A stretch of DNA of 64,000 nt, taken from NCBI RefSeq assembly GCF_036507355.1, contig NZ_AP027877.1. One strand, written 5' to 3'. This stretch comes from Escherichia coli (lineage in GTDB: Bacteria; Pseudomonadota; Gammaproteobacteria; Enterobacterales; Enterobacteriaceae). The notes beneath the pieces were generated by a model. It did no database searches. It had not been told where the DNA came from and saw only the letters and a list, made by a program, of their open reading frames with translations. Position numbers and translations under genes: made by a program. Shown here one piece after another: positions 1 to 64,000 of the stretch; positions within the stretch are counted from its first letter, which is position 1, and the number at the start of each line of letters is the position of its first letter.

Positions 1-2
1 TG

Positions 3-797
3 CGCGGGCAGTCTTCCATTACCGCGACTTTATATGCCGGTTTGCAACTGATCATGCCGGGCGAAGTGGCACCGAGTCATCGTCATAATCAGTCGGCGCT
101 GCGTTTTATTGTTGAAGGCAAAGGGGCATTTACCGCCGTTGATGGCGAACGCACGCCAATGAATGAAGGCGATTTTATCCTGACCCCGCAGTGGCGCTGG
201 CACGATCACGGTAACCCTGGCGACGAACCGGTTATCTGGCTCGATGGGCTGGATCTGCCATTAGTGAATATTCTGGGCTGCGGTTTTGCCGAAGATTATC
301 CGGAAGAGCAACAACCGGTAACGCGTAAAGAGGGAGATTATCTGCCGCGTTACGCTGCCAATATGTTGCCGCTGCGGCATCAGACGGGGAACTCCTCGCC
401 GATCTTTAACTATCGTTATGACCGCAGCCGCGAAGTGCTGCACGATTTAACCCGACTGGGCGATGCCGACGAGTGGGATGGCTACAAAATGCGCTACGTC
501 AACCCGGTCACCGGCGGCTATCCGATGCCGTCGATGGGCGCTTTCCTGCAACTGCTGCCGAAAGGGTTTGCCTCACGCGTTGCGCGTACCACTGACAGCA
601 CCATCTACCATGTGGTGGAAGGTAGCGGGCAGGTCATCATCGGCAATGAAACCTTCAGCTTTAGTGCAAAAGATATCTTCGTGGTGCCGACCTGGCATGG
701 CGTGTCGTTCCAGACCACGCAAGATTCCGTTTTATTTAGTTTTTCGGACAGACCGGTACAAGAAGCCCTGGGGCTGTTCCGCGAAGCGCGTTATTAA
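3..797 (+). CDS. gentisate 1,2-dioxygenase, C-terminal part (5' end lies before the window; mhbD-like)
   Basis: Open frame from position 3 with no stop; cupin-type motifs ([19 protein letters not shown], second cupin module); first gene of a D-H-I-M order matching known 3-hydroxybenzoate clusters. Confidence 0.7.
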
Positions 798-811
798 TTT
801 AGGAGAGAAAA

Positions 812-1513
812 ATGACTCAATACGTATTCGAACCGCAAGCGCCCGTTACCGTACCGGTTGTTGGCAGTGATGAACAATTCCCCGTGCGCCGCGTTTACTG
901 CGTCGGACGTAACTATGCCGCTCACGCCCGCGAAATGGGCTTTGATCCGGATCGTGAACCGCCATTCTTCTTCTGCAAACCGGCGGATGCCGTTGTTCCG
1001 GTTGCCGCTGGTGAAACGCTGGCGCTGCCGTATCCGGCACAGACCGATAACTACCATTACGAAATTGAACTGGTGGTGGCGATTGGTAAAAAAGGCAGCG
1101 ATATCCCGCTGGAACACGCCCATGAATATGTCTGGGGTTATGCCACGGGTCTTGATATGACTCGGCGTGACCGTCAAATGGAAATGCGCCAGATGGGCCG
1201 CCCGTGGGAAATCGGTAAAGCGTTTGATCTCTCAGCGCCCATCGCGCCGCTGCACAAAGCCCGCGATATCGGCGGTATTGATAATGCGCCAATCTGGTTA
1301 CAGGTTAACGGCGAAGATCATCAGCGCAGCGATATTCGCCATCTCATCTGGTCGGTGAATGAAACCATCAGCTATCTGTCAGGCTTCTTTGAGCTGCAAC
1401 CGGGCGATCTGATCTTCACCGGTACGCCGGAAGGGGTTGGCCCGGTAGTGAAAGGTGATGTGATCACAGGCAACGTCGAGGGCTTAACGCCTATCGCGGT
1501 GAAGATTGTCTGA
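812..1513 (+). CDS. fumarylpyruvate hydrolase (fumarylacetoacetate hydrolase family; mhbH-like)
   Basis: 233-aa ORF with FAH-fold sequence; RBS-like aggagag 8 nt upstream; 14 nt after preceding gene. Confidence 0.7.
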
Positions 1514-1518
1514 GGTGC

Positions 1519-2166
1519 ATGATGAAGCTGTACAGTTTTTTTAATAGTTCAGCGTCGTACCGGGTACGCATTGCGCTGGCGCTGAAAGGCATTAATTACC
1601 AGACCGAAGGGGTGAATATCCGTATTGGTCAGCAAAATGAACTGGCCTATCGGCGGATGAATCCGGTCGGGCTGGTGCCGACGCTGCTGACTGACGAGGG
1701 CGAATCACTCGGACAATCGCTGGCGATTATTGACTGGCTGGAGAGGCACTACCCGCAAGTTCCGCTGGTGCCGCAGGAAGAGCCGGCCCGCAACAAGGTG
1801 CTGGAAATTGTCTATGCCATCGCTTGTGATATTCATCCATTGAATAACTTGCGCGTGCTGCGCTACCTGACCGAAGAACTGAACGTCAGTGAAGAAGAAA
1901 AAAAACGTTGGTATGCGCACTGGATCCAGCAAGGGTTAAGCGCGGTGGAACAACTGTTGCGCCAGAACCAGTCGGGGCAATTTTGTGTGGGCGAGACGCC
2001 GACGCTGGCAGATTGCTGCCTTGTCCCGCAGTGGGCGAACGCGCTACGCATGAACTGCGATTTGAGCGGGTATCCACGCTGCAAAGCGGTGTACGACGCC
2101 TGCACACAGCTGCCAGCGTTCATTGCCGCAGCGCCAGAAAATCAACAAGATAAAATTTCAGCCTGA
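1519..2166 (+). CDS. maleylpyruvate isomerase (zeta-class glutathione S-transferase; mhbI-like)
   Basis: 215-aa ORF with GST N-terminal thioredoxin-like region (SSASYRVRIALALKGINY); 5 nt after upstream gene. Confidence 0.7.
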   Translation: MMKLYSFFNSSASYRVRIALALKGINYQTEGVNIRIGQQNELAYRRMNPVGLVPTLLTDEGESLGQSLAIIDWLERHYPQVPLVPQEEPARNKVLEIVYAIACDIHPLNNLRVLRYLTEELNVSEEEKKRWYAHWIQQGLSAVEQLLRQNQSGQFCVGETPTLADCCLVPQWANALRMNCDLSGYPRCKAVYDACTQLPAFIAAAPENQQDKISA

Positions 2167-2180
2167 CCAGGAGAACTATA

Positions 2181-3374
2181 ATGACGAAAGTGACACGCGC
2201 AGTAATTGTGGGAGGCGGGATCGGCGGTGCGGCAACTGCGCTGTCACTGGCCCGCCTGGGGATCAAAGTGGTGCTGCTGGAAAAGGCGCATGAGATCGGT
2301 GAGATTGGCGCGGGCATCCAGTTGGGGCCAAATGCGTTTTCGGCGCTGGACAGCCTCGGCGTCGGCGAAGTTGCCCGCCAGCGCGCGGTGTTTACCGATC
2401 ACATTACCATGATGGATGCGGTGAACGCCGAAGAAGTGGTGTGCATTGAAACCGGGCAGGCTTTTCGTGACCATTTCGGCGGCCCTTACGCGGTGATCCA
2501 CCGGGTTGATATTCACGCCTCGGTGTGGGAAGCGGTACTGACGCATCCGGACGTGGAATATCACACCTCCACCAACGTCGTGGATATTCGCGAGACGGAA
2601 GACGATGTCACCGTGTTTGACGATCGCGGCAATAGCTGGACCGGCGATATTCTGATTGGCTGTGACGGCGTGAAGTCAGTGGTGCGCCAGAGCTTATTGG
2701 GCGATGCGCCGCGTGTCACCGGACATGTTGTCTACCGTGCGGTTATCGATCGTGCCGATATGCCGGAAGATTTGCGCATTAACGCACCGGTACTGTGGGC
2801 GGGGCCGCATTGTCACTTGGTGCATTACCCTTTGCGCGGCGGCAAGCAGTATAACCTGGTGGTAACATTCCACAGCCGCCAGCAGGAAGAGTGGGGCGTG
2901 AAGGATGGTAGTAAAGAGGAAGTGCTCTCTTACTTTGAAGGGATTCACCCCCGTCCGCGCCAGATGTTGGATAAACCGACTTCATGGCGACGCTGGTCAA
3001 CCGCTGACCGTGAACCGGTGGCGAAGTGGGGAACGAAGCGCATAACGCTTGTGGGCGATTCGGCCCATCCGGTGGCGCAATATATGGCGCAGGGAGCCTG
3101 TATGGCGCTGGAAGATGCAGTAACGCTGGGTAAGGCGCTGGCGCAGTGTGAGGGTGATGCGGCGCAAGCCTTTGCGCTGTATGAGTCGGTACGAATTCCG
3201 CGCACCGCGCGCATCGTCTGGTCGACCCGTGAAATGGGGCGGGTTTACCACGCCGCAGGGGTAGAACGCCAGGTACGTAATCTGCTGTGGAAAGGGAAAT
3301 CGCAGGCAGAATTTTATCGCGGCATGGAGTGGTTGTACGGCTGGAAAGAAGATAACTGTTTGCAACCACGCTAA
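2181..3374 (+). CDS. 3-hydroxybenzoate 6-hydroxylase (FAD-dependent aromatic monooxygenase; mhbM-like)
   Basis: 397-aa ORF; N-terminal FAD dinucleotide-binding motif VIVGGGIGGAATALSLARLGIKVVLLEK; RBS aggaga upstream. Confidence 0.7.
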   Translation: MTKVTRAVIVGGGIGGAATALSLARLGIKVVLLEKAHEIGEIGAGIQLGPNAFSALDSLGVGEVARQRAVFTDHITMMDAVNAEEVVCIETGQAFRDHFGGPYAVIHRVDIHASVWEAVLTHPDVEYHTSTNVVDIRETEDDVTVFDDRGNSWTGDILIGCDGVKSVVRQSLLGDAPRVTGHVVYRAVIDRADMPEDLRINAPVLWAGPHCHLVHYPLRGGKQYNLVVTFHSRQQEEWGVKDGSKEEVLSYFEGIHPRPRQMLDKPTSWRRWSTADREPVAKWGTKRITLVGDSAHPVAQYMAQGACMALEDAVTLGKALAQCEGDAAQAFALYESVRIPRTARIVWSTREMGRVYHAAGVERQVRNLLWKGKSQAEFYRGMEWLYGWKEDNCLQPR

Positions 3375-3533
3375 GCACTTCTTCACCCAATCAGGCGCAC
3401 GGGCGGTCCCCTCGCCCCTTCGGGAGAGGGTTAGGGTGAGGGTAAAAATCTTGCCCGAATTAATCAGTAAGTCAGTTTGTCTGCAAACACAGGAGGCGCT
3501 AACATAGCGCCTCATTTTTTTGCGGGTGATGAT

Positions 3534-4484
3534 ATGCGTGTGTTACTGGCTCCGATGGAGGGAGTGCTTGACTCTCTGGTGCGTGAATTGCTGACCGAAG
3601 TTAACGACTACGATCTGTGCATCACCGAGTTCGTCCGCGTGGTGGATCAACTGCTGCCGGTGAAAGTCTTTCATCGCATTTGCCCTGAGCTACAAAACGC
3701 CAGCCGGACACCATCCGGTACGCTGGTGCGCGTGCAGTTGTTGGGTCAGTTCCCACAATGGCTGGCAGAGAACGCCGCCCGTGCGGTGGAATTAGGTTCC
3801 TGGGGCGTGGATCTCAATTGCGGCTGCCCGTCGAAAACGGTTAACGGTAGCGGTGGTGGGGCGACGTTACTCAAAGATCCTGAACTCATCTACCAGGGTG
3901 CAAAAGCGATGCGTGAAGCTGTACCGGCGCATTTGCCCGTCAGCGTGAAAGTGCGTCTGGGCTGGGACAGCGGTGAGAAGAAATTTGAAATCGCCGATGC
4001 GGTTCAACAGGCTGGTGCTACGGAGCTGGTGGTGCATGGACGGACAAAAGAGCAGGGTTACCGCGCGGAGCATATTGACTGGCAGGCGATTGGCGAGATT
4101 CGCCAGCGGCTGAATATTCCGGTGATTGCCAACGGCGAAATCTGGGACTGGCAGAGCGCGCAACAATGCATGGCGATCAGCGGCTGCGACTCAGTGATGA
4201 TTGGTCGCGGGGCGCTCAATATTCCCAACCTGAGCCGGGTAGTAAAATATAACGAACCGCGAATGCCGTGGCCGGAGGTGGTTGCTTTGCTGCAAAAATA
4301 TACCCGTCTGGAAAAGCAGGGCGATACCGGGTTATATCACGTAGCGCGGATTAAACAGTGGTTGAGTTATTTGCGTAAAGAATACGATGAAGCAACAGAA
4401 TTATTTCAGCATGTTCGTGTGTTGAATAATTCCCCTGATATTGCAAGGGCTATTCAGGCAATTGATATCGGTAAGCTGCGATAA
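3534..4484 (+). CDS. dusC: tRNA-dihydrouridine synthase C
   Basis: N-terminus [13 protein letters not shown] and length (about 316 aa) match E. coli DusC; ORF-track start at 3477 is an upstream in-frame extension. Confidence 0.9.
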
Positions 4485-4871
4485 TAGTGGAATCGCAGTT
4501 TATCAGAGACAATGAATCGCTTATTCAGCTTCATCATCTTGTTGCGCTCCTTTCATGAGCTAAGCCACATATTGCCACTGGCGCAAGGAGCGCGCAGGGG
4601 GAGGACAATCGCCTCCTCCCCCTGCACCCCCGGGCTCTGGCGAACAAAATCGCCGCTGCGCGGTACCTTCAGCTTATCCCCTTCGGCTACCGGGTCGGGC
4701 GCGAGGAAACGTCCTTGTAAGACGCGCCCTCAGCCCACATCCATGTGGGCTGCCCCGGCCTTCGGGGAACGCTTCAGCGATTTTGACGCCACCAACACCG
4801 GAGCTGTTTGCAAATCAAGTACACAAAATATCTAGTTCCTGACCTGACAACTTATATGTCATATCTGATTT

Positions 4872-4955
4872 TTAAAATATCATCTTAAATACGCCAGTCA
4901 CCACCAGTAGCCCAATCAGGAAAATAATCAATACAGCCCAGAGTATAATTTTCAT
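4872..4955 (-). CDS. yohP: 27-aa small inner-membrane protein YohP
   Basis: Hand translation of minus strand gives MKIILWAVLIIFLIGLLVVTGVFKMIF; single transmembrane helix; too short for the ORF track. Confidence 0.7.
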   Translation of the reverse strand: MKIILWAVLIIFLIGLLVVTGVFKMIF

Positions 4956-5178
4956 TGGCGTTCCTTTATTTGTGAGTGCTGAATAAGTATAGGAAAAAAC
5001 GAAGCCCTTTGCCGTTATCCATAAACGATTAAGATAAATCGGAAGATATCATTCACTTAGTGTATATTTTTCTGGATATGTCGTTTTATTGCTACTGATG
5101 TATTGCCACGCGAAACTAAAAAATATATCGCAACACACGGTAATCTCCGCGCACCTTTTCTTACCTGATTATTCCCCC

Positions 5179-6615
5179 ATGAATCGTGATTCCTTTTATC
5201 CAGCCATCGCCTGTTTTCCGCTGTTACTGATGCTGGCCGGGTGTGCGCCTATGCATGAAACCCGCCAGGCGTTAAGCCAGCAAACGCCCGCTGCACAAGT
5301 TGACACCGCATTACCCACGGCGCTGAAAAATGGTTGGCCAGACAGCCAATGGTGGCTGGAGTATCACGATAATCAACTCACTTCCTTAATTAACAATGCA
5401 CTACAGAACGCACCGGATATGCAGGTGGCTGAACAGCGCATTCAGTTAGCTGAAGCCCAGGCGAAGGCAGTTGCTACTCAGGATGGTCCGCAGATCGACT
5501 TTTCTGCGGATATGGAGCGGCAAAAAATGTCGGCAGAAGGGCTAATGGGGCCGTTTGCTCTGAACGATCCGGCCGCAGGTACGACCGGTCCGTGGTACAC
5601 CAACGGAACTTTTGGCTTAACGGCGGGCTGGCATCTCGATATCTGGGGAAAGAATCGGGCGGAGGTTACTGCCCGCCTGGGTACGGTTAAAGCACGGGCG
5701 GCGGAACGCGAGCAAACCCGCCAATTGCTGGCTGGCAGCGTAGCCCGCCTGTACTGGGAGTGGCAAACCCAGGCGGCGTTAAACACGGTCTTGCAGCAAA
5801 TCGAAAAAGAGCAGAACACCATTATCGCGACCGATCGCCAGCTATATCAGAACGGGATTACTTCTTCAGTTGAAGGTGTGGAAACCGATATTAATGCCAG
5901 CAAAACCCGGCAGCAGCTCAACGATGTCGCGGGGAAAATGAAAATTATTGAGGCACGGTTAAGCGCACTTACAAATCACCAGACAAAGTCATTGAAGCTT
6001 AAACCGGTCGCGTTGCCGAAAGTGGCAAGCCAGCTTCCTGATGAACTGGGGTACTCCTTACTGGCCCGGCGGGCAGATTTGCAGGCGGCGCACTGGTACG
6101 TTGAGTCATCGCTAAGCACCATTGATGCGGCAAAAGCGGCATTTTATCCTGACATCAACCTGATGGCCTTCCTGCAACAGGATGCGTTGCACTTAAGCGA
6201 TCTGTTCCGTCATTCCGCGCAGCAAATGGGCGTTACGGCAGGCCTGACGCTACCCATTTTCGATAGTGGTCGTCTTAACGCCAATCTCGATATCGCAAAA
6301 GCTGAAAGCAACTTGTCTATCGCCAGCTACAACAAAGCGGTGGTTGAAGCGGTGAATGACGTGGCGCGGACAGCCAGTCAGGTTCAGACACTTGCGGAGA
6401 AAAACCAGCATCAGGCGCAAATTGAGCGCGATGCCTTGCGTGTGGTAGGTCTTGCGCAGGCGCGCTTTAACGCGGGCATCATTGCTGGTTCCCGCGTCAG
6501 CGAAGCCAGAATCCCCGCGTTGCGTGAGCGGGCCAATGGCCTGTTATTGCAAGGGCAGTGGCTGGATGCCTCCATTCAACTCACTGGTGCGTTGGGCGGG
6601 GGTTACAAACGCTGA
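5179..6615 (+). CDS. mdtQ: outer-membrane efflux lipoprotein (OMF family), apparently intact
   Basis: Lipobox LLLMLAGC after start MNRDSF; 478-aa OMF/TolC-like sequence with no internal stop. Confidence 0.8.
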   Translation: MNRDSFYPAIACFPLLLMLAGCAPMHETRQALSQQTPAAQVDTALPTALKNGWPDSQWWLEYHDNQLTSLINNALQNAPDMQVAEQRIQLAEAQAKAVATQDGPQIDFSADMERQKMSAEGLMGPFALNDPAAGTTGPWYTNGTFGLTAGWHLDIWGKNRAEVTARLGTVKARAAEREQTRQLLAGSVARLYWEWQTQAALNTVLQQIEKEQNTIIATDRQLYQNGITSSVEGVETDINASKTRQQLNDVAGKMKIIEARLSALTNHQTKSLKLKPVALPKVASQLPDELGYSLLARRADLQAAHWYVESSLSTIDAAKAAFYPDINLMAFLQQDALHLSDLFRHSAQQMGVTAGLTLPIFDSGRLNANLDIAKAESNLSIASYNKAVVEAVNDVARTASQVQTLAEKNQHQAQIERDALRVVGLAQARFNAGIIAGSRVSEARIPALRERANGLLLQGQWLDASIQLTGALGGGYKR

Positions 6616-6667
6616 TGATATGCGCCTTCTATACTTAACGTTTATTCAGCGTTAAGTGGAGAACTCG

Positions 6668-7429
6668 ATGGCACAGGTTGCGATAATTACCGCCTCCGAT
6701 TCGGGGATCGGCAAAGAGTGCGCATTATTACTGGCGCAGCAGGGGTTTGATATTGGCATTACCTGGCACTCTGATGAAGAAGGGGCAAAAGACACCGCGC
6801 GTGAGGTGGTTAGCCACGGCGTACGTGCGGAGATCGTGCAACTGGATCTCGGCAATCTGCCAGAAGGTGCGCAGGCGCTGGAGAAACTCATTCAACGGCT
6901 GGGGCGTATTGATGTGCTGGTGAATAATGCGGGCGCAATGACCAAAGCGCCGTTTCTTGATATGGCTTTCGATGAGTGGCGCAAGATTTTTACCGTTGAT
7001 GTCGATGGTGCATTTTTATGTTCGCAAATTGCTGCCCGCCAGATGGTGAAACAAGGGCAGGGTGGTCGCATCATCAACATTACGTCGGTACATGAACATA
7101 CGCCGCTGCCGGATGCCAGCGCCTACACAGCCGCTAAACATGCGCTCGGCGGGTTAACCAAAGCAATGGCGCTGGAGTTGGTCAGGCATAAGATTTTGGT
7201 GAACGCAGTCGCACCTGGGGCGATCGCTACGCCAATGAACGGCATGGATGATAGCGACGTGAAGCCCGACGCGGAGCCTTCGATTCCTCTGCGGCGTTTT
7301 GGCGCAACGCATGAGATTGCCAGCCTGGTGGCGTGGCTTTGTTCGGAGGGTGCAAATTACACCACCGGGCAGTCGTTGATAGTGGATGGCGGCTTTATGT
7401 TGGCGAATCCGCAGTTCAACCCAGAATAG
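6668..7429 (+). CDS. yohF: short-chain dehydrogenase/reductase
   Basis: N-terminus MAQVAIITASDSGIGKE (Rossmann TGxxxGIG) and 253-aa length. Confidence 0.85.
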   Translation: MAQVAIITASDSGIGKECALLLAQQGFDIGITWHSDEEGAKDTAREVVSHGVRAEIVQLDLGNLPEGAQALEKLIQRLGRIDVLVNNAGAMTKAPFLDMAFDEWRKIFTVDVDGAFLCSQIAARQMVKQGQGGRIINITSVHEHTPLPDASAYTAAKHALGGLTKAMALELVRHKILVNAVAPGAIATPMNGMDDSDVKPDAEPSIPLRRFGATHEIASLVAWLCSEGANYTTGQSLIVDGGFMLANPQFNPE

Positions 7430-7461
7430 CGCAGTGAGGTGCGTAGTTATTTCAATGGGTT

Positions 7462-7536
7462 AGGCCAGATAAGACACGCCAGCGTCGCATCAGGCATGGA
7501 ACACCCGGCGCCGGATGTGGCGTGAATGCTTATCTG
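7462..7536. repeat. REP/BIME palindromic elements (two copies)
   Basis: GCCAGATAAGACACGCCAGCGTCGCATCAGGC and GCCGGATGTGGCGTGAATGCTTATCTG match the REP consensus style, sitting between convergent yohF and yohD. Confidence 0.55.
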
Positions 7537-7547
7537 TGGCAACTGCT

Positions 7548-8126
7548 TTACGCCTGATTATCCGGCTTTTTCTTCCCGCGTCGTTTCAGCCACCAGCGCA
7601 CGCCTACCACCAGAACCACGACCAGAATCAACCAGACCCAGTGCTTCAAATGCTGGTCGAGATTGTGCAACCACGGCGCAATCACCTGACCACCAGCGTA
7701 ACCGATAGTGGTAAAAATCAACGCCCAGGCAAATGCGCCGAGAATATTCAGCGGCAGAAAGATTTTCGGCGGCAGCTGGCTGGCACCAATCAGCGTCGGG
7801 CCAATCACCCGAAAGCCATACATAAAACGCGTACCAATGACAAACAGATACGGATGGCGTTGGATCAGTTTCTGCGCCCGCTCAATTTTATCCTGATGTT
7901 TCGAGAAACGGCGTAACAGCTTGCCGCCAAACCGCCGCCCGCACAGATAAAGCACCTGGTCGCCAATCATGCCGCCAAGCGCTACAGAAAGTACCACCAG
8001 CGGGAACTTTAATAGCCCCTGATGTGCCGCAACGCCTCCCAGCAAAGTCACGGTTTCACCTTCCGCCAGGCTACCGATCACCAGCGCGGCATAACCATAT
8101 TGTGAGATGAGTGTATTGAGATCCAT
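7548..8126 (-). CDS. yohD: DedA-family inner-membrane protein
   Basis: N-terminus MDLNTLISQYGYAALVIGSLAEGE, 192 aa. Confidence 0.85.
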   Translation of the reverse strand: MDLNTLISQYGYAALVIGSLAEGETVTLLGGVAAHQGLLKFPLVVLSVALGGMIGDQVLYLCGRRFGGKLLRRFSKHQDKIERAQKLIQRHPYLFVIGTRFMYGFRVIGPTLIGASQLPPKIFLPLNILGAFAWALIFTTIGYAGGQVIAPWLHNLDQHLKHWVWLILVVVLVVGVRWWLKRRGKKKPDNQA

Positions 8127-8295
8127 AGGCCAGTCTGTCTCCCTTTGGTTGCCTGTAAGCATACACCCTGTAAATCATTCACGCTGAAAAAGGACATACA
8201 TAAGACGGTGCAAATCACATGAGCGAACAAAAAATAATCACAAGCTGACTTATACTTGAACTGTCAGGTTCATGAACTCACAACAAGGGGGCGGT

Positions 8296-8883
8296 ATGAG
8301 CCATGTCTGGGGACTGTTTTCCCATCCCGATCGTGAAATGCAGGTGATTAATCGCGAAAACGAAACGATTTCTCACCATTACACCCACCACGTTTTGCTG
8401 ATGGCGGCGATTCCGGTGATTTGCGCCTTCATTGGCACTACACAGATTGGCTGGAATTTTGGCGATGGCACTATCCTGAAGTTATCCTGGTTTACCGGAC
8501 TGGCGCTGGCTGTCCTGTTTTATGGCGTTATGCTCGCTGGGGTCGCGGTGATGGGGCGGGTCATCTGGTGGATGGCGCGTAATTATCCGCAGCGTCCGTC
8601 ACTTGCGCACTGCATGGTCTTCGCGGGCTACGTTGCAACTCCGCTGTTTTTAAGCGGTCTGGTGGCGCTTTATCCGCTGGTCTGGTTGTGTGCGCTGGTC
8701 GGCACGGTGGCGCTGTTTTACACCGGCTACCTGCTTTATCTCGGTATTCCGAGCTTCCTGAATATCAACAAAGAGGAAGGCCTTAGCTTCTCCAGTTCGA
8801 CGCTGGCGATTGGCGTGCTGGTACTGGAAGTGCTGCTCGCCCTAACCGTTATACTATGGGGCTACGGTTATCGTTTGTTCTAG
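8296..8883 (+). CDS. yohC: Yip1-family inner-membrane protein
   Basis: N-terminus MSHVWGLFSHP, 195 aa, multiple hydrophobic segments. Confidence 0.8.
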   Translation: MSHVWGLFSHPDREMQVINRENETISHHYTHHVLLMAAIPVICAFIGTTQIGWNFGDGTILKLSWFTGLALAVLFYGVMLAGVAVMGRVIWWMARNYPQRPSLAHCMVFAGYVATPLFLSGLVALYPLVWLCALVGTVALFYTGYLLYLGIPSFLNINKEEGLSFSSSTLAIGVLVLEVLLALTVILWGYGYRLF

Positions 8884-9056
8884 AAAGTTCTTTGACGTTG
8901 CATTGCTGGCGTAAATGTCAGCAATGCAGCATTTCCTCACGATTCTCCTTTGACGATCGCACTTTTTGCTCGTTATGATGGCGTCGCTAGCCTCAGTAAA
9001 TCCTTACTCCGGCGGTGCGCAACCCGTGCGCGTGAACCACTATCTGAATGCTCATC

Positions 9057-9989
9057 ATGCCGAAATTTCGAGTTTCTTTATTTAGCCTGGCCCTGATGCT
9101 GGCTGTGCCTTTGGCACCGCAGGCCGTTGCGAAAACGGCAGCCGCTACCACCGCTTCACAACCGGAAATTGCCTCCGGTAGCGCGATGATTGTTGATCTG
9201 AATACCAACAAAGTGATCTATTCGAACCACCCGGATCTGGTGCGTCCGATTGCGTCTATCAGCAAATTAATGACCGCGATGGTTGTGCTGGATGCACGAC
9301 TGCCGCTGGATGAAAAACTAAAAGTGGATATCAGCCAGACGCCGGAGATGAAAGGGGTCTATTCGCGCGTACGACTGAACAGCGAAATCAGCCGTAAAGA
9401 TATGCTGTTGCTGGCGTTGATGTCTTCAGAAAACCGCGCGGCGGCAAGCCTTGCGCACCATTATCCCGGTGGTTACAAAGCCTTTATTAAGGCGATGAAT
9501 GCGAAAGCGAAATCGCTCGGAATGAACAACACGCGCTTTGTTGAACCGACCGGATTGTCGGTGCATAACGTTTCAACCGCCCGTGACTTAACCAAACTGC
9601 TCATTGCCAGCAAACAATATCCGTTGATCGGGCAGTTAAGTACTACCCGGGAAGATATGGCAACCTTCTCTAACCCGACGTATACGCTGCCGTTCCGCAA
9701 TACTAATCATCTGGTGTATCGCGATAACTGGAATATTCAGTTAACCAAAACCGGCTTTACCAATGCGGCGGGCCATTGTCTGGTGATGCGTACGGTTATC
9801 AATAATAAACCGGTGGCGCTGGTAGTGATGGATGCGTTTGGCAAATATACCCATTTTGCCGATGCCAGCCGCCTGCGTACCTGGATTGAAACCGGTAAAG
9901 TGATGCCTGTTCCGGCAGCAGCGTTGAGCTATAAAAAACAAAAAGCCGCCCAAATGGCGGCGGCGGGGCAGACGGCACAGAACGATTAA
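9057..9989 (+). CDS. pbpG: D-alanyl-D-alanine endopeptidase (PBP7)
   Basis: N-terminus [25 protein letters not shown] (signal peptide); SxxK active-site motif SISKLMT; 310 aa. Confidence 0.9.
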
Positions 9990-9996
9990 GTGAATT

Positions 9997-10029
9997 ACGG
10001 ATGGCGATACTCTGCCATCCGTCATTTTT
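9997..10029. terminator. bidirectional intrinsic terminator between convergent pbpG and dld
   Basis: Perfect hairpin ACGGATGGC-GATACTC-TGCCATCCGT followed by TTTTT. Confidence 0.6.
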
Positions 10030-11743
10030 ACTCCACTTCCTGCCAGTTTTTCCGCTTACTGGTTTTACCGATCCCCGGATTCATACTGTTGGTCGGATCG
10101 TTCTCGCGATAAAACTTCTGCAACGTCTCCGGTGCTTTATACAAATGACCGACGTTATGTTCGGCAGGATATTGCGCGCCACGCTGCTGCAGCAGTTCCA
10201 GCATCTGTTCTTTCAACGCATGCACATCCACGCCTTTTTTAACGATGTAATCCTGATGGAAGACATAGCACATAAAATGGCCGTAATAGAGCTTGTGCAC
10301 CAGCTGGCTGTCGATCTCCGGCGGTAAATGCTCATACCACTCGGTGTCGTTACGCCGCAGAGCGATATCCAGCGCCAGAATGTCTTCGACTTCATCGGAA
10401 TGCACCGCCTGATAACGAATTGCTGCGCCCGCAGCGGCGAAACGGTGTAAAAACGCTTTGCTGCCTTCCTCCGGCGTACAGACAAAGAAATCGCCTTCGG
10501 CCTGTTTGAAATAATCCACCAGCCACGATTTGGCTTCGCCCACGCCATCGCCCGCCATTTTTAACAGCAGATGATGCTCGTATTTATCGCGCCAGTTTTT
10601 CATGCGCGGCGGTAAATGGCTGGGGAACAGGTGACCGAATTTTTGCATCGCACGGTCAGTAAAATGCGGACGGAAGAATTTCACTTTCTCCAGCATCGCA
10701 TCGGTGCGTCCCTTGAGATTAAAGAAGAACGGCATCTTGTCGGTGCCTAACTTATCAATCATCAGGAAGGTGTCTTTGCCGTATTTTTCCGCAATATCGT
10801 AGATATCCCGGTGCATATATTCCCCGGCAACCGGCAGATTTTCGAAGTTAGCCAGAATATGACGGCGGATTTCGGTCAGCACTTCCGGCTGGTTGGTGCC
10901 GATATAAAACACCTGCTGATTTTTTTCCGCTTCGAAGGTATCAAGACGTACTGCAAAGACGGCCAGCTTCCCGGCGCAACCAGAAGATTCAAATAACCGA
11001 TCCGGATCGGCGTTATAACGTGCGGGCGTGTCGGCTTCAATATCACGAACGCGGTGGACATAGTCATAATCGTGGGCGTGACGACCATCGTGACGCACAT
11101 CGTCATCTTTGATGCGATCGTCATCCAGCTTGCTAAGGATCTGCTCCGGCGTTTCGCCCAGATCAATCCCGAGATGGTTCACCAGCGTCAGCTTGCCATC
11201 TTCATTTATACGCGCGAATAACGACATTTCGGTATACGCCGGGCCACGTTGCACCAGCGAGCCGCCGGAGTTGTTACAAATACCGCCGATGACCGATGCG
11301 CCAATGCACGATGAACCAATCACCGAGTGCGGTTCGCGTCCCAGCGGTTTGAGGGCTTTTTCCAGCGAATAAAGCGTGGTGCCCGGATAGGCCAGCACCT
11401 GTTCGCCCTTGCCGAGAACGTGCAGCTTGTCGAGACGCAGGGTGCTGATGATCACGATATCGCGATCATAGTCGTTACCGTTTGGCGTCGATCCTTCGGT
11501 CAGGCCTGTATTGGCAGCCTGCATCAGAATAATTTTGTCGGCGGTGACGCAGGCTTTCAGCACCCGCCACAATTCCAGTAGTGAGCCAGGGAAAACGACA
11601 GCCAGCGCGTCGCCCTGACCAGAACGGAAGCCCTTGCGATAGCGGGCCGTTTTTGCGGGATCGGTGAGCAGGTGTGAATGACCGACCAGACGGGCAAGTT
11701 CATTCAAAAAGGCTTTATTATCAGTTGTTGTCATGGAAGACAT
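10028..11743 (-). CDS. dld: FAD-dependent D-lactate dehydrogenase
   Basis: N-terminus MSSMTTTDNKAFLNEL, 571 aa. Confidence 0.9.
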   Translation of the reverse strand: MSSMTTTDNKAFLNELARLVGHSHLLTDPAKTARYRKGFRSGQGDALAVVFPGSLLELWRVLKACVTADKIILMQAANTGLTEGSTPNGNDYDRDIVIISTLRLDKLHVLGKGEQVLAYPGTTLYSLEKALKPLGREPHSVIGSSCIGASVIGGICNNSGGSLVQRGPAYTEMSLFARINEDGKLTLVNHLGIDLGETPEQILSKLDDDRIKDDDVRHDGRHAHDYDYVHRVRDIEADTPARYNADPDRLFESSGCAGKLAVFAVRLDTFEAEKNQQVFYIGTNQPEVLTEIRRHILANFENLPVAGEYMHRDIYDIAEKYGKDTFLMIDKLGTDKMPFFFNLKGRTDAMLEKVKFFRPHFTDRAMQKFGHLFPSHLPPRMKNWRDKYEHHLLLKMAGDGVGEAKSWLVDYFKQAEGDFFVCTPEEGSKAFLHRFAAAGAAIRYQAVHSDEVEDILALDIALRRNDTEWYEHLPPEIDSQLVHKLYYGHFMCYVFHQDYIVKKGVDVHALKEQMLELLQQRGAQYPAEHNVGHLYKAPETLQKFYRENDPTNSMNPGIGKTSKRKNWQEVE

Positions 11744-11938
11744 TTTCCACTCCTTGTGGTGGCGAAAAAATATCACAAACTAGAATAGCGCCTTGTATGA
11801 CAATTCAGCGAGTGAATATTTTGAAAATTCAGACAATAAACTGAGCATTCTTTTTCTCTCTCCATCATGCTTATGGCAAACTACGGTTTTTGCACCATTT
11901 TCGCTGCCACGTCGGGCAACAAAGGAAGAAAAATCCAT

Positions 11939-14236
11939 ATGAAATGGCTATGTTCAGTAGGAATCGCGGTGAGTCTGGCCCTGCAGCCAGCACTGGCGGA
12001 TGATTTATTCGGTAACCATCCATTAACGCCTGAAGCGCGGGATGCGTTCGTCACCGAACTGCTTAAGAAAATGACAGTTGATGAGAAAATTGGTCAGCTG
12101 CGCTTAATCAGCGTCGGCCCGGATAACCCGAAAGAGGCGATCCGCGAGATGATCAAAGACGGTCAGGTTGGGGCGATTTTCAACACCGTAACCCGTCAGG
12201 ATATCCGCGCCATGCAAGATCAGGTGATGGAATTAAGCCGCCTGAAAATTCCTCTTTTCTTTGCTTACGACGTGCTGCACGGTCAGCGCACGGTGTTCCC
12301 GATTAGCCTCGGTCTGGCCTCGTCTTTTAACCTCGATGCAGTGAAAACGGTCGGACGTGTCTCTGCTTATGAAGCGGCAGATGATGGCCTGAATATGACC
12401 TGGGCACCGATGGTCGATGTCTCGCGCGATCCGCGCTGGGGACGTGCTTCCGAAGGTTTTGGCGAAGATACGTATCTCACCTCAATAATGGGTAAAACCA
12501 TGGTGGAAGCGATGCAGGGAAAAAGCCCGGCAGATCGCTACTCGGTGATGACCAGCGTCAAACACTTTGCCGCATACGGTGCGGTAGAAGGCGGTAAAGA
12601 GTACAACACCGTCGATATGAGTCCGCAGCGCCTGTTTAATGATTATATGCCGCCGTACAAAGCGGGGCTGGACGCAGGCAGCGGCGCGGTGATGGTGGCG
12701 CTGAACTCGCTGAACGGCACGCCAGCCACCTCCGATTCCTGGCTGCTGAAAGATGTTCTGCGCGATCAGTGGGGTTTTAAAGGCATCACCGTTTCCGATC
12801 ACGGTGCAATCAAAGAACTGATTAAACATGGCACGGCGGCAGACCCGGAAGATGCGGTGCGCGTGGCGCTGAAATCCGGAATCAACATGAGCATGAGCGA
12901 CGAGTACTACTCGAAGTATCTGCCTGGGTTGATCAAATCCGGCAAAGTGACGATGGCAGAGCTGGACGATGCTGCCCGCCATGTACTGAACGTTAAATAT
13001 GATATGGGGTTGTTTAACGACCCATACAGCCATTTGGGGCCGAAAGAGTCTGACCCGGTGGATACCAATGCCGAAAGCCGCCTGCACCGTAAAGAAGCGC
13101 GTGAAGTGGCGCGCGAAAGCCTGGTGTTGCTGAAAAACCGTCTCGAAACGTTACCGCTGAAAAAATCCGCAACCATTGCGGTGGTTGGCCCGCTGGCAGA
13201 CAGCAAGCGTGACGTGATGGGAAGCTGGTCGGCGGCAGGTGTTGCCGATCAATCCGTGACCGTGCTGACCGGGATTAAAAATGCCGTCGGTGAAAACGGT
13301 AAAGTGCTGTATGCCAAAGGGGCGAACGTTACCAGTGACAAAGGCATTATCGATTTCCTGAATCAGTATGAAGAAGCGGTCAAAGTCGATCCGCGTTCGC
13401 CGCAAGAGATGATTGATGAAGCGGTGCAGACGGCGAAACAATCTGATGTGGTGGTGGCTGTAGTCGGTGAAGCACAGGGGATGGCGCACGAGGCCTCCAG
13501 CCGTACCGATATTACTATTCCGCAAAGTCAACGTGACTTGATTGCGGCGCTGAAAGCCACCGGTAAACCGCTGGTGCTGGTGCTGATGAACGGGCGTCCG
13601 CTGGCGCTGGTGAAAGAAGATCAGCAGGCTGATGCGATTCTGGAAACCTGGTTTGCGGGGACTGAAGGCGGTAATGCAATTGCCGATGTATTGTTTGGCG
13701 ATTACAACCCGTCCGGCAAGCTGCCGATGTCCTTCCCGCGTTCTGTCGGGCAGATCCCGGTGTACTACAGCCATCTGAACACCGGTCGTCCGTATAATGC
13801 CGACAAGCCGAACAAATACACTTCGCGTTATTTTGATGAAGCTAACGGGGCGCTTTATCCGTTCGGCTATGGTCTGAGCTATACCACTTTCACCGTCTCT
13901 GATGTGAAACTTTCTGCGCCGACCATGAAGCGTGACGGCAAAGTGACGGCCAGCGTGCAGGTGACGAACACCGGTAAACGCGAAGGGGCCACGGTAGTGC
14001 AGATGTACTTGCAGGATGTGACGGCTTCCATGAGCCGTCCAGTGAAGCAGCTGAAAGGCTTTGAGAAAATCACCCTGAAGCCGGGCGAAACTCAGACCGT
14101 CAGCTTCCCGATTGATATCGAGGCGCTGAAGTTCTGGAATCAACAGATGAAATATGACGCCGAGCCTGGCAAGTTCAATGTCTTTATCGGCACTGATTCC
14201 GCACGCGTTAAGAAAGGCGAGTTTGAGTTGCTGTAA
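11939..14236 (+). CDS. bglX: periplasmic beta-glucosidase (GH3)
   Basis: N-terminus MKWLCSVGIAVSLALQPALA (signal peptide), 765 aa. Confidence 0.9.
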   Translation: MKWLCSVGIAVSLALQPALADDLFGNHPLTPEARDAFVTELLKKMTVDEKIGQLRLISVGPDNPKEAIREMIKDGQVGAIFNTVTRQDIRAMQDQVMELSRLKIPLFFAYDVLHGQRTVFPISLGLASSFNLDAVKTVGRVSAYEAADDGLNMTWAPMVDVSRDPRWGRASEGFGEDTYLTSIMGKTMVEAMQGKSPADRYSVMTSVKHFAAYGAVEGGKEYNTVDMSPQRLFNDYMPPYKAGLDAGSGAVMVALNSLNGTPATSDSWLLKDVLRDQWGFKGITVSDHGAIKELIKHGTAADPEDAVRVALKSGINMSMSDEYYSKYLPGLIKSGKVTMAELDDAARHVLNVKYDMGLFNDPYSHLGPKESDPVDTNAESRLHRKEAREVARESLVLLKNRLETLPLKKSATIAVVGPLADSKRDVMGSWSAAGVADQSVTVLTGIKNAVGENGKVLYAKGANVTSDKGIIDFLNQYEEAVKVDPRSPQEMIDEAVQTAKQSDVVVAVVGEAQGMAHEASSRTDITIPQSQRDLIAALKATGKPLVLVLMNGRPLALVKEDQQADAILETWFAGTEGGNAIADVLFGDYNPSGKLPMSFPRSVGQIPVYYSHLNTGRPYNADKPNKYTSRYFDEANGALYPFGYGLSYTTFTVSDVKLSAPTMKRDGKVTASVQVTNTGKREGATVVQMYLQDVTASMSRPVKQLKGFEKITLKPGETQTVSFPIDIEALKFWNQQMKYDAEPGKFNVFIGTDSARVKKGEFELL

Positions 14237-14310
14237 TGCTTTAGTAAGGGCGCGACGTTTGCGCCCTTTGCCTGATGTTCATATCTTAATTTGCTGAATT
14301 TTCGCCCTTT

Positions 14311-14346
14311 GTAGGCCGGATAAGGCGCTTGCGCCGCATCCGGCAG
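14311..14346. repeat. REP element
   Basis: GTAGGCCGGATAAGGCGCTTGCGCCGCATCCGGCAG, a canonical REP palindrome. Confidence 0.6.
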
Positions 14347-14487
14347 GAAACGCCGGACCGAATATGCCTCTTAAGTATTTATCTGATTCTGCAACTGAAT
14401 CCGTCCGCTCAGGCTAATCCCGCCATTATCAACTATGCTTTTCTCTTAATTCGCTGAAAACAACAGTAAAAGAATGAGGAAAGCATC

Positions 14488-15405
14488 ATGCCACTCTCAA
14501 AGGTCTGGGCAGGTTCACTGGTTTTGTTGGCAGCCGTGAGCCTGCCGCTGCACGCGGCTTCCCCCGTTAAAGTCGGTTCAAAAATCGATACCGAAGGCGC
14601 GCTGCTCGGCAATATCATTTTGCAAGTACTGGAAAGCCACGGCGTACCGACGGTCAATAAAGTGCAACTCGGAACGACTCCTGTGGTGCGCGGGGCGATT
14701 ACTTCCGGTGAACTGGATATCTATCCGGAATATACCGGCAATGGCGCGTTTTTCTTTAAAGATGAAAACGATGCAGCGTGGAAAAACGCGCAGCAAGGTT
14801 ACGAGAAAGTCAAAAAACTCGATGCAGAGCAAAACAAGTTAATCTGGCTGACGCCCGCACCTGCAAATAACACCTGGACCATCGCCGTGCGTCAGGATGT
14901 GGCAGAGAAAAACAAACTCACTTCGCTTGCTGACCTGAGTCGTTATCTGAAAGAGGGCGGCACCTTCAAACTGGCAGCCTCGGCAGAGTTTATCGAACGC
15001 GCCGATGCGTTACCCGCGTTTGAAAAAGCCTACGACTTTAAACTCGATCAGGATCAGTTACTGTCACTGGCTGGCGGCGACACGGCGGTAACGATTAAAG
15101 CCGCTGCCCAGCAAACTTCTGGCGTTAATGCCGCAATGGCTTACGGCACTGACGGTCCGGTCGCGGCGCTGGGGCTGCAAACCTTAAGCGATCCGCAAGG
15201 CGTGCAACCTATCTACGCGCCTGCACCAGTGGTGCGTGAGTCGGTGTTGAAAGAGTATCCGCAAATGGCACAGTGGCTACAGCCAGTCTTCGCCAGCCTC
15301 GATGCAAAAACATTGCAGCAACTGAATGCCAGCATTGCAGTGGAAGGACTGGATGCCAAAAAAGTGGCTGCCGACTACCTGAAACAAAAAGGGTGGACGA
15401 AGTAA
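14488..15405 (+). CDS. osmF: glycine betaine/osmoprotectant ABC transporter periplasmic binding protein
   Basis: 305 aa with signal peptide; first gene of a 4-gene ABC operon with overlapping or abutting downstream genes. Confidence 0.85.
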   Translation: MPLSKVWAGSLVLLAAVSLPLHAASPVKVGSKIDTEGALLGNIILQVLESHGVPTVNKVQLGTTPVVRGAITSGELDIYPEYTGNGAFFFKDENDAAWKNAQQGYEKVKKLDAEQNKLIWLTPAPANNTWTIAVRQDVAEKNKLTSLADLSRYLKEGGTFKLAASAEFIERADALPAFEKAYDFKLDQDQLLSLAGGDTAVTIKAAAQQTSGVNAAMAYGTDGPVAALGLQTLSDPQGVQPIYAPAPVVRESVLKEYPQMAQWLQPVFASLDAKTLQQLNASIAVEGLDAKKVAADYLKQKGWTK

Positions 15406-15411
15406 TTTCCC

Positions 15412-16569
15412 GTGACTTATCTACGTATTAATCCTGTTCTGGCGCTGCTGCTGTTGCTGACGGCAATCGCAGCAGCGCTGCCGTTTATCAGCTACGCGCC
15501 TAATCGTTTAGTCTCGGGTGAAGGGCGACATCTCTGGCAGCTGTGGCCGCAAACGATTTGGATGCTGGTGGGCGTTGGTTGCGCCTGGCTGACAGCCTGT
15601 TTTATTCCCGCTAAAAAAGGCAGCATTTTTGCACTCATTCTGGCGCAATTCGTCTTCGTATTGCTGGTGTGGGGAGCAGGAAAGGCGGCGACCCAACTGG
15701 CGCAAAATGGCAGTGCGCTGGCGCGTACCAGCCTCGGCAGTGGTTTCTGGCTGGCCGCGGCGCTGGCATTGCTGGCCTGTAGTGATGCCATCCGCCGAAT
15801 CTCCACGCATCCGCTGTGGCGCTGGTTGTTGCATATGCAGATTGCCATTATACCGCTGTGGTTGCTGTACTCCGGCACGCTTAACGATCTCTCACTAATG
15901 AAAGAATACGCCAACCGTCAGGATGTGTTTGACGACGCACTGGCACAACATCTGACGTTGCTGTTTGGTGCGGTGCTGCCTGCGTTAGTGATTGGTGTGC
16001 CGTTGGGCATCTGGTGCTACTTTTCCACCGCGCGGCAGGGGGCGATTTTTTCTCTGCTCAATGTCATTCAGACCGTGCCTTCGGTGGCGCTCTTTGGCCT
16101 GCTGATTGCGCCGCTTGCCGGACTGGTTACGGCCTTTCCGTGGCTGGGGAAGTTCGGCATAGCAGGAACCGGAATGACACCCGCACTGATTGCGCTGGTG
16201 CTCTATGCCTTGCTGCCGCTGGTGCGCGGCGTGGTAGTAGGCTTGAACCAGATCCCGCGCGATGTGCTGGAGAGCGCCAGAGCGATGGGGATGAGCGGGG
16301 CGCAGCGATTCCTGCATGTTCAGTTACCGCTGGCGTTACCGGTATTTCTGCGCAGCCTGCGGGTGGTGATGGTGCAAACTGTAGGCATGGCGGTGATTGC
16401 GGCGTTAATCGGCGCAGGCGGTTTTGGTGCGCTGGTTTTCCAGGGGCTGCTAAGCAGCGCCATTGATTTAGTGTTGCTGGGGGTGATCCCGGTAATTGTT
16501 CTGGCGGTGCTGATCGATGCGCTGTTCGATTTACTTATCGCACTGCTGAAGGTGAAACGTAATGATTGA
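15412..16569 (+). CDS. yehY: ABC transporter permease
   Basis: 385-aa polytopic membrane protein, GTG start, 6 nt after osmF. Confidence 0.85.
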
Positions 16570-17488
16570 ATTTAGCCATGTCAGCAAACTGTTCGGCGCA
16601 CAAAAAGCCGTTAACGATCTCAATCTCAATTTTCAGGAAGGGAGTTTTTCGGTGCTGATTGGCACATCTGGCTCCGGTAAATCCACCACCCTGAAAATGA
16701 TTAACCGCCTGGTGGAGCATGACAGCGGAGAGATCCGCTTTGCCGGAGAAGAAATTCGCTCGCTGCCAGTACTGGAGTTGCGCCGCCGGATGGGCTATGC
16801 CATTCAATCTATTGGCCTGTTCCCCCACTGGAGCGTGGCGCAAAATATCGCTACCGTGCCGCAATTACAAAAATGGTCGCGGGCGCGGATTGACGATCGT
16901 ATCGACGAATTAATGGCGCTACTGGGGCTGGAGGCGAATTTGCGTGAGCGTTATCCGCATCAGCTTTCCGGCGGTCAGCAGCAACGTGTGGGAGTGGCAC
17001 GCGCACTGGCTGCCGATCCGCAAGTCTTACTGATGGATGAACCCTTTGGCGCGCTGGACCCGGTAACGCGTGGCGCGTTGCAACAAGAGATGACGCGCAT
17101 TCACCGTTTGCTGGGGCGTACCATTGTGCTGGTCACTCATGATATTGATGAGGCGCTACGGCTGGCAGAACATCTGGTATTGATGGATCACGGTGAAGTG
17201 GTGCAGCAGGGGAATCCGCTGACGATGCTGACTCGTCCGGCGAATGATTTTGTCCGCCAGTTTTTTGGACGTAGTGAACTGGGTGTGCGCCTGCTTTCGT
17301 TACGTAGTGTGGCGGATTACGTGCGTCGCGAAGAACGGGCAGAAGGTGAGGCACTGGCAGAAGAGATGACGCTGCGCGATGCGCTCTCCCTGTTTGTCGC
17401 GCGGGGATGCGAGGTGCTGCCGGTGGTGAACACGCAGGGCCAGCCTAGCGGCACGCTGCATTTTCAGGATCTGCTGGTGGAGGCGTAA
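16562..17488 (+). CDS. yehX: ABC transporter ATP-binding protein
   Basis: Walker [13 protein letters not shown] signature LSGGQQQRV; overlaps yehY by 8 nt. Confidence 0.85.
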
Positions 17489-17492
17489 GCGT

Positions 17493-18224
17493 ATGAAGAT
17501 GTTGCGCGATCCGCTGTTCTGGCTCATTGCTCTTTTTGTGGCGCTGATTTTCTGGCTACCTTACAGCCAGCCGCTTTTTGCTGCCTTGTTCCCACAACTG
17601 CCACGACCCGTTTATCAGCAAGAAAGTTTTGCCGCTCTGGCACTGGCTCATTTCTGGCTGGTGGGAATTTCGAGTTTGTTTGCGGTGATCATTGGTACTG
17701 GTGCCGGAATTGCAGTCACTCGCCCGTGGGGCGCGGAATTTCGCCCACTGGTGGAAACTATTGCTGCCGTTGGACAGACTTTTCCGCCCGTCGCGGTGCT
17801 GGCGATCGCCGTTCCGGTGATCGGGTTTGGTCTGCAACCAGCGATTATCGCCTTGATCCTTTACGGTGTGCTGCCCGTCCTGCAGGCGACACTTGCCGGG
17901 CTGGGAGCGATTGATGCCAGCGTGACAGAAGTTGCGAAAGGTATGGGAATGAGTCGAGGTCAGCGACTGCGTAAGGTCGAGCTACCGCTGGCGGCTCCGG
18001 TGATTCTGGCGGGCGTGCGAACTTCGGTGATTATCAACATTGGTACGGCGACGATCGCCTCAACGGTAGGGGCCAGCACGCTGGGTACGCCCATCATCAT
18101 CGGGCTTAGCGGATTTAATACCGCGTATGTGATCCAGGGGGCGTTACTGGTGGCACTGGCGGCGATCATCGCAGACCGCCTGTTTGAAAGGCTGGTGCAG
18201 GCGCTTAGCCAGCACGCAAAATAA
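17493..18224 (+). CDS. yehW: ABC transporter permease
   Basis: 243-aa polytopic membrane protein, 4 nt after yehX. Confidence 0.85.
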
Positions 18225-18312
18225 AGGTATAACCTGCGAGCATGACGCCACCAATTCCGCCTAACGCCATAAACAGGAACAGGGCGATGACCCCAATTTT
18301 AGCTATGCGCAT
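18205..18312 (-). CDS. yohO: 35-aa small membrane protein YohO
   Basis: Hand translation [35 protein letters not shown]; its 3' end overlaps the yehW stop on the opposite strand. Confidence 0.6.
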
Positions 18313-18371
18313 AATGCACTCCTTATGTTAACGAAAGGATTGTACAGTAAAGCGCATTTGTTAACGAATCA

Positions 18372-19103
18372 TTAAATGTCGAGTGGGAAAATATCATGGC
18401 CTTGTTCTTGCCAACTGGTGAGTTGCTGCTGTTGGGCGGAGGTTCGATTTTCACCGCACCACACCAGCAATGTACGGCCTTCGAATAGTTCAGGGCGTAG
18501 TTGATTGAGCGAATGGGCGAGGACATCAATGCGCCATCCTTGTTGACTGGCAATCCAGCCCTCCAGCCACAGACGGATGGTATCCTGAATATTCCAGCCA
18601 ACCACCAGCGCATCTTTACCCTGTTTTTTACGTGCCGAAGCCAGACAAATGGCGATGTAGTTGATCAGTACGCCGTCGAGGATCGCCAGCAGCGCCTGGA
18701 GAGTCGGTTGTTGGCACTGAAGCCGTCGGCGCAGAGGAATAAACAGATGTGTGGTGAGCGTCTGGGCGGGGTAATCCTGACCGCGCTCTTTGATCCACGT
18801 TCGCAGGCTATGCAGATTGCCGCTTTGCAGGTAGGTCAGTAATGTTTCTTGCTGATCGCGCCAGCCGTTCTGCACATCAACATTTTCATTACTGAGCAGC
18901 ATTTTAACTTTGCTGACCTGCACGCCGTTGTCGATCCAGCGTTTGATCTCGCGGATACGGTCAATATCGGCATCGTTGAACAGCCGATGACCGCCGTCTG
19001 TCCGTTGCGATTTCAGCAATCCGTAACGCCTCTGCCACGCGCGTAACGTGACAGGGTTAATATCACAAAGCAACGCCACTTCACCAATTGTGTAAAGCGC
19101 CAT
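18372..19103 (-). CDS. mlrA: MerR-family transcriptional regulator (curli/csgD activator)
   Basis: N-terminal MerR HTH MALYTIGEVALLCDINPVTLRAWQRRYGL, 243 aa. Confidence 0.85.
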   Translation of the reverse strand: MALYTIGEVALLCDINPVTLRAWQRRYGLLKSQRTDGGHRLFNDADIDRIREIKRWIDNGVQVSKVKMLLSNENVDVQNGWRDQQETLLTYLQSGNLHSLRTWIKERGQDYPAQTLTTHLFIPLRRRLQCQQPTLQALLAILDGVLINYIAICLASARKKQGKDALVVGWNIQDTIRLWLEGWIASQQGWRIDVLAHSLNQLRPELFEGRTLLVWCGENRTSAQQQQLTSWQEQGHDIFPLDI

Positions 19104-19324
19104 CGTCTCACCCTTGCTCGCGAGGTCCCAGTTTAACTTTAGACGCAGTTTTGCGAACCAGGTAGTTTTGCCCGTTTTTTGTGCATTTATAGGGTGATTT
19201 TATTTTTGCCAGGCGATTTTGAGTGATCGTACTCACGAATTCTCATTTTTCTGCAAGAGTTCAAAGAAAGTTAAACGCAGGCAATGTATGTTACGCGTTT
19301 TAAAGGGAAGTGTGGTTTGCGGGT

Positions 19325-21010
19325 ATGTACGATTTTAATCTGGTGTTGCTGCTGCTTCAGCAGATGTGCGTTTTTTTAGTCATTGCGTGGTTAATGAGTA
19401 AAACGCCATTATTCATACCGTTAATGCAGGTCACGGTTCGTCTGCCGCATAAATTTCTCTGCTACATCGTCTTTTCCATCTTCTGCATCATGGGCACCTG
19501 GTTTGGGTTGCACATTGACGATTCTATTGCCAATACCCGTGCGATAGGCGCGGTAATGGGCGGCTTACTCGGCGGTCCGGTCGTCGGTGGGCTGGTTGGC
19601 CTAACCGGCGGGTTACATCGATATTCGATGGGGGGCATGACCGCGCTAAGTTGCATGATCTCGACCATCGTTGAAGGATTGCTCGGCGGCCTGGTACACA
19701 GCATCCTGATCCGTCGCGGGCGCACTGATAAAGTCTTTAACCCCATTACCGCCGGTGCCGTCACGTTCGTCGCTGAAATGGTGCAAATGTTGATCATCCT
19801 GGCGATCGCCCGACCTTATGAAGATGCGGTGCGTCTGGTGAGTAATATTGCTGCGCCAATGATGGTCACCAATACCGTCGGCGCGGCGCTGTTTATGCGT
19901 ATATTGCTCGATAAACGCGCGATGTTTGAAAAATACACTTCAGCTTTTTCTGCCACTGCGCTGAAAGTGGCGGCCTCGACGGAAGGCATTTTGCGCCAGG
20001 GGTTTAACGAAGTGAACAGCATGAAAGTGGCACAGGTGCTGTATCAGGAGCTGGATATTGGTGCAGTCGCGATTACCGATCGAGAGAAATTGCTGGCCTT
20101 TACCGGAATTGGTGACGACCACCATTTACCCGGCAAACCGATTTCTTCGACTTACACCTTAAAAGCGATTGAAACCGGTGAAGTGGTCTACGCTGATGGC
20201 AACGAAGTACCTTATCGTTGCTCTTTGCATCCGCAATGCAAATTGGGGTCGACGCTGGTAATTCCGTTGCGTGGTGAAAATCAGCGGGTGATGGGCACCA
20301 TCAAATTGTATGAAGCCAAAAACCGTTTATTCAGTTCAATCAACCGCACGTTGGGTGAGGGGATTGCGCAATTGCTTTCGGCGCAGATCCTTGCCGGGCA
20401 ATATGAGCGGCAAAAAGCGATGCTCACCCAGTCAGAGATCAAACTGCTTCACGCCCAGGTGAATCCCCATTTTTTGTTTAATGCGCTTAACACCATTAAA
20501 GCGGTGATCCGCCGCGACAGCGAACAGGCCAGCCAGCTGGTGCAGTATCTTTCCACTTTTTTCCGCAAAAACTTAAAGCGGCCTTCGGAGTTTGTTACTC
20601 TCGCCGACGAAATTGAACATGTGAACGCTTATCTGCAAATTGAAAAGGCGCGCTTCCAGTCGCGGTTGCAGGTCAACATTGCTATTCCGCAAGAATTATC
20701 CCAGCAGCAATTGCCCGCGTTTACCCTGCAACCGATAGTGGAAAACGCCATTAAACATGGGACATCACAACTGCTGGATACAGGGCGAGTGGCAATCAGC
20801 GCCCGACGTGAGGGGCAACATTTAATGCTGGAGATCGAAGACAATGCCGGTTTGTATCAACCGGTAACCAATGCCAGTGGGCTGGGGATGAATCTGGTGG
20901 ATAAGCGTTTACGTGAACGGTTTGGCGATGACTATGGGATAAGCGTCGCCTGTGAGCCTGATAGTTACACCCGAATAACGTTACGACTACCATGGAGGGA
21001 CGAGGCATGA
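19325..21010 (+). CDS. btsS: LytS-family sensor histidine kinase (pyruvate-responsive two-component system)
   Basis: N-terminus [17 protein letters not shown], 5TM-LYT membrane region, histidine kinase [10 protein letters not shown] motif, 561 aa. Confidence 0.85.
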
Positions 21011-21726
21011 TTAAAGTCTTAATTGTCGATGATGAACCGTTAGCACGGGAGAACCTGCGCGTATTTTTGCAGGAGCAGAGCGATATTGAAATCGTTGGAG
21101 AGTGTTCAAACGCCGTGGAAGGGATCGGCGCGGTGCATAAACTGCGCCCGGATGTGCTGTTTCTCGATATCCAGATGCCGCGCATCAGTGGTCTGGAAAT
21201 GGTGGGGATGCTTGACCCGGAACATCGCCCGTATATCGTTTTTCTCACCGCGTTTGACGAATACGCTATTAAAGCCTTTGAAGAACATGCCTTTGATTAT
21301 CTGCTGAAGCCAATTGATGAAGCGCGACTGGAGAAAACGCTGGCGCGATTGCGTCAGGAGCGCAGCAAGCAGGATGTTTCGTTGTTACCGGAAAATCAAC
21401 AGGCGCTGAAATTTATCCCTTGTACGGGGCATAGTCGGATTTATTTGCTGCAAATGAAAGATGTGGCATTTGTCAGCAGTCGGATGAGCGGTGTCTACGT
21501 TACCAGCCACGAAGGGAAAGAGGGCTTTACCGAATTGACATTACGTACCCTGGAAAGTCGTACACCACTACTGCGCTGCCATCGTCAGTATCTGGTTAAC
21601 CTCGCGCATTTACAGGAGATTCGTCTGGAAGATAACGGCCAGGCCGAGTTGATTTTGCGTAATGGCTTAACCGTGCCGGTCAGCCGCCGTTATCTGAAAA
21701 GCTTAAAAGAGGCGATTGGCCTGTAA
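21007..21726 (+). CDS. btsR: LytTR-family response regulator
   Basis: N-terminus [16 protein letters not shown] (receiver domain), C-terminal LytTR; start overlaps btsS stop (ATGA). Confidence 0.85.
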
Positions 21727-21772
21727 AAGACTGCTAAAATGGCTTTTTGCCTCATCAACACCTGAAGGCCTC

Positions 21773-22243
21773 ATGCTAAGTAACGATATTCTGCGCAGCG
21801 TGCGCTACATTTTGAAAGCCAATAATAATGACCTGGTGCGTATTCTGGCGCTGGGTAATGTCGAAGCCACCGCGGAACAGATCGCCGTCTGGCTACGTAA
21901 AGAAGACGAAGAGGGTTTTCAACGTTGTCCGGACATTGTTTTGTCGTCATTCCTCAATGGCCTGATTTATGAAAAACGCGGCAAGGATGAGTCTGCTCCG
22001 GCACTGGAGCCGGAACGTCGCATTAATAACAACATCGTGCTGAAAAAATTACGCATCGCGTTTTCGCTGAAAACCGATGACATTCTGGCAATCCTCACCG
22101 AACAGCAGTTCCGCGTTTCGATGCCGGAAATTACAGCGATGATGCGTGCACCGGATCATAAAAACTTCCGCGAATGCGGCGATCAATTTTTACGTTATTT
22201 TCTGCGTGGACTGGCAGCGCGCCAGCATGTGAAGAAAAGCTAA
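21773..22243 (+). CDS. yehS: DUF1456 protein
   Basis: N-terminus MLSNDILRSVRYILKANNND, 156 aa. Confidence 0.75.
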   Translation: MLSNDILRSVRYILKANNNDLVRILALGNVEATAEQIAVWLRKEDEEGFQRCPDIVLSSFLNGLIYEKRGKDESAPALEPERRINNNIVLKKLRIAFSLKTDDILAILTEQQFRVSMPEITAMMRAPDHKNFRECGDQFLRYFLRGLAARQHVKKS

Positions 22244-22253
22244 GACGGGTATG

Positions 22254-22278
22254 GCGGCCATGCGAAACATGGCCGCCG
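22254..22278. terminator. bidirectional hairpin between convergent yehS and yehR
   Basis: GGCGGCCATG-CGAAA-CATGGCCGCC perfect palindrome. Confidence 0.5.
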
Positions 22279-22283
22279 ACAGA

Positions 22284-22745
22284 TTATTTCACTTCTTTAA
22301 AACCAGCGGCTTTCATCACCAGTTCCATTTGCGCCATAGTGATACCTTTTTTTGCATCTTCAGCAGAAACGTTGATTCCTGAAATACCCTGCAGGGCTTT
22401 AAAATCCACTTTTTCCATATCGATAGTCACGTTTTCCTGCGCGTAGGTATCGGTATAGGTTAATTTTTCTTCAACACCCGGGATGTTTTTGTATTTGGCG
22501 CTTAACGGCTCAAGTGTCTTGGCAGCATCTTCTTTGGTGGTTGCACCAATGGAGGCAAATTGAATTTTGGTTTCAGAAGATTGCTTAAGCACCTTGTCAC
22601 CTTTGTAGACATAGGTAATGGCAATTTCAGTGCCGTTCAGATTGGCGCTGAATTTCTTCGATTCTTCTTTGTCACCGCAGCCAGCAAGAGAGAAAACCAG
22701 AACAGATGCAACAACAAGGGAAAACAGCTTATTGAAAGCCTTCAT
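22284..22745 (-). CDS. yehR: DUF1307 lipoprotein
   Basis: MKAFNKLFSLVVASVLVFSLAGC lipobox, 153 aa. Confidence 0.8.
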   Translation of the reverse strand: MKAFNKLFSLVVASVLVFSLAGCGDKEESKKFSANLNGTEIAITYVYKGDKVLKQSSETKIQFASIGATTKEDAAKTLEPLSAKYKNIPGVEEKLTYTDTYAQENVTIDMEKVDFKALQGISGINVSAEDAKKGITMAQMELVMKAAGFKEVK

Positions 22746-22869
22746 GTAAAACTCCATTTTATTTAATCAAGGAACTGGTGACTCTCACCAGGGGCTATAT
22801 AGGATATGCCTAATACCGTGGCGTGAGCAGTCCGGAACTGGAGTAGAACTCTTAGTAAAAAGCACTATT

Positions 22870-24870
22870 TCATCCTTGTTGCTGAAGCATGGGGAATAAT
22901 TGTTCGCAAAGCAAAACACCGTTATTCATTGCTTCTACCCGTGCCCCGCTTTCTGTATTACGAAATTGTCCCAACACATGTGCCAGCCGATAAAAACCCA
23001 CCGCGGTGAGGTCATTCGCCAGCAATTCTGCCTGACTAATAGCGCTCTGTTCCTGATAGCGCCAGCCGTTATGGAGCAGCTGAATAAGTAACGCCTGGCA
23101 GCGTATCAGCAACTGATGAGCAGTAGACTGCACAGGCAAAACGCTGGCAGAAGGTAGCGGTGCCACAGGCGTAGTTTCTGCGTCCAGCGCCCAGGCACGA
23201 GTCTTTGTCATCATTACCTGTGGTTCCAGTGTCAATTGCCCATCAACAAAACTGACAAAGCCAGAAACCAGACACACGGGGTCGTCTGTTTGTTGCAAAA
23301 GCGCCGCCATGCGTTCAACGGCATAAGGCGCGCTGGCTGAGGCTGGCAGTGATAACGTCAGCAGATTATCTTCACCTTCGCCGCTGATTACCTGCGCATC
23401 CAGCGTCTGGCGGCTGCTATCCCAACCGAGCGAAATACACTCAGCGACCGGCAGAATAAATAAGTTATCGACCTGATTAAGAGGCCGTATGCAGGCGGGG
23501 GGACGCTGGCGTAAATATTCCCGCAAAGCCACAATGCCCGGCTGGCGTAACGGCGCGCTCAACATTCGCCAGGCATCAGGCGACAGCGGCACAACGCTGC
23601 TTAAGCGGTTGCGGGTAGCTAACAGCAGCTCGCCATCGGCACTGCGTTTTGCTGCTTGTGAAACAATTTGCCCACCCGCCAGTGCGCCAGCCTGAAAACT
23701 AAACAGCCGACGCGTAGCTGCCGGTGAGTTTTCCTGTTCACTTCGCGGCCAACTGCGCGAAAGGTGCAAAATACTGCCGGTGTCGGGATCGGTAAACCAG
23801 ATGCGTAAACCATAATGCTCAATATCCTGCCAGCAACGCATACCTAAAGACACCAGCCGCAGATGATCAAGCTTTGCTTCTCCGGCAATGCCAGAGCCAA
23901 CGACCGTGCGCCACGGCACAGGAGGAACTTCACCAACACTGTCGCGCCGGGCCATCTCTTGTGCGCAATTTAATCGACTGTTTAATGCCGCAAGCTGACG
24001 TAAGCATTCTCCGGCATGATAGTGGCTGGCGCGAGTGTGGAAGGCATCAACGCTTGCCCGTAGCTGTCGTAGTGATTCACTCACCCATCGCCAGTTGCAG
24101 CGTTCCGCTGCTTGCTGCGCGCGGCTGAAAGCGGCCTCGTAGTGAATAAGCGGCTGGCTGATGCCGCCAAACCATAATGCCTGGCTTAATTGCTGAACAT
24201 ATTGACGACACGTTTGGCCTTCTTCGCTGGCAAACGGGTCGTCAGATGATGTGACGTGTTCGCTGCGCATCTGCCAGATTAAATGAGTAAATTCCGCTTG
24301 CTGAGTTTTGGCCTCGACGAAGGCCTGCACAGCCAGTACGACATGTTCGCAAAGTGTGCCTTCAATACAATCACAACGGGCGAAACGAATGCTGCTACGG
24401 GAATAAAAACGCACATCGCTCATCGGTAAGCGGGCAGAGGGAATTTCGCCCGGCGTACAGAACAACTCAATGGTGATGCCTTTAGCGACCAGCGCCTGCG
24501 CGCGTTTGCGGGTGGCATCGGGCAGGGTAGCCAGTTCTTCCAGCCAGATTGCCGGATCCCACTCTTCTTCTTTTTCTGTGGGCTGGACGGTGGCACAAAG
24601 TCGTTGATAACTTAACACCAGCATCACGCGATGACGGCACATGCCGCTGGCCCCGCAGCTGCACTGAGCCTCTTTCAGTGCCTGGCCGTTCGCCAGCTGG
24701 GTACGGACACCGTCACTGAAGGTGGCGATTAAAGCGCCGTTCTCATGGCTGATCTCCGGGACGTTGCCATTTTCCAGTTCCTTAAGACTGCGCTTAACAA
24801 AACCGGCATTGCTTAACGCTGTCAGGGCCTGCGGTGTCAGTTCTAATAATTCCGGACGTAGTGAATTCAT
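22870..24870 (-). CDS. yehQ: SWIM zinc-finger protein, last gene of the yehLMPQ operon
   Basis: Two CxC..CxH SWIM-like motifs (CSCGASGMCRHRVM and CDCIEGTLCEHVV); start overlaps the yehP stop. Confidence 0.75.
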   Translation of the reverse strand: MNSLRPELLELTPQALTALSNAGFVKRSLKELENGNVPEISHENGALIATFSDGVRTQLANGQALKEAQCSCGASGMCRHRVMLVLSYQRLCATVQPTEKEEEWDPAIWLEELATLPDATRKRAQALVAKGITIELFCTPGEIPSARLPMSDVRFYSRSSIRFARCDCIEGTLCEHVVLAVQAFVEAKTQQAEFTHLIWQMRSEHVTSSDDPFASEEGQTCRQYVQQLSQALWFGGISQPLIHYEAAFSRAQQAAERCNWRWVSESLRQLRASVDAFHTRASHYHAGECLRQLAALNSRLNCAQEMARRDSVGEVPPVPWRTVVGSGIAGEAKLDHLRLVSLGMRCWQDIEHYGLRIWFTDPDTGSILHLSRSWPRSEQENSPAATRRLFSFQAGALAGGQIVSQAAKRSADGELLLATRNRLSSVVPLSPDAWRMLSAPLRQPGIVALREYLRQRPPACIRPLNQVDNLFILPVAECISLGWDSSRQTLDAQVISGEGEDNLLTLSLPASASAPYAVERMAALLQQTDDPVCLVSGFVSFVDGQLTLEPQVMMTKTRAWALDAETTPVAPLPSASVLPVQSTAHQLLIRCQALLIQLLHNGWRYQEQSAISQAELLANDLTAVGFYRLAHVLGQFRNTESGARVEAMNNGVLLCEQLFPMLQQQG

Positions 24871-26003
24871 GACTGAAGATTCTCCGCAAGCCATGATGCC
24901 AGCTCGCCCGGTGTCATGGCGGCTATTTGTGCGCCGACATTTACCAGCGCCTGGGCCGTATCGTGGTCATAGCAAGGTGTTGCGGTGCTATCGAGCGCCG
25001 CCAGTCCCAGCACTTTGATGCCGCTCTGGACACACTTTTTCACCTGATGCGTCAGTAATGATGATGAACCCCCTTCGTAAAAATCGCTCACGAGGATAAT
25101 GACGCTTTTCGCTGGTTGTTCAATAAGTTGCCGACCATACTCCACGGCACTGGCGATATTGGTTCCGCCGCCTAATTGCACTTTCATTAATAACTCTACC
25201 GAATCGGCAACGTCTGCCGTGAGATCAACCACACTGGTGTCAAAAGCGACCAGATGGGTACGAATGCCGGGTAACTGCCATAAACAGGCCGCCATCACCG
25301 CAGAGTGGATCACCGAATCGACCATCGAGCCGCTTTGATCAACCAGTAAGACCAGTTGCCATTGTTCGCTTTGGCGTTTAATGCGGCTGTTAAAGCGGGG
25401 GGATTCGATATACAACTTGCCGTGTTGTGGGTGCCAGTGTTGCAGGTTGGCGCGCAGAGTACTTTTGAAATCAAAGTTTCGCGCCAGTGGAATAAATGAG
25501 CGGCGACGGCGATCGCGGACACCAGAAAAAGCCTGACGAACTTCCTTTGCCAGTCGAGCCATAATTTCTTCAACAACCTGGCGCACTATCCGGCGGGCGG
25601 CAGCCAGTACTTCGGGATTCATCAGATGTTTGGTGTGCAAAACGGCGCGTAGCAGGCTTTCAGACGGTTGCATACGTTCCAGCACGTCGAGATTCGTCAC
25701 CACATCTTCAATGCCATAGCGCAGTACGGCATCGCTTTCCAGCCGCTCAATCACCTGTTGCGGAAACAGCGTGTGAATACTGTTGATCCACTCAGGGGTG
25801 GTGAGATTTGAGCCACCTAATCCACCAGAGCGTTCACCACGCTGGAGCCGTTCAGGATCGCGCCCATACAGCCACTCCAGCGCGTGGTCTATCTGCCGGG
25901 CGTTGTCATCCAGCCCACAAAGCGTCGTTTCTGCCGCTTCGCCAAGAATTAATCGCCAGCGTTGTAGCTCACGGGTGGTCAGAAGATCGTTCAGTTCAGA
26001 CAT
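24867..26003 (-). CDS. yehP: von Willebrand factor A (VWA) domain protein
   Basis: N-terminus MSELNDLLTTRELQRWRLILG; MIDAS motif DQSGSM within a VWA fold; 378 aa; start overlaps the yehM stop. Confidence 0.8.
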   Translation of the reverse strand: MSELNDLLTTRELQRWRLILGEAAETTLCGLDDNARQIDHALEWLYGRDPERLQRGERSGGLGGSNLTTPEWINSIHTLFPQQVIERLESDAVLRYGIEDVVTNLDVLERMQPSESLLRAVLHTKHLMNPEVLAAARRIVRQVVEEIMARLAKEVRQAFSGVRDRRRRSFIPLARNFDFKSTLRANLQHWHPQHGKLYIESPRFNSRIKRQSEQWQLVLLVDQSGSMVDSVIHSAVMAACLWQLPGIRTHLVAFDTSVVDLTADVADSVELLMKVQLGGGTNIASAVEYGRQLIEQPAKSVIILVSDFYEGGSSSLLTHQVKKCVQSGIKVLGLAALDSTATPCYDHDTAQALVNVGAQIAAMTPGELASWLAENLQS

Positions 26004-28275
26004 GGAAAACTCCCCAGTTTTGCAGCGATGCCAGTGCCTGCTGTTCGAGTTGTTGATGATGTGCAATGGCTTGTGGTGGGCAATGCAACGGCATTTGCAG
26101 CGCCGAAACGGGAAGTTGCGCCAGTTGATAATGTTCAAGCACCTGATGCGCCAGCGTCCCGCGTTCTCGTGGTGGTAGCCAGGCCATCGCCGCGCGTAAA
26201 TCGGGCAGGGCATTGATAAAATCGGCATCACTTAGTTGATTTAAATGACTGCTGAAACCGGCGATAAATGCCGGCTGACAGGCCAGTTGATGGCGGGCCA
26301 GCGCCAGCAAACCGTGCAGCGCTTCGCTGGATTGTGCCGGGGATAACTGCGCCAGCATCGTCAGCGCCGCTTCGGCACTAGCGTTGGGATGTTCCAGACG
26401 CATCAGTGCGCCAAGAGCCGCGCCGCGATCCAGCGCCGGGGCATGATTCGCATGACTGCGGCGCTCCAGTAAGGCTACCGCCGCAGAAAGCGAAACGCCG
26501 GATAAATTAACGCCGCTATGTAGATCGCGCAGAATATGGCAAAGCGCTTGCCAGCTATGCAGGTGAGCGTGAAACTCCTTTTCATCCGGTCTGCCGTTAG
26601 ATTCACACAGCCACAGCGTGCGATCGATAGCCGCGCATAACGTCGTCTGTAATATCTGCGCGCCTTGCATACCGCTGATTTCATCCAGCCGCCATAAGGC
26701 ATATAGCACTTCCAGCGCCTGGCCCATTTCGGCAAATTGATTTTCCTGGGCTATTAATAATGTGAGTTGTTCCAGTAATTGTTGACTGAAGGACGCCAGA
26801 CCCGCTAACGCTGCCTGGCTAAGACATGTGGTGATACTGCCGATTCCACCCGCGTCCAGCATATCGGCTTCTAATTTATGGCGTGCGGCTTCCTGGAGTG
26901 TGGCACCAAAGCAGGCGGCCTCAATCAATGCCGCATGCTGGCTAAGCGGGCGGGTTAATTTCCAGCGTTCTTCACCATTGCCTGCAAGTGTCAGTGTACT
27001 TCCCTGCTGGCGTACAATCCCTGGGATCTCCAGTATTGCCAGCCGATGTAACACCTGACTTTGCGCTAGTCCATTGGGGTTAAAGCGATTTAAGGTAAGC
27101 TCCGCCGGAAGAGAGATTGTGGTACGTTCCAGTTCGCAGGTGACATCTTTTGGCAGAGGCGGTTGTGGCGTGGAGGGGGCAAGTTTACCGAATCCGTCAC
27201 CCGCTAATGTGTCTATCAACGTTAGCAGAATCGGATCGGTGTCGGGATGAATAACTCCGCGATAACTCCACGGCAACGGCGCATTCAGGGCTTCTTTAAT
27301 CAGCGAGCCTGCTATGGCATCCAGCCAGTCAGTGCGTAACGGTAGTTTATGTCCGCGCAACTGTGCCAGCGCCATCGCATGCAGATGAGCGGCAGCCATA
27401 TCCGCGGTCGAAGCAGGCAAGTGGTGTTGGCGCAAACGGGTAAGAACCGTTTTTAGCAGTTGTTCTCCCGCCTGCTGTAAGCCCCACTGCCAGCACCAGC
27501 TTTGCCAGACCGGGGCAGGCATTCCGGAAAGGTATCCTGCCAGCACATCAAGGCGCTTTTCACTGTAGGGTGTGAGATAACAACCTGTAACGGCATCTGC
27601 CAGCGACGGCAATTCTGGCGTGTTAATTTCCTGCGGACATTCGCGCCACATTTTTGCCAGTGCCGGAGCGTGCCAGCCACCGCAGACAACTAACACGTCG
27701 CCATTATTTTGCTGCATCGCCCATCCAATCCAGCGGGCCATAAAGGCTTCGCGCTGACGATTGAGTGCATCTCCGGGGGAGTCGCCCCGCAGTTGGGCAA
27801 AATAGTGCGCCAGCGCAGAGGGTAATGCAGTTTGCTGGCTTTCATCTTCGAACAAGTGATCCCACAGGGTATCGCTGTTATCCATGCGGGTGGCACGCAG
27901 CAGTAAGGCCTGGCTTTCATCTTGCGTATCAGGCGAATCGTCCTCTTCTTCACTCTGTGCCCAGCAAGGCAAATCGATGAAGTAAGTTTGTGCCTGAATA
28001 CGACGTGCGGCTTGTAGCGCCTGCCACTCCGGCGAAAATTCAGCAAATGGCGTCCAGGCACCGCGCCCGGGGGCCGTACCGTCCTGATACTGGCAATAAC
28101 TGTAAATAGCTACCGGAAGCTGGTGGGCTAAAAACAGTTCGTCTACCAGGTCATTAAAATCAGCCGGGCCTTCAATCAACACGTATCGTGGCCGCTGGCT
28201 TTCGATTAACGATTTCACCAGCCGGGCGCAGGCCGGGCTATGATGCCGGATGCCGACAATTAACGGCTCGCTCAT
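25996..28275 (-). CDS. yehM: large uncharacterised protein YehM
   Basis: N-terminus MSEPLIVGIRHHSPACARLV, 759 aa, 10 nt downstream of the yehL stop. Confidence 0.8.
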   Translation of the reverse strand: MSEPLIVGIRHHSPACARLVKSLIESQRPRYVLIEGPADFNDLVDELFLAHQLPVAIYSYCQYQDGTAPGRGAWTPFAEFSPEWQALQAARRIQAQTYFIDLPCWAQSEEEDDSPDTQDESQALLLRATRMDNSDTLWDHLFEDESQQTALPSALAHYFAQLRGDSPGDALNRQREAFMARWIGWAMQQNNGDVLVVCGGWHAPALAKMWRECPQEINTPELPSLADAVTGCYLTPYSEKRLDVLAGYLSGMPAPVWQSWCWQWGLQQAGEQLLKTVLTRLRQHHLPASTADMAAAHLHAMALAQLRGHKLPLRTDWLDAIAGSLIKEALNAPLPWSYRGVIHPDTDPILLTLIDTLAGDGFGKLAPSTPQPPLPKDVTCELERTTISLPAELTLNRFNPNGLAQSQVLHRLAILEIPGIVRQQGSTLTLAGNGEERWKLTRPLSQHAALIEAACFGATLQEAARHKLEADMLDAGGIGSITTCLSQAALAGLASFSQQLLEQLTLLIAQENQFAEMGQALEVLYALWRLDEISGMQGAQILQTTLCAAIDRTLWLCESNGRPDEKEFHAHLHSWQALCHILRDLHSGVNLSGVSLSAAVALLERRSHANHAPALDRGAALGALMRLEHPNASAEAALTMLAQLSPAQSSEALHGLLALARHQLACQPAFIAGFSSHLNQLSDADFINALPDLRAAMAWLPPRERGTLAHQVLEHYQLAQLPVSALQMPLHCPPQAIAHHQQLEQQALASLQNWGVFHV

Positions 28276-28285
28276 GCATCTTTCC

Positions 28286-29374
28286 TCACGGCAGGCGGTG
28301 ACGGGCTTGATAATAAGCCTGCCAGTGAGCTTCTTTATGTGTGGCGACACGCTGTTCGAAGTAACGGCGCAGACGAGCGCGATCTTCTTCGTTATCTTTG
28401 ACGATGGTTCCGGCAATACAGTCCACCAGGTCGGCAGGCTCCCCCGCACGATTCGCTAAAAACCAGGCGCGGACGCCCACAGCGTGAGCCACATTCACGG
28501 CTTCAGCGGTGGACATAATTGCCGTCAGTGTATCCATTGACGTTTTCTTTTCGCCGTTGGCACGCAGATCGCGGAAGGTGCGGACCAGTAACTCCAGTAC
28601 CGCGTCAGGCACTTTATGCGGAATACCGCTATGGGCCAGCAAACGCGCCGAAGCACTGGCGACAAGCTCCAGCTCCTGGGCGAAATCCATAATCGGAAAG
28701 ACAGTTTCAAAATCGAAGCGACGCTTTAGCGCAGCACTCATTTCATTGACGCCGCGATCGCGGGTATTGTCAGTGGCAATAATATTAAAGCCTTCTCGCG
28801 CATAGAGCTGACTGGCTTCACCAGTGAGTTCCGGCACCGTCATCACCCTGTCAGAAAGCATACCTAACAGACAGTCTTGCACTTCCAGCGGTGTACGCGT
28901 TATCTCTTCAAAACGGACGATTTTGCCGTCGCGCATTCCCTGGTAAAGCGGGGCTGGGACCAGCGCTTCCGTTGATGGACCATGATTGATAAGCAGGGCG
29001 TAGTTCCAGCCGTACTTGATTTGATCTTCGGTAGTAGATGCGCCGTCCTGGATGGTTAACCCGGCATCGCCGCTAATAGCGGTTGCCAGTAATTCAGACA
29101 GGAGAGATTTTGCGGTGCCAGATTCCCCCACCAACATCAAACCGCGTCCGGTGGCAAGAGTGACTAACATACGTTCGACAGCGGAGGGACTAATCACCAC
29201 TTTACGGCTAATATTTTGCGCGCTATCGCCAAGGATAAAAGCACGGGCCGCAGGCAAACTTAACTGCCAACCGGGCGGGCAAGGTGCGTTATCATTTTGT
29301 TTTAATTTTGCCAGTTCATCGGCGTATAACACAGCAGCAGGCGGACGCTGCAGATGATTATTCTGCGGTGACAT
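28286..29374 (-). CDS. yehL: MoxR-type AAA+ ATPase
   Basis: N-terminus MSPQNNHLQRPPAAVLY; Walker A LVGESGTAKS; Walker B-like acidic motif; 362 aa. Confidence 0.8.
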   Translation of the reverse strand: MSPQNNHLQRPPAAVLYADELAKLKQNDNAPCPPGWQLSLPAARAFILGDSAQNISRKVVISPSAVERMLVTLATGRGLMLVGESGTAKSLLSELLATAISGDAGLTIQDGASTTEDQIKYGWNYALLINHGPSTEALVPAPLYQGMRDGKIVRFEEITRTPLEVQDCLLGMLSDRVMTVPELTGEASQLYAREGFNIIATDNTRDRGVNEMSAALKRRFDFETVFPIMDFAQELELVASASARLLAHSGIPHKVPDAVLELLVRTFRDLRANGEKKTSMDTLTAIMSTAEAVNVAHAVGVRAWFLANRAGEPADLVDCIAGTIVKDNEEDRARLRRYFEQRVATHKEAHWQAYYQARHRLP

Positions 29375-29482
29375 ATATTCATCCCTGAAATGTATTAATG
29401 AAATAAACGATATTTTACGTGCAATAAATGTTTGGCGCATTAGTTGTTTGAGCGAAAAATATCTGGAAAGCAGATCACAGTA

Positions 29483-29568
29483 AATAAAAAAACCTGCTGG
29501 TGAGGCAGGTTCTTTTATTTACTATTTTCAGGCCTAACACCACAGCCTGTGCAACATCGTGTTCCAAC
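29483..29568 (-). ncRNA. predicted antisense sRNA antitoxin (OrzO-like), roughly 85 nt
   Basis: Minus-strand -10 TATAAT (plus 29575-29580) placing the start near 29568; minus-strand intrinsic terminator (hairpin 29491-29511 plus U-run 29481-29490); its 5' end is complementary to the toxin leader at 29716-29734 (19 nt, 1 mismatch). Confidence 0.5.
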
Positions 29569-29597
29569 GAACGAATTATAACCACGGCTGGACCCCG

Positions 29598-29625
29598 TTG
29601 CAATTAAGATAATGAGATTTATAAT
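29598..29625 (+). promoter_or_regulatory. sigma70-like promoter of the toxin mRNA (TTGCAA-16 bp-TATAAT)
   Basis: -35 TTGCAA at 29598-29603 and perfect -10 TATAAT at 29620-29625; predicted start near 29632 gives a leader of about 175 nt before the ATG at 29807. Confidence 0.5.
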
Positions 29626-29806
29626 CCAGACCGTTGGGACGTTGCGCCGGATCGGACCAATTTTAAGTCCTGGCTACCGGACGGGTGGTGCTGCAGGTGG
29701 TGCCCTGATCCGGAGTGCAACATCGTGGTCCAACATACGTAAACCAGTATCGACAGGCAGTGTAAGGGTAAGGTGCTGGTGTTGCGCTCCTTAATAAGGA
29801 GAGCGG

Positions 29807-29896
29807 ATGGACACGCTGACACAAAAGTTAACCGTGCTCATTGCTGTACTGGAGCTATTAGTAGCTCTGTTACGGTTGATTGATTTGTTGAAGTAA
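29807..29896 (+). CDS. 29-aa hydrophobic type I toxin, ZorO-like
   Basis: Hand translation MDTLTQKLTVLIAVLELLVALLRLIDLLK; strong RBS AAGGAG 7 nt upstream; single predicted transmembrane helix; long structured leader; too short for the ORF track. Confidence 0.6.
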   Translation: MDTLTQKLTVLIAVLELLVALLRLIDLLK

Positions 29897-30005
29897 CGGG
29901 CAAATTGAAACGCATCTAAGGGGGAAAACCGCTTCCCCCTTTAATAAAGCTATACTCGTCATATTTCAAGTTGCATGTGCTGCGACTTGAATTATCTAGA
30001 GTATA

Positions 30006-30323
30006 TTATTCTATTTCTTGGTTGAATATATTCTGTAGTTCACGATTAAAAATTGCTATTACAGTTTCAGGTGATTCACCTCGTAATTTCCGCTCATCAA
30101 TACACTCATCTCTTATATAAATCAACGCATCATTTATTAGCGGGTCAGCATCTTCTCGATCACGTTGATGAAATGTTGGATGTAGCCGGAATCGCTCCAG
30201 TCGATAGACGGAACCTGTAAATAATTCAGAGCATTTATGGATCTCAAGTCTGAAGGAAAACGGATCTTCAGGTACAGGGACCTCATAATCGTAAATAGCA
30301 ACTAGCTCTTTTTGCACGATCAT
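30006..30323 (-). CDS. yehK: uncharacterised protein YehK
   Basis: 105-aa ORF immediately upstream of yehI on the same strand. Confidence 0.7.
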   Translation of the reverse strand: MIVQKELVAIYDYEVPVPEDPFSFRLEIHKCSELFTGSVYRLERFRLHPTFHQRDREDADPLINDALIYIRDECIDERKLRGESPETVIAIFNRELQNIFNQEIE

Positions 30324-30383
30324 CGCTTTCCCCGCTGGTAAGTCGTGTAGATAACGGGCAGTCGCATCACTGCCCGCTGTGTT

Positions 30384-33300
30384 TTAATGGAAAATGACGT
30401 CAGGTGCGCTTAACGCCTCACTCAAATCAAACACATCAAGTTCGGCAAAAGTGACGGATTTATTGTCACGGTACACTCGAAGAGAACGGAAGCTCATTAA
30501 CGCTTTGCTATCAACATTGTAGTGGTTAAAACCGGGTGAAAACTTAAGGACCAGCCGGTACTCGCCCAGGTCATAGACAAATGCGTCCTCATAGCCTGAC
30601 TCCCAGCCTTTGTATCGCATTCCCATAAGTTGCCCAACGGTAGCGGATTTACCTTCCCAGCGAGTCAGGCTGTTACTGGTTGACTCGTCAGGTGTGAGCA
30701 GCACCGTGCGGCGCGACAACTGGCGAAAAGGCGGCATAATTTCGTAATCGGCAAAAAGCTGTGCAAATTCACTGCGCATTTCTGCTGTCATTTCTAACGG
30801 GTGGGCAATGCCAATCAGAGCGTCCGCAGGCAGGTCAATTGGCTCATCTTGCGCATTGCAGAACTCCCCCTCTGCGGCCACACGAAAGGCGTTGAGTAAA
30901 CAACGCGGTTCATTTGCCGGATAAACCCCCCATATTAATCGCTGGGTAACCAGACGGGTAAAGGGATGATTAACAAACAGAGAATGAAAATCTGCCAGCG
31001 ACCAGCGTCGGGTGGTACGTAGGGCAGCTTCAAGACGCGGGAGCAGGTTTTTGCTCACCTGAGTAGCATCTTTTTTTAGCCCTTTTAGTCGGGCCAGTGC
31101 CTCGGGCGCTTTCAGTTGATCGTCATCGGCGCGCAACCGGGGAACGCTTTTCTGGTGAACGTTTTGCTGATCAAAGATAACCGGGTTGAGGTTTTCATCG
31201 AAGCGAACGGTAAACTGCCGGGGACCAAAATCAAAACTCAACGCCTGCGGATCATCAAGGCCCAGGGTTGGGACTAATCTGTCCGCTAGCTCTTCCTGGC
31301 TTAGCCCGCGATTTTCTGCGACCACCTGAAGAAATTCCGCCGCGTTATCACGTAAGGGGCGGGATTTAGCCCGTTGCGATATATGATGCAGCTGTATCAG
31401 CGCCATATCATTATTCATCAGGGTAAGGATGTTCAGGCCGCTGACAGCACGGGCAGATTTGCCTTCTTGTGGCCAGGCGAGGATCTGTGTCGTCAGATCC
31501 CGTGCCGTGCTTTCGTCACCAAAGAGACTTAACGCCAGAAATGCCCAGTTGTCTTTTGCGGGGGCACCAGCTTGTTGCCACGCAGTGAAGAGATCCCAGG
31601 CAAAAGCTGCCAGCGTTTGTGGCTGGCAGAACGTTTTCAGTTGTTCCAGCCCGCTATAAAAACGTCCCCCCTGGGTAAAGCGCAGCATTTCGCCGATAAT
31701 TTCCAGAGCGTCATCGGTAACAGTTTGATTATTAGTGATAAGGCGCGGCCTGGACCACATTTGCGGATGCCAGAAATCAGGGGCTTTTGGAATGCGTGCC
31801 GGGTAAATCTCTATTGGACTCTGTTTAAGTAATTGTTCCAGGGCAGGCCATAGATCTGTACGCTGCCAACGATTGGCTACAGTTTGTAGCAATTCGCCAT
31901 GCCCATGTTCGTAAAGTAAACGCAGGGCAAGTAATGCATCTTCGCTTTTATCGCTAGATTTGGTGAAGACAAGAGGGATAAGTGCAGTAGCCGTATGTTC
32001 CGGCCATTGTAAAATCCACTGGCGAGCCAGATTACGCTGGCCCGCAAAACGGTGCCAGACGCGGGCAACGGGCAGGGCCAGTTCTGTTGCGCCGAAATTT
32101 AAAATTAACGGAAATGTTTCTTTTGGACGATGTGAAAAAGCCAACAGCAGACCTGGTAGCGCATCCAATCCGAGGATACTGAGAAAATAGTCCTCACCCG
32201 CGAACAGATGTTTTTTCTCATTGATACGCAGCCAGAAGGTCAAAGCCATCTCACGCGGCAACTGTGCCAATAAATACAGGTTCCAGACACTCTTTTCCGG
32301 ACGATAACGTGAGTAGTTGTCATTTTCCCATATGTTAATTAACGCTTCTATGTGACCGCTGCGGAGCGCCTGTTCTGCTAATTGTGCTTCCGGGGAGTTC
32401 CAGCCATTCAGGATCTCTTCAACCCGCCCCTGGTAGTAATGCCACTGAACAATGAGTGAATTGCGTGCAGCATCCAGTTTTCCAGGGAGTATATAATTCA
32501 AAAACAGCCATACATCATCCCCAAAACCCAGTTCCTGTAATACAACTCGCCCACTTTTTTGTTCCATGCGTTGCGCAAGAGATTCCGTGCTGAAATAACG
32601 GGCAGACTCAGTGGCGGCAAGCCTCTCTCGTTCGCCTGGTTGCCAGTAAACTTGCGGAGTTAATTCGAGCCGTGCCAAATCAAGACGTGGAGCTGTCATT
32701 TTTTTCTTACTACGCCACGGTGGTGAAACGAGGATTTCAGGCAGATTGCTGTTATCGGTGCCATCAATAACCGGTTTTGGCAGTGCCGATAAATAACTCT
32801 TCAGCACTGCCCTGGCTTGAGTACTTAACCACGGTATCACTTCTGCTGCCAGTTGTGGCTGCGATGCCATCAGCGTTTGTAACAGCGTACGCCAGTATTC
32901 ATCTCGAGCTTTTTGCTGTGCAGGCAGCTTTTTGTCTTCGATGATTGGATAACCAGGGCGTGCAGGTGGTTCTGTTAACGCCAGCAGTTCTGCCAGTGCG
33001 GCGAGCGTCGCATGGGGGAAGTTTTTATGGTATTTAGCTACACGTTGCAGGCTGGGTTTGTTTTTATCAGCAACTAACAGCAAGGTGCGGATGACTTGCG
33101 GATGGTTAATTTGTACCAGCAGACTGCCGCAATCTTCTTTATGAGCATACATTGCCAGGCGCGGAACGGCTGCCAGTCCTTGTTCGCGCAAAAGGGAGGC
33201 GCAGGCCGCGTAGCCGAAGCGGTTTTCTTGTGACATGTAGCTGGCTTCGCGATCGCTAAATACGTCCAGGCCCCAGTATCGTTCGAGTTTTTTTACCGCC

Positions 33301-34016
33301 GTATTATCAGTAGCAACGACCTTTAACCACTCCTTTGAATGGAGACTTGACCGGGAGCTTTCAAGACTGGCGAGTTCATTGGCTATTTCAGGTTTTTCCG
33401 GGAGGATCAGCGCAATAAAAGGACGGCGAATTTTGGGTATTCCTGGCAGTGCGGCAATGAGTTTATCGGCACAACGCTGCCAGCAACTTTCCTCTGCCAG
33501 CGACAGATGCTTACGCAAACGGAGATCGAAATCGTTATAGGTCGCGGAGCCATAACCGTAGCCATAGTCCTCGTCCTGATACTGCAAAGTGACGACCAGT
33601 GAGTCACTCTCATAACGCCGCGCAATGCACTGACGCGATATCACTACATCCGTCGCATATTCCAGCCCCTCTTGTTGCACGATTTCATCAAGTAACTGCT
33701 GGCTGTCATTTTGCGCGATACAGATCAGAGCCGCCATGGTAAGGGCTGGGATTGACGGTTTATGCTCGCCAGTCAAATTGATTGCCTGCTGGATGGCGGA
33801 CTGCCACTCCAGTGAGCATTTATCATAATTCCAGGTGATATTTTCCTTCTGGCCTGCTTGTTGTAGTAATTCATCTCCCAATGTCTGGATGAGACTTCCA
33901 GTGATAACAGGCACCGGTTCGCCCGGCCATTTGCGATGACTGAGTGGTGTTTTGCCTTTTTTATATTTCAGTTCCAGTTGGGCGTTATCCGCCAGCCACG
34001 GTAATTCCTTGTCCAT
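30384..34016 (-). CDS. yehI: giant DUF4132 protein
   Basis: Intact 1210-aa ORF; paralogous to the molR segments further along. Confidence 0.85.
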   Translation of the reverse strand: MDKELPWLADNAQLELKYKKGKTPLSHRKWPGEPVPVITGSLIQTLGDELLQQAGQKENITWNYDKCSLEWQSAIQQAINLTGEHKPSIPALTMAALICIAQNDSQQLLDEIVQQEGLEYATDVVISRQCIARRYESDSLVVTLQYQDEDYGYGYGSATYNDFDLRLRKHLSLAEESCWQRCADKLIAALPGIPKIRRPFIALILPEKPEIANELASLESSRSSLHSKEWLKVVATDNTAVKKLERYWGLDVFSDREASYMSQENRFGYAACASLLREQGLAAVPRLAMYAHKEDCGSLLVQINHPQVIRTLLLVADKNKPSLQRVAKYHKNFPHATLAALAELLALTEPPARPGYPIIEDKKLPAQQKARDEYWRTLLQTLMASQPQLAAEVIPWLSTQARAVLKSYLSALPKPVIDGTDNSNLPEILVSPPWRSKKKMTAPRLDLARLELTPQVYWQPGERERLAATESARYFSTESLAQRMEQKSGRVVLQELGFGDDVWLFLNYILPGKLDAARNSLIVQWHYYQGRVEEILNGWNSPEAQLAEQALRSGHIEALINIWENDNYSRYRPEKSVWNLYLLAQLPREMALTFWLRINEKKHLFAGEDYFLSILGLDALPGLLLAFSHRPKETFPLILNFGATELALPVARVWHRFAGQRNLARQWILQWPEHTATALIPLVFTKSSDKSEDALLALRLLYEHGHGELLQTVANRWQRTDLWPALEQLLKQSPIEIYPARIPKAPDFWHPQMWSRPRLITNNQTVTDDALEIIGEMLRFTQGGRFYSGLEQLKTFCQPQTLAAFAWDLFTAWQQAGAPAKDNWAFLALSLFGDESTARDLTTQILAWPQEGKSARAVSGLNILTLMNNDMALIQLHHISQRAKSRPLRDNAAEFLQVVAENRGLSQEELADRLVPTLGLDDPQALSFDFGPRQFTVRFDENLNPVIFDQQNVHQKSVPRLRADDDQLKAPEALARLKGLKKDATQVSKNLLPRLEAALRTTRRWSLADFHSLFVNHPFTRLVTQRLIWGVYPANEPRCLLNAFRVAAEGEFCNAQDEPIDLPADALIGIAHPLEMTAEMRSEFAQLFADYEIMPPFRQLSRRTVLLTPDESTSNSLTRWEGKSATVGQLMGMRYKGWESGYEDAFVYDLGEYRLVLKFSPGFNHYNVDSKALMSFRSLRVYRDNKSVTFAELDVFDLSEALSAPDVIFH

Positions 34017-34025
34017 GCTCTTTCC

Positions 34026-36226
34026 TTATTCAAACAGGGCTTCAATATCGTTAATTAGCTCGCTGGCGGTGATGGCATCGAGTACGGAGAACTGCGCTTC
34101 CTGTGTTGAATTACTCCCCCAGCCATAGCTTTCTGCGTTGCCTTCCCATAGCCACAGCTTGCTTAAGATTTGCTCGGCACTCAGTTCGGCTGGCGACATG
34201 CCTACCGCAAAACCTTCATCGATTTCCATGATTAACGACCAGCGGCCCAGAGGTTTGATCATCCAGCCGATCCAGCCTCCATCCTGCGGGGTGCCCTTTA
34301 TCCAGCCTTTATTCGCCAGCCCCATGACCCGACCGCTCGGGTATTTTCTGCCTGCCCAGCGGGTCAGTTCGCTGGCGTTGCGCTCGGCTTCTGTCAGGGC
34401 GTAACTGTTACGGTCAAGCTGACGGAACGGTGGTAGCAGTTCATAGTCGGCAAAAAGCTGACCAAAGGCGGCAGCATCCGTCGGTGATATTTCCAGAACG
34501 TGAGGAATGCCAACAGAGATATCGCCTTCCGGCAGGGTGAAAAGATCATCGTCAGCGGTGCTGTAGCTGTTATCTTCCGCCACGCGGAAGCACGTCAGTA
34601 GCTGGTTTTCGGTGCTATAAACGCCCCAAATCAGACGGCGGGTTAAGTGGCGTACCAGTGGATGTTCAACCAGGAAGAGCTGAAAGTTTTCTGGCGACCA
34701 GCGGCGACGCAGGCACATGGCGGATTCCAACCTTGCTACCTGCTGGGCGGCGACGGTACGCGCATCTTTTTTCAGCAGTTTGTAGCGGTTAACAGCATCG
34801 TTCGCCTGTGATTCATCATCGCTTTTGTTTGGTTTGGGCAGGTCTTTCAGACGGCTGCCAGAAACATCACGCACAAACGGTTTTAAGGTTTCATCAAAGC
34901 TGACGGTGAACTGGCGTGAGCCGAAATCCAGCAGCAACGAACCGTTATCATCCAGACCGAGATCCGGTGCTAACCGATCTTCAAGCTCTGCCACCGTGAG
35001 TTCGCGGCTCTCGGCAATGTCGGCAATTTTTTCTTTTGCCCGCTCCTGTAATGCTTTGAATTTCAGTTTCTGGGCGATGCCGTTAAGCTGCATCAGGGCG
35101 ATATCACTACCGATAGCAGCGAGAATATCCAACCCAACGGTGGCGCGTTTATGCTGGGATTCACCAGGCCAGGCGCGGATTAATGGCGTCAGTTTGCGGG
35201 CGGTGTCGTCGTTACCGAGAACGCCTAACGCAGCGAACGCCCAACTCTCTTTCGACGGCGCGCCAGCGGTCTGCCAGGCGGTAAACAGATCCCAGGCAAA
35301 TCCCGCCAGTGAGTCGGCGGTACAGGCATCTTTCACCTGCAATAATCCCGGATACAGAGCCTCTTCCTGAGGGAAGCGGAGCATTTCACCGAGGTGGAGG
35401 AGGGCGCTATCTGGCAGTACCTTGCTGCTATTTTTGAGTTTCGGGCGAGTCCATAATGGAGGTTGATAAAACAACGGTAAAGGGGGGATTTTCGCCGGGT
35501 ATTTACCCACAGGACTGTTGTCGTTATTTTTATTTTGAGTTTCCCAGGGCGGCGAGACTAGTACCATTGGTAGAATTTCTGAGTTTGCAAAATCTTCATT
35601 GCGACTATTCAGCAATTGCTGACATTGTTGCAATAAATTTGCCGCTTGCGACGATAATCCGATGACTAATTTTTCGACCAATAAAGAATTTGCATTAAGT
35701 AATGAAACCAGCAATGTATGTTTGCGTTTATCATCTTTTTTTACCAATGCTTCGGCTAATGCCACTATCGTTGCAGAAGGAAAATTTTCGGCACTTTTTA
35801 TTAGTCGTTCATAACAGCGTTTATTAGTATCGGCGGCTTCGATGAGTGCCGTAATGGCCAACGGATGATTAATACATTTCAGTACGTCACCGCAATTATC
35901 TTCTTCAGCATAGGGAGCCAGGCGAGCCAGTGCCGCTATACCTTGCTCCCGTAATACCGTAGCTGACCAACTGGCACCATAGGTGTTAAATACATCAATG
36001 TATTGATAGTTCTCCAGTATTTCGAGCGTGAATGGATCTGTCGCTACCAGTTTCAACATTTCAAGTTGTGGAACATCTACGACCTGGTGTAAACGATGTA
36101 CGATCTCATGGGCCACTTCGGGTATTTCTGGCATTAAAATGGCAATTAACGGTTGGCGATAGAGTGATATATCTGGTAACGCAACGAGTAATTTTGCAAT
36201 GCAATTTTGCCATACTTCTTCTTCTG
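34026..36226 (-). pseudogene. molR: molR-type DUF4132 paralogue, C-terminal segment; reading frame runs unbroken into the IS1 end
   Basis: 702-aa ORF plus 30 in-frame codons reaching the IS1 boundary; strong similarity to yehI residues from about 200 onward (e.g. LREQGIAALARLAPYAEEDNCG versus LREQGLAAVPRLAMYAHKEDCG). Confidence 0.65.
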
Positions 36227-36241
36227 GGTAATGACTCCAAC

Positions 36242-36745
36242 TTATTGATAGTGTTTTATGTTCAGATAATGCCCGATGACTTTGTCATGCAGCTCCACCG
36301 ATTTTGAGAACGACAGCGACTTCCGTCCCAGCCGTGCCAGGTGCTGCCTCAGATTCAGGTTATGCCGCTCAATTCGCTGCGTATATCGCTTGCTGATTAC
36401 GTGCAGCTTTCCCTTCAGGCGGGATTCATACAGCGGCCAGCCATCCGTCATCCATATCACCACGTCAAAGGGTGACAGCAGGCTCATAAGACGCCCCAGC
36501 GTCGCCATCGTGCGTTCACCGAATACGTGCGCAACAACCGTCTTCCGGAGCCTGTCATACGCGTAAAACAGCCAGCGCTGGCGCGATTTAGCCCCGACAT
36601 AGCCCCACTGTTCGTCCATTTCCGCGCAGACGATGACGTCACTGCCCGGCTGTATGCGCGAGGTTACCGACTGCGGCCTGAGTTTTTTAAGTGACGTAAA
36701 ATCGTGTTGAGGCCAACGCCCATAATGCGGGCTGTTGCCCGGCAT
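36242..36745 (-). CDS. insB: IS1 InsB (made as an InsAB' frameshift fusion)
   Basis: 167-aa ORF overlapping insA in the -1 frame. Confidence 0.85.
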
Positions 36746-36939
36746 CCAACGCCATTCATGGCCATATCAATGATTTTCTGGTGCGTACCGGGTTGAGAAG
36801 CGGTGTAAGTGAACTGCAGTTGCCATGTTTTACGGCAGTGAGAGCAGAGATAGCGCTGATGTCCGGCGGTGCTTTTGCCGTTACGCACCACCCCGTCAGT
36901 AGCTGAACAGGAGGGACAGCTGATAGAAACAGAAGCCAC
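36664..36939 (-). CDS. insA: IS1 InsA
   Basis: 91-aa [30 protein letters not shown]..., zinc-finger/HTH protein of IS1. Confidence 0.9.
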
Positions 36940-36994
36940 TGGAGCACCTCAAAAACACCATCATACACTAAATCAGTAAGTTGGCAGCATCACC

Positions 36995-37500
36995 AACTCT
37001 GTAATTCCTGGTGTGATATCCGTGACGGCAGGAATGGGAAGTACCGGTAAATCAAATACGGGTATGACATTCTTTTTCTTATTTATTACCCACGGTGGAG
37101 CGACAAGCAGCTCCGGCAACATATCCACAGTGGCATATTCACATTCTTCAGCTACTGGCAGCGGACGACATTCAGATAAGATGCCTGCCGCCTTAGCATT
37201 AACCCAGGGAATGACCTCGCATACTAACTCTGGCGTGGCGGTAATCAGTTTGACAAGCGCTTTACGCCACTCATTATTTTCATGTATTGCCAGCAAAGTA
37301 GCATAAGCGGCAATAGCCGCAGCGGGATGTTTTTGGCAGGCTTTGCTTAAGTATTCCAGGTGCTTTTTCTTGCCATTTACACCGAGGATCAGAATTTGAA
37401 TCGCATCCGGGTGATTCGTTTTCCATAGCCATTTGACAAGATTTTCAGTCTCGCTGATGCGTTCGAAGAGATAAGTGGGATTGTCAGAATGGTCTTCCGT
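36995..37500 (-). pseudogene. molR: molR middle segment between IS1 and IS600
   Basis: Open frame encoding ...NLVKWLWKTNHPDAIQILILGVNGKK...EVIPWVNAKAAG..., similar to yehI residues about 290-450; stop codon immediately upstream in frame. Confidence 0.55.
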
Positions 37501-37678
37501 AAACTAAAGAAGTATCCGGCTTACACCGCGCACCCCAGATACTGCTCTGAGTACAGTGGAAAAATACGATTTCCCACCGTTGTATCGTGATTTTCGTAAT
37601 TTTCGCGCTTATCTGGCAATGTTGTTGGCAAATAATGAGGTGTACTGGCAATAGCGGACACTACCATTTGTTCTTTTT

Positions 37679-38497
37679 TTAAGCAGCCATCTGATGATAT
37701 TTTTCCCTGAAGGCTGCCGGGGAGATATTCCCCAGACGAGAGTGACGACGCTGACGATTGTAGAAAATCTCAATGTATTCCCGTATTACTGAGATGGCTT
37801 CATCCCGGTTATTAAAACGATAGTGGCTCAGGCTCTCATTTTTCAGCGTTCCCCAGAAGCTTTCCATCGGAGCGTTGTCGTAACAGTTACCTTTACGCGA
37901 CATTGATGTTTTCAGACCAAACTGCTCCTGTATGACCCGGTAATCGTATGCGCAGTACTGTGAACCTCGATCAGAGTGGTGGATTAGCCCGGCAGGTGGG
38001 CGCTGGCTCCTGAGCGCCATAAACAGGGCTTTACCTGTCAGCTCTTTTGTCATGCGCTCTCCCATGGCGTAGCCGACAATTTCGCACGTATAAACATCTT
38101 TGATGCCAGCGAGGTACAACCATCCCTCCTGTGTGGCAACATACGTCAGGTCCGCCACCCAGACCTGATTTGGTGCTGTAGGAGCGAACGTCTGGTTCAG
38201 CAGATTTGGCGCAACTGGCAGATTGTGGTTCGAGTTCGTAGTCGCTCTGAACTTGCGTTTCTGCTTACAGCGTAGCCTTAGCTCCTTACGAAGACGTGCC
38301 AGTCGGTCACGACCAACGATGATGCCATTCTCTGCCAGCTCCGTCTGGAGCCGCCGGGTTCCATATGTTTCGCGAGTGCGGATATGTGCCACCTTAATCT
38401 CCAGTTTTAGCCGCTCATCACTTTGTTTTCTGTCTGAGGGTTCATGCTGTACCCAGTTGTAATAACCGCTCCTGGATACACCAAATACCTGACACAT
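37679..38497 (-). CDS. IS3-family transposase OrfB (DDE catalytic domain)
   Basis: 272-aa ORF with integrase-like DDE region; presumably expressed via -1 frameshift fusion with OrfA. Confidence 0.85.
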   Translation of the reverse strand: MCQVFGVSRSGYYNWVQHEPSDRKQSDERLKLEIKVAHIRTRETYGTRRLQTELAENGIIVGRDRLARLRKELRLRCKQKRKFRATTNSNHNLPVAPNLLNQTFAPTAPNQVWVADLTYVATQEGWLYLAGIKDVYTCEIVGYAMGERMTKELTGKALFMALRSQRPPAGLIHHSDRGSQYCAYDYRVIQEQFGLKTSMSRKGNCYDNAPMESFWGTLKNESLSHYRFNNRDEAISVIREYIEIFYNRQRRHSRLGNISPAAFREKYHQMAA

Positions 38498-38532
38498 CGC
38501 TTCAATGGGAAATTGTTGTCGCCATTGTTCGA

Positions 38533-38832
38533 TTAACGCGTATTTTTCAGCGACTCCTGTGCAAAATACGTTGCTTTTTTTAATATATCTCGCTCAAGGC
38601 GAGCTTCATTTAACGCCTTACGCAGTTGCAGAATTTCAGATTCCAGTTCAGCCACCGTGCGGGAACCAGGAGTACCGAGCCCTTTTCTGGCGGCGGTAAC
38701 CCATTGTCCTAAAGTGCCTTCAGGAAGAGATAATCGGGAAGCGCCTTCACTGATCGAAAGTTGATTTTCAAGAACCGTTCTGACAGCTTCGGCTTTGAAC
38801 TCTTTAGAGTAACGTTGGGTTTTTCTGCTCAT
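38533..38832 (-). CDS. IS3-family transposase OrfA
   Basis: 99-aa HTH protein. Confidence 0.85.
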   Translation of the reverse strand: MSRKTQRYSKEFKAEAVRTVLENQLSISEGASRLSLPEGTLGQWVTAARKGLGTPGSRTVAELESEILQLRKALNEARLERDILKKATYFAQESLKNTR

Positions 38833-38896
38833 TATTAGCTCCTTCTGATGCCATTCTATTTCAGGAAGGAGTGTCCGTTAAACTCAGGCTACCTCA

Positions 38897-39847
38897 ATCA
38901 TCGGTTATCACCAGTCTTAACCAGGTCATCGCCGGGACGTTTTGGTCTGCATAGCGTAGAGCTATAGCATGGGCGATATCCGGGCGTTCAGGGAGCAGTA
39001 ACGCCGCAAAAGGTTGCCGTGCGGGGGATAGCGTCGGAATGGCGGTGAGTACTTTATCTACACAGCGTTGCCACTCATCTTCTGAAGCGAGTGAAAGATG
39101 ATGACATAGACGTTGATGCCAACTAGGTAGCGATTCTGCTTTGTGATTAGGTGGAATGATGGTGGTTACTGCGCCTTTTACTGGTTTATATTTGAGTTGA
39201 AGGGCAAAAAGGACGATTTCAACGGCGCTTTCCAGACCACAGCGAATGACTAAGTCATCGACCAGTTCATCTGCAGAGTAAGAGTTCCAAAAACTCCAGA
39301 GCAATGCTGCATCAGATTGCGCACTCCCTGTCTGTTGATTATCCAGAATTCGCCTTTGTAACTCAGCAAAAGCCTGCTGCCAGTTTTCAGGATAAGAGCG
39401 GTAATTGTTGTCGGGATCATATGCCCTGGTGTTATTCGCGATGCGTTGCCATATTTGACCATCTTTGTGCAGATAATTGATCTCTCTGGGGCGAGAACGA
39501 TGAGGAAAAGCAAATCGATTAATATCGCCAGTTATCGGAATGACTGCGTCATCAACCAGCCATGGGCGTTGGATTTTACTCTCAGGGGAAGATTCAACTT
39601 CAGGAGTGGCTTTGGTGATGGGGGGGATATGCACGTTTGCTGAAGCATTTTCTACATAGCCTTTTTTCGTTTTCTCTGCGATCAGCTTAAGCTTCGCTTT
39701 TTCCGCTGCTGCAACATCAGCAAAATTTTTTACCTGGCTTTGCCCTTGGGTACCAACTTTCCCCCAGCTGATATGCAACTCGTTTCCCTGCTGCTCCACC
39801 GCCCAGAATTTATGTGATTTTTCGTCCTGATAGATATAACTCTTCAT
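38897..39847 (-). pseudogene. molR: molR N-terminal segment (WGR-like domain plus DUF4132 start), truncated by the IS3-family element
   Basis: N-terminus MKSYIYQDEKSHKFWAVEQQGNELHISWGKVGTQGQ (WGR-like); aligns to the yehI N-terminus after about residue 90; frame ends in a stop supplied by the IS end. Confidence 0.7.
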
Positions 39848-39947
39848 CCGCGTTCCCTGTATTTATATCCAGTTATAAGCGGATGCTAGCAGTTAATGAA
39901 AAAAATTAAGAGCGTTGAACAAACAAGAAAACAACTTTAGGAATTTA

Positions 39948-39978
39948 TAAAGAAAAGGCGCTGTCGATGCAGCGCCTT
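39948..39978 (-). terminator. intrinsic terminator of metG
   Basis: Hairpin GGCGCTG-CATCGA-CAGCGCC followed by a U-rich tract on the minus strand. Confidence 0.5.
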
Positions 39979-39987
39979 GAAGGGGGA

Positions 39988-42021
39988 TTATTTCACCTGA
40001 TGACCCGGTTTAGCACCGGCATCCGGGCTTAGCAGGAAGATATCTTTCCCGCCAGGACCGGCAGCCATCACCATGCCCTCAGAGATACCGAAGCGCATTT
40101 TACGTGGTGCCAGGTTAGCCACCATAATGGTGTGACGACCAATCAGTGCCTGCGGATCCGGGTAGGCAGAACGAATGCCAGAGAAGACATTGCGTTTTTC
40201 ACCGCCGAGATCCAGCGTCAGGCGCAGCAGTTTGTCAGAACCTTCAACAAACTCTGCGTTTTCAATAAGCGCCACGCGCAGGTCAACTTTAGCGAAGTCG
40301 TCAAAGGTGATGGTTTCCTGAATCGGATCATCTGCCAGTGGGCCAGTAACTGGCGCGGCAGCTGCTTTCACTTCTTCTTTAGACGCTTCCACCAGTGCTT
40401 CAACCTGCTTCATATCGATGCGGTTATACAGCGCTTTGAACGGATTCACTTTGTGGCCCAGCAGAGGTTGCTGGATACCATCCCAGGTCAGTTCTGTATT
40501 GAGGAATGCTTCTGCGCGCTCGGTCAGTTTCGGCAGTACCGGCTTCAGGTAAGTCATCAGCACGCGGAACAGGTTGATGCCCATTGAGCAAATCGCCTGC
40601 AGGTCAGCATCGCGGTCTTCCTGTTTTGCCACCACCCACGGAGCCTGTTCATCGACATAGCGGTTAGCCAGATCAGCCAGCGCCATGATTTCGCGCACTG
40701 CTTTACCAAATTCGCGGCTTTCCCACGCTTCACCAATCACTTCAGCGGCATCAGTGAAGGTTTTGTACAACTGCGGGTCAGCCAGTTCGCTTGCCAGCAC
40801 ACCGTCAAAACGCTTGTTGATAAAGCCCGCATTACGAGAGGCCAGGTTAACCACTTTGTTAACGATATCAGCATTCACGCGCTGAACGAAATCTTCCAGG
40901 TTGAGATCGATATCATCAATGCGCGAAGAGAGTTTCGCAGTGTAGTAGTAACGCAGGCTGTCGGCGTCAAAATGATTCAGCCAGGTGCTGGCTTTAATAA
41001 AGGTACCGCGAGACTTAGACATCTTCGCGCCGTTCACCGTCACATAGCCATGAACAAACAGGTTGGTCGGCTTGCGGAAGTTGCTGCCTTCCAGCATTGC
41101 TGGCCAGAACAGACTGTGGAAGTAAACAATATCTTTACCGATGAAGTGGTACAGCTCGGCGGTGGAGTCTTTCTTCCAGTATTCATCGAAGCTTACGCTG
41201 TCGCCGCGCTTGTCGCACAGATTCTTGAAAGAACCCATATAGCCAATCGGCGCATCTAGCCAGACGTAGAAATATTTACCCGGCGCGTTCGGAATTTCAA
41301 AACCGAAGTACGGCGCGTCGCGGGAGATATCCCACTGTTGCAGGCCAGATTCAAACCACTCCTGCATTTTATTTGCCACCTGCTCCTGCAACGCACCGCT
41401 GCGGGTCCATGCCTGCAACATTTCGCTGAAAGAGGGCAGATCAAAGAAGAAGTGTTCAGAATCACGCATTACCGGCGTAGCGCCAGAAACCACCGATTTC
41501 GGCTCGATCAATTCAGTCGGGCTGTAGGTCGCGCCGCAGACTTCGCAGTTATCGCCGTATTGATCCGGGGATTTACATTTCGGGCAGGTGCCTTTTACAA
41601 AACGGTCCGGCAGGAACATGCCTTTTTCCGGATCGTACAGCTGAGAGATGGTGCGGTTTTTAATAAAACCGTTTTCTTTCAGGCGAGAGTAGATAAGTTC
41701 TGACAACTGGCGGTTCTCTTCGCTGTGCGTCGAGTGATAGTTGTCATAGCTGATGTTAAAGCCTGCGAAATCAGTCTGATGCTCCTGACTCATTTCGCCA
41801 ATCATCTGCTCCGGGGTGATACCCAGCTGCTGAGCTTTCAGCATGATCGGTGTACCGTGGGCATCGTCGGCGCAGATGAAGTTGACCTCGTGGCCGCGCA
41901 TTCGCTGGTAACGGACCCAGACATCAGCCTGGATGTGCTCCAGCATATGGCCGAGGTGGATTGAGCCGTTAGCGTACGGCAGTGCGCACGTCACCAGAAT
42001 TTTCTTCGCGACTTGAGTCAT
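39988..42021 (-). CDS. metG: methionyl-tRNA synthetase
   Basis: N-terminus [25 protein letters not shown] (HIGH motif), KMSKS present, 677 aa. Confidence 0.95.
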
Positions 42022-42152
42022 AGTAGGCATTACTTCTTAATAGTGAAAAGGGGTTAGATAGTACCAAATGGGAAAATGTTAAGTAAGTACTTCTCTATAT
42101 TCTTCAGGTAAACTATCAGCTGATGGTTTATCTATACAAAAAAGGAGTCGGG

Positions 42153-64000: not shown

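Follow-up and report, generated by a model that had tools for sequence, protein, structure and literature searches.

A 3-hydroxybenzoate/gentisate (mhb) operon next to dusC in Escherichia coli, probably an ancestral enterobacterial locus deleted in most strains

What lies between yohJ and dusC differs among strains of Escherichia coli, and the difference raises two questions: which pathway is encoded by the genes found there, and whether these genes were gained by the strains that have them or lost by those that do not. We addressed both in a stretch of 64,000 nucleotides of E. coli DNA (the window), which opens inside a cluster of catabolic genes that runs up to dusC. With a probability of about 0.88, we conclude that the window opens within the enterobacterial mhb operon (mhbR | mhbT-D-H-I-M) and covers its distal two-thirds, and that this operon is an ancestral locus deleted in most E. 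coli.

Gene content of the cluster and the pathway it would encode

Four genes on the plus strand, each with a Shine-Dalgarno-like motif, were found where the earlier note had placed them, and their spacing is minimal as claimed, with gaps of 14, 8 and 14 nt between mhbD, mhbH, mhbI and mhbM. The cluster does leave the window at its start, since the first open reading frame is partial (bases 3-797): the 3′ part of mhbD (gtdA), encoding gentisate 1,2-dioxygenase, occupies 1..797 with 795 nt in frame from base 3, or 264 of 342 codons. It is followed by mhbH (812..1513), mhbI/maiA (1522..2166 from the RefSeq start, with an alternative ATG at 1519) and mhbM (2181..3374), and the right flank of the locus is formed by the core gene dusC (3534..4484, plus strand; NF007838, 695 bits). 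The interval 1-3476 previously assigned to the cluster contains genes through 3374, while its last bases (3375-3476) are spacer without a gene. Gene families were assigned with NCBIfam equivalog models at their curated cut-offs and domains with Pfam, and equivalogs above cut-off were obtained for three of the four genes (mhbD, mhbI and mhbM). The proposed gene identities agree with these family models, and the D-H-I-M order is that published for mhb clusters (PMC3572157).

MhbD scored 471 bits against TIGR02272 (cut-off 442) despite the N-terminal part missing in the window. Pfam finds two Cupin_2 domains in it, making it a bicupin protein; gentisate 1,2-dioxygenase is an Fe2+ bicupin enzyme. 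The visible 264 residues match PDB 2D40 with zero differences (615 bits), and the full-length dioxygenase of the O157 mhb locus is 100% identical to 2D40. PMC4585797, referring to Adams 2006, describes the E. coli O157:H7 gentisate dioxygenase as active on gentisate, and GtdA protein has been detected in rumen-grown O157.

MhbM scored 756 bits against NF006021, the 3-hydroxybenzoate 6-monooxygenase model (cut-off 459) in an alignment that covers nearly the whole profile (residues 2-396 on positions 3-397 of 398); among solved structures, 4BJY/4BJZ comes nearest (264 bits). Enzymes of this type are FAD-dependent and convert 3-hydroxybenzoate to gentisate. The protein is identical to the O157:H7 copy, from which the gene differs by one synonymous nucleotide at position 2462. 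MhbI, a zeta-class GST, scored 309 bits against TIGR01262, a model for maiA-type zeta-GST isomerases (cut-off 171), and matches the solved structures 6jwk (232 bits) and the maleylpyruvate isomerase 2JL4/2V6K (166 bits). It is presumably a glutathione-dependent maleylpyruvate isomerase, though sequence alone does not distinguish a specificity for maleylpyruvate from one for maleylacetoacetate. MhbH is a FAH-superfamily hydrolase (PF01557 FAA_hydrolase, E = 1.3e-54) for which no NCBIfam equivalog model passes its cut-off; the solved structure it matches best is 6j5y (379 bits), followed by 4maq, a 'putative fumarylpyruvate hydrolase' (246 bits). From its operon context, we assign it as a putative fumarylpyruvate hydrolase, releasing fumarate and pyruvate from fumarylpyruvate.

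Because neither MhbH nor the upstream transporter MhbT has a family model above the curated cut-off, the substrates of both are deduced from context. In the working scheme, 3-hydroxybenzoate would be brought in by MhbT, an aromatic-acid:H+ symporter-type MFS protein, and hydroxylated at C6 by MhbM to gentisate, the ring of which MhbD would open to maleylpyruvate; MhbI, with glutathione, would then convert maleylpyruvate to fumarylpyruvate, the presumed substrate of MhbH. MhbR, a divergent LysR protein, probably binds a dyad in the mhbR-mhbT spacer and would thereby switch the operon on. Carrier strains of E. coli would accordingly be expected to grow on 3-hydroxybenzoate via mhb; in the literature searched, we found nothing on growth, uptake or induction in such strains. 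The mhbRTDHIM-type operon is the well-known 3-hydroxybenzoate/gentisate route of enteric bacteria, here in intact form.

Flanks of the cluster and lineage of the window

The part of the operon upstream of the window was read from a contig that belongs to the same lineage as the window and shows 1 difference in 14,484 nt. The earlier note had proposed searching there for an mhbR/mhbT-like regulator and transporter, and had named lesions in this part of the cluster as a refutation. Both genes are present and intact in this contig and in O157, and no lesion was found in mhbD, mhbT or mhbR: the contig carries an intact mhbD, the MFS transporter gene mhbT, a divergent LysR-type mhbR and then yohJ, so that all six mhb open reading frames are intact in the window lineage as they are in O157. 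The mhbR and mhbD proteins are those of O157, and MhbT differs by one substitution. MhbR has HTH_1 and LysR_substrate domains, and MhbT matched no family model above its curated cut-off. In the 126-nt spacer between mhbR and mhbT, beside the mhbR start, lies a candidate regulatory dyad, ATAACC-N4-GGTTAT (ATAACCTCCAGGTTAT), which is conserved in 19 Enterobacterales species.

Downstream, mhbM adjoins dusC in all Enterobacteriaceae loci with sequence extending to this point. The spacer between them is of the O157 type (3377..3492), about 100 nt in place of a short ancestral spacer, and its extra segment holds a dispersed GC-rich repeat of ~55 nt (about 3393-3447), the core of which is present once in the window and, as a median across E. 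coli genomes, at 16 sites. The terminator scan identified a terminator-like hairpin, GAGGCGCTAACATAGCGCCTC, with a T-run at 3493..3520 on the plus strand, 14 nt upstream of the dusC ATG. When seven sequences of this spacer were aligned, including APEC O2-211, E69, E. albertii, Citrobacter and K-12, the hairpin was conserved in 7/7, at occupied and empty sites alike. This predicted terminator is likely the end of the mhb transcript, which would stop right before dusC. The promoter scan returned no sigma-70-like promoter for dusC between mhbM and dusC.

Comparison with O157:H7 revealed 1 difference in 1-3476 (strain 493/89) and 4 differences in 1-5600, followed by a divergence of ~1.5% beyond. 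SNP profiles place the change-point inside mdtQ, at 5534..6033. Over 5600-13000 of the window, the identity to complete E. coli genomes stays at or below 99.0%.

Distribution of the cluster and origin of the empty site

The mhb cluster is present in 613 of 5,426 complete E. coli genomes and absent from K-12 MG1655, where dusC adjoins yohJ-yohK-cdd as the earlier note had stated; its view of the cluster as strain-variable content therefore holds. 'Accessory' should not be taken as 'acquired', however, since the variability comes mainly from loss in most strains. In the same genome set, the yohJ-dusC site is occupied in 504 and of the empty K-12 type in 4,914, and the latter share one allele, carried by ~90% of E. 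coli, in which ~6.1 kb is replaced by ~108 nt. The whole yohJ-dusC spacer of K-12 measures only 238 nt; it keeps 17-18 nt that are found after the mhbM stop in APEC O2-211, together with the hairpin. As to the source of the ~108-nt filler, blastn-short matched only this 17-18-nt spacer, local alignments with four versions of the island did not outscore shuffled sequences, and the filler is not itself a dispersed repeat.

Two diverged occupied haplotypes, an O157 type and an APEC O2-211 type, make up the remaining carriers. Their clusters share 95.0-96.5% nucleotide identity and 97-99% protein identity, and because the latter exceeds the former, the change between them is mostly silent. Between the haplotypes the cluster diverges by 3.5-5.0%, most flanking genes by 1.6-3.3% and yohF by 5.4%; since the cluster diverges more than most of its flanking genes, some introgression beside vertical descent is possible. 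IS-flanked copies are also found off-site, on an O145:H28 island and on plasmids of ETEC; these off-site copies, unlike the native locus, class as horizontally acquired, and they appear to have moved to genomic islands and to the plasmids. Strain NCTC9100 retains a truncated mhbM remnant.

Outside E. coli, mhb synteny at yohJ-dusC extends to about 25 Enterobacteriaceae species, including Raoultella and the divergent Escherichia E69, and the order yohK-yohJ-mhbR|mhbTDHIM-dusC is kept in E. albertii, Citrobacter, Klebsiella, Salmonella diarizonae, Kluyvera, Enterobacter and others. Per-gene identities of the cluster are close to those of its flanks in E. albertii (88-92% vs 86-92%), C. werkmanii (80-86% vs 74-84%) and K. 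michiganensis (74-83% vs 68-80%). The GC content of the cluster (50-58%) and of the flanks (49-55%) is uninformative for foreign origin, and no integrase, tRNA, direct repeats or IS elements were found at the native-site junctions. With clean junctions, flank-like GC and a site that is occupied in related species, the native locus does not class as a genomic island. Such sequence comparison marks yohJ-mhb-dusC as an ancestral locus of Enterobacteriaceae that most E. coli have lost by deletion: its order is conserved, its divergence is flank-like and K-12 keeps 17 nt from after the mhbM stop; the K-12 state is read as a deletion because the cluster occupies exactly the same position across the family.

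A horizontally acquired island, put between yohJ and dusC in an O157:H7-like lineage with K-12 as the original empty site, would fit the absence of the cluster from ~90% of complete E. coli genomes, its designation as EHEC-specific in metabolic models, the mobile IS-flanked copies on the O145:H28 island and ETEC plasmids, and the sharp divergence change-point at ~5.6 kb of the window. We nevertheless consider such an insertion improbable, given that the cluster stands in the same position and orientation, with flank-like divergence, in E. albertii, E69, Citrobacter, Klebsiella and others, that its native junctions bear none of the marks of integration, that mhbM-proximal spacer nucleotides survive in K-12 and that its base composition is not atypical. 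The further proposal that the genes are a cryptic remnant on the way to loss, intact in E. coli but unexpressed or useless, draws on the single widespread deletion that removed the cluster from most strains, on the truncated mhbM of NCTC9100 and on the lack of E. coli growth data in the literature searched; it is opposed by six intact open reading frames in the window lineage and O157, mostly silent differences between haplotypes, a conserved regulatory dyad and the GtdA protein seen in rumen-grown O157. Plasmids and islands have also picked up the cluster more than once, and it is therefore argued to be useful, so that decay too is an unlikely account of the locus.

Least probable of all, to the point that we would be surprised by it, is that the genes serve another pathway, either the homogentisate branch of tyrosine degradation or salicylate hydroxylation. 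The names point that way: RefSeq calls two of the products maiA and a FAH-family protein, TIGR01262 is titled maleylacetoacetate isomerase, and a 'salicylate hydroxylase' is listed for EHEC (Baumler 2011). The proteins do not, as the ring-cleavage enzyme is a gentisate and not a homogentisate dioxygenase (by TIGR02272, by identity to 2D40 and by the gentisate activity reported in PMC4585797), and MhbM reaches only 138 bits on the salicylate 1-monooxygenase model (cut-off 446). The isomerase is close to a solved maleylpyruvate isomerase, and the gene order is that of the characterised Klebsiella mhb operon.

An ancestral mhb operon lost from most E. coli thus stands as the preferred reading, and the direction of the polymorphism, namely loss, is the main refinement it brings; the operon as such is a textbook case of aromatic catabolism, its O157:H7 dioxygenase has already been crystallised, and no new biology is involved. 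The 'EHEC-specific' label is misleading for a locus that is ancestral in the family and of which K-12 has the derived, deleted state, and the RefSeq names (maleylacetoacetate isomerase, FAH family protein), like the 'salicylate hydroxylase' of the EHEC model, undersell the identity of the cluster. Copies on ETEC plasmids and islands hint that the cluster may confer an advantage in the gut of herbivores. More tentatively, and at clearly less than even odds, the locus may represent an old presence/absence polymorphism, composed of one ancient deletion allele (~90%) and two haplotypes and spread anew by homologous recombination and by IS-mediated capture, the latter onto islands and onto enterotoxin plasmids of ETEC, which would imply recurrent selection. 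Were this so, lineages associated with livestock (O157:H7, O145:H28 and porcine/bovine ETEC) would have been selected for the ability to degrade hydroxybenzoates from plants.

Comparison with known systems

The nagIKL genes of Ralstonia sp. U2 encode what we take to be a comparable set, a zeta-GST glutathione-dependent maleylpyruvate isomerase (2JL4/2V6K) together with a dioxygenase for gentisate and a hydrolase for fumarylpyruvate. They belong to a naphthalene/salicylate route, fed by salicylate 5-hydroxylase and not by a 3-hydroxybenzoate 6-monooxygenase, and their gene context differs. The solved gentisate 1,2-dioxygenase of E. coli O157:H7 (PDB 2D40) shows no protein-level difference from the part visible in the window, but the host of the window differs from O157:H7, the source of that structure, with flanks ~1.5% diverged.

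A characterised counterpart is the mhbRTDHIM organisation with a LysR activator described in Klebsiella pneumoniae (oxytoca) M5a1 (PMC3572157), with which the locus shares gene set, gene order and a divergent LysR-type mhbR. Representatives of Klebsiella species likewise have the cluster between yohJ and dusC, and their proteins are 84-92% identical to those of E. coli, a range from which the identity to the M5a1 proteins is estimated; unlike the Klebsiella mhb locus, the window has an extra repeat-containing segment in its spacer to dusC. For Salmonella typhimurium, PMC3572157 cites Goetz & Harmuth 1992 for a gentisate pathway and for growth on m-hydroxybenzoate and on gentisate. In S. enterica subsp. 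diarizonae the genes mhbH-I-M-dusC-mdtQ-yohF are arranged as in the window, but the nucleotide identity of this subspecies to E. coli is about 79-83%.

Gene content of the cluster and lineage of the window

Four open reading frames on one strand lie in window 1-3476, separated by gaps of 14, 8 and 14 nt and each preceded by a Shine-Dalgarno-like motif. The first (3-797, + strand) is the 3' end, 264 codons, of a gene for gentisate 1,2-dioxygenase (mhbD/gtdA) with two cupin domains, and it scores 471 bits with TIGR02272 (cut-off 442) though truncated. Over its full length the dioxygenase of the locus shows 100% identity to the solved enzyme of E. coli O157:H7 (PDB 2D40), whose activity is summarised in a passage of PMC4585797 that cites Adams et al. 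2006. It is followed by mhbH (812-1513, +), which matches the FAA_hydrolase domain and, among solved structures, lies closest to 6j5y (379 bits) and to the 'putative fumarylpyruvate hydrolase' 4maq (246 bits), and by mhbI (1522-2166, +), encoding a zeta-class GST (TIGR01262, 309 bits against a cut-off of 171) related to 2JL4/2V6K, a maleylpyruvate isomerase of known structure. The last, mhbM (2181-3374, +), aligns end to end with the 3-hydroxybenzoate 6-monooxygenase model NF006021 (756 bits, cut-off 459), and dusC (3534-4484, +) lies downstream of it. These frames, gaps and family scores confirm the four-gene gentisate cluster before dusC that had been read from the sequence; the interval assigned to it, 1-3476, holds the four genes, and only 3375-3476 is non-coding.

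Over its first 3.5 kb the window matches genomes of E. coli O157:H7 and O55:H7 almost exactly; in them the locus reads yohJ(-), LysR regulator(-), mhbT, gtdA, FAH, maiA, 3HB6H and dusC; the sole difference from O157 within the four mhb genes, at position 2462, is synonymous. An exact-protein match to the window's DusC led to contig DADCDS010000006.1 (GCA_016660925.1), with a single difference from the window in 14,484 positions. On this contig of the window's lineage the mhbD and mhbR proteins are those of O157, mhbT carries one substitution (A323T), and all are intact. The regulator and transporter that the earlier note had placed out of sight beyond the window start are thus both present, and no loss-of-function lesion was found in the upstream part of the cluster on this contig, so that the cluster reading stands.

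The window itself is not O157:H7, which was ruled out by 4 differences over 1-5600 followed by about 1.5% divergence. The change-point (about 5534-6033, near 5.6 kb) falls inside mdtQ and marks a recombination breakpoint in the window lineage, with the mhb cluster on its O157-like side. None of 5,426 complete E. coli genomes exceeds 99.0% identity over 5600-13000; the draft assembly GCA_016660925.1 is the closest record, and the host lineage is thinly represented. K-12 MG1655 has a pseudogene in place of mdtQ (5179-6615, 478 codons), which is intact here and in O157. Identity to O157 is only about 91% in the yeh fimbrial operon, and the annotation of O157 strain 493/89 treats as pseudogenes both yehM (ORF 25996-28449) and yehI (30384-34016, 1210 aa), which are open here. 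Compared with O157:H7, the yehI-paralog (DUF4132) region (36000-49600) is rearranged and shorter. The OrzO-P antitoxin sRNA (29486-29561, -, Rfam RF02083, 99.9 bits) marks a zor-orz type I toxin-antitoxin locus; it has one copy in the window, and the same ~500 nt match two tandem places in O157:H7. A Peptidase-S11 RNA motif upstream of pbpG (8972-9052, +) and a TPP riboswitch upstream of thiM (53857-53953, +) are expected features.

Variation at the yohJ-dusC interval

As the earlier note had stated, K-12 lacks the cluster at the dusC flank: dusC and yohJ are 238 nt apart in MG1655. The cluster was found in 613 of 5,426 complete E. coli genomes and the occupied yohJ-mhbR junction in 504, while the K-12-type empty site with its specific filler occurs in 4,914 at 97-100% identity. 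We surveyed synteny by an MhbM scan of one genome per species followed by tblastn of flanking proteins. The order yohK-yohJ-mhbR, mhbT-D-H-I-M, dusC, with mhbR divergent, recurs in E. albertii and the divergent Escherichia E69, in several Citrobacter and Klebsiella species, and in Raoultella, Kluyvera, Enterobacter, Pseudocitrobacter, Pluralibacter and Shimwellia; Salmonella diarizonae has the same order on contigs covering the locus only in part. Gene by gene, nucleotide identity in the cluster follows that in flanking core genes (88-92% and 86-92% in E. albertii, 80-86% and 74-84% in C. werkmanii, 74-83% and 68-80% in K. michiganensis, for cluster and flanking genes respectively), and its GC content is not atypical.

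The K-12 empty site retains TTTAATCCGCTGACCAT, the nucleotides directly 3' of the mhbM stop in APEC O2-211, E69 and E. albertii, together with the hairpin before dusC. At the left junction K-12 equals APEC O2-211 up to GAAATC, after which the two diverge. A recently inserted island at yohJ-dusC is contradicted by the synteny across taxa and by this scar. On the simplest reading, the family inherited the locus from its ancestor, and one deletion, with about 108 nt in place of about 6.1 kb, now dominates E. coli; therefore the strain-variable accessory content first proposed does vary among strains, with loss as the event that the synteny and the retained TTTAATCCGCTGACCAT suggest.

Where the native site is occupied in E. 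coli, it holds one of two haplotypes, an APEC O2-211 type, which retains the short ancestral spacer to dusC, and an O157 type. Between them DNA divergence is 3.5-5.0% and protein divergence only 1-3%, which indicates purifying selection on the mhb genes. Their divergence is somewhat deeper than in most flanking genes. We entertain, tentatively, a long-lived presence/absence polymorphism in which recombination and plasmids spread the cluster anew among livestock-associated lineages.

Displaced copies and the mhbM-dusC spacer

At least 109 E. coli genomes (613 minus 504) carry the cluster only away from its native site. O145:H28 RM13516, for example, has it on an IS3-bordered genomic island, and strain NCTC9100 has a truncated mhbM remnant in an island. 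Large plasmids carry it as well, among them pCFSAN004179G, where it lies (5350-11375) between IS91/IS3 fragments and an IS256 element, with a copy of the heat-stable enterotoxin gene sta1 close by on either side. In PLSDB 18 records match, most rated conjugative; 12 are genuine E. coli/Escherichia plasmids, and one further Escherichia record, of 4.9 Mb, looks like a chromosome. The first ~55 nt of the O157-type spacer, among them the first part of its GC-rich repeat, recur in the mobile copies, which were therefore probably captured from an O157-type locus. Outside Escherichia, Serratia marcescens carries mhbR and mhbTDHIM (5167-11191 on two contigs) at 87-92% protein identity to E. coli and without yohJ/dusC flanks, which looks like transfer from Enterobacteriaceae; the proteins of Serratia sp. 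H1w reach only 67-83%. A contig labelled MAG: Collinsella sp. (1015-5626) has E. coli-type mhbR and mhbT (100%) and mhbM (98%) and lacks mhbH and mhbI; an E. coli contig with an internal deletion, placed in the wrong bin, is the most likely explanation.

The O157-type spacer, which the window has, is about 100 nt longer than the short ancestral one and contains a ~55-nt GC-rich repeat (…CCCCTCGCCCCTTCGGGAGAGGGTTAGGGTGAGGG…, about 3393-3447) that is dispersed in E. coli (median 16 places per genome), is unannotated in RefSeq, and probably belongs to the boxC family. A terminator scan found a single terminator-like site between mhbM and dusC, a hairpin with T-run at 3493-3520 that stops 14 nt short of the dusC start codon and is kept in all seven aligned sequences, at occupied and empty sites alike. 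A promoter scan of the same spacer found no sigma-70-like promoter, so that dusC, with the hairpin before it, may need transcripts that read through from upstream; in K-12 the ~108-nt filler may supply a dusC promoter.

Proposed pathway and relation to known systems

MhbT would import 3-hydroxybenzoate, MhbM would hydroxylate it to gentisate, and MhbD would cleave the gentisate ring to maleylpyruvate, which MhbI would isomerise to fumarylpyruvate using glutathione and MhbH would hydrolyse to fumarate and pyruvate; the substrates of MhbT, MhbI and MhbH are predicted. In the profile search MhbH and MhbT reached the curated cut-off of no family model, and MhbI exceeds that of the maleylacetoacetate isomerase equivalog, a score equally compatible with maleylpyruvate and maleylacetoacetate specificity. 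The family scores contradict a role of the genes in homogentisate or salicylate routes; with the salicylate hydroxylase model the mhbM product gets only 138 bits against a cut-off of 446. In genome-scale models, gentisate 1,2-dioxygenase and a 'salicylate hydroxylase' are entered as reactions specific to EHEC. We found no report of E. coli growth on 3-hydroxybenzoate or gentisate in the literature searched. A cryptic cluster is nevertheless disfavoured by the intact frames, the mostly silent divergence, the repeated capture by mobile elements, the detection of GtdA protein in O157 grown in bovine rumen, and the conservation of an operator-like dyad. This perfect dyad, ATAACC-N4-GGTTAT, adjoins the mhbR start in the 126-nt mhbR-mhbT spacer, is kept in 19 Enterobacterales species, and is a good candidate for an MhbR site.

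The cluster had been noticed before in EHEC, and the structure of its dioxygenase is solved. In Klebsiella M5a1 the LysR-type MhbR activates the mhbRTDHIM operon (PMC3572157). Regulation of the E. coli operon, like growth on its substrates, is a prediction. The gene set and order of the Klebsiella cluster equal those of the E. coli locus, whose gene content, gene order and type of regulator place it in the enterobacterial mhb operon family.

Follow-up and report, generated by a model that had tools for sequence, protein, structure and literature searches.

The G/C-rich motif between mhbM and dusC in the 64-kb stretch of DNA analysed here (the window) is, judging from its sequence, a solo copy and an ordinary member of a known Escherichia coli repeat that goes by the names BoxC, PIT, TMECO 'A mm' and HPG1. 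The best explanation of the evidence as a whole, in which we have high confidence, is that the motif is a solo BoxC that most likely has no selected local function and that would derive from the repeats found at the ends of DUF559 genes. The repeat itself has been known since the 1990s and the window copy is one more member of a catalogued family, so the feature is of small importance in its own right; once recognized as BoxC, it will not be mistaken for a terminator, a regulatory site or the attachment site of an island. How BoxC/PIT/TMECO arose and spread has been a puzzle for some 30 years, and the role of the very large DUF559 family is likewise unexplained. A link between the two provides a testable candidate for an enzyme that recognizes BoxC repeats, and could explain both rearrangement-prone sites and the 'programmed inversion' scores of DUF559 genes (PMC9881135).

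The BoxC copy at 3408-3442 and its relatives

The window is from E. coli O157:H7, with 100% identity to many O157:H7 chromosomes in sequence comparison. The 35-mer CCCCTCGCCCCTTCGGGAGAGGGTTAGGGTGAGGG occurs once in its 64 kb, at 3408-3442 on the plus strand, and none of 100 dinucleotide-preserving shuffles had a match at three or fewer mismatches, so the G/C-rich motif of the original prediction is real. It is non-coding and is located in the mhbM-dusC spacer, between the mhbM stop codon (3374) and the dusC start codon (3534). All of its parts are on the plus strand. Block 1, the pyrimidine (C-rich) arm CCCCTCGCCCC (3408-3418), has the central G that marks the 'A mm' type (Table 1 in PMC4666352) and is separated by a TTC loop (3419-3421) from block 2, the purine (G-rich) arm GGGAGAGGG (3422-3430), with which it forms a Watson-Crick hairpin. 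A TTA linker (3431-3433) leads to block 3, the purine arm GGGTGAGGG (3434-3442), which repeats block 2 in the same orientation (TTCGGGAGAGGG versus TTAGGGTGAGGG, 83%). The first two blocks pair across nine positions with one A.G mismatch; to that extent the motif is the imperfect extended palindrome originally described, but the third block, as a direct repeat, falls outside that description.

Folded as single-stranded DNA, 3406-3432 reaches -7.6 kcal/mol (z -2.2) with the block 1:block 2 hairpin, whereas in the ensemble centroid block 1 pairs instead with block 3 through a G.T wobble. Blocks 2 and 3 together supply four G3 tracts with 3-nt loops, which is a G-quadruplex motif, and block 3 is the third strand in the triplex proposed for the family (PMC4666352, PMC5100583). 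In vitro, oligonucleotides of the family form a stable intrastrand triplex or G-quadruplex (PMC4666352, PMC5100583); the duplex DNA stays duplex, and triplex was undetected by in vivo footprinting (PMC4666352). On the question of triplex or G-quadruplex, the folding computed here covers Watson-Crick pairing only, and the CD and NMR data in those two papers concern the consensus rather than the variant in the window.

The full BoxC unit spans approximately 3396-3450 (plus strand) and consists of the left flank GCGCACGGnCGGT, the three-block core and the right flank (T/G)AAAA. These limits were set by alignment with the copies at pstA-pstB, trmJ-iscR, adk-hemH and argE-ppc, all four of which are intergenic; the left flank GCGCACGGnCGGT and the right flank (G/T)AAAA are conserved with these four E. 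coli copies over around 55 nt. The window copy, flanks included, agrees with the published BoxC unit size of about 56 bp. The interval first proposed, 3375-3476, contains the motif but is wider than the repeat unit. With 3396-3450 as a blastn query, positions 1-52 were covered in other genomes.

The family pattern CCCTCNCCC-N3-6-GGGNGAGGG-N3-GGGNGAGGG was defined by Holder et al. in 2015 (PMC4666352), who listed 23 such sequences in K-12 and equated them with BoxC and with the PIT ('potential intrastrand triplex') elements of Hoyne and Maher. The window carries this pattern at 3409-3442 as CCCTCGCCC-CTTC-GGGAGAGGG-TTA-GGGTGAGGG, and its copy belongs to 'A mm', the commonest type in that study. 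A profile HMM built from the 23 published K-12 copies (nhmmer) matched the same positions with E 3e-9 and gave no second match below E 15 anywhere in the 64-kb window; searches of the window for further or degenerate copies, using the 35-mer with three mismatches, a half-site pattern and the HMM, found none beyond this one. The core GGGAGAGGGTTAGGGTGAGGG is the HPG1 G-quadruplex/hairpin motif of Kaplan et al. 2016 (PMC5100583). Because the pattern, the 23-copy profile, the conserved flanks and the multi-copy dispersal all agree, we treat the motif as an ordinary member of the known family.

At the gathering threshold Rfam returned nothing at the site, and at a permissive threshold only chance-level matches at 3473-3528 (E up to 10). 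Gathering-threshold matches elsewhere in the window are to the OrzO-P antitoxin RNA (29486-29561, minus strand), the Peptidase-S11 RNA motif (8972-9052, plus strand), in the neighbourhood of which K-12 and O157 annotations put pbpG, and a TPP riboswitch (53857-53953, plus strand).

BoxC copies were found by blastn in 5408 of 5426 complete E. coli genomes, at 12-13 places in O157:H7 and at a median of 16-17 places per genome over E. coli. A whole-genome search for further copies had been proposed as a check, and the idea of a small dispersed repeat is borne out by it, as well as by the published record of BoxC/PIT/TMECO (PMC4666352, PMC5100583). Nearly all BoxC places (76,628 of 76,671) are chromosomal. 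The repeat is essentially absent from phages (5 of 50,697 records) and occurs in a minority of plasmid records (391 of 72,556), which are large plasmids, many being chromids or mislabelled chromosomes.

Beyond E. coli, among the matches listed (one genome per species), the exact 21-mer nearly always follows a CCCTC(T/G)CCC arm. The taxa among these listed matches are alpha-, beta-, gamma- and deltaproteobacteria, Verrucomicrobiales, Gracilibacteria and uncultured rumen bacteria, and one further listed match is on a short contig binned as archaeal; the flanks of the non-E. coli copies are lineage-specific. In the study of Holder et al. the motif came from 262 proteobacterial genomes (PMC4666352), and the distribution seen here is somewhat broader. 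Outer-stem complementarity of the flanks, taken over 117 non-independent copies from many lineages, was weak (mean best run of 3.74, against 3.50 +/- 0.09 in re-paired controls), and we do not rely on it because these copies are not independent. In a Gracilibacteria metagenome-assembled genome (L024-L028), G/C-rich 35-nt TMECO cores stand with sharp borders in very A+T-rich surroundings. Hand translation of the reverse strand of L024 gave an open frame through the element (..IPHPNPLPEVEG..); in an automated check, no run of at least 150 aa without a stop (table 11) covered any of the five copies.

An unstable spacer and its alternative readings

The gene to the left of the motif, mhbM (3-hydroxybenzoate 6-monooxygenase; 2181-3374, plus strand, from the ORF and the O157 record annotation), is the last gene of the mhb/gentisate island, and dusC (3534-4484, plus strand, mapped from the annotation of the identical O157 record) is the first core gene rightward. 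The 6.3-kb mhb cluster (a LysR regulator, mhbT, gtdA, a fumarylacetoacetate hydrolase family gene, maiA and mhbM) takes the place of about 125 bp of K-12 spacer, with yohJ on one side and dusC on the other. BoxC lies 34 nt past the mhbM stop on the coding strand, in the mhbM 3' untranslated region, and 92 nt upstream of the dusC start. Similarity to K-12 restarts at 3489-3494, 47-52 nt to the right of the motif, which agrees with the proposed boundary between accessory and core DNA. The motif is absent from the corresponding junction in K-12-type strains that lack the cluster; it is neither unique in the genome nor equally present in strains with and without the cluster. Farther to the right, mdtQ (about 5089-6615 of the window) has the annotation of an intact gene, 1437 bp long, in the O157 record and that of a frameshifted pseudogene in K-12.

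Genome comparisons place BoxC in a variable segment of 111 nt (3381-3491, plus strand). Whereas the island is found in 498 genomes, this segment is found in only 365. In around 130 island-bearing genomes (for example, strains 90-1 and MSB1_4I), 13 nt (TAATCCGCTGACC) replace the 111 nt; K-12-like sequence directly follows the mhbM stop in these short-variant strains and the motif is absent. From 3492 onward, the dusC leader is the same in K-12 and in short-variant strains, both of which are without BoxC. Because short-variant strains carry 13 nt instead, neither the island nor dusC needs the repeat, and the spacer is a dimorphic, locally unstable slot. Such a hypervariable slot agrees with the published link between TMECO and local instability, in which repeat-bearing loci were more rearranged among E. 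coli strains than control intergenic regions (PMC4666352).

Here, at trmJ-iscR and at argE-ppc, the borders between presence and absence are ragged, as in replacements; clean insertions with target duplications are not seen. At trmJ-iscR (L004 versus L130) and argE-ppc (L006 versus L131), the BoxC segment of some strains takes the slot, just past a stop codon, that REP/BIME arrays take in K-12, and genuine REPs are present in both K-12 alleles. The REP consensus consists of GCCGGATGCGGCG...CTTATCCGGCCTAC-like palindromic units, and a search for the REP/BIME consensus at 3375-3492 of the window found none. The right arm of the variable segment (3444-3493) occurs at one place per genome in 365 genomes (blastn) and so is not a repeat; over 42 nt it has 74% similarity to the sequence on the right of the argE-ppc copy, a level that none of 2000 shuffles reached, and this may reflect a longer ancestral unit. 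In K-12, the yohJ-dusC spacer (L001, 2940-2975) has a hairpin with a perfect 11-bp stem, AGAGGGATTGC...GCAATCCCTCT, and the core of this hairpin, AGTTTGCAGCAATC, is similar to the sequence on the right of BoxC at argE-ppc (p about 0.008); the hairpin may be a decayed BoxC-associated unit.

The alternative that survives best, although we consider it unlikely, is that the motif is a structured 3' element of the mhb operon, either a REP-like hairpin that stabilizes mRNA or a factor-independent terminator. Given its position past the mhbM stop on the coding strand, the transcript would contain the hairpin, and K-12 copies of the family tend toward the 3' ends of ORFs (PMC5100583). The motif is followed, however, by TAAAAATC and no T-run, as expected from the earlier remark that it does not look like a simple terminator, and a separate, far stronger terminator-like hairpin with T7 stands 50 nt downstream. 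This hairpin, GAGGCGCTA-ACA-TAGCGCCTC followed by ATTTTTTT (3493-3520, plus strand), folds as DNA at -10.4 kcal/mol (z -6.4) and is the sole site in a terminator scan of 3200-3700 (3493-3513 plus T7). It is outside the repeat, in core DNA common to K-12, and its foot is where K-12 similarity restarts; it is the likely 3' end, or terminator, of the mhb transcript. It ends 14 nt upstream of the dusC start codon, and because it is kept in K-12, where the co-directional upstream gene is absent, it may in O157 be a dusC leader or attenuator besides an mhb terminator. Also against a 3' element are the roughly 130 island-bearing genomes without the motif and the finding of Hoyne and Maher (2002), as cited in PMC4666352, that PIT elements showed activity neither as promoters nor as terminators.

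That the motif regulates dusC as a G-quadruplex/hairpin switch is less probable still. The four G3 tracts with 3-nt loops upstream of dusC would suit such a role, and a G-quadruplex-hairpin-duplex switch has been proposed for the family (PMC5100583). K-12 and the short-variant strains, however, share the dusC leader from 3492 without any BoxC, the terminator-like hairpin stands between the motif and dusC, and the TMECO family has neither gene-class nor distance bias (PMC4666352). Least probable of all is the recombination scar or attachment site left by mhb island integration that the original prediction offered as an option: the motif is some 50 nt from the point at which K-12 similarity restarts and TMECO sites are statistically tied to local rearrangement (PMC4666352), but the breakpoint is off the motif, a search of the left island end found no second BoxC, the island annotation contains no integrase or transposase, the short-variant islands join the core directly past the mhbM stop, and the motif is present at many loci unrelated to islands. 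The single copy, the lack of an integrase and the short-variant junctions largely refute a scar already.

The reading that we prefer for the mhbM-dusC locus is that BoxC, most likely without selected function, would be a marker of an unstable slot between genes and would behave there as a passive or selfish repeat. A local effect on the 3' stability of mhbM mRNA, or on read-through into dusC, could accompany it.

DUF559 genes and three-block repeats

We looked for gene families that recur near copies of the repeat. In a rumen genome, the gene for a 126-aa DUF559 protein (Pfam E 1.6e-38) lies between two inverted copies, and its last codons and stop codon are encoded by the repeat itself. In E. 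coli K-12, the DUF559 gene ycjD ends in CCCTCTCCC-TGA, and next to it come a duplicate of its 3' part and published copy no. 9, in that order; at sapF-ycjD-fabI (K-12; L132, 1660-2330, and L157), ycjD, its duplicated 3' fragment and this BoxC form one segment, carried by 3375 of the 5426 E. coli genomes. In an uncultured bacterium (L108, 3440-3860), a reverse-complement TMECO and a DUF559 domain lie in frame inside an ORF for a PriA-like helicase. This arrangement (peptide TPHPNPLPQGERK...) resembles the in-frame insertions of Rickettsia palindromic elements. An Asticcacaulis DUF559 gene has an inverted repeat pair downstream.

These four loci were selected via the repeat, and later loci were sampled regardless of it. 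Most of 120 DUF559 homologues stop before the repeat, as judged from their C-terminal tails, so the DNA context was needed to assess the association. One repeat-blind sample, from a profile search with repeat-encoded tails trimmed, gave five independent metagenomic contexts; the other, from tblastn of plasmid and chromid records, gave eight loci (S. meliloti, Azospirillum, Deinococcus, Sphingomonas, Pseudanabaena, Picosynechococcus, N. gonorrhoeae and Photobacterium). All of the repeat-blind loci have C-arm/G-arm/G-arm repeats adjoining the gene, usually inverted between its sides.

In total, 17 of 17 independent DUF559 loci, ycjD among them, are flanked by three-block repeats, 13 according to a strict detector and four by eye, the latter having split or short arms that the detector missed. 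These loci span alpha-, beta- and gammaproteobacteria, Deinococcus, cyanobacteria and uncultured bacteria, and the arm sequence depends on the lineage: proteobacteria have GGGAGAGGG, Deinococcus has GGGGGAGG and cyanobacteria have G5-6. In most of the 17, the copies are inverted between the two sides of the gene. Within 300 bp of the DUF559 genes (17 loci, 10.1 kb of flank), the strict detector gave 28 matches in 13 of the 17 loci, compared with 0.1 expected from shuffles of those flanks; it gave none in the outer parts of the unbiased loci (8 kb), one per 3.9 kb in motif-selected loci and one in the 64-kb window. DUF559 genes and three-block repeats thus occur together. A search of the collection of papers used here found none that joins DUF559 to BoxC/PIT/TMECO, and the association is apparently unreported.

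Tandem reverse-complement TMECO units (CCCTCACCCCAACCCTCTCCC..GGAGAGGG) with a 46-bp period occur just downstream of a DUF559 gene on two related contigs (L133, 1939-2040; L137, 1940-2180), which differ in the number of tandem copies. At another locus (L139, about 820-850 and 1420-1450), both outer sides of the DUF559 unit carry TCAAGACAGTCTCTTCATGCCCAGAT, a direct repeat of 26 nt that may be a target duplication; the downstream flank of L140 continues as the upstream flank of L139.

Because all 17 DUF559 loci are flanked by three-block repeats, BoxC may be the solo end repeat of a DUF559 element. The hypothesis, to which we give about an even chance, is that BoxC/PIT/TMECO and its sequence variants in other phyla, rather than being free-standing 'structural' repeats, are the inverted end repeats of a tiny, widespread selfish unit that contains DUF559 alone, and that solo and paired copies are miniature or decayed derivatives. 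Each unit would comprise only a gene for a Vsr-like PD-(D/E)XK endonuclease with inverted three-block repeats on its two sides. Published findings that fit are that DUF559 is placed together with Vsr and a group I intron homing endonuclease (PMC3424549), that its genes are over-represented among predicted targets of programmed inversion (PMC9881135), and that a Caulobacter DUF559 protein triggers an SOS response in a methylase mutant (PMC12907096). From the co-location and the sequence identity, we infer that the DUF559 nuclease may mobilize the repeats. BoxC copies would then be solo or miniature leftovers of the end repeats, or perhaps sequences mobilized in trans. More speculatively, pairing of block 1 with block 3 in the common 'A mm' type would place a G.T mismatch at the centre, and Vsr-type nucleases nick substrates of this kind.

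Several points count against an active DUF559-BoxC system in E. coli today. O157:H7 lacks ycjD at sapF-fabI, yet keeps its 12-13 BoxC copies. The site there was rejected as a clean empty site for the ycjD unit, since a TetR-family regulator gene (eefR side) stands in place of the ycjD segment (PMC12817139). The idea of a 'master copy' beside ycjD was also rejected: strains with a single BoxC hold it at zntA-tusA or fimH-gntP, and low-copy strains keep copies at these places with no DUF559 gene adjoining. In the window itself, phmmer found no DUF559 ORF in the 64 kb and there is no second, inverted repeat copy, so the window copy is solo. We regard it as best seen as an old solo relic because of the missing DUF559 ORF, the absence of ycjD from O157:H7, the single copies elsewhere and the unclean borders.

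Comparison with known systems

The window copy resembles BoxC/PIT/TMECO as described by Bachellier in the 1990s, Hoyne and Maher in 2000-2002 and Holder et al. in 2015 (PMC4666352) in its three blocks, TTA linker and block 1 G mismatch, and also in its flanks, intergenic siting and multi-copy dispersal in E. coli. It differs in being one G shorter at the border between the loop and block 2 (TTC-GGGAGAGGG rather than TTTG-GGGAGAGGG), in having T rather than G as its last base and in its locus, which does not exist in K-12. HPG1 (PMC5100583), the exact core of which (GGGAGAGGGTTAGGGTGAGGG) is present in the window copy, is a second name for the same repeat rather than a separate family; its regulatory switch is a proposal.

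Free-standing EDxHD/Vsr-like homing endonuclease genes, such as that of I-Bth0305I, are a further comparison. A DUF559 profile matches PDB 3HRL with E 1.7e-34 and the catalytic domain of I-Bth0305I (3R3P) with E 0.0017, and one unit lies in frame inside a PriA-like gene. The DUF559 units differ from homing endonuclease genes in that they are outside introns and inteins and are bracketed by G/C-rich inverted repeats, which to our knowledge are not a feature of homing endonuclease genes.

REP/BIME sequences and their RAYT partners (REPINs) are likewise small intergenic palindromic repeats that follow stop codons, and they share slots with BoxC segments; their consensus is unrelated to BoxC, which is without the GTAG motif. 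The hundreds of solo and paired BoxC copies, the one at 3408-3442 included, would relate to DUF559 as REP and REPIN relate to RAYT. The proposed pairing of a repeat with a nuclease gene is thus analogous to that of REP with RAYT, with the difference that the candidate partner of BoxC is a PD-(D/E)XK, Vsr-like DUF559 nuclease rather than an HUH tyrosine transposase.

Follow-up and report, generated by a model that had tools for sequence, protein, structure and literature searches.

The GC-rich spacer between dusC and yohP in the stretch of Escherichia coli DNA analyzed here (64,000 nucleotides of contig NZ_AP027877.1, hereafter the window) contains an element that is already known: judged by its sequence, the segment at approximately 4524–4830 is TRIP1c, that is RRS-dusC, a repeat that has been named and studied experimentally. 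The window very probably carries a natural inverted allele of this element, one that puts the G4 motif on the template of the leading strand and in which gap formation would be weak or absent. Finding TRIP1c again adds nothing by itself, because the element has already been published as a conditionally essential, Ter-flanking trigger of gaps. What is added – an analysis of orientation, a strand-specific pattern of covariation and a link to the Rfam motif TwoAYGGAY – is offered as a set of leads, not conclusions.

TRIP1, a set of conserved GC-rich Escherichia repeats of ~270–300 bp, was described with copies a, b and c (Rudd 1999), and Li et al. 2024 (PMC10888264) followed it through 6,725 genomes: 99% of copies reside at five fixed loci, one of which, TRIP1c, is defined as lying between dusC (yohI) and yohP/mdtQ (yohG), and is occupied in 2,952 forward and 2,789 reverse orientations. 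Copies serve as substrates of large chromosomal rearrangements, with 156 events documented in the same survey. RRS-lysO and likewise RRS-dusC represent what Pham et al. 2023, 2024 called the "replication risk sequence" (PMC10287960, PMC11194060). In K-12 two near-identical 222-bp cores are located ~650 kb either side of dif, flanking Ter, and at both RRS the strand with the G4 motif (GGGGGTGCAGGGGGCGGCGG) is the lagging-strand template (PMC11194060). On this strand Pol I, II and IV stall in vitro, and Pol III synthesis is lowered in vivo; each RRS is adjoined by ssDNA gaps that reach 2 kb and are occupied by RecA and SSB; clean deletion of both RRS proved impossible, at least one being conditionally essential; and RRS deletion or inversion alters supercoiling genome-wide (PMC11194060). 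When an RRS was inverted by engineering in K-12 the RecA or SSB peak was absent in vivo (PMC11194060), and in vitro the reverse orientation gave gaps at lower frequency (2026 preprint 10.64898/2026.06.16.732529). An inverted RRS pair has been stated to be always present (PMC10287960).

The interval 4485–4871 is the whole of the intergenic region between dusC and yohP, which are convergent, and the order dusC-yohP-mdtQ is that of the K-12 locus. Within it the element proper is narrower (Table 1). Alignment to K-12 TRIP1a gave 90.8% identity over 305 bp (91–92% in other alignments), and alignment to K-12 TRIP1c gave 88% identity over 272–279 bp, on the opposite strand, at window positions 4524–4800. 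The window copy is thus closer to TRIP1a, the aqpZ-lysO copy, than to K-12 TRIP1c, and it occupies the published TRIP1c locus. K-12 MG1655 itself carries the aqpZ–lysO copy (91–92% identical), the dusC-yohP copy and a partial one after putP.

Table 1. Features of the dusC–yohP region. Positions are those of the window; a strand is given where the feature has one.
Feature	Position	Strand	Basis or remark
dusC	3477-4484	+	name from 100%-identical stretch of E. coli E308
Allele-specific left flank	4471-4523		includes last dusC codons
107-aa ORF, judged spurious	4512-4835	+	ORF list
Whole TRIP1c repeat	~4524-4830	- (sense = G4-motif strand)	identity to K-12 TRIP1a and TRIP1c
Hairpin E, GCGCUCCUU pairing with AAGGAGCGC	4544-4593	-	9-nt pair 4544-4552 / 4585-4593
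Counterpart of 222-bp RRS core	~4576-4796	-	alignments where K-12 TRIP1a and TRIP1c coincide
Hairpin D, perfect 12-bp GC-rich stem	4594-4625		arms 4594-4605 / 4614-4625; sequesters 3 of 4 G-tracts
G4 motif variant GGGGGTGCAGGGGGAGGAGG	4631-4612	-	regex match
First Y domain, outer stem round hairpins A, B and C; 162-nt TwoAYGGAY-like core	4635-4796	-	R1 full-length match
16-nt outer inverted repeat	4645-4660 / 4770-4785		inverted-repeat search
Hairpin C, GGGCGCG...ACAAGGACG...CGCGCCC, GGA loop	4697-4729	-	K-12 ACAGGGAUG; Kluyvera ACAUGGAUG
Hairpin B, CAGCCCAC-AUGGAU-GUGGGCUG	4731-4752	-	AYGGAY-type loop; arms 4731-4740 / 4743-4752
Hairpin A, CCCCG-AAGGC-CGGGG on sense strand	4753-4767	-	fold, covariation
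Allele-specific right flank	4831-4869		K-12-shared sequence resumes at 4870, just before yohP stop codon
yohP	4872-4955	-	name from 100%-identical stretch of E. coli E308

An earlier note, made from the letters of the window, had described this interval as a GC-rich, structured, non-coding segment, and the spacer, its base composition (61.8% GC at 4524–4811 against 50.5% for the window) and its fold are all confirmed. The observation holds, but the segment, which the note found unexplained by the flanking genes, is the known TRIP1c (RRS-dusC), a point that the note overlooked. Of the natures proposed there, a decayed repeat is half right: TRIP1 is a repeat, but far from being decayed it is well conserved, and megablast places it in 5,425 of 5,426 complete E. 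coli genomes, at ~17,500–18,800 places with a median of three per genome (range 1 to 10, a few places being plasmid-borne). The 241-nt core used as query gave the same distribution over genomes as the whole interval. A recombination hotspot, also proposed, fits the documented use of the copies as rearrangement substrates (Li et al. 2024, PMC10888264). Since both homologous copies and covariation (below) were found, the objection that the segment might lack them does not hold.

The case for an inverted allele rests on alignment. The 279-bp match (88%) between the window and K-12 TRIP1c runs plus/minus, and only the edges belonging to dusC and yohP run plus/plus; in global alignment to the K-12 cassette the reverse complement scores 412, against 16 for the same orientation. 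The variable cassette measures ~400 bp (~4471–4869), and it is this whole intergenic cassette that holds the element reversed with respect to K-12. Its flanks have diverged far more than the core, which differs by ~12% between alleles. The final residues of DusC read ...DIGKLR* in the window (4466–4484) and ...DIEKL* in K-12; the last codons thus differ between alleles, which places the boundary of the polymorphic cassette inside the dusC coding sequence. Breakpoints of an in-situ inversion were not seen: the flanks align weakly as reverse complements, and no inverted repeat was seen at the boundaries.

Strand assignment followed from GC skew, which on the plus strand of the window is positive in every 8-kb block (+0.035 overall). 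Because of this skew, and because dusC is co-oriented, the plus strand is taken as the leading strand, and the G4 motif consequently falls on the leading-strand template. The K-12 arrangement, with the G4 strand as lagging-strand template, is therefore not that of the window, and such an arrangement does not define the repeat family. At the aqpZ-lysO copy of E308 the G4 motif is on the minus strand of the record, and the skew of –0.023 there points to a lagging-strand template, as in K-12. Since the lysO copy of E308 keeps the K-12 orientation, the two RRS of this strain are direct repeats and not an inverted pair.

The flipped allele is common. A window-type spacer (at least 80% covered) was found in 1,999 of the 5,426 complete genomes (~37%) and the K-12 type in 3,309, frequencies that agree with the forward and reverse counts of Li et al. 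(PMC10888264). The flipped dusC allele is also present in E. whittamii and Escherichia sp. E1V33, and in E. coli E69 the a and c copies are both flipped. The window is thus an example of a common natural allele with G4 on the leading-strand template; together with the direct-repeat RRS this allele qualifies published claims of a conserved orientation and of an ever-present inverted pair, and natural strains that carry it could be used as testbeds for the RRS model. Two alternative cassettes (~350–390 bp) likewise occur in the aqpZ-lysO spacer, where they hold the element in opposite orientations; the one of Ec387 type is without the aqpZ terminator hairpin of K-12.

The mechanism demonstrated by others in K-12 suggests how the two orientations might differ. 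On unwinding by the replisome, the G4-motif strand with its stable hairpins folds and blocks DNA polymerases; where the lagging strand is copied from it, replication leaves behind an ssDNA gap, at most 2 kb long, to which SSB and RecA bind, and the K-12 pair of RRS influences global supercoiling. In the window allele the reversed cassette makes the G4 strand the leading-strand template. RRS-dusC may then trigger gaps weakly or not at all in the window lineage, with RRS-lysO – in the K-12 orientation in E308 – presumably supplying the gap-forming activity. That the gap mechanism may be largely inactive in the window allele is suggested by the engineered inverted RRS of K-12, which lacked the RecA/SSB peak. 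Several findings count against this explanation: the ~37% of complete genomes that are flipped, strain E69 with both copies flipped, and the direct repeats of E308 where an inverted pair was said always to be present.

The interval contains a single predicted G4-forming motif, on one strand, at which G4Hunter reaches its extreme for the interval (–1.92 at 4607, scored on the plus strand). The G-tracts of the K-12 motif are retained in the window variant (Table 1); relative to K-12 TRIP1c there are two C-to-A changes in the G4 loops, both matched in the opposite arm of the hairpin. This hairpin, D, has a predicted DNA fold of –17.6 kcal/mol on either strand, and its arms show compensatory combinations across copies (GGAGGA/UCCUCC, GGCGGC/GCCGCC, GGGUGG/CCACCC). 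Because its stem buries three of the four G-tracts and its arms co-vary, selection is demonstrably on hairpin D and not specifically on a G-quadruplex. A counterpart of hairpin D, with the G-rich arm 5', follows the core in all gammaproteobacterial relatives, but G4Hunter scores are only 0.6–1.3 in distant relatives that keep the fold, a further point against the G4-based account. In the E. albertii copy the G-runs at the G4 site are expanded (GGGGGGGCAGGGGGGGGGGCGG; alignment columns 265–285).

Structure is not confined to hairpin D. The perfect palindromes reported from the letters, with arms of 12 nt and 10 nt, are those of hairpins D and B (Table 1), and hairpin B is invariant in all 25 aligned copies. 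RNA folding gave –151.3 kcal/mol for the minus strand (z = –6.55) and –133 for the plus strand (z = –6.2), with none of 100 shuffles as good; DNA folds of the sub-domains gave z = –3.3 to –4.7. Hairpin E was considered as a Shine-Dalgarno (SD)/anti-SD pair and rejected: it is only a stem, TRIP1d-like copies carry CGUUCAC/GUGAACG in its place, and the AUG is not conserved.

Twenty-five copies from Escherichia species, Kluyvera, Pseudocitrobacter and other Enterobacteriaceae, gathered by the 18-mer of hairpin B, were aligned, which gave a consensus of 70 pairs, 14 of them compensatory; three long-range compensatory pairs separate the window-type core from the K-12-type core. When relatives were added – in a combined alignment that was fitted to the model and whose non-Escherichia loci had been chosen by a shared 18-mer – 35 of 46 pairs were compensatory, and 95.5% of cells were paired as against 35–41% with the partners slid, and all of 500 shuffles fell short of these values. 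GGA loops are retained across this alignment. The compensatory changes show that the structure is under selection.

Wobble pairs bear on the question of which strand is selected. Single-sided transitions in mostly Watson-Crick pairs, taken over the union of the structures predicted on either strand, leave the G4 strand with G·U wobbles at 16 positions and the other strand with three (binomial P = 0.004); wobbles were counted by position and not by sequence because the copies are related. This shows that selection acts on the single-stranded fold of the G4 strand, whether as RNA or as ssDNA. As G·T wobbles are tolerated in ssDNA too, the asymmetry is no guide to whether RNA or DNA is at work.

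A covariance-model search of the interval against Rfam, which the earlier note had suggested for a structured RNA, yielded no family at its gathering score. The best match was always TwoAYGGAY (RF01731), always on the G4 strand and always below the gathering score of 43: 25.9 bits for the window (E = 0.15; 4647–4786, minus strand), 30.6 bits for K-12 TRIP1a, and 29.6 bits. Over the whole window three families pass, all unrelated to TRIP1c: OrzO-P antitoxin RNA (29486–29561, minus strand, 99.9 bits), Peptidase-S11 RNA (8972–9052, plus strand, 72.8 bits) and the TPP riboswitch (53857–53953, plus strand, 71.2 bits).

The core resembles RF01731 (Weinberg et al. 2010) in having an outer stem round two adjacent hairpins with AYGGAY-like or GGA loops and a UGAG linker. 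The enclosing stem of the core is present and co-varies. The AUGGAU loop of hairpin B fits AYGGAY; that of hairpin C is AAGGAC in the window and AGGGAU in K-12, while Kluyvera and HGUT-00110 have AUGGAU. An 18-nt hairpin, GCCCACAUGGAUGUGGGC, is identical in Lachnospiraceae members that score 72–79 bits. The window copy is unlike the family in its score, in its second loop, and in having extra helices and the G-rich hairpins D and E; TRIP1/RRS, moreover, has demonstrated activity at the level of DNA.

A covariance model (R1) was built from 20 TRIP1 cores and matches the window core over its full length with 199 bits; E-values from this model are rough. A divergent paralogue is arranged head-to-head with TRIP1 in Pseudocitrobacter, Kluyvera and related genomes, the 5' ends ~50 nt apart, and these paralogues match both models: RF01731 with 49.2 bits, which exceeds its gathering score (43), and R1 over full length with 45–64 bits. 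Through such intermediates TRIP1 is linked to accepted members of RF01731. The two-hairpin core of Lachnospiraceae TwoAYGGAY RNAs (72–79 bits with RF01731) scores 31–40 bits with R1, a match that is biased because the loci were chosen by a shared 18-mer, and multi-copy elements in Edaphovirga and Shewanella score 31–37 bits. The paralogue beside TRIP1 in Pseudocitrobacter and Kluyvera has a G-rich hairpin of its own; a head-to-head pair places one G-rich strand on the lagging-strand template whichever direction the fork takes.

Relatives were gathered with the exact 18-mer of hairpin B in the genomes of ~100,000 species. Approximately 50 of the 82 matches were discarded, being either coding (e.g. 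a W-P-T-W-M-W-A motif) or isolated in unrelated genomes. The 18-mer is absent from representative genomes of Salmonella, Klebsiella, Enterobacter and Citrobacter, and by this strict test TRIP1 looks patchy beyond Escherichia, Kluyvera and Pseudocitrobacter. Several copies of related elements are carried by Edaphovirga (at least 11 loci), by Shewanella and by a Thiotrichaceae MAG. In Edaphovirga cremea the identical hairpin (GCCCACAUGGAUGUGGGC) occurs at 11 or more loci inside a repeated element, and at the three loci searched with R1 a second match lies ~130–180 nt away on the opposite strand.

On the strength of these comparisons of sequence and predicted fold, the 162-nt core is related to TwoAYGGAY, though it scores below the threshold. 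Literature that mentions TwoAYGGAY does not treat RRS or TRIP1, and the RRS papers are not among it. More tentatively – we regard it as possible but doubtful – RRS/TRIP1 may be the enterobacterial branch of a wider TwoAYGGAY-type class, in which GGA hairpins are read by a protein and the G4-dependent gaps are a partial function or a by-product. Such a class would be multi-copy in several gammaproteobacteria, often as head-to-head pairs, and the selected fold of the G-rich strand would act as RNA or as ssDNA. If true, the reading of GGA hairpins would explain why the flipped orientation is naturally tolerated in ~37% of genomes, and some Rfam "TwoAYGGAY RNAs" would be elements of replication or topology. 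The fold, the strand-specific wobbles and the kinship with TwoAYGGAY together make a structural hypothesis, GGA-loop hairpins as opposed to G4, whose two sides are separable by mutagenesis.

A published prediction makes TwoAYGGAY a CsrA-binding (sequestering) sRNA (PMC4333381), and the core might accordingly function as a folded RNA, a TwoAYGGAY-type transcript of the G4 strand with two GGA-loop hairpins to which CsrA or another protein binds. We consider this unlikely as the function of the element. The transcript would be the 3' UTR of yohP in the window and of dusC in K-12: with convergent genes the sense strand is downstream of a gene in either orientation, and no terminator separates the element from the stop codon of yohP. 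The weak RF01731 matches (25.9, 30.6 and 29.6 bits) are always on the G4 strand, the strand that the wobble asymmetry also favors, and the neighboring paralogues exceed the gathering score (49.2 bits against 43; 45–64 bits with R1). Two GGA loops, as in a comparison with RNAs of the CsrB/CsrC type, are present in the window copy. The SELEX consensus of CsrA is RUACARGGAUGU, and the loops resemble it, hairpin C of K-12 being UUACAGGGAUGU.

Against such an RNA, the wobbles would be tolerated as G·T in ssDNA, and the sense strand of K-12 TRIP1a runs antisense to the genes on both sides. No promoter or intrinsic terminator of the element's own was found in the sequence, and the literature searched on dusC-yohP reports no transcripts. 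In the supplementary gene tables of E. coli CsrA CLIP-seq (Potts et al. 2017), dusC and ybjE appear as unbound. Because neither promoter, terminator, transcript report nor CsrA support was found, the published experiments at the level of DNA are the only direct functional evidence.

A second alternative is that TRIP1 is a selfish or formerly mobile structured repeat, similar to MITEs or REPs, which has been maintained by gene conversion and by insertion at intergenic hot spots; its effects on replication would be side-effects, and its main consequence would be to offer a substrate for rearrangement. The numbers of copies (1 to 10 per genome, a few places on plasmids), the occurrence of both orientations at two different loci, the multi-copy relatives in Edaphovirga (at least 11 loci), Shewanella and the Thiotrichaceae MAG, and the 156 documented rearrangement events (PMC10888264) are all in keeping with this. 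However, a mobile repeat sits badly with 99% of copies at five fixed loci (PMC10888264), and terminal inverted repeats, target-site duplications and an associated transposase were not seen. The strong conservation of structure and loops, and the published phenotype of conditional essentiality (PMC11194060), likewise make a purely selfish repeat improbable.

The two orientations at one locus might also be taken for an active, phase-variable DNA switch, a reading that is very improbable: the alleles are ~12% apart in the core with short flanks diverged beyond easy alignment, and both occur in more than one species of Escherichia, on which grounds an active switch is rejected; flanking inverted repeats and an invertase are lacking as well.

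The chance of a real gene is negligible, even though both candidate frames exist – the single 107-aa plus-strand ORF that the earlier note had listed as low-complexity, and a small minus-strand ORF with AAAGGAG 7 nt upstream of AUGAUG – since neither has a Pfam match, the ATG of the longer lies inside an allele-specific flank, the shorter is 27 aa in the window and 3 aa in K-12 TRIP1c, its AUG is missing in several copies and its "SD" changes from GGAGCGC to GUGAACG with a compensating change in the partner, copies range from 281 to 290 nt with indels that are not multiples of three, and substitutions are paired stem changes. A minus-strand leader of the SD/anti-SD kind with a small ORF, similar to a riboswitch or a type I toxin, was discarded for the same unconserved AUG and unequal ORF lengths.

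The inverted allele of RRS-dusC can be set beside several known systems. Its nearest counterpart is K-12 TRIP1c, with which it shares locus, repeat family, G-tract motif, hairpins and 88% identity; it differs in that the cassette is inverted relative to dusC and yohP, in the flanks and last dusC codons, and in having G4 on the leading-strand template. TRIP1a (RRS-lysO), at ~91–92% identity, is alike in sequence, but occupies another locus and, in the window-type strain E308, is a direct repeat of the dusC copy. The REP and BIME sequences of E. coli are likewise GC-rich repeats that lie between genes, form hairpins and affect the topology of the chromosome, and BIMEs bind gyrase. By description, however, these have units of ~35 bp in hundreds of copies, whereas TRIP1 measures ~280 bp, has 1–10 copies and is unrelated in sequence. 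The G4 of pilE in Neisseria gonorrhoeae, a G-quadruplex-forming sequence tied to gap formation, was cited by the RRS authors as the sole bacterial precedent (PMC11194060); unlike RRS it serves antigenic variation, with neither a surrounding conserved fold nor a Ter-flanking placement.

The genes around the element differ between strains as well. Directly upstream of dusC the window has an ORF of 397 aa for an FAD-dependent monooxygenase (2181–3374, plus strand; Pfam FAD_binding_3, E = 2e-24), and since yohJ and yohK adjoin dusC at this point in E308 and K-12, the window carries an accessory insertion there. On the other side mdtQ is an intact ORF (5089–6615, plus strand), whereas the annotation of K-12 gives it as a frameshifted pseudogene.

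Follow-up and report, generated by a model that had tools for sequence, protein, structure and literature searches.

Intact mdtQ in an Escherichia coli genome: a predicted orphan outer-membrane channel gene that is frameshifted in K-12

The mdtQ gene (formerly yohG) reads as an open frame in the E. coli DNA analyzed here, a stretch of 64,000 nucleotides hereafter called the window, and an earlier note on this DNA had suggested that the same gene is a pseudogene in K-12. The locus thus raises three questions: whether the frame is truly intact, whether its integrity is peculiar to this strain or K-12 is the exception, and what kind of protein an intact mdtQ would provide to the cell.

The mdtQ reading frame and the K-12 lesion

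The mdtQ gene runs on the plus strand from an ATG at position 5179 to a TGA ending at position 6615, comprising 1437 nt (478 codons and a stop) with no internal stop codons. These limits come from the ORF listing, and both the match to the NCBIfam MdtQ equivalog model NF008524 and the RefSeq annotation of mdtQ in strain 33F4, which is 98.9% identical, give the same coordinates. The predicted protein begins with MNRDSFYPAIACFPLLLMLAGC, in which a lipoprotein signal peptide can be read directly over residues 1-22 (positions 5179-5244, plus strand), ending in the lipobox L19-A20-G21-C22 with the Cys22 codon at 5242-5244. The ORF listing and direct reading of the sequence therefore agree with the earlier description of a continuous 478 amino acid ORF with a lipobox and no internal stop. 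NF008524 was matched with 1025.7 bits (cutoff 650) over residues 1-478 of 478 and, judged by this full-length equivalog match, the mdtQ ORF is no chance ORF.

A longer frame of 508 amino acids that starts at a TTG at position 5089 is also open and in frame with mdtQ. We considered a 508 amino acid product starting at this TTG or at the ATG at 5098 and rejected it, since other genera do not keep this frame open and the NF008524 match begins at residue 1 of the 478 amino acid form. Alignment showed that E. albertii, Salmonella and Citrobacter have 2 nt fewer just before the mdtQ ATG, an indel that breaks the longer frame, so that the ATG at 5179 is the conserved start of the gene.

The suggestion that mdtQ is a pseudogene in K-12 proved correct. 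The gene is annotated as such in MG1655 (b2139, 1436 bp), and in a K-12-type genome it carries the PGAP flag "frameshifted". An alignment of the window with K-12 MG1655 and E2865 revealed 13 substitutions and a single indel between the window and K-12 over 1437 nt. The indel falls in a homopolymer at positions 5326-5330 (plus strand; gene nt 148-152, codons K50-N51), which reads AAAAA in the window and in E2865 and AAAA in K-12, where the missing A makes the frame diverge after K50 and leaves a predicted truncated product of 69 amino acids. The locus and flanks of the K-12 pseudogene, formerly split into yohG and yohH, are the same as those of the window, with a 1-base difference upstream. The alignment that the earlier note had called for thus found no frameshift in the window and a K-12 allele that is broken rather than equally intact.

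Distribution of intact and broken alleles and selection on MdtQ

To place the window allele within the species, alleles were counted in complete RefSeq E. coli genomes, where the mdtQ locus was found in 5407 of 5426, as exact matches to a 61-nt probe across the A5 run and to the corresponding 60-mer for the K-12 A4 run. The in-frame A5 61-mer was present in 4587 of the 5407 genomes, so that at least 85% of complete genomes are in frame at the site of the K-12 lesion, a lower bound given the exact-match probe, and genomes that match neither probe exactly have nearby SNPs. The A4 60-mer was present in 355 genomes; all 60 of these that were listed are K-12 laboratory derivatives (MG1655, DH5alpha, DH1, C600, J53, NCM3722, AG100 and similar strains), and the A4 lesion appears confined to such derivatives. 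By these counts, an intact mdtQ is the norm of the species and not a peculiarity of this strain.

Database records give the same picture. The entry WP_338388257.1, "MdtQ [Escherichia coli]", is identical to the MdtQ encoded in the window and belongs to a cluster of 11156 members at 90% identity; the same protein is present on about 10 contigs in NCBI and Logan assemblies. MdtQ of other E. coli (O157:H7 Q8X659; WP_001078114.1) is encoded at the same yohP-mdtQ-yohF locus, the window MdtQ is 99% identical to the E2865 and 33F4 alleles, and the differences between the window protein and other E. coli MdtQ proteins are allelic only. [quoted passage not shown] As for the origin of the window itself, no more than 98.9% identity over 25 kb, and 99.3% in the mdtQ stretch, was reached by the best match to its positions 1-25000 among the 5426 complete genomes; the source lineage is therefore not closely represented in the complete RefSeq set.

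Breakage of mdtQ is not limited to the K-12 lesion, though it is infrequent elsewhere. In an evenly spaced sample with 39 full-length matches, independent disruptions were found in 2 of about 37 non-K-12 genomes. In the chicken isolate VTB96775v (NZ_CP178634.1) a frameshift splits the gene into two ORFs, and in the bovine isolate OkiPb01710 (NZ_AP042666.1) IS421 is inserted after approximately codon 176. Independent truncations of mdtQ also accumulate in Salmonella Typhi and Paratyphi A (PMC9241588). The gene is dispensable, as K-12 lives without it and it is disrupted in two wild E. coli.

Full-length MdtQ orthologues were identified in E. albertii (94% identity), Salmonella (82%) and Citrobacter (81%). 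The dN/dS values of mdtQ (Nei-Gojobori) were 0.036, 0.065 and 0.061 against these three, respectively, and about 0.11 within E. coli (range 0.036-0.114), close to the 0.013-0.056 obtained for the neighboring dusC, yohC, pbpG and monooxygenase genes. Judged by these ratios, mdtQ is under strong purifying selection. C22 is invariant in an alignment of 40 homologues that reaches down to 26% identity, in which G226 and G433 also show little or no variation, and G21, C22, A23 and P24 are invariant in six aligned orthologues. The sole lineage-specific residue of the window allele is A398T, in a predicted helix spanning residues 359-431, at a position occupied by Ala in the other five of the six orthologues; H267 is shared with 33F4 and E. 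albertii, and is replaced by Asn in K-12 and E2865.

The dS of mdtQ against E. albertii, about 0.95, is approximately twice that of the flanking dusC, yohC, pbpG and monooxygenase genes (0.40-0.52), a difference that could reflect low expression with correspondingly weak codon bias, an allele of greater age, or recombination.

The proposal that the window allele may be functional finds indirect support in purifying selection, in the invariant C22 and the conserved glycines at the helical tips, in the predicted outer-membrane factor (OMF) fold described below and in synteny across genera. We consider that the window mdtQ is probably functional.

Genomic context, family and predicted structure

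The neighbors of mdtQ are yohP, dusC, yohF, yohD and yohC. The gene yohP (4872-4955, minus strand, from the locus annotation), encoding a 27 amino acid small membrane protein, is the divergent upstream neighbor and is located between mdtQ and dusC (PMC12719787). Downstream, the ORF listing and annotation place yohF (6668-7429, plus strand), which encodes an SDR-family oxidoreductase and no efflux component, at a distance of 52 nt; a scan found no terminator-like site on the plus strand between the two genes, which are possibly co-transcribed. The position of mdtQ between yohP/dusC and yohF/yohD is the same in K-12, E2865, 33F4, Salmonella, Citrobacter and E. albertii, and the context in the last three comprises the gentisate island, dusC, yohP, mdtQ, yohD, yohC, pbpG and dld. 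The presence of yohF varies: it lies behind mdtQ in E. coli, Salmonella and a metagenomic relative of 59% identity, whereas Citrobacter and E. albertii have no yohF at this locus and yohD comes directly after mdtQ. No adaptor (MFP) or pump gene was found near mdtQ in any genome examined, with flanks of 3 kb, 5 kb or about 18 kb downstream.

Directly upstream of dusC, the window carries a 3-hydroxybenzoate/gentisate catabolic cluster (positions 1-3374, plus strand), which comprises gtdA (from position 1, cut at the window start), a gene for a FAH-family hydrolase (812-1513), maiA (1522-2166) and the 3-hydroxybenzoate 6-monooxygenase gene (2181-3374), all on the plus strand. This cluster is missing in K-12 and E2865, which have yohJ-yohK-cdd instead, and is present in Salmonella, Citrobacter and E. 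albertii, a distribution that suggests an ancestral cluster since lost from some E. coli.

In family searches, MdtQ matched the NodT model TIGR01845 with 274.4 bits (cutoff 210.05) and the Pfam OEP domain PF02321 in two stretches (105.4 bits). Scores below cutoff place it outside the TolC subfamily (TIGR01844; 52 bits against a cutoff of 225.15) and outside the MdtP family (NF007390; 356.8 bits against 597). By these matches, MdtQ is a NodT-subfamily outer-membrane-factor lipoprotein, whose lipidation is predicted from its lipobox. The residue that follows Cys22 is Ala and not Asp. Under the +2 rule, lipoproteins with no Asp after the lipobox Cys are sorted by Lol to the outer membrane, and sorting of MdtQ to this membrane is therefore expected.

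An AlphaFold2 model, built on the alignment of 40 homologues, had a mean pLDDT of 82.2 and a pTM of 0.76. The model places four β-strands at residues 105-116, 139-153, 325-336 and 348-357 and long helices at residues 158-224, 230-265, 359-431 and 437-471, with G226 and G433 in the turns that end the two long hairpins. Four β-strands together with long antiparallel helical hairpins correspond to the OMF protomer fold, and the top Foldseek matches in the PDB were all outer-membrane factors, namely VceC (TM 0.85, E 3e-24), OprN, CusC, CmeC, OprJ, SilC and OprM (E values from about 1e-24 to 1e-20), with TolC scoring lower. By sequence, the closest solved relative is likewise VceC (140 bits, E 1e-39), and OprM, SilC and CusC scored about 84 bits.

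Comparison with characterized channels defines what sets MdtQ apart. VceC of Vibrio cholerae (PDB 1YC9), the channel of the EmrAB-like MFS pump VceAB, is a lipoprotein OMF like MdtQ and shares about 25% identity with it; however, the VceC gene is accompanied by those for the matching adaptor and pump, whereas MdtQ has no linked adaptor or pump gene. MdtP (YjcP), the channel of the FUSC-type pump YtcA-MdtNOP, is 35% identical to MdtQ over 96% of its length, and both are NodT-type lipoproteins; mdtP, however, is the last gene of an operon with adaptor and pump, and mdtQ is an orphan in every genome examined. TolC of E. coli shares approximately 12-13% identity with MdtQ and, in contrast to MdtQ with its lipobox, is not a lipoprotein.

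To gain insight into the pumps served by related channels, we analyzed the genomic context of the seven nearest clusters outside the MdtQ group (35-42% identity). Five of the seven lie immediately downstream of a FUSC-family pump, and three of these clusters (P0141, P0142 and P0143) are additionally preceded by YtcA and an AaeA-like adaptor. Another is found with an MFS pump and an EmrA-like adaptor, the context of the remaining one was not assigned, and an RND pump was adjacent to none of the seven. BLASTP showed that the FUSC-linked relatives share more identity with MdtP (40-54%) than with MdtQ (36-40%) and that the pumps and adaptors encoded beside them are MdtO- and MdtN-like, not AaeB- and AaeA-like; moreover, K-12 AaeX is a DUF1656 protein and not a member of the YtcA family. 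For these reasons, we rejected the context of the relatives as a pointer to the AaeXAB pump. From family and context, MdtQ is best described as an orphan paralogue of MdtP, on a branch of channels serving FUSC or MFS pumps rather than RND pumps.

On the pattern of its family, MdtQ would be synthesized with its lipoprotein signal peptide, receive a lipid on Cys22 and then be delivered to the outer membrane. A trimer may then form a TolC-like duct, with a 12-stranded β-barrel (four strands per protomer) and a long α-helical periplasmic tunnel, whose helix-turn-helix tips, carrying the conserved G226 and G433, would dock tip-to-tip on the periplasmic adaptor of an inner-membrane exporter. Substrates would leave the cell through this duct, giving MdtQ a putative role in efflux. 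Work by Sulavik in 2001, as cited in PMC11762307, reportedly described a phenotype of a yohG knockout with puromycin, acriflavine and tetraphenylarsonium; if obtained in K-12, such a phenotype is hard to reconcile with the pseudogene status of the gene there. A slight rise in susceptibility of mdtQ knockouts is mentioned at second hand (PMC11762307; PMC9241588).

Expression signals, alternative readings and implications

The region upstream of mdtQ contains a block, GATGTATTGCCACGCG(A/T)AACTAAAAAA (5097-5123, plus strand), that in the alignment is invariant in Escherichia, Salmonella and Citrobacter and has diverging flanks. This block may act as a promoter, an operator or a leader for mdtQ. 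Further non-coding blocks upstream of the gene, at approximately 5061-5075 and at 5148-5158 (plus strand), are also invariant in these genera. Reading of the sequence before the ATG at 5179 (TTATTCCCCCATG) showed no Shine-Dalgarno sequence, and a scan of the yohP-mdtQ intergenic region found no consensus sigma-70 promoter, suggesting that expression of mdtQ may be low or conditional. In E. coli the ATG at 5098 opens a frame that runs on into mdtQ, whereas in Salmonella, Citrobacter and E. albertii it would open an upstream ORF of about 29 codons whose TGA overlaps the mdtQ start. Since mdtQ has no Shine-Dalgarno sequence, a translational coupling or leader mechanism is conceivable. A scan against Rfam gave no significant match around mdtQ; a sub-threshold match to the TwoAYGGAY RNA in the dusC-yohP spacer (4647-4786, minus strand; 25.9 bits against a gathering threshold of 43, E 0.41) is probably due to chance.

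Taken together, we put at roughly 93% the probability that positions 5179-6615 hold an ordinary, ancestral and intact mdtQ, a gene for an orphan OMF channel, and that the K-12 pseudogene arose by a lineage-specific deletion of a single A and is not typical of the species. One alternative is that the frame only looks intact because sequencing or assembly miscalled the homopolymer and added one A, as the difference from K-12 is a single homopolymer base, a class of error that some platforms make. The identical A5 61-mer in 4587 complete genomes, the exact 478 amino acid protein on about 10 independent contigs and the in-frame A5 site in all orthologues from other genera make such an error exceedingly improbable. 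A different possibility is that mdtQ, although intact, is in effect silent: a cryptic gene, or one in decay, with hardly any expression, so that its unbroken frame would make no difference to the phenotype. Several observations are consistent with this: the missing Shine-Dalgarno sequence and sigma-70 promoter, the doubled dS against E. albertii, which would fit weak constraint on codon usage and low expression, the repeated independent loss of the gene (K-12, the two wild E. coli genomes and typhoidal Salmonella; PMC9241588), and the verdict of reviews that the function of MdtQ has not been elucidated (PMC11762307). However, dN/dS values of 0.036-0.114 up to synonymous saturation show that the protein has long been under selection, the lesion site is in frame in at least 85% of complete genomes, and the invariant upstream block implies a conserved control element, so that we regard a silent mdtQ as unlikely.

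A further alternative concerns the partner of the channel rather than the state of the gene. MdtQ could be the channel that AaeXAB, a pump for aromatic carboxylic acids, is missing, or that of another exporter now credited to TolC, a role that would have been overlooked because all the work used K-12, with its broken mdtQ. PMC8277102 lists AaeAB with a question mark in place of an outer-membrane partner ("AaeAB-?"), the pump served by the sister family MdtP is of the FUSC type and related to AaeB, and the ancestral neighbor of the mdtQ locus is the 3-hydroxybenzoate/gentisate island, which handles aromatic acids. Nevertheless, the FUSC-linked relatives are MdtP-like and have MdtO- and MdtN-like pumps and adaptors, AaeX belongs to DUF1656 rather than to the YtcA family, AaeAB confers tolerance to aromatic acids in K-12 strains that have no MdtQ, and linkage of mdtQ with aaeXAB was seen in none of the genomes examined. 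Accordingly, we hold this assignment to be very unlikely, and an ordinary, intact mdtQ that encodes an orphan channel remains our preferred reading of the locus.

For the window itself, this reading has little consequence, its mdtQ being the standard allele of the species, annotated as MdtQ in thousands of genomes; the contrast with K-12 informs on K-12 and not on this strain. K-12 is atypical at mdtQ: E. coli has four TolC-like channels, and the loss of a single A has deprived K-12 of one of them. Conclusions about outer-membrane partners drawn from K-12 alone cannot address MdtQ. A broader but unlikely idea is that intact MdtQ serves natural E. coli as a second general-purpose outer-membrane channel, for an exporter whose partner is unassigned or is taken to be TolC by default, and that K-12 genetics missed it. 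If so, the clients of MdtQ could include AaeXAB, the "relief valve" for aromatic acids, or an MFS pump of the EmrAB type, and restoring the single A in K-12 mdtQ would alter an export phenotype.

Follow-up and report, generated by a model that had tools for sequence, protein, structure and literature searches.

The small membrane protein gene yohO and its tail-to-tail overlap with the convergent permease gene yehW in Escherichia coli

The closest described counterpart of the gene analysed here is yohO of Escherichia coli K-12 (b4542), a member of the YohO family (UPF0387; NCBIfam NF010225). In the RefSeq annotation of K-12, yohO (2215657-2215764) and the convergent gene yehW (2215745-2216476) overlap by 20 nt; our gene encodes the identical 35-aa protein, lies likewise between mlrA and yehW and shares this overlap, and no difference was found. 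The YohO protein has been detected by top-down mass spectrometry (PMC12529367), and Ribo-seq coverage of yohO was reported in a study that described it as an already known small protein bound to the membrane and cited an earlier tagging of YohO, Hemm 2008 (bioRxiv 10.1101/2020.05.05.079178). This evidence that YohO is made comes from the literature on the identical K-12 protein, not from the strain of the present DNA. Term-seq placed a 3' end labelled "primary yohO / antisense yehW" at K-12 position 2215813 (+), according to supplementary file 1 of Adams et al. 2021 (PMC7815308), with scores of 861 and 1115 in two rows; the file has one tab per growth condition, and yohO occurs three times in it.

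Two general models are also relevant to this locus. The first is the convergent excludon (the Lasa/Cossart concept; PMC12288877). ExcludonFinder (2025, PMC12288877) listed yohO-yehW among 165 convergent excludons found in at least 50% of 58 MG1655 transcriptomes, its calls being made from coverage only, without pair-specific validation. Like other convergent excludons, yohO and yehW are convergent neighbours with overlapping transcripts, but here the coding sequences overlap and not the UTRs only; moreover, mutually exclusive expression and RNase III processing define a functional excludon, and in this sense yohO-yehW is a candidate. The second is the model of Dar and Sorek 2018 (PMC6061677), in which Rho-dependent transcripts end just after stable stem-loops that lack a U-tract and protect the RNA from exonucleases, with rut sites just downstream. 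The gene, its translation, its mRNA 3' end and its transcript overlap with yehW are already in public annotation or papers, and as it stands the pair matters little. The additions made here are incremental: the conservation of the overlap in one frame relation in two families, a coding constraint of YohO that dominates the shared bases and supplies the yehW stop, a predicted promoter of yohO itself with a repeated TTCGTTAACA box, and putative 3'-end signals that lie antisense within yehW.

The features of the junction in the window, the whole stretch of 64,000 nt that was analysed, were as follows.

17493 to 18224, plus strand: yehW coding sequence, 243 aa (ORF list and RefSeq annotation of the matching locus).
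18205 to 18312, minus strand: yohO coding sequence, 35 codons, ATG start and TAA stop (ORF list and translation).
18205 to 18224, both strands: tail-to-tail overlap of 20 nt, with YohO F30-I-L-R-A-G-stop opposite YehW L-S-Q-H-A-K-stop.
18319 to 18324, minus strand: Shine-Dalgarno sequence AAGGAG, 6 nt upstream of the yohO ATG (sequence).
18372 to 19103, minus strand: mlrA, the same-strand upstream neighbour, with its stop 59 nt before the yohO ATG (ORF list and RefSeq).

These positions agree exactly with the initial annotation, made from the letters alone, which had placed a 35-codon yohO frame on the minus strand, overlapping the last 20 nt of yehW, and had named a second small gene, yohP; both names were right according to RefSeq and to the protein models (NF010225 for YohO; NF011345 and Pfam PF25659 for YohP). 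It had regarded a missing translation signal as the observation that would speak against these small genes, and for yohO the published mass spectrometry and Ribo-seq already contradict this. The yohO product scored 80.1 bits against the NCBIfam equivalog NF010225 (cutoff 57), with residues 1-35 on profile positions 1-35, and it is identical over all 35 residues to K-12 YohO; Pfam holds no YohO model. The neighbouring gene yehW encodes a permease of the OsmF-YehYXW glycine betaine ABC transporter and is the last gene of its operon. In RefSeq, E. coli FDN-9 shows the local order osmF-yehY-yehX-yehW (+), yohO and mlrA (-), btsS-btsR (+), with the 20-nt overlap as well. The yohO region matched 5,425 of 5,426 complete E. 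coli genomes, and among the matches listed yohO was annotated between mlrA and yehW. The gene in the window is the K-12 yohO carried by another E. coli-like strain. An unusual local divergence at yohO was considered and rejected, as the 30 differences from K-12 in 2201 positions, none of them within 18146-18378, amount to ordinary polymorphism.

The YohO family is narrow. When 1.84 billion representative proteins were searched for homologues, 17 clusters were recovered, and several of them resemble gene calls that are frameshifted or chimeric. Scanning one genome per species gave 136 confirmed yohO loci, and 80 of these were kept, all from Enterobacteriaceae and Erwiniaceae (genera including Escherichia, Salmonella, Citrobacter, Klebsiella, Raoultella, Kosakonia, Phytobacter, Trabulsiella, Pluralibacter, Shimwellia, Erwinia and Pantoea). 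Most of the 80 loci held the order mlrA, yohO, convergent yehW. In 78 unique nucleotide sequences, the yohO frame had a dN/dS of about 0.13, compared with 0.30-3.5 for the five alternative frames, and the entropy at codon positions 1, 2 and 3 of yohO was 0.57, 0.23 and 1.22, respectively. Strong purifying selection thus acts on yohO as a protein. Since the product matches the NCBIfam equivalog, purifying selection is seen in the yohO frame only and the protein has been detected in published work, yohO is a real gene whose translation product is an inner-membrane protein of 35 residues with a single helix. Its Shine-Dalgarno sequence was nearly invariant as A(A/C)GGAG among the Enterobacteriaceae loci.

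Comparison of 52 distinct YohO proteins showed that M1, K5, G18, G19, I20, G22, V23, M24, L25, G27 and Y28 were invariant and that F12, M15 and A16 were nearly so, with GGI(G/S)GVML(A/T)GY as the invariant core motif. The AF2 model of YohO contains one helix, residues 3-33, with a pLDDT of 91.5; the mean Kyte-Doolittle hydropathy over residues 6-32 was 2.17, and basic residues are located at each end. In this model, small residues would form two adjacent faces of the helix, G18-G22-A26 and G19-V23-G27. GxxxG and glycine-zipper motifs are linked to tight helix-helix packing, and by analogy the invariant core of YohO suggests specific packing of the helix with itself or with a partner protein. 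A chain related to YohO was not found in the PDB, and the literature searched gave no paper describing a YohO function. With a deeply conserved sequence and an unusually invariant transmembrane core, YohO is a reasonable candidate for partner finding.

The tail-to-tail overlap was present in all 70 loci in which both ORF ends could be scored, with the following lengths.

20 nt: 32 loci.
26 nt: 31 loci.
17 nt: 1 locus.
14 nt: 6 loci, all from Erwinia or Pantoea.

All of these lengths equal 2 modulo 3, so the antisense frame relation is constant and position 3 of the yohO codon faces position 2 of the yehW codon. The differences in length were mainly due to the length of the YohO C-terminus (34, 35 or 37 aa); in the six loci with 14 nt, the yehW stop also sits one codon later. 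The arrangement is thus no younger than the last ancestor shared by the sampled Enterobacteriaceae and Erwiniaceae loci. Within the overlap, the entropy was 0.82-0.90 at yohO position 3 as against 0.12-0.17 at yehW position 3, and immediately next to the overlap yehW was highly variable at each of its three codon positions. The shared bases are thus dictated by the codons of YohO, not by those of YehW. YehW itself was conserved up to an F-E-R/K-L motif; between this motif and the stop lie 7, 9 or 11 residues of poor conservation, and these last 7-11 residues are free to vary.

In every one of the 70 loci, the stop codon of yehW equalled the reverse complement of positions 2 and 3 of YohO codon 30 together with position 1 of the next, isoleucine, codon, with codon 31 taking the place of codon 30 in the six loci with the 14-nt overlap. 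The YohO dicodon opposite the yehW stop encodes Phe, Val or Leu followed by Ile: TTT-A, GTT-A and CTT-A give a yehW TAA (57 loci), and TTC-A gives TGA (13 loci). Because each Phe codon yields a stop, synonymous drift in yohO spares the yehW terminus. The simplest reading is a tight ancestral packing, in which the yehW frame reads a dispensable tail until the conserved dicodon of YohO gives it a stop. The pair may serve as an example of overlap sharing in which the small gene sets the common bases and the dispensable tail of the large gene reads what results.

The yehW gene adjoined yohO in 71 of the 80 loci, and in the genomes of the other nine it may be located elsewhere. The exceptions, including those at the mlrA side, were grouped as follows.

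No adjacent yehW, 9 loci: L029, L034, L037, L047, L052, L069, L073, L078 and L079.
No adjacent mlrA match, yehW kept, 5 loci: L032, L044, L051, L054 and L059.
Neither neighbour, 6 loci: L029, L034, L037, L047, L069 and L073.

In all, 11 loci lacked an adjacent mlrA match. Several of the loci without adjacent yehW belong to Erwinia or Pantoea. The neighbours in the yehW-less loci were unrelated (DUF3833, CFA synthase, generic MFS, GT1 and NUDIX proteins), and in the seven such loci examined yohO was followed after 10-40 nt by a GC-rich hairpin of its own. Judged from these contexts, yohO appears to behave as an autonomous unit. An MFS protein of about 492 aa that follows yohO in L029, L034, L073 and L078 was considered as a ProP-like osmoprotectant link and rejected, being a generic MFS only: its best NCBIfam scores were sub-threshold (107-112 bits, cutoff 419) and its PDB matches were generic.

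Upstream of yohO, a gap of 58-60 nt to mlrA was seen in 38 of the 69 loci where mlrA was matched, within a range of 51-1790 nt, and the 59-nt gap was strongly conserved in 42 aligned loci. The following elements were predicted in it.

18339 to 18344, minus strand: putative yohO -10 element TACAAT (TATAAT in most genera), from the conservation of TAnAnT.
18359 to 18368, minus strand: distal TTCGTTAACA box in the -35 zone, a candidate regulator site, with TTCATTAACA conserved at 90% or more.
18326 to 18335, minus strand: proximal TTCGTTAACA box, directly 5' of the Shine-Dalgarno sequence and at the inferred mRNA 5' end, conserved as GTTAACAT.

The T, A, A and T of TAnAnT were invariant in the 42 aligned loci, including five without mlrA upstream, and the -10 element, the TTCATTAACA block and the GTTAACAT block were all kept in these five. 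GTTAACAT was kept in most Enterobacteriaceae loci. The 10-mer TTCGTTAACA occurs twice in the 64 kb, both times at yohO and 33 nt apart, where 0.6 copies are expected by chance. These elements point to an independent yohO promoter with a putative transcription start near 18332, and the TTCGTTAACA boxes are a possible regulator site; alternatively, yohO might be co-transcribed with mlrA. The predicted -35 element is weak, the best match, TTAACA, lying only 14 nt from the -10 element. Two other candidates in this gap were set aside. An MlrA operator was not supported: the binding site of MlrA contains TGTACAAT, which E. coli reads in the yohO -10 region, but other genera read GTATAAT there and the upstream half-site matches poorly. 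An anti-Shine-Dalgarno hairpin was also considered, in which UCCUU (18338-18334) could pair with the Shine-Dalgarno sequence in mlrA read-through RNA, but CCUU was conserved only in Escherichia and Salmonella.

Downstream of yohO, the 3'-end features all lie within the coding sequence of yehW. The positions of the Term-seq and Rho sites in the window were converted through K-12 coordinates (yohO end 2215764).

18156, minus strand: steady-state yohO 3' end as mapped by Term-seq (Adams et al. 2021), 49 nt beyond the stop.
18161 to 18180, minus strand: hairpin of the yohO 3' UTR, GGCGGUC-N6-GAUCGCC, antisense to the yehW codons A-A-I-I-A-D-R.
18125 to 18164, minus strand: C-rich, G-poor, rut-like stretch just beyond the hairpin (+41 to +80).
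17974, minus strand: region of Rho termination of yohO-sense read-through, with its peak near this position, antisense within yehW.

Ending 49 nt beyond its stop codon, the yohO RNA thus has a stretch complementary to the final 69 nt of the yehW ORF. In the initial annotation the two convergent transcripts were said to overlap of necessity; on the yohO side this was borne out by the Term-seq 3' end and by ExcludonFinder, while for the yehW side it is read from the geometry of the coding sequences only. No yehW 3' end occurred in the Term-seq tables of Adams et al. 2021 (PMC7815308).

The hairpin at 18161-18180 had a folding energy of -12.5 kcal/mol on the yohO-sense strand, and the yehW-sense strand folded differently and more weakly (-9.0). 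It has no U-tract; the 3' end at 18156 lies 4-5 nt after it, and the next sequence is AGUGCCACC. Across the 70 loci, 78.5% of the cells were paired; the core pairs were kept, with some G-C to C-G swaps, and the outer pairs were broken in 30-45% of the loci. The conservation of the hairpin is suggestive only, as it is confounded by the conserved YehW peptide on the opposite strand. The stretch at 18125-18164 had a C content of 0.45, a G content of 0.20 and a C/G ratio of 2.25, compared with 0.31, 0.26 and 1.2 for the antisense-yehW baseline. The Rho region is given at K-12 2215995 (+) with a Rho score of 5.64 and p 9.4e-16 in supplementary file 2 of Adams et al. 2021 (PMC7815308), and its position is coarse because the region was defined with 800-nt windows.

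An intrinsic terminator between the genes or just past them was rejected by a consensus scan and by folding: the scan found none downstream of either stop, its sole match at the junction lying inside the yohO coding sequence, and the folds of the junction were no better than those of shuffled sequences on either strand (z 0.23 and -0.50). The locus resembles the transcripts described by Dar and Sorek 2018 (PMC6061677) in that the yohO 3' end follows a GC-rich hairpin without U-tract, with a C-rich tract and a bicyclomycin-sensitive region downstream; it differs from their model in that another gene's coding sequence houses the hairpin and the putative rut site, both in antisense orientation. 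Read in this way, the small gene yohO would have its 3'-end signals written inside the coding sequence of its neighbour yehW.

Taken together, these results support an explanation that we hold to be probable, in which yohO is a genuine, tightly packed gene with its own promoter whose RNA is ended by Rho and then trimmed. The gene is packed so close to the 3' end of convergent yehW that the two frames share 20 nt. Its transcription would start at a conserved promoter of yohO itself, in the 59 nt that separate it from mlrA, and the resulting RNA would measure about 177 nt. Because there is no terminator room between the genes, transcription would continue antisense into yehW, where Rho would stop it within a few hundred nt, and exonucleases would then trim the RNA back to the GC-rich hairpin, which would give the 3' end 49 nt past the stop. 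This 3' end could also come from processing rather than from Rho termination and trimming.

The alternative that survives best is a functional convergent excludon, in which yohO, together with mlrA read-through, and osmF-yehYXW would be mutually repressive, by collision of polymerases and by RNase III cutting a duplex of at least 69 nt, and in which selection would keep the overlap. We regard this reading, taken as a whole with its mechanism, as possible but unlikely. The pair has the geometry of an excludon, being convergent, with a 20-nt coding overlap, a yohO 3' end reaching 69 nt into the yehW ORF and further read-through limited by Rho, and it is listed in the E. coli excludome, where calls are made from coverage only. 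The overlap was lost in none of the 70 loci, whereas the spacer between mlrA and yohO ranges over 51-1790 nt; in addition, a single C-to-T substitution at 18198, which turns CAG into TAG, would cut 8 residues from YehW, remove the coding overlap and leave YohO untouched, and no lineage ends yehW before the overlap. An overlap that is never lost could thus reflect selection for the overlap rather than neutral packing. However, the coding constraint on YohO and the unconstrained tail of YehW fully explain the overlap, and where yehW is absent yohO persists with its own hairpin, which argues that the overlap is dispensable for yohO. Furthermore, both sides are reported to be sigma-S dependent, which would mean co-induction and not exclusion.

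A more elaborate form of this reading combines the overlap, the hairpin and the rut-like tract into a selected cis-antisense module, which would link expression on the mlrA-yohO side to how stable the osmF-yehYXW mRNA is or how its 3' end forms, while YohO might act on YehY/YehW through its glycine-rich helix face. It is doubtful that all of this holds; if true, it would be a cis-antisense module conserved across Enterobacteriaceae and Erwiniaceae.

The direct partnership of YohO with the transporter was considered separately. By this reading, YohO would be a dedicated small subunit or regulator of the YehY/YehW permease, in the manner of KdpF, AcrZ and MgtS, and the adjacency of the genes would reflect the partnership. 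YohO resembles KdpF, AcrZ, MgtS and CydX in having a single transmembrane helix in fewer than 50 aa, a gene beside a transporter operon and conserved faces of small residues. That yohO adjoins yehW in 71 of 80 loci spread over two families agrees with such a role, as do a transmembrane core more invariant than a membrane anchor needs and small-residue faces typical of tight packing. On the other hand, yohO is convergent to the transporter operon and stands outside it, so that it is not co-transcribed with the operon as in those systems, and nine loci keep it without an adjacent yehW and among unrelated neighbours. No relative of YohO occurs in the PDB entries, and the literature searched shows no link between YohO and YehY/YehW. 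We consider the partnership quite improbable.

Far less credible is a type I toxin-like hydrophobic peptide restrained by the antisense 3' region of yehW. YohO is indeed small, hydrophobic and single-helical, its transcript overlaps an antisense gene, and the neighbouring YohP depolarises membranes when produced. Against this, yohO is single-copy and deeply syntenic and is under strong purifying selection, it carries a strong and unobstructed Shine-Dalgarno sequence, and its protein was detected in ordinary cultures. There is no dedicated antisense sRNA, and yohO is retained without yehW; Rfam showed no antitoxin at the yohO locus, its only match in the window being OrzO-P at 29486-29561. The last reading, a chance open frame antisense to the yehW end, draws on the abundance of short frames (the 4.5 kb around yohO contain 67 frames of 20 aa or more, so that an ORF of such length is by itself not above chance), but it is already refuted by the dN/dS of 0.13 in the yohO frame only, the curated equivalog match, retention in loci without both neighbours, the mass spectrometry and Ribo-seq evidence, and an overlap with yehW of just 20 of the 108 nt, and its probability is close to nil.

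The window contains a second gene of this size class, at the position and under the name that the initial annotation had given.

4872 to 4955, minus strand: yohP, a 27-codon small membrane protein gene, translation MKIILWAVLIIFLIGLLVVTGVFKMIF* (Pfam, NCBIfam and RefSeq).

Its translation is that of YohP, with 50.6 bits for Pfam PF25659 (cutoff 27) and 67.3 bits for NCBIfam NF011345 (cutoff 58), and RefSeq annotates it next to mdtQ. YohO and YohP (Pfam PF25659) are both single-helix E. coli membrane proteins of fewer than 40 aa, but they have no sequence relation, and only YohP has functional studies in the literature searched; several papers have dealt with its SRP-dependent insertion, the membrane depolarisation that occurs when it is produced, and ppGpp accumulation.

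The putative -10 hexamer of yohO was flanked by a repeated box, with one copy located on either side of it.
18326-18335, minus strand: TTCGTTAACA, first exact copy in the sequence
18359-18368, minus strand: TTCGTTAACA, second exact copy
The spacing of the two copies was 33 nt, and each contained the palindrome GTTAAC. No further copies of TTCGTTAACA were present in the 64 kb window, and the boxes were kept across genera. The AAGGAG sequence was near-invariant before yohO in Enterobacteriaceae, whereas no recognisable Shine-Dalgarno sequence was found before the gene in the Erwinia and Pantoea loci L056, L065, L068-L070, L072 and L080, an example of the sequence upstream of the ATG in these loci being ACGGGCAACGGC. 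Judged from these upstream sequences, translation initiation of yohO may be different in the Erwinia/Pantoea family.

Three other loci in the yohO comparison were unusual. In Escherichia sp. MOD1-EC7003 (L005, about 3109-3230), osmF, yehY, yehX and most of yehW were naturally deleted, the last ~46 codons being all that remained of yehW. yohO was retained together with the overlap and the 3' hairpin, and sequence divergence set in roughly 64 nt beyond the stop codon of yohO. The locus labelled Chryseobacterium sp. 18061 (L067) was a contig with an Enterobacteriaceae mlrA-yohO-yehW arrangement. It shared its gene coordinates, its YohO protein and the sequence upstream of yohO with Citrobacter sp. 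18056 (L066), which belongs to the same project; the L067 assembly is probably mislabelled or contaminated. The overlap of Trabulsiella odontotermitis strain 01 (L057) was not scorable because of ambiguous bases and broken frames in its yehW/yehX region (3200-4600), and these defects look like a matter of assembly quality rather than biology.

Signals were also located inside the two neighbors of yohO.
~19065, minus strand: 3' end within mlrA, 38 nt into the ORF (Term-seq, K-12 2214904; Adams et al. 2021)
19099-19077, minus strand: terminator-like hairpin, CGCTTTACACAATTGGTGAAGTG then GCGTTGCTTT (terminator scan)
Inside yehW, ~17493-18224: genomic SELEX peak of a minor sigma factor (Shimada et al. 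2017, PMC5493296)
The scan-found hairpin coincided with the mlrA-internal 3' end, which could be produced by premature termination early in mlrA. The SELEX peak, which appears in the extracytoplasmic sigma section of that paper as type D with an intensity of 4.0 and with yohO and yehX flanking, could represent an intragenic promoter.

Structured RNAs were found elsewhere in the window by Rfam.
29486-29561, minus strand: OrzO-P antitoxin RNA, RF02083 (99.9 bits; gathering score 60)
8972-9052, plus strand: Peptidase-S11 cis-regulatory RNA motif, RF03039 (72.8 bits)
53857-53953, plus strand: TPP riboswitch, RF00059 (71.2 bits)
The RF03039 motif ended at the start of a 313-aa ORF (9048-9989), and the ORFs 53988-54776 and 54773-55573 lay just downstream of the TPP riboswitch. 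The OrzO-P match places a zor-orz type I toxin-antitoxin locus in the window. A locus of this kind is typically found in O157:H7-like strains and is not known from K-12. The yohP region (4600-5300) showed 100% identity to O157:H7 strains, while the best identity among 5,426 complete E. coli genomes was 98.2% for 10000-34000 and 99.1% for 17400-19200. By this contrast, either the source strain lies outside the 5,426-genome collection or, compared with O157:H7, the window has a mosaic make-up.

Follow-up and report, generated by a model that had tools for sequence, protein, structure and literature searches.

Whether the intergenic region between yehL and yehK (positions 29441-30005, 565 nt, of the 64,000-nt stretch of Escherichia coli DNA analyzed here, hereafter the window) harbors a type I toxin-antitoxin module, and how such a module relates to those already described, was the question raised by a sequence-only reading, which had recognized a ZorO/OrzO-like locus at this position. 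The present analysis leaves little doubt about the first part: the yehL-yehK region of this E. coli almost certainly carries one intact zor-orz type I toxin-antitoxin module.

Toxin and antitoxin genes between yehL and yehK

The ORF scan detected an open reading frame of 29 codons plus stop at 29807-29896 on the plus strand, with the translation MDTLTQKLTVLIAVLELLVALLRLIDLLK. The exact-sequence look-up in UniProt returned ZORO_ECO57, "Small toxic protein ZorO", for this peptide and ZORP_ECO57 for its T3S variant; as the peptide has A20, it was not ZorQ. The product is a hydrophobic peptide of 29 residues with charged ends, as in the Zor family of E. coli and Shigella, for which NCBIfam holds no model. 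The Shine-Dalgarno (SD) sequence AAGGAG was located at 29796-29801, 5 nt ahead of the ATG, confirming the 29-codon ORF and ribosome-binding site proposed by the sequence-only reading.

On the minus strand, the Rfam family OrzO-P (RF02083) covered positions 29561..29486 over the full length of the model (1-76) with 99.9 bits against a gathering score of 60 (E = 9e-17). Together with the identity to orzP of O157, this match defined an orz sRNA gene of the orzP class of approximately 83 nt (29486..29568), in good agreement with the divergent sRNA of roughly 85 nt that had been predicted. The +1 position was set at 29568 from the published numbering of the specificity triplet V1, where +9..+11 is ACG in OrzP (PMC3919570). 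The sRNA starts with GUUGGAACACGAUG, and its V1, as defined in the same study, is ACG at 29560..29558 (-). The predicted fold of the sRNA had a free energy of -27.4 kcal/mol (z = -2.8). An intrinsic terminator consisting of a hairpin and a U-run was identified at 29486..29514 (-) by the Rfam consensus structure, the inverted repeat, the terminator scan and the predicted fold; its hairpin is located at 29491-29511, and T-runs flank the palindrome on both strands. No second match to RF02083 above the gathering score was present in the 64 kb, so that the window has a single copy. The match of 25 bits to OrzO-P on the plus strand and those to Thr_leader (26 bits), Trp_leader (22 bits) and isrH (20 bits, at 29951-30005) were far below the gathering scores, and were rejected as reflections of the terminator hairpin or of chance.

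With regard to transcription of the toxin gene, the consensus scan found a near-consensus promoter, TTGCAA-16-TATAAT, at 29598-29625 (+) with 10 of 12 consensus matches, whose -10 hexamer TATAAT (29620..29625) agreed with Table 3 of PMC11264685. The distance from the end of this hexamer to the ATG was 182 nt. The orz promoter, TTGCAA-17-TATAAT, was located at 29603..29575 on the minus strand, with the -10 hexamer TATAAT at 29575..29580, likewise conserved in Table 3 of PMC11264685. The promoter with a long leader and the opposite-strand -10 hexamer and terminator described by the sequence-only reading were thus all found. [quoted passage not shown] Indeed, when +1 was placed at 29633, the leader became 174 nt and the published SD coordinates fell exactly on the AAGGAG sequence. 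The likely 3' end of the mRNA is the hairpin GGGGGAAAACCGCUUCCCCC followed by UUUAAUAAA at 29920..29948 (+), for which the fold of the 3' region gave -15.3 kcal/mol. This hairpin (29920-29939) is kept in both O157 copies. The terminator scan made no call here because of the weak U-run. The toxin transcript through this hairpin would be about 310 nt, longer than the 270 nt estimated earlier. The 60-codon ORF at 29612-29794 and other short ORFs in the leader were regarded as mechanical, as they start upstream of the mRNA +1 or have no SD.

The promoter hexamers, the SD and the ORF length in the window equal the published consensus (PMC11264685). Generic scans of the region found two promoters against 1.4 expected and one terminator against 0.6 expected, neither above the shuffled background, and the weight of the identification therefore lies on the Rfam match, the pairing described below and the homology.

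The 565-nt region was matched in 5232 of 5426 complete E. coli genomes and adjoined yehL throughout. The toxin-specific part (29667-29950) was present in 3397 of the 5426, at 1-6 places per genome with a median of 2. By subtraction, (5232 - 3397)/5426 or approximately 34% of the genomes would be orz-only. The zor-orz system was predicted in 2010 (Fozo 2010), validated in 2014 (Wen 2014, PMC3919570) and dissected in 2017 (PMC5397157), and a 2024 survey of more than 2000 E. coli genomes (PMC11264685) covered copy number, sequence classes and orphan antitoxins. It reported one full copy in 25% of genomes, two in 42%, orz alone in approximately 30%, and the ZorO sequence in 72.5% of zor ORFs. The flanking genes yehL and yehK were those expected for the family. 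Inspection of nine annotated E. coli loci showed the same neighbors, with the gene at the yehK position labelled hypothetical protein in three. RefSeq/PGAP annotation of zor or orz was absent from every locus inspected. The finding is thus an ordinary instance of an already published system, and the sequence-only reading was correct in recognizing it. It carries little weight as a discovery, and its practical value is in annotation; as RefSeq/PGAP leaves both genes unannotated in the inspected genomes, the scan of the raw sequence worked correctly in recovering them.

Pairing of the antitoxin RNA with the toxin leader

The repeat finder detected a 25-nt repeat with 88% identity between 29549-29573 and 29715-29739. 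The 19-mer TGCAACATCGTGGTCCAAC at 29716-29734 and its copy with one mismatch, both pointed out by the sequence-only reading, were real, with the copy located at 29550-29568 instead of 29549-29567, one position off. The 5' seed of the sRNA (+1..+20, GUUGGAACACGAUGUUGCAC; 29549..29568, minus strand) paired with the toxin leader at +83..+102 (GUGCAACAUCGUGGUCCAAC; 29715..29734, plus strand) through 19 of 20 nucleotides in a 6(1)13 pattern, in which the single A.G mismatch was at sRNA +7 (window 29562/29728). The seed-target duplex had energies of -30.8 to -32.7 kcal/mol. The value of -32.7 kcal/mol for the seed on the mRNA compared with -16.0 +/- 2.4 for shuffled sequences, and 0 of 1000 shuffles reached it, in support of the earlier claim that the sRNA can base-pair with the leader through its 5' end. 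When the 64-kb window was searched with up to four mismatches, the target sequence was matched at two places only, in the sRNA gene and at 29715 in the leader. [quoted passage not shown]

These values also bore on the simplest alternative, namely that chance produced both the short ORF and the short repeat in an intergenic region rich in AT. Many ORFs of 20-60 codons do occur in the region, and the scan results not exceeding the shuffled background would suit this explanation. It was nevertheless refuted, to the point of having practically no probability, by the identity of the peptide to a curated toxin, the Rfam E-value, the pairing that no shuffle equalled and the conservation in thousands of genomes.

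The functional rule reported for this family calls for 15 or more continuous or 17 or more discontinuous pairs (Wen 2014, PMC3919570), a threshold that the 19 discontinuous pairs in the window exceed. In the same study, full repression of zorO was obtained with an OrzO mutant of the 6(1)11 pattern, in which the mismatch is placed identically. As no direct test of OrzP on zorP was found in the searchable literature, repression by the P-class pair rests on this pairing rule.

Covariation between seed and target was analyzed in 12 full modules from ten E. coli intergenic regions, comprising four seed/target classes. Wherever the V1 triplet differed between classes, sRNA gene and target had changed together (CGT/CGT, TTC/TTC and GGC/GGC, plus strand). 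Cognate combinations had 19 of 20 nucleotides paired, a longest run of 13 or 18 and about -30 kcal/mol; non-cognate combinations had 15-18 of 20 paired, runs of at most 9 and -14 to -25 kcal/mol. Such covariation is the pattern expected from selection on pairing with classes insulated from each other. The insulation of O versus P was shown experimentally by Wen 2014 (PMC3919570), and the 2024 survey (PMC11264685) concluded likewise. As an additional observation, three of the four natural classes retained the internal mismatch at sRNA +7 despite differing flanking bases, and continuous pairing (18 nt) occurred in the O class only.

Relation to the O157:H7 and K-12 loci

The sequence-only reading had proposed an alignment with zorO-orzO of O157:H7. 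In the O157:H7 strain H2495, the spacer of 1240 nt holds two tandem modules, so that the likeness to O157:H7 held for the position of the locus, but not for the copy number, which was one in the window. The family assignment also stood, but the nucleotide class was P. The whole module was 98.1% identical to the O157 P copy and 88.4% to the O copy; for the sRNA, the values were 100% and 76.5%. Among the 61 sites distinguishing the two O157 copies, 53 were P-type in the window. According to the V1 definition of Wen et al. (PMC3919570), OrzO has GAA and OrzP has ACG; the locus had V1 = ACG with the target triplet CGU, and not the GAA with matching target that marks the zorO/orzO subclass.

The remaining eight O-like sites were scattered (29632, 29655, 29659, 29664, 29686, 29813, 29949 and 29950). 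One of them gives ACG (Thr) as codon 3, and the peptide thereby becomes ZorO instead of ZorP (Ser3). As V1, the target triplet and the 53 P-type sites all pointed to P, the locus was assigned to the zorP/orzP class by RNA, with a peptide of ZorO sequence. The same combination of P-class RNA and ZorO peptide was found in the strains E105 and 2022H047. The peptide-based O/P naming and the naming by RNA specificity hence do not coincide, since this single copy has P-class RNAs and yet encodes the ZorO peptide. An origin by recombination between O157-type P and O copies was considered and rejected, as no switch point was found and K-12 shares several of the O-like sites. From the alignments, the eight sites look like SNPs of the O157 lineage in its P copy plus the expected 3' flank of a single copy.

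When compared with zorP-orzP of O157:H7 EDL933 (Z3290 side of the tandem; Fozo 2010, Wen 2014), the window has a 100% identical sRNA with V1 = ACG and the same leader target, 6(1)13 pairing, promoters, SD, terminators and yehL-proximal position. The differences are Ser3 (TCG) there versus Thr3 (ACG) here and four leader SNPs at 29655, 29659, 29664 and 29686. Furthermore, as the window has a single copy, its 3' flank matches the sequence next to yehK, which in the O157 tandem comes after the O copy. The window shares with zorO-orzO of O157:H7 (PMC3919570, PMC5397157) the identical 29-residue toxin and the architecture, comprising the 174-nt leader, the SD hairpin, the EAP region and the divergent sRNA with a 5' seed. 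In contrast, V1 is GAA in zorO-orzO and ACG here, 7 of the 20 target positions are different, and the O pair forms 18 continuous pairs versus 6(1)13 in the window. Cross-pairing between the window and the O157 O class was predicted to reach 16 of 20 nucleotides with runs of at most 9, and OrzP did not repress zorO in experiment (PMC3919570).

The earlier statement that the system is absent from K-12 was true of the toxin and most of the leader. K-12 nevertheless keeps the orzP gene, both promoters and approximately 30 nt of the leader; the deletion begins at approximately +30 of the leader and stops shortly before yehK, and the target, the SD and the toxin ORF are gone. This orphan antitoxin has been published as OrzPmg and is expressed in K-12 (PMC11264685). 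The orz-only locus of K-12 MG1655 aligned with the window over the sRNA gene and both promoters and adjoined yehL likewise, differing by the loss of target, SD and toxin ORF. In the aligned sRNA gene, the seed, the V1 region and the terminator were identical between the window and K-12.

The persistence of orzP with intact promoters in toxin-less genomes (the orz side in 5232 of 5426 genomes, the toxin side in 3397), together with a K-12 copy that matches the window in seed, V1 region and terminator and is expressed (PMC11264685), is what would be seen if OrzP were a trans-acting regulator with its main targets outside the locus and control of the toxin were secondary or historical. We consider this improbable but worth keeping in mind. 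Against it, the cognate target is present in the window as the sole complementary site in 64 kb, the seed and the target covary between classes as selection on zor pairing predicts, and no other target is known. Such a function would be at most an additional role and not a replacement for the control of zor by OrzP, the reading that we prefer.

Two features of the K-12 locus were noted besides. The deletion junction (L002, positions 1435-1740; window ~29662/~29985) starts beside the +28 processing site, and the intact zor promoter now points, in antisense orientation, into the 3' end of yehK.

Leader structure, divergent promoters and proposed mechanism

Within the 174-nt leader, the first 28 nt (29633..29660, +) correspond to the segment removed by processing of zorO (delta28; PMC5397157), as judged from that study and the predicted folds. 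The EAP region (+73..+102), a putative ribosome standby site, was transferred from the coordinates of PMC5397157 to 29705..29734 (+); it contains the conserved motif GGAGTG (PMC11264685) at 29712-29717 (+). A hairpin at 29785..29805 (+) was predicted to sequester the SD by pairing CUCCUU with AAGGAG, corresponding to the SD stem probed in zorO (PMC5397157). In both the MFE and centroid folds of the full-length leader, +1..+27 was paired with the EAP region (+1..+5/+98..+102, +9..+14/+84..+89 and +15..+27/+62..+81), and in the centroid fold of delta28 neither the EAP region nor the sRNA target was paired. The duplex between the 5' 28 nt and the EAP region had an energy of -27.8 kcal/mol. The long leader, its SD held in a stem and the EAP region with the target inside it thus matched the published coordinates exactly, the folds being predictions only. 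As the folds were no more stable than those of shuffled sequences (z = -1.5 for full-length and -0.1 for delta28), the structural model rests on the published probing of the O copy; the predicted folds are consistent with that probing and mechanism and do not constitute independent proof.

The 5' 28 nt of the mRNA (-27.8 kcal/mol) and the sRNA seed (-31.0 kcal/mol) were predicted to pair with the same EAP nucleotides, which suggests that the unprocessed mRNA 5' end may act like a built-in copy of the antitoxin seed. Both the toxin mRNA and the sRNA begin with GUUGG and contain GUUGC. A mirror duplication of the two arms about the -35 hexamer was rejected, since the global alignment score was reached by 455 of 2000 shuffles, and the motifs common to both arms were only the -35, the -10, GUUGG and GUUGC.

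The sRNA gene is divergent from the toxin gene and does not overlap it, and the two promoters stand back to back, as expected for the family, with the -35 hexamer in common. According to the consensus scan and PMC11264685, the palindromic TTGCAA at 29598..29603 is the -35 of both, with spacers of 16 nt to the zor -10 and 17 nt to the orz -10. The survey lists TTGCAA as the -35 for zor and orz with identical conservation figures (PMC11264685), and in the zor-orz papers, which list the hexamer for both, no discussion of its sharing was found. As one hexamer serves both promoters, RNA polymerase could engage it in one direction or the other, but not in both at once. Initiation of zor and orz might then be mutually exclusive on each DNA molecule, forming a transcriptional toggle on top of the known post-transcriptional control. 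Taken together with the persistence of orzP in strains that lack the toxin, this idea could point to an independent life of the sRNA arm. These two ideas, for which no discussion was found in the zor-orz papers either, are speculative and in our estimation quite unlikely to hold; the evidence obtained here is compatible with them and gives them no support.

In the mechanism that we propose, two sigma-70 promoters would fire outward from the single TTGCAA. The rightward transcript of about 310 nt, starting at 29633, would carry the 174-nt leader and encode the 29-residue inner-membrane toxin equal to ZorO, and the leftward promoter would produce from 29568 the sRNA of about 83 nt identical to OrzP. 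The full-length mRNA would be poorly translated, since a hairpin holds the SD and the EAP region is occupied by the first ~28 nt, and loss of the 28 nt would expose this putative standby site and boost translation. The first 20 nt of the sRNA would pair with +83..+102 of the EAP region in the 6(1)13 pattern, block standby loading and trigger RNase III-dependent decay, thereby keeping the toxin off.

The observations on the present locus concern sequence identity, Rfam membership, the significance of pairing, covariation, consistent predicted folds and genomic position. For O157 zorO-orzO, membrane localization has been shown; toxicity, rescue by the sRNA and RNase III dependence have been reported (PMC3919570), as have 5' processing of zorO, the exposure and standby role of the EAP region and, by structure probing, the location of the SD in a stem (PMC5397157). 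By analogy, the P-class RNA pair of this strain would be expected to behave in the same manner, a transfer based on the identity of both the peptide and OrzP and on a duplex above the tested threshold.

The mechanism presupposes expression, and the module could instead be a silent relic, intact in sequence but unexpressed and without effect in this strain. Chromosomal zor-orz in single copy is not known to have a phenotype; the published effects on aminoglycoside tolerance come from multicopy constructs, and the lack of RefSeq annotation of both genes in all inspected loci would fit such a relic. We regard this as very improbable, given that the -35, the -10, the SD, the 29 codons and the pairing are all intact and at the population consensus, that the elements showed at least 99% conservation over 2439 loci in a published study, and that in O157 both RNAs have been detected as products of the native locus (PMC3919570). 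An active zor-orz module therefore remains the preferred reading.

The tisB-istR1 and shoB-ohsC systems, which are further divergent type I loci of E. coli, resemble zor-orz in having a divergent sRNA that pairs through about 20 nt far upstream of an occluded SD and in the activation of a standby site by 5' processing (PMC5397157), although their toxins and RNAs have no sequence relation to those of zor-orz. Moreover, tisB is under SOS control, and the zor mRNA can, in contrast to tisAB, still be translated weakly in its full-length form (PMC5397157).

Several minor observations were made on the surroundings of the module. The sRNA terminator (29479-29523) is a palindrome with 19-nt arms and T-runs on both sides that could stop transcription both ways. 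In the direction of the sRNA, the start codon of yehL (29374) follows 112 nt downstream of it, and read-through of the sRNA would consequently enter the yehL operon on the same strand. Elsewhere in the window, a Peptidase-S11 RNA motif (8972-9052, +; 72.8 bits) and a TPP riboswitch (53857-53953, +; 71.2 bits) were above the Rfam gathering score. Among the neighboring yeh genes in other strains, pseudogenes were annotated for yehM, with an internal stop in O157:H7 H2495 (L001, positions 1-1335), yehI, frameshifted in MLI023K2 (L004, 2234-3155), and yehK, frameshifted in 1105 (L005, 2014-2330) and muskdeer13-4 (L007, 1790-2106). An extra insert of 70-150 nt, which the window does not have, was located between the zor 3' hairpin and yehK in the strains 1105, muskdeer13-4 and 2022H047 (L005, L007 and L009). 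It spans approximately columns 614-790 of alignment A2 and is bordered by repeated CTGCGACT(T/G). Part of this insert (…CACCCCTGTCACTTACTTTAGTAAGCTCCTGGGGATTCAC…) presumably resembles the ERIC/IRU intergenic repeat.

Follow-up and report, generated by a model that had tools for sequence, protein, structure and literature searches.

Decayed WGR-DUF4132 paralogues at the Escherichia coli metG-yehL locus: variable component of a conserved AAA+/VWA operon with a tentative link to DNA damage

The metG-yehL locus of E. coli carries the decayed remains of a paralogue array that forms the variable component of an AAA+/VWA operon. Its ancestral set consists of three tandem DUF4132 paralogues of the YehI/MolR clade. 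Two of these, gene A (about 1265 aa) and gene B (1010 aa), originally comprised a WGR domain, a helical region and a C-terminal module, and the third, yehI (1210 aa), has this architecture without the WGR domain. In the 64,000-nucleotide stretch analysed here (the window), only yehI and yehLMPQ are intact and genes A and B are dead. We propose, with a confidence that falls somewhat short of even, that the paralogues serve the AAA+/VWA motor as adaptors, or are its clients, in a DNA-damage response. The genes from yehQ to yehI are listed below; L001 denotes a strain with all three paralogues intact.

22870..24870, minus strand: yehQ, intact, SWIM zinc-finger protein; full-length match at 96.4%
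24867..26003, minus strand: yehP, intact, VWA-domain protein, annotated as VWA domain-containing; full-length match at 98.7%
25996..28275, minus strand: yehM, intact, DUF5682 protein (Pfam DUF5682, E 2e-97); full-length match at 97.8%
28286..29374, minus strand: yehL, intact, MoxR-type AAA+ ATPase of the YehL subfamily; 99.2% over 362 aa to YehL of L001
30006..30323, minus strand: yehK, 105-aa protein, not a DUF4132 gene
30384..34016, minus strand: yehI, intact WGR-less paralogue of 1210 aa (Pfam DUF4132, E 6.5e-47)

Judged by sequence comparison, YehI is paralogous, far beyond chance, to open reading frames (ORFs) of 702, 317 and 107 aa. BLASTP aligned it to the 702-aa ORF at 44.6% identity over 439 aa (E 4e-120), plus 34.9% over 235 aa, and to the 107-aa ORF at 36% over 94 aa (E 6e-14). 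The match to the 317-aa ORF (28.8% over 236 aa, E 1e-20) starts at residue 95 of that ORF, past its WGR domain. The 702-aa ORF (34026-36134) matches the Pfam profile DUF4132 (PF13569) with E 3.7e-52. The 317-aa ORF (38894-39847) contains SHKFWAVEQQGNELHISWGKVGTQGQ and matches Pfam WGR (PF05406) with E 1.7e-18, a domain for which the Pfam profile search of YehI gave no match. Both profiles match the intact allele from L002 (DUF4132, E 2.5e-50; WGR, E 3.5e-17). When aligned with the WGR domain of PARP3, that of gene A reads WGKVGTQGQS against WGRVGEVGQS, and the domain has the three-dimensional fold seen in PARP1/2/3. A first-pass annotation of this DNA had described long stretches of paralogy between yehI and the molR-segment ORFs, a DUF4132 assignment and an N-terminal WGR module absent from YehI. 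All three are borne out by these searches; its observation is confirmed and its interpretation, taken as a whole, is partly supported.

That annotation had treated the molR segments as parts of a single molR, but they do not derive from one gene of the K-12 type. Two WGR-DUF4132 paralogues, A and B, left these remnants, and in strain JNEC-KY204 they are separate genes of 1265 and 1010 aa. A blastn comparison of the window with L001 gave the following map of their decay, shown with the upstream regulatory site.

34026..36226, minus strand: gene B remnant, about residues 278-1010 of 1010, including the open 702-aa ORF at 34026-36134
36227..36994, no strand assigned: IS1, 768 bp, at the junction of the gene A and gene B remnants
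36995..37537, minus strand: gene A remnant 2, about residues 347-527, with an in-frame stop at 37504-37506
37544..37636, plus strand: inverted gene A piece of 93 bp, about codons 318-346, abutting IS600
about 37637..38897, minus strand: IS600 (IS3 family) within gene A, with orfA at 38533-38832 and orfB at 37679-38497
38898..39847, minus strand: gene A remnant 1, residues 1-317, with the WGR domain at residues 8-69 (about 39641-39826)
39857..39872, minus strand: predicted LexA (SOS) box, AACTGGATATAAATACAGGG with flanks, about 10 bp upstream of the gene A start codon

Remnant 1 and the corresponding residues 1-317 of gene A in L001, where the gene is intact (1265 aa), share 90% amino acid identity. 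Remnant 2 aligns at 93% (blastn) to L001 20280-20822 and its translation reads ...ILL*FTE... at the nonsense codon; the 107-aa ORF is 86% identical to gene A residues 430-528. The 93-bp piece aligns locally to the reverse complement of L001 at about 20818-20905, and the IS600, whose terminal sequences were recognised, is 99.2% identical to annotated E. coli copies. The 702-aa ORF is 96.7% identical at the amino acid level to residues 309-1010 of L001 gene B; intact gene B has a WGR domain at its N-terminus, which is also present in its structural model. The IS1 is 98.7-99.7% identical to annotated copies, and a second, identical copy lies in the window at 49568-50335. Inspection of its flanks revealed no target-site duplication, as CTTCTTCTG and AACTCTGTA differ. 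By reference to positions 17218-20279 of the L001 map, about 3 kb appears to be missing at this element, namely gene A from about residue 528 to 1265 and gene B from residue 1 to about 277. Gene A was lost through IS600, the 93-bp inversion and the nonsense codon; IS1 and the deletion of about 3 kb then joined the A and B remnants. The span 30006-39847, first described as a DUF4132 array, does hold paralogues, but it also includes yehK and two insertion sequences, IS1 and IS600, that went unmentioned. Disruption also occurs elsewhere. The K-12 version of molR is a pseudogene, today annotated yehF/yehH, with yehH itself a pseudogene; S. sonnei has a deletion; and in ST131 a transposon is inserted in these genes (PMC9334617).

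YehI is an exact match to E. coli BED21802.1, and its conserved C-terminal module covers approximately residues 731-1143. The gene appears to be under purifying selection, with a dN/dS of 0.14-0.20 between alleles, and pairwise dN/dS stays at 0.14-0.26 even within the variable part. Mosaic recombination was detected in yehI. Among 5426 E. coli genomes, 5419 have the metG-yehL locus, whose position between core genes is fixed. Its metG-adjacent gene shares only 45% identity between two E. coli strains; 1639 of the 5426 genomes have an A-type allele covering at least 80% of the query, and 410 have the B-specific part.

The yehLMPQ genes (22870-29374) lie immediately downstream of the DUF4132 genes, and the linkage to a MoxR-VWA-SWIM operon that had been pointed out earlier is real and conserved. 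We compared 73 genome loci from Enterobacterales, Burkholderiales, Xanthomonadales, Mycobacterium, Myxococcota, Trichlorobacter and Holophagales. A homologue of YehL lies within 10 kb of a clade gene in 52 of these loci, of YehM in 50, of YehP in 45 and of YehQ in 46, with the linked genes sharing one strand and in most cases overlapping or directly adjoining each other. A MoxR-type AAA+ gene is paired with a VWA gene in the window, as in 45-52 of the 73 loci. Where linkage is incomplete, in most cases the contig is short or the locus is a long array of paralogues, with up to 8 copies in 24 kb in Massilia. The same five-gene operon has been independently annotated in Streptomyces, Bacillus mycoides and Sinorhizobium. 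The conserved same-strand operon is [WGR-DUF4132]n-YehL(MoxR)-YehM(DUF5682)-YehP(VWA)-YehQ(SWIM), where n ranges from 1 to at least 8, and the WGR-DUF4132 clade is its fifth component, variable in copy number. The first-pass annotation had staked its reading on a WGR or DUF4132 relationship and on linkage to yehLMPQ, and both were found.

At E<=1e-3 the family comprises 5703 cluster representatives sharing a conserved unit of about 410 aa. Of 112 full-length representatives, 70 carry a WGR domain at the N-terminus. The WGR domain and the C-terminal module have mean pairwise identities of 45% and 51-55%, against 21% for the helical middle. Each protein combines a hypervariable HEAT-like helical solenoid with a conserved module of about 460 aa at the C-terminus, for which no solved structural relative was found; the AF2 model of the gene B protein has a pLDDT of 91.3. 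The more remote DUF4132 proteins, at about 25% identity, are encoded singly and have no MoxR/VWA operon beside them; one distant DUF4132 gene lies amid toxin-antitoxin genes on an Acetobacter plasmid.

YehL gives its name to one of seven MoxR subfamilies (PMC3893208), for which no experimental characterisation was found in the literature searched. YehQ is annotated as a SWIM zinc finger family protein, with weak Pfam SWIM matches (E 0.0013 and 0.21). In E. coli, yehK and a type I toxin-antitoxin locus separate the DUF4132 genes from yehLMPQ; a yehK homologue occurs in only one of the 73 related loci, itself from Escherichia. In addition, yehLM is silenced by H-NS and yehLMPQ appears to have an H-NS-silenced promoter of its own (PMC3686432). 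Given the intervening genes and this apparent promoter, co-expression of the DUF4132 genes with yehLMPQ is not assured in E. coli.

The predicted LexA box is the sole AT-rich CTG-N10-CAG site in the window. An equivalent box, AACTGGATAAAATTACAGGG, occupies the same place in K-12, JNEC-KY204 and S1-SRL-01-C, and molR has been listed as LexA-regulated, its SOS box being known (PMC6590174). The earlier statement that the function of the family is essentially unknown is fair, but it overlooked this membership of the LexA regulon. In the window, IS600 and IS1 now lie between the SOS-box promoter and yehI. The box was found only in Escherichia and Klebsiella oxytoca (one of 59 non-E. coli loci scanned), and the upstream regions of the Streptomyces, Bacillus, Sinorhizobium and Xanthomonadales operons yielded no LexA motif of the kind appropriate to each taxon; damage regulation is therefore not family-wide. 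In Deinococcus radiodurans, DRA0166 (DUF4132) and DR2173 (WGR) have DdrO sites and show an IrrE-dependent rise after mitomycin C (PMC8533742). Since the first gene would be damage-induced, through LexA in E. coli and DdrO/IrrE in the Deinococcus homologue, the system most likely acts in the DNA-damage response.

A working mechanism can be outlined on the basis of these patterns. The WGR domain would bind some feature of nucleic acid, for instance a DNA break; recognition of DNA breaks is reported for the WGR domain of PARP2 (PMC6294510, PMC13061835). From the pattern of conservation, the C-terminal module may dock the protein onto the YehL/YehP motor, and the variable solenoid may pick the target protein or complex. 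By analogy with MoxR-VWA pairs and Midasin, ATP hydrolysis by YehL would be relayed via the VWA domain of YehP, so that the target is remodelled or extracted. YehM and YehQ could be scaffold or nucleic-acid-binding partners, and the tandem paralogues alternative adaptors sharing one motor. YehI has no WGR domain, and a model of WGR-based sensing is therefore not directly applicable to it. Frequent disruption without obvious cost, as in K-12, ST131, S. sonnei and the window, counts against the proposed role.

Midasin (Rea1) consists of an AAA+ ring plus a MIDAS domain and strips assembly factors from pre-60S ribosomes. It resembles the yeh system in combining an AAA ring with a MIDAS/VWA domain, and its AAA domains are the closest solved relatives of YehL (E 3e-10). 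However, Midasin is one eukaryotic polypeptide of about 5000 aa, whereas the yeh parts are separate bacterial proteins. The MoxR-VWA pairs RavA-ViaA, CbbQ-CbbO, NorQ-NorD and CoxD-CoxE are similar in that yehL and yehP share an operon, and ATP-driven remodelling of a VWA-held protein would be expected by analogy (PMC3893208, PMC7159879). The yeh operon differs from them by adding the DUF5682 protein YehM, the SWIM protein YehQ and one to many WGR-DUF4132 proteins. Unlike PARP1/2/3, the yeh proteins have no ADP-ribosyltransferase domain and fuse WGR to a helical solenoid and DUF4132. Likewise, the uncharacterised WGR protein Q64V53 of Bacteroides fragilis (PDB 2ra8) differs in its length of 362 aa and its lack of a DUF4132 module.

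The array might instead belong to a conflict system against phages or mobile elements, in which the WGR-HEAT-DUF4132 paralogues sense foreign nucleic acid or proteins and the MoxR-VWA pair acts as a thresholding switch. We regard this as unlikely. MoxR-vWA pairs are known conflict-system cores (PMC7159879), and the ternary systems described there by Kaur et al. 2020 share with the yeh operon a MoxR-vWA core, large variable extras and paralogue diversification. The same reading would suit the runs of 2 to at least 8 tandem paralogues whose middle region is hypervariable, the deep allelic classes within E. coli, the mosaic recombination in yehI, the frequent loss and pseudogenisation, the silencing of yehLM by H-NS, the embedded type I toxin-antitoxin locus, the faint PADLOC match to WGR_XIII and the plasmid setting of the distant Acetobacter relative. 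However, the VMAP, iSTAND, FtsH and beta-propeller third components and the effector-associated domains of those ternary systems are absent here, and none of the four architectures described for them fits. The domains recovered in Pfam, NCBIfam and fold searches were limited to WGR, DUF4132, DUF5682, VWA, SWIM and helical repeats, with no recognisable effector (nuclease, peptidase, TIR etc.) in the five proteins; the text of PMC7159879 contains zero occurrences of WGR, SWIM, DUF4132 and YehL. PADLOC-DB v2 holds no family for YehI, A, B, YehK or YehL/M/P/Q, and beyond a faint match to WGR_XIII (E 0.0045, 44 residues) nothing significant was found for YehI, A, B and YehLMPQ. Not one of 50,697 phage records carries a copy, and plasmid-borne copies are rare (33 of 72,556, chiefly megaplasmids or mislabelled chromosomes). 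The fixed site between core genes, the low dN/dS including the variable part, and the ordinary metabolic or hypothetical genes that flank the operon in Streptomyces, Bacillus and Sinorhizobium also argue against it. The hint of a conflict system in the first-pass annotation thus finds no direct support.

It is less probable still that the operon encodes a dedicated assembly or cofactor-insertion chaperone, comparable to CobN-S-T, BchH-I-D, NorQ-NorD, CbbQ-CbbO or CoxD-E, with DUF4132 as the client or substrate-carrying subunit. Its parts list resembles that of class I chelatases (BchH-BchI-BchD, CobN-CobS-CobT): a large subunit of about 140 kDa (roughly 1200-1300 aa), a MoxR-related AAA+ protein and a VWA subunit. 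YehP weakly matches a putative cobaltochelatase subunit in NCBIfam (TIGR02442, E 5.5e-4), and characterised MoxR proteins mature specific complexes (PMC3893208). Historically, the phenotype reported for molR was in molybdate utilisation. However, neither the DUF4132 profile nor the models show similarity to CobN, BchH or any enzyme fold, and the yeh system has two extra subunits. It would be unusual for one motor of a cofactor pathway to have several divergent client paralogues, no conserved client enzyme or cofactor gene adjoins the operon in the 73 loci and the three annotated operons, and cofactor insertion is not expected under SOS or DdrO control. The historical annotation of MolR as a transcriptional regulator of molybdate metabolism is very improbable. 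The name traces to a 1990 genetic study by Lee et al. and persists in databases as 'MolR family transcriptional regulator'. Helix-turn-helix, Mop and other regulator domains were not found beside WGR, DUF4132 and the helical repeat, none of the examined loci links molybdenum genes (mod/moa), the K-12 copy is a pseudogene, and molybdate genes did not respond alongside the Deinococcus homologue.

The domain architecture of these proteins had already been annotated, and molR was known as an SOS-regulon gene. What is new is the operon linkage across several phyla, together with the pattern of conserved ends and a hypervariable helical middle. Our best guess is that the WGR-DUF4132 proteins would be interchangeable, DNA-damage-linked adaptors or clients of an AAA+/VWA motor.

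The paralogue array of DUF4132 and WGR proteins downstream of metG is confirmed. The first-pass annotation had described yehI and the molR segments at 30006-39847 as DUF4132 paralogues, with a WGR-like module at the molR N-terminus. Pfam searches, which were run on trimmed sequences for YehI and gene A, matched DUF4132 in YehI (E 6.5e-47) and in a 702-aa open reading frame (ORF; E 3.7e-52), and WGR in a 317-aa ORF (E 1.7e-18) that holds the peptide originally quoted. YehI gave no Pfam WGR match. The paralogy of YehI and the fragments is supported by BLASTP (E 4e-120, 5e-31, 1e-20, and 6e-14). As the alignment of YehI with the WGR-bearing protein begins only at residue 95 of the latter, YehI is a WGR-less paralogue. 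The genes discussed, downstream of metG and on the minus strand, are arranged as follows.

Gene layout in the window
39988-42030, metG
38894-39847, minus strand, 317-aa ORF from the ORF list (start of gene A)
38533-38832 and 37679-38497, minus strand, IS600 ORFs from the ORF list
36973-37296, minus strand, 107-aa ORF from the ORF list
34026-36134, minus strand, 702-aa ORF from the ORF list (remnant of gene B)
30384-34016, minus strand, yehI (1210 aa)
30006-30323, minus strand, yehK (105 aa, no family matches)
22870-29374, minus strand, yehL, yehM, yehP, and yehQ, full length, 96-99% identity to another E. coli strain

IS1 ORFs are also present in the ORF list of the array region, and window proteins are identical to the E. 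coli GenBank entries BED21802, BED21803, and BED21809 (locus tags VEE46_157xx). Given these matches, a Shigella origin of the window, initially suggested by the presence of both IS1 and IS600, was rejected. A type I toxin-antitoxin locus, zorO/OrzO (29486-29896), sits between yehK and yehL. It comprises zorO (29807-29896, plus strand), encoding the 29-aa peptide MDTLTQKLTVLIAVLELLVALLRLIDLLK, and the antitoxin sRNA OrzO (29486-29561, minus strand; Rfam RF02083, 99.9 bits). The locus is single-copy in the window and apparently a tandem pair in E. coli JNEC-KY204.

This latter strain carries three intact genes at the locus: gene A (1265 aa), gene B (1010 aa), and yehI. The molR segments had been treated as one gene; mapping by blastn to JNEC-KY204 instead resolves them into fragments of two, A and B.

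Correspondence of window segments to the intact JNEC-KY204 genes
38898-39847, minus strand, residues 1-317 of A
36995-37537, minus strand, residues ~347-527 of A
34026-36226, minus strand, residues ~278-1010 of B

Because the LVSPPW region occurs in both an A piece and a B piece, these pieces cannot belong to one gene. The window carries a decayed three-gene array. Gene A is interrupted by IS600 (~37637-38897, 99.2% identity to annotated copies) and has an in-frame stop codon at 37504-37506. Adjoining the IS600 is a 93-bp stretch of gene A (37544-37636) in the opposite orientation to that in intact A of JNEC-KY204; this stretch also contains a small insertion of ~9 bp. Between the A and B remnants, ~3 kb that held the 3' part of A and the 5' part of B have been replaced by IS1 (36227-36994), which lacks a target-site duplication (flanks CTTCTTCTG and AACTCTGTA, window 36215-37006). 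The structure is consistent with adjacent deletion of ~3 kb mediated by IS1, and not with a simple insertion. A second IS1 copy, of 100% identity and opposite orientation, lies at 49568-50335, and recombination between the two could invert the intervening ~13 kb. For the window itself the practical message is modest: two of three paralogues are pseudogenes wrecked by insertion sequences.

The proposed linkage of DUF4132 genes to yehLMPQ holds well beyond E. coli. Using the YehI C-terminus as a HMMER query, we retrieved 5703 cluster representatives (at least 5700 clusters at 50% identity); the conserved unit, at ~410 aa, is over twice as long as the Pfam domain, and an N-terminal WGR is present in 70 of 112 full-length representatives. 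Loci were then surveyed with one genome per species, giving 73 loci among the best 80 matches listed, which span Enterobacterales, Mycobacterium, Myxococcota, Trichlorobacter, and Holophagales. Local phmmer searches of the flanks of these 73 identified homologues of YehL at 52, YehM at 50, YehP at 45, and YehQ at 46, nearly always on the same strand and directly 3' of the DUF4132 gene or genes. The five-gene set also appears in independently annotated records from Streptomyces, Bacillus mycoides, and Sinorhizobium. WGR-DUF4132 and YehLMPQ thus form a conserved five-gene operon, seen in Myxococcota, Acidobacteriota (Holophagales), Actinomycetota, and Bacillota as well as in several classes of Pseudomonadota. 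Gene order varies: in two Burkholderia loci yehL-M-P-Q precede WGR-DUF4132, and the Sinorhizobium DUF4132 gene is flanked by those for DUF5682 and VWA. A yehK homologue is found in one of the 73 loci listed, an Escherichia one, and the gene seems to have been inserted into the operon in a lineage-specific manner.

Most of the loci listed contain a single WGR-DUF4132 gene. Arrays of two to at least eight occur in Escherichia, Klebsiella, Duganella, Polaromonas, Ramlibacter, and above all Massilia. Among eight Massilia loci are very long tandem arrays of 5-8 copies per 24 kb; some arrays are directly upstream of yehL, and several solitary copies lie elsewhere in the genome. Distant DUF4132 proteins (~25% identity) stand alone, so operon linkage marks the YehI/MolR clade and not the entire Pfam family. 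Examples of ~870-930 aa and ~25% identity, without MoxR/VWA genes, are encoded on Acetobacter and Fulvitalea plasmids; the Acetobacter plasmid is mobilisable, and its DUF4132 gene is located among toxin-antitoxin, ParB-like, and helicase genes. The family is rare in plasmid records, mostly on megaplasmids, and a search of phage records recovered no copy.

The protein is a sandwich of conserved, variable, and conserved parts. Pairwise identity among 110 homologues averages 45% for the WGR, 21% for the helical middle, and 51-55% for the C-terminal module. The compact paralogue B, modelled with AlphaFold2 from a 60-sequence alignment (pLDDT 91.3, pTM 0.77), comprises a WGR of PARP-type fold (residues 1-67), a disordered linker (71-97), a helical region (~138-484), and a C-terminal module that is helical, then alpha/beta (~550-1010). 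This conserved module of ~460 aa has no solved structural relative. The nearest solved relatives of YehL are Midasin AAA domains, and PDB sequence searches with YehM, YehQ, and YehP returned no matches. An NCBIfam equivalog for a Leptospira 'fibronectin-binding' protein was rejected as a functional lead, given that the match is partial, at the level of the WGR, and scores 61 against a 1000-bit cutoff.

The locus differs among E. coli strains. K-12 has two genes here; its current annotation gives the first as yehF and a pseudogene, yehH, while molR is a historical name. Of 5426 complete E. coli genomes, 5419 contain the WGR-coding start of the first gene, only 1639 the remainder of the window's A allele (at least 80% coverage), and 410 the B-specific part. 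Protein identity of the metG-adjacent gene is only 45% between two E. coli strains, and the C-terminal 495 residues of one allele (L002) share 93% identity with the corresponding part of gene B in JNEC-KY204, which implies shuffling among paralogues. Alleles of yehI show 5-8% protein divergence and dN/dS of 0.14-0.20, compared with 0.02-0.04 for metG, indicating that yehI is functional but under weaker constraint. Judged from its sequence, yehI is a recombination mosaic: relative to K-12 (L003, 8280-11912), dS is 0.36 in codons 1-440 and 0.01 in codons 731-1143. Positive selection was sought in yehI, with pairwise dN/dS of 0.14-0.26 by region and no value above 1. The region is repeatedly disrupted in nature. 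For example, a resistance transposon is inserted in ST131 (PMC9334617), and yehM, yehL, and zorO are deleted in S. sonnei lineages 2 and 3 (PMC12795559).

Gene A is preceded, ~10 bp before its start codon, by a LexA box (39857-39872), which K-12 and two other strains conserve; the window has no other AT-rich CTG-N10-CAG site. Membership of molR in the SOS regulon is recognised (PMC6590174), and BglJ-RcsB also activates the molR promoter (PMC3950696). In Deinococcus radiodurans, DRA0166 (DUF4132) and DR2173 (WGR) have DdrO sites and rise after mitomycin C in an IrrE-dependent manner (PMC8533742). K-12 yehL and yehM are H-NS-silenced (PMC3686432). SOS control across the family was considered and rejected, as a scan upstream of the operons of other taxa for LexA-type boxes (E. 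coli, Cheo, alpha-proteobacterial, and Xanthomonas types) was positive only in Klebsiella oxytoca.

MoxR-vWA pairs are believed to capture a peptide, which then leaves in altered conformation (PMC7159879); this model and the Midasin kinship of YehL both fit a remodelling or extraction role. On such a mechanism, the conserved C-terminal module would dock on the YehL/YehP motor, the WGR would sense a nucleic-acid feature, and the variable solenoid would set target specificity, such that the paralogues may serve as alternative adaptors for a single motor. In its full form, which we consider rather unlikely, this would be an undescribed and widespread five-component machine in which interchangeable receptor-like proteins, each combining a hypervariable solenoid with two constant parts, a WGR sensor of nucleic acid and a docking module of new fold, steer one AAA+/VWA motor to targets on damaged or foreign DNA.

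Less probably, the operon is a conflict system, a reading favoured by its paralogue arrays, hypervariability, frequent loss, and embedded toxin-antitoxin locus. However, PADLOC models gave no significant match for any of the nine proteins, an effector domain was not found, there are no phage copies, the core-genome position is fixed, and the operon is not among the MoxR-vWA conflict systems catalogued in PMC7159879. A chelatase-like reading is weak, as is one of a molybdate regulator, the old label being unsupported.

Parts of this picture are already known. The domain composition is captured by the NCBI name 'WGR and DUF4132 domain-containing protein', and both the SOS membership of molR and the MoxR subfamily of YehL have been described. 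The searchable literature yielded no description of the five-gene operon with its variable number of WGR-DUF4132 genes or of the conserved/variable/conserved architecture, and no paper that ties the orphan SOS gene to the orphan MoxR system. DUF4132 is mentioned in only four papers there, and no functional study is among them; searches by yeh gene name returned mostly noise, and those for DUF5682 or the 'YehL subfamily' found only the RavA paper.

molR (yehF-yehH) is one of few LexA-regulon genes without a known function, and YehL, one of only two E. coli MoxR ATPases, is the type member of a MoxR subfamily that is itself uncharacterised. Their shared five-gene operon merges two orphan problems into a single testable one: does an AAA+/VWA motor with WGR-bearing adaptors act on DNA-bound targets after damage? 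If the five-component machine were real, bacteria would have an equivalent of a PARP-like damage sensor linked to a Midasin-like extractor, and the machine, with arrays of up to at least eight receptors, might double as innate-immune style surveillance.

Follow-up and report, generated by a model that had tools for sequence, protein, structure and literature searches.

Deletion of the DNA beside a resident element is a classical property of IS1, the adjacent deletions of the gal region being the textbook case, and it proceeds by intramolecular replicative transposition. Elements of this family measure ~768 bp, carry terminal inverted repeats of ~23 bp (GGTGATGCTGCCAACTTACTGAT / GGTAATGACTCCAACTTATTGAT) together with the insA and insB frames, and on simple insertion generate a 9-bp direct duplication of the target. 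Members of the IS3 family, as exemplified by IS911, are capable of one-ended or surrogate-end transposition, the reported events being insertions or deletions. The genes affected at the locus described here belong to the MolR/YehI group, whose proteins combine an N-terminal WGR domain with a C-terminal DUF4132 domain. IS copies that sit without target duplications at the centers of deletions have been ascribed either to adjacent deletion or to recombination between IS copies (PMC11708052), and Shigella and EIEC typically show expansion of IS1 and IS600 together with loss of genes (PMC7373316).

We analyzed a stretch of Escherichia coli DNA of 64,000 nucleotides (GCF_036507355.1, NZ_AP027877.1; referred to hereafter as the window) in which two insertion sequences lie among remnants of molR-like genes between metG and yehI. 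The best match to one of these remnants (the middle piece of gene1, 99.6%) came from E. coli A30, whose locus (L001) served as our reference for mapping and for breakpoints. Downstream of metG, A30 encodes gene1 (1268 aa), gene2 (1010 aa), and yehI (1210 aa), such that two tandem WGR/DUF4132 paralogues lie between metG and yehI; the same three-gene layout is present in FXCREC145 (where gene1 carries an unrelated simple IS1 insertion) and in L007 (GCA_905398635.1), a contig of which is 99.975% identical to the window across 15.8 kb and retains an intact gene2 with no IS1 in it. K-12 possesses a single gene at this position (yehF/yehH, historically molR) and has nothing of gene1 except its first ~200 bp. 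At the protein level, K-12 yehF/yehH share 68% and 96% identity with FXCREC145 gene2 and 88–97% with the C-terminal half of A30 gene2, vs at most 40% and 57% with gene1; by this measure of protein identity, the K-12 molR/yehH gene is orthologous to gene2. The metG–yehI region is highly polymorphic: one or two WGR/DUF4132 genes precede yehI (A30, K-12, FXCREC145), and the 5′ ~200 bp and the 3′ ends are conserved, but the middles have diverged beyond what blastn can align from one strain to another. Of 5426 complete E. coli genomes, 1642 (~30%) give a megablast match to the middle region of gene1, and several other E. coli lineages also have gene1 split into short ORFs (P0001–P0008). Pfam detects the WGR domain in the N-terminal piece of gene1 and DUF4132 in both the gene2 remnant and yehI. 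PADLOC returned no match for proteins of the gene1/gene2/yehI type, hence no link to a defense system, and NCBIfam gave nothing above cut-off for the same paralogues.

Table 1. Features of the metG–yehI region and of the second IS1 copy, with their counterparts in E. coli A30 (L001).
Feature	Window coordinates	Strand	A30 counterpart	Remarks
Whole region	between metG (39988–42030) and yehI (30384–34016)	−		
Upstream colinear block	43500 to 38897		4302–8905	ends with gene1 codons 1–317 (39847–38897)
Gene1 N-terminal piece	38897–39847	−	7955–8905	molR-like WGR/DUF4132 paralogue adjoining metG; codons 1–317
IS600 target duplication, copy one	38897–38899	.		GAT on gene strand, abuts IRL
IS600 (IS3 family)	37636–38896	−	none	1261 bp; IRL at 38896, IRR at 37636
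IS600 orfA	38832–38533	−		99 aa
IS600 orfB	38497–37679	−		
Inverted gene1 segment	37538–37635	+	8903–9000	98 bp, codons 317–349, orientation opposite to A30
IS600 target duplication, copy two	37538–37540			GAT, far end of the inverted 98 bp
TGGGGTG	37531–37537	−	9001–9007	adjoins second inversion breakpoint
Gene1 middle piece	36995–37537	−	9001–9543	codons 350–529; 99.6% identity
IS1	36227–36994	−	none	768 bp, no target duplication, exactly at the 3,062-bp deletion junction
Gene2 remnant	34026–36226	−	from 12606 (window 36226 downward, then yehI)	from codon 278/279; codons 279–1010, open frame, DUF4132 (Pfam)
yehI	30384–34016	−		third paralogue, intact, 1210 aa
Second IS1	49568–50335	+		simple insertion, 9-bp duplication GCGAAGCCC, internal control

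The structure of the locus can be read directly from its alignment to A30, with which all pieces of the window are colinear and against which the breakpoints are exact to the base (Table 1). The original prediction had held that the two elements split one molR into three pieces, and had proposed alignment to an intact relative as the means of locating the breakpoints; this alignment instead assigns the N-terminal and middle pieces to gene1 and the C-terminal piece to gene2, and on no single intact molR do the pieces lie contiguous and free of overlap. The N-terminal piece of gene1 differs from A30 at 41 of 951 nucleotides, and its ORF ends at a TGA supplied by the IS600 terminus. If IS600 is removed and the 98-bp segment re-inverted, gene1 forms a colinear frame across codons 1–529 whose sole stop is E360*, a nonsense change (GAG to TAG at 37504–37506, minus strand) within the middle piece. 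The gene2 remnant is 98.4% identical in amino acid sequence to residues 279–1010 of A30 gene2, and 30–61% identical to gene1. An exact-protein look-up of the 702-aa gene2 remnant gave no record, and the IS1–gene2 junction was thus not found in other assemblies.

The IS1 copy between the two paralogues is canonical in every respect save its flanks. Both ends can be read directly (GGTAATGACTCC… and …GGCAGCATCACC) and fit the family, as does the length; the copy is 98.5% identical to an annotated IS1A-family element, and its ORFs match the Pfam families Zn_ribbon_InsA, HTH_Tnp_IS1, and DDE_Tnp_IS1 (E-values down to 2e-78). The adjoining 9-mers, CTTCTTCTG (36218–36226) and AACTCTGTA (36995–37003), differ at most positions and form no repeat. 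A second IS1 in the window is 100% identical to the first and retains a perfect 9-bp duplication, which renders the absence of one at the first copy meaningful; the missing duplication bears on the history of that copy and not on its family membership. (The second copy occupies the rcnA–rcnB intergenic region, at about 2186754–2186762 of K-12.)

On A30, the bases abutting the two IS1 ends are 9543 (in gene1) and 12606 (in gene2), leaving 9544–12605 unaccounted for in the window—3,062 bp that comprise the 3′ part of gene1, the intergenic spacer, and codons 1–278 of gene2. L007 retains the equivalent of A30 9884–12605, i.e., the 5′ part of gene2 that is missing here plus part of the gene1 3′ end, making the loss a recent one, confined to the lineage of the window. 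The two paralogues are not joined at equivalent positions: the counterpart of gene1 residue 529 lies at about residue 528 of gene2, whereas the actual junction falls at gene2 residue 278, which excludes homologous recombination between paralogous sequence. Because the pieces flanking IS1 derive from different paralogues, their alignments to yehI overlap (residues 291–464 for the gene1 middle piece, 175–439 for the start of the gene2 remnant), and an IS1-bounded, out-of-register deletion of 3,062 bp accounts for this overlap and for the lack of a duplication alike. As judged from these alignments, IS1 marks an IS1-associated deletion that fused two paralogues. Much of what had been predicted is borne out, namely the naming of the elements as IS600-like and IS1, the lack of a 9-bp direct repeat around the latter, the overlap on yehI, and the view that IS1 did not arrive by simple insertion (its flanks being 3,062 bp apart on A30); of the suggestion that IS1 mediated recombination or rearrangement between paralogues, the rearrangement involving paralogues stands and the homologous recombination does not.

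The second element shares its orientation with gene1 and is 99.8% identical to an IS600 annotated on a Shigella sonnei plasmid (1264 bp), the sole difference being the loss of three bases (CAG) directly behind the A7G frameshift site (reference positions 327–329). This near-identity, the TG…CA termini, and the orfA/orfB arrangement with its A7G site place it in the family, and the ORFs match Pfam HTH_Tnp_1 and rve. The junction of gene1 codon 317 with IRL recurs in three other assemblies. A reference copy of IS600 carries a 3-bp target duplication, whereas the immediate flanks of the copy in the window, read on the gene strand, are unlike one another (GAT vs TTA). A30 has GATGAT at 8900–8905, and its bases 8903–8905 occur twice in the window, giving three GAT copies vs two; the third, inverted copy fits a target duplication that would later have been split by inversion of the neighboring 98 bp.

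This 98-bp segment of gene1 lies in an orientation opposite to that of both neighboring pieces (blastn), with a single mismatch to A30 over its length. Its breakpoints are exact, coinciding on one side with the IS600 terminus and on the other with the base beside TGGGGTG, a heptamer that matches the IS600 terminus TGAGGTG at six of seven positions and is the sole site within one mismatch of it, in that orientation, in the 3807 bp of A30 gene1. We take the placement of both breakpoints exactly at an IS600 terminus and at its look-alike to mean that the inversion depended on IS600, and the apparent splitting of the GAT duplication by the inversion to mean that the insertion came first. The 135 bp at 37501–37635, previously thought to be decayed molR with an in-frame stop, resolve into 37 bp that continue the gene1 middle piece (and contain the TAG) and the 98 bp of inverted gene1 with its one substitution; the stop is genuine, and the segment is not diffusely decayed. 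The inversion junction had no match in a collection holding one genome per species, neither the inverted segment nor the junctions of the window occurred among 5,426 complete E. coli genomes, and a homology search with the gene1 middle piece yielded truncated fragments from other lineages only, with no intermediates. The order IS600 right end, inverted 98 bp, middle piece, IS1 is nonetheless present as a contig in three other assemblies (two ENA metagenome assemblies and GCA_905398585.1), two of them exact and one 99.9% identical to the window; these are short-read contigs, which attest the junctions and cannot prove the 3 kb absent from the strains concerned.

Decay of the locus in relatives takes other forms too. 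Gene1 of L007 bears a different IS3-family element, inserted at A30 position 9884, and sample ERR3330519 has an internal piece of the same element next to the final ~90 bp of gene2 (window 34117); these observations (L007 1–842, L008 1–29) point to further, independent decay.

We propose, with a probability of roughly 0.85, that the locus descends from a three-paralogue ancestor by insertion of IS600, an IS600-dependent inversion, the E360* mutation, and an IS1-associated deletion. In the ancestor, gene1, gene2, and yehI would have stood in tandem downstream of metG and would have acquired these four lesions, listed here in no set order. Entry of IS600 into gene1 at codon 317 would have duplicated 3 bp (GAT), as is usual for the element, and the 98 bp that separate IRR from TGGGGTG would have flipped in place, parting the two GAT copies. 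Two routes to this flip can be envisaged. Either the transposase acted aberrantly on IRR together with a surrogate end, or a second IS600 was transiently present in inverted orientation; in the latter case, homologous recombination between the copies would have flipped the spacer, and slippage between TGAGGTG and TGGGGTG would then have removed the second copy (an inverted repeat of 1.26 kb with a 98-bp spacer should be unstable). The first route, in which the inversion would be the footprint of a non-canonical transposase reaction that paired IRR with a surrogate TGGGGTG and did not duplicate the element, we consider unlikely; to our knowledge, inversion of a spacer without duplication of the element is not among the described outcomes of copy-out–paste-in transposition. 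A GAG to TAG substitution would have produced E360*. Once IS1 had inserted in either gene1 or gene2, a deletion of 3,062 bp would have extended from one end of the element, taking with it one copy of the target duplication and joining gene1 codon ~529/530 to gene2 codon 278/279. For this last step, we infer that adjacent deletion by intramolecular replicative transposition is the most likely mechanism, because it requires fewer events.

Intermediates of such a history would be recognizable by predicted junctions: GGAGTCATTACC+TACAGAGTTAATCAG for IS1 with its duplication in gene1, TCACTAGCAGAAGAAG+GGTGATGCTGCC for IS1 with its duplication in gene2, and IS600 IRR+GATACTGCTCTG for IS600 with the 98 bp uninverted. 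No relative with a simple IS1 insertion at the gene1 or the gene2 site was found, and adjacent deletion is consequently not distinguishable from recombination between two IS1 copies. The latter would start from two insertions in the same orientation (gene1 9535–9543 and gene2 12606–12614), with homologous recombination leaving one hybrid IS1. We regard it as possible, if doubtful: it would lead to an identical end product, IS1 is a multi-copy element with two 100%-identical copies in the window alone, and this route is named beside adjacent deletion in the literature (PMC11708052), but it calls for two insertions within 3 kb and a recombination in place of one insertion and one intramolecular event, and gene2 of L007 contains no IS1. 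It further predicts a precursor with IS1 in gene2 at 12606 and the N-terminal part of the gene kept, and a look-up of this hypothetical product gave no record, which is weak evidence against it. The missing record also bears on an assembly artefact, in which the genome would really hold two IS1 copies and the intervening 3 kb would have collapsed. Such a collapse over identical repeats would yield the same duplication-less picture, but we judge it very improbable, given that the junction of the gene1 middle piece with the IS1 end recurs in three independent assemblies and that IS-bounded deletions are common in genomes of this kind (PMC7373316). An inversion between the two oppositely oriented IS1 copies of the window was also considered as the cause of the missing duplication and was rejected, because the pieces all retain the orientation that they have in A30 and the second copy is flanked by its own duplication.

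That IS1 simply inserted into one molR, with internal repeats of the protein creating the overlap and with the duplication since mutated away, has a negligible probability in our estimation. The proteins are indeed long, and the paralogues align with one another over most of their length; however, the flanks lie 3,062 bp apart and in two genes in three reference genomes, the piece to the left of IS1 matches gene2 at 98% and gene1 at only 30–61%, and the flanking 9-mers differ at most positions. Of the inversion, it may be asked whether IS600 was involved at all, the alternatives being that replication switched templates at short inverted repeats or that the inversion is an older polymorphism. 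Small inversions by replication template switching are known, and the segment is flanked by an inverted repeat matching at six of seven positions (CACCTCA…TGGGGTG). The CACCTCA arm, however, belongs to the IS600 terminus, so that IS600 had to be in place beforehand; the apparently split GAT duplication likewise places the insertion before the inversion, and in none of the 5,426 complete E. coli genomes searched is the segment inverted, leaving an IS600-independent origin improbable. A hairpin or template switch via the 8-bp inverted repeat ATTGCCAG/CTGGCAAT was rejected, the breakpoints lying at the IS terminus instead.

Elsewhere in the window, three further segments depart from K-12. Positions 1–3494 form a non-K-12 island beside dusC that encodes a cupin dioxygenase, an FAA-family hydrolase, a GST-like protein, and an FAD monooxygenase, and looks like a gentisate-type pathway for aromatic degradation. 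The yohP–dusC intergenic region contains a GC-rich segment of ~272 bp (4524–4795) in the orientation opposite to its K-12 counterpart, at 88.6% identity; it has no obvious inverted repeats at its flanks, includes a CCCACATGGATGTGGG hairpin, and matches the Rfam TwoAYGGAY RNA below threshold (25.9 bits vs a gathering score of 43). Between rcnR and thiM (51580–53854) lie ~2.3 kb that are missing from K-12, with ORFs of 104 and 115 aa that have no Pfam match and an 85-aa HTH_73 protein.

Two practical points follow for annotation of the region. The fragments should be named as remnants of two paralogues joined by an IS1 deletion rather than as three parts of molR, and K-12 should be used with caution as a reference for metG–yehI, where strains carry one or two WGR/DUF4132 genes with divergent middles. 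As a small case that arose in nature, the inversion could help in designing a test of whether an IS3-family transposase uses surrogate ends.

Set against known systems, the locus is an ordinary case of IS-driven decay, in which two dispensable tandem paralogues were inactivated and partly deleted. It resembles the IS1 adjacent deletions, and the duplication-less IS copies at deletion centers in the long-term evolution experiment (PMC11708052), in that an intact, duplication-less IS stands at the junction with the deletion running from its end, and in that the DNA on either side otherwise keeps the order seen in an undeleted relative; the window presents the end product alone, be it of one IS1 or two. 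The likeness to decay in Shigella and EIEC (PMC7373316) lies in the pairing of IS1 with IS600, in the interruption and partial deletion of non-essential genes, and in a state that varies between near-identical strains (L007 vs the window), and the IS content suggests that the window itself comes from Shigella or EIEC; our literature search did not find the gene1/gene2/yehI locus discussed together with Shigella or IS600. With the K-12 molR (yehF/yehH) pseudogene, the locus shares its position downstream of metG, the WGR and DUF4132 family, and inactivity, but K-12 has one gene, an orthologue of gene2 inactivated by frameshift, where the window reflects a two-gene ancestor with IS-mediated lesions. 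Only the 98-bp inversion goes slightly past routine: we know of no description of in-place spacer inversion without IS duplication as a surrogate-end product. As with surrogate ends of the IS911 type, a terminus-like chromosomal sequence (six of seven positions) lies exactly at the second breakpoint.
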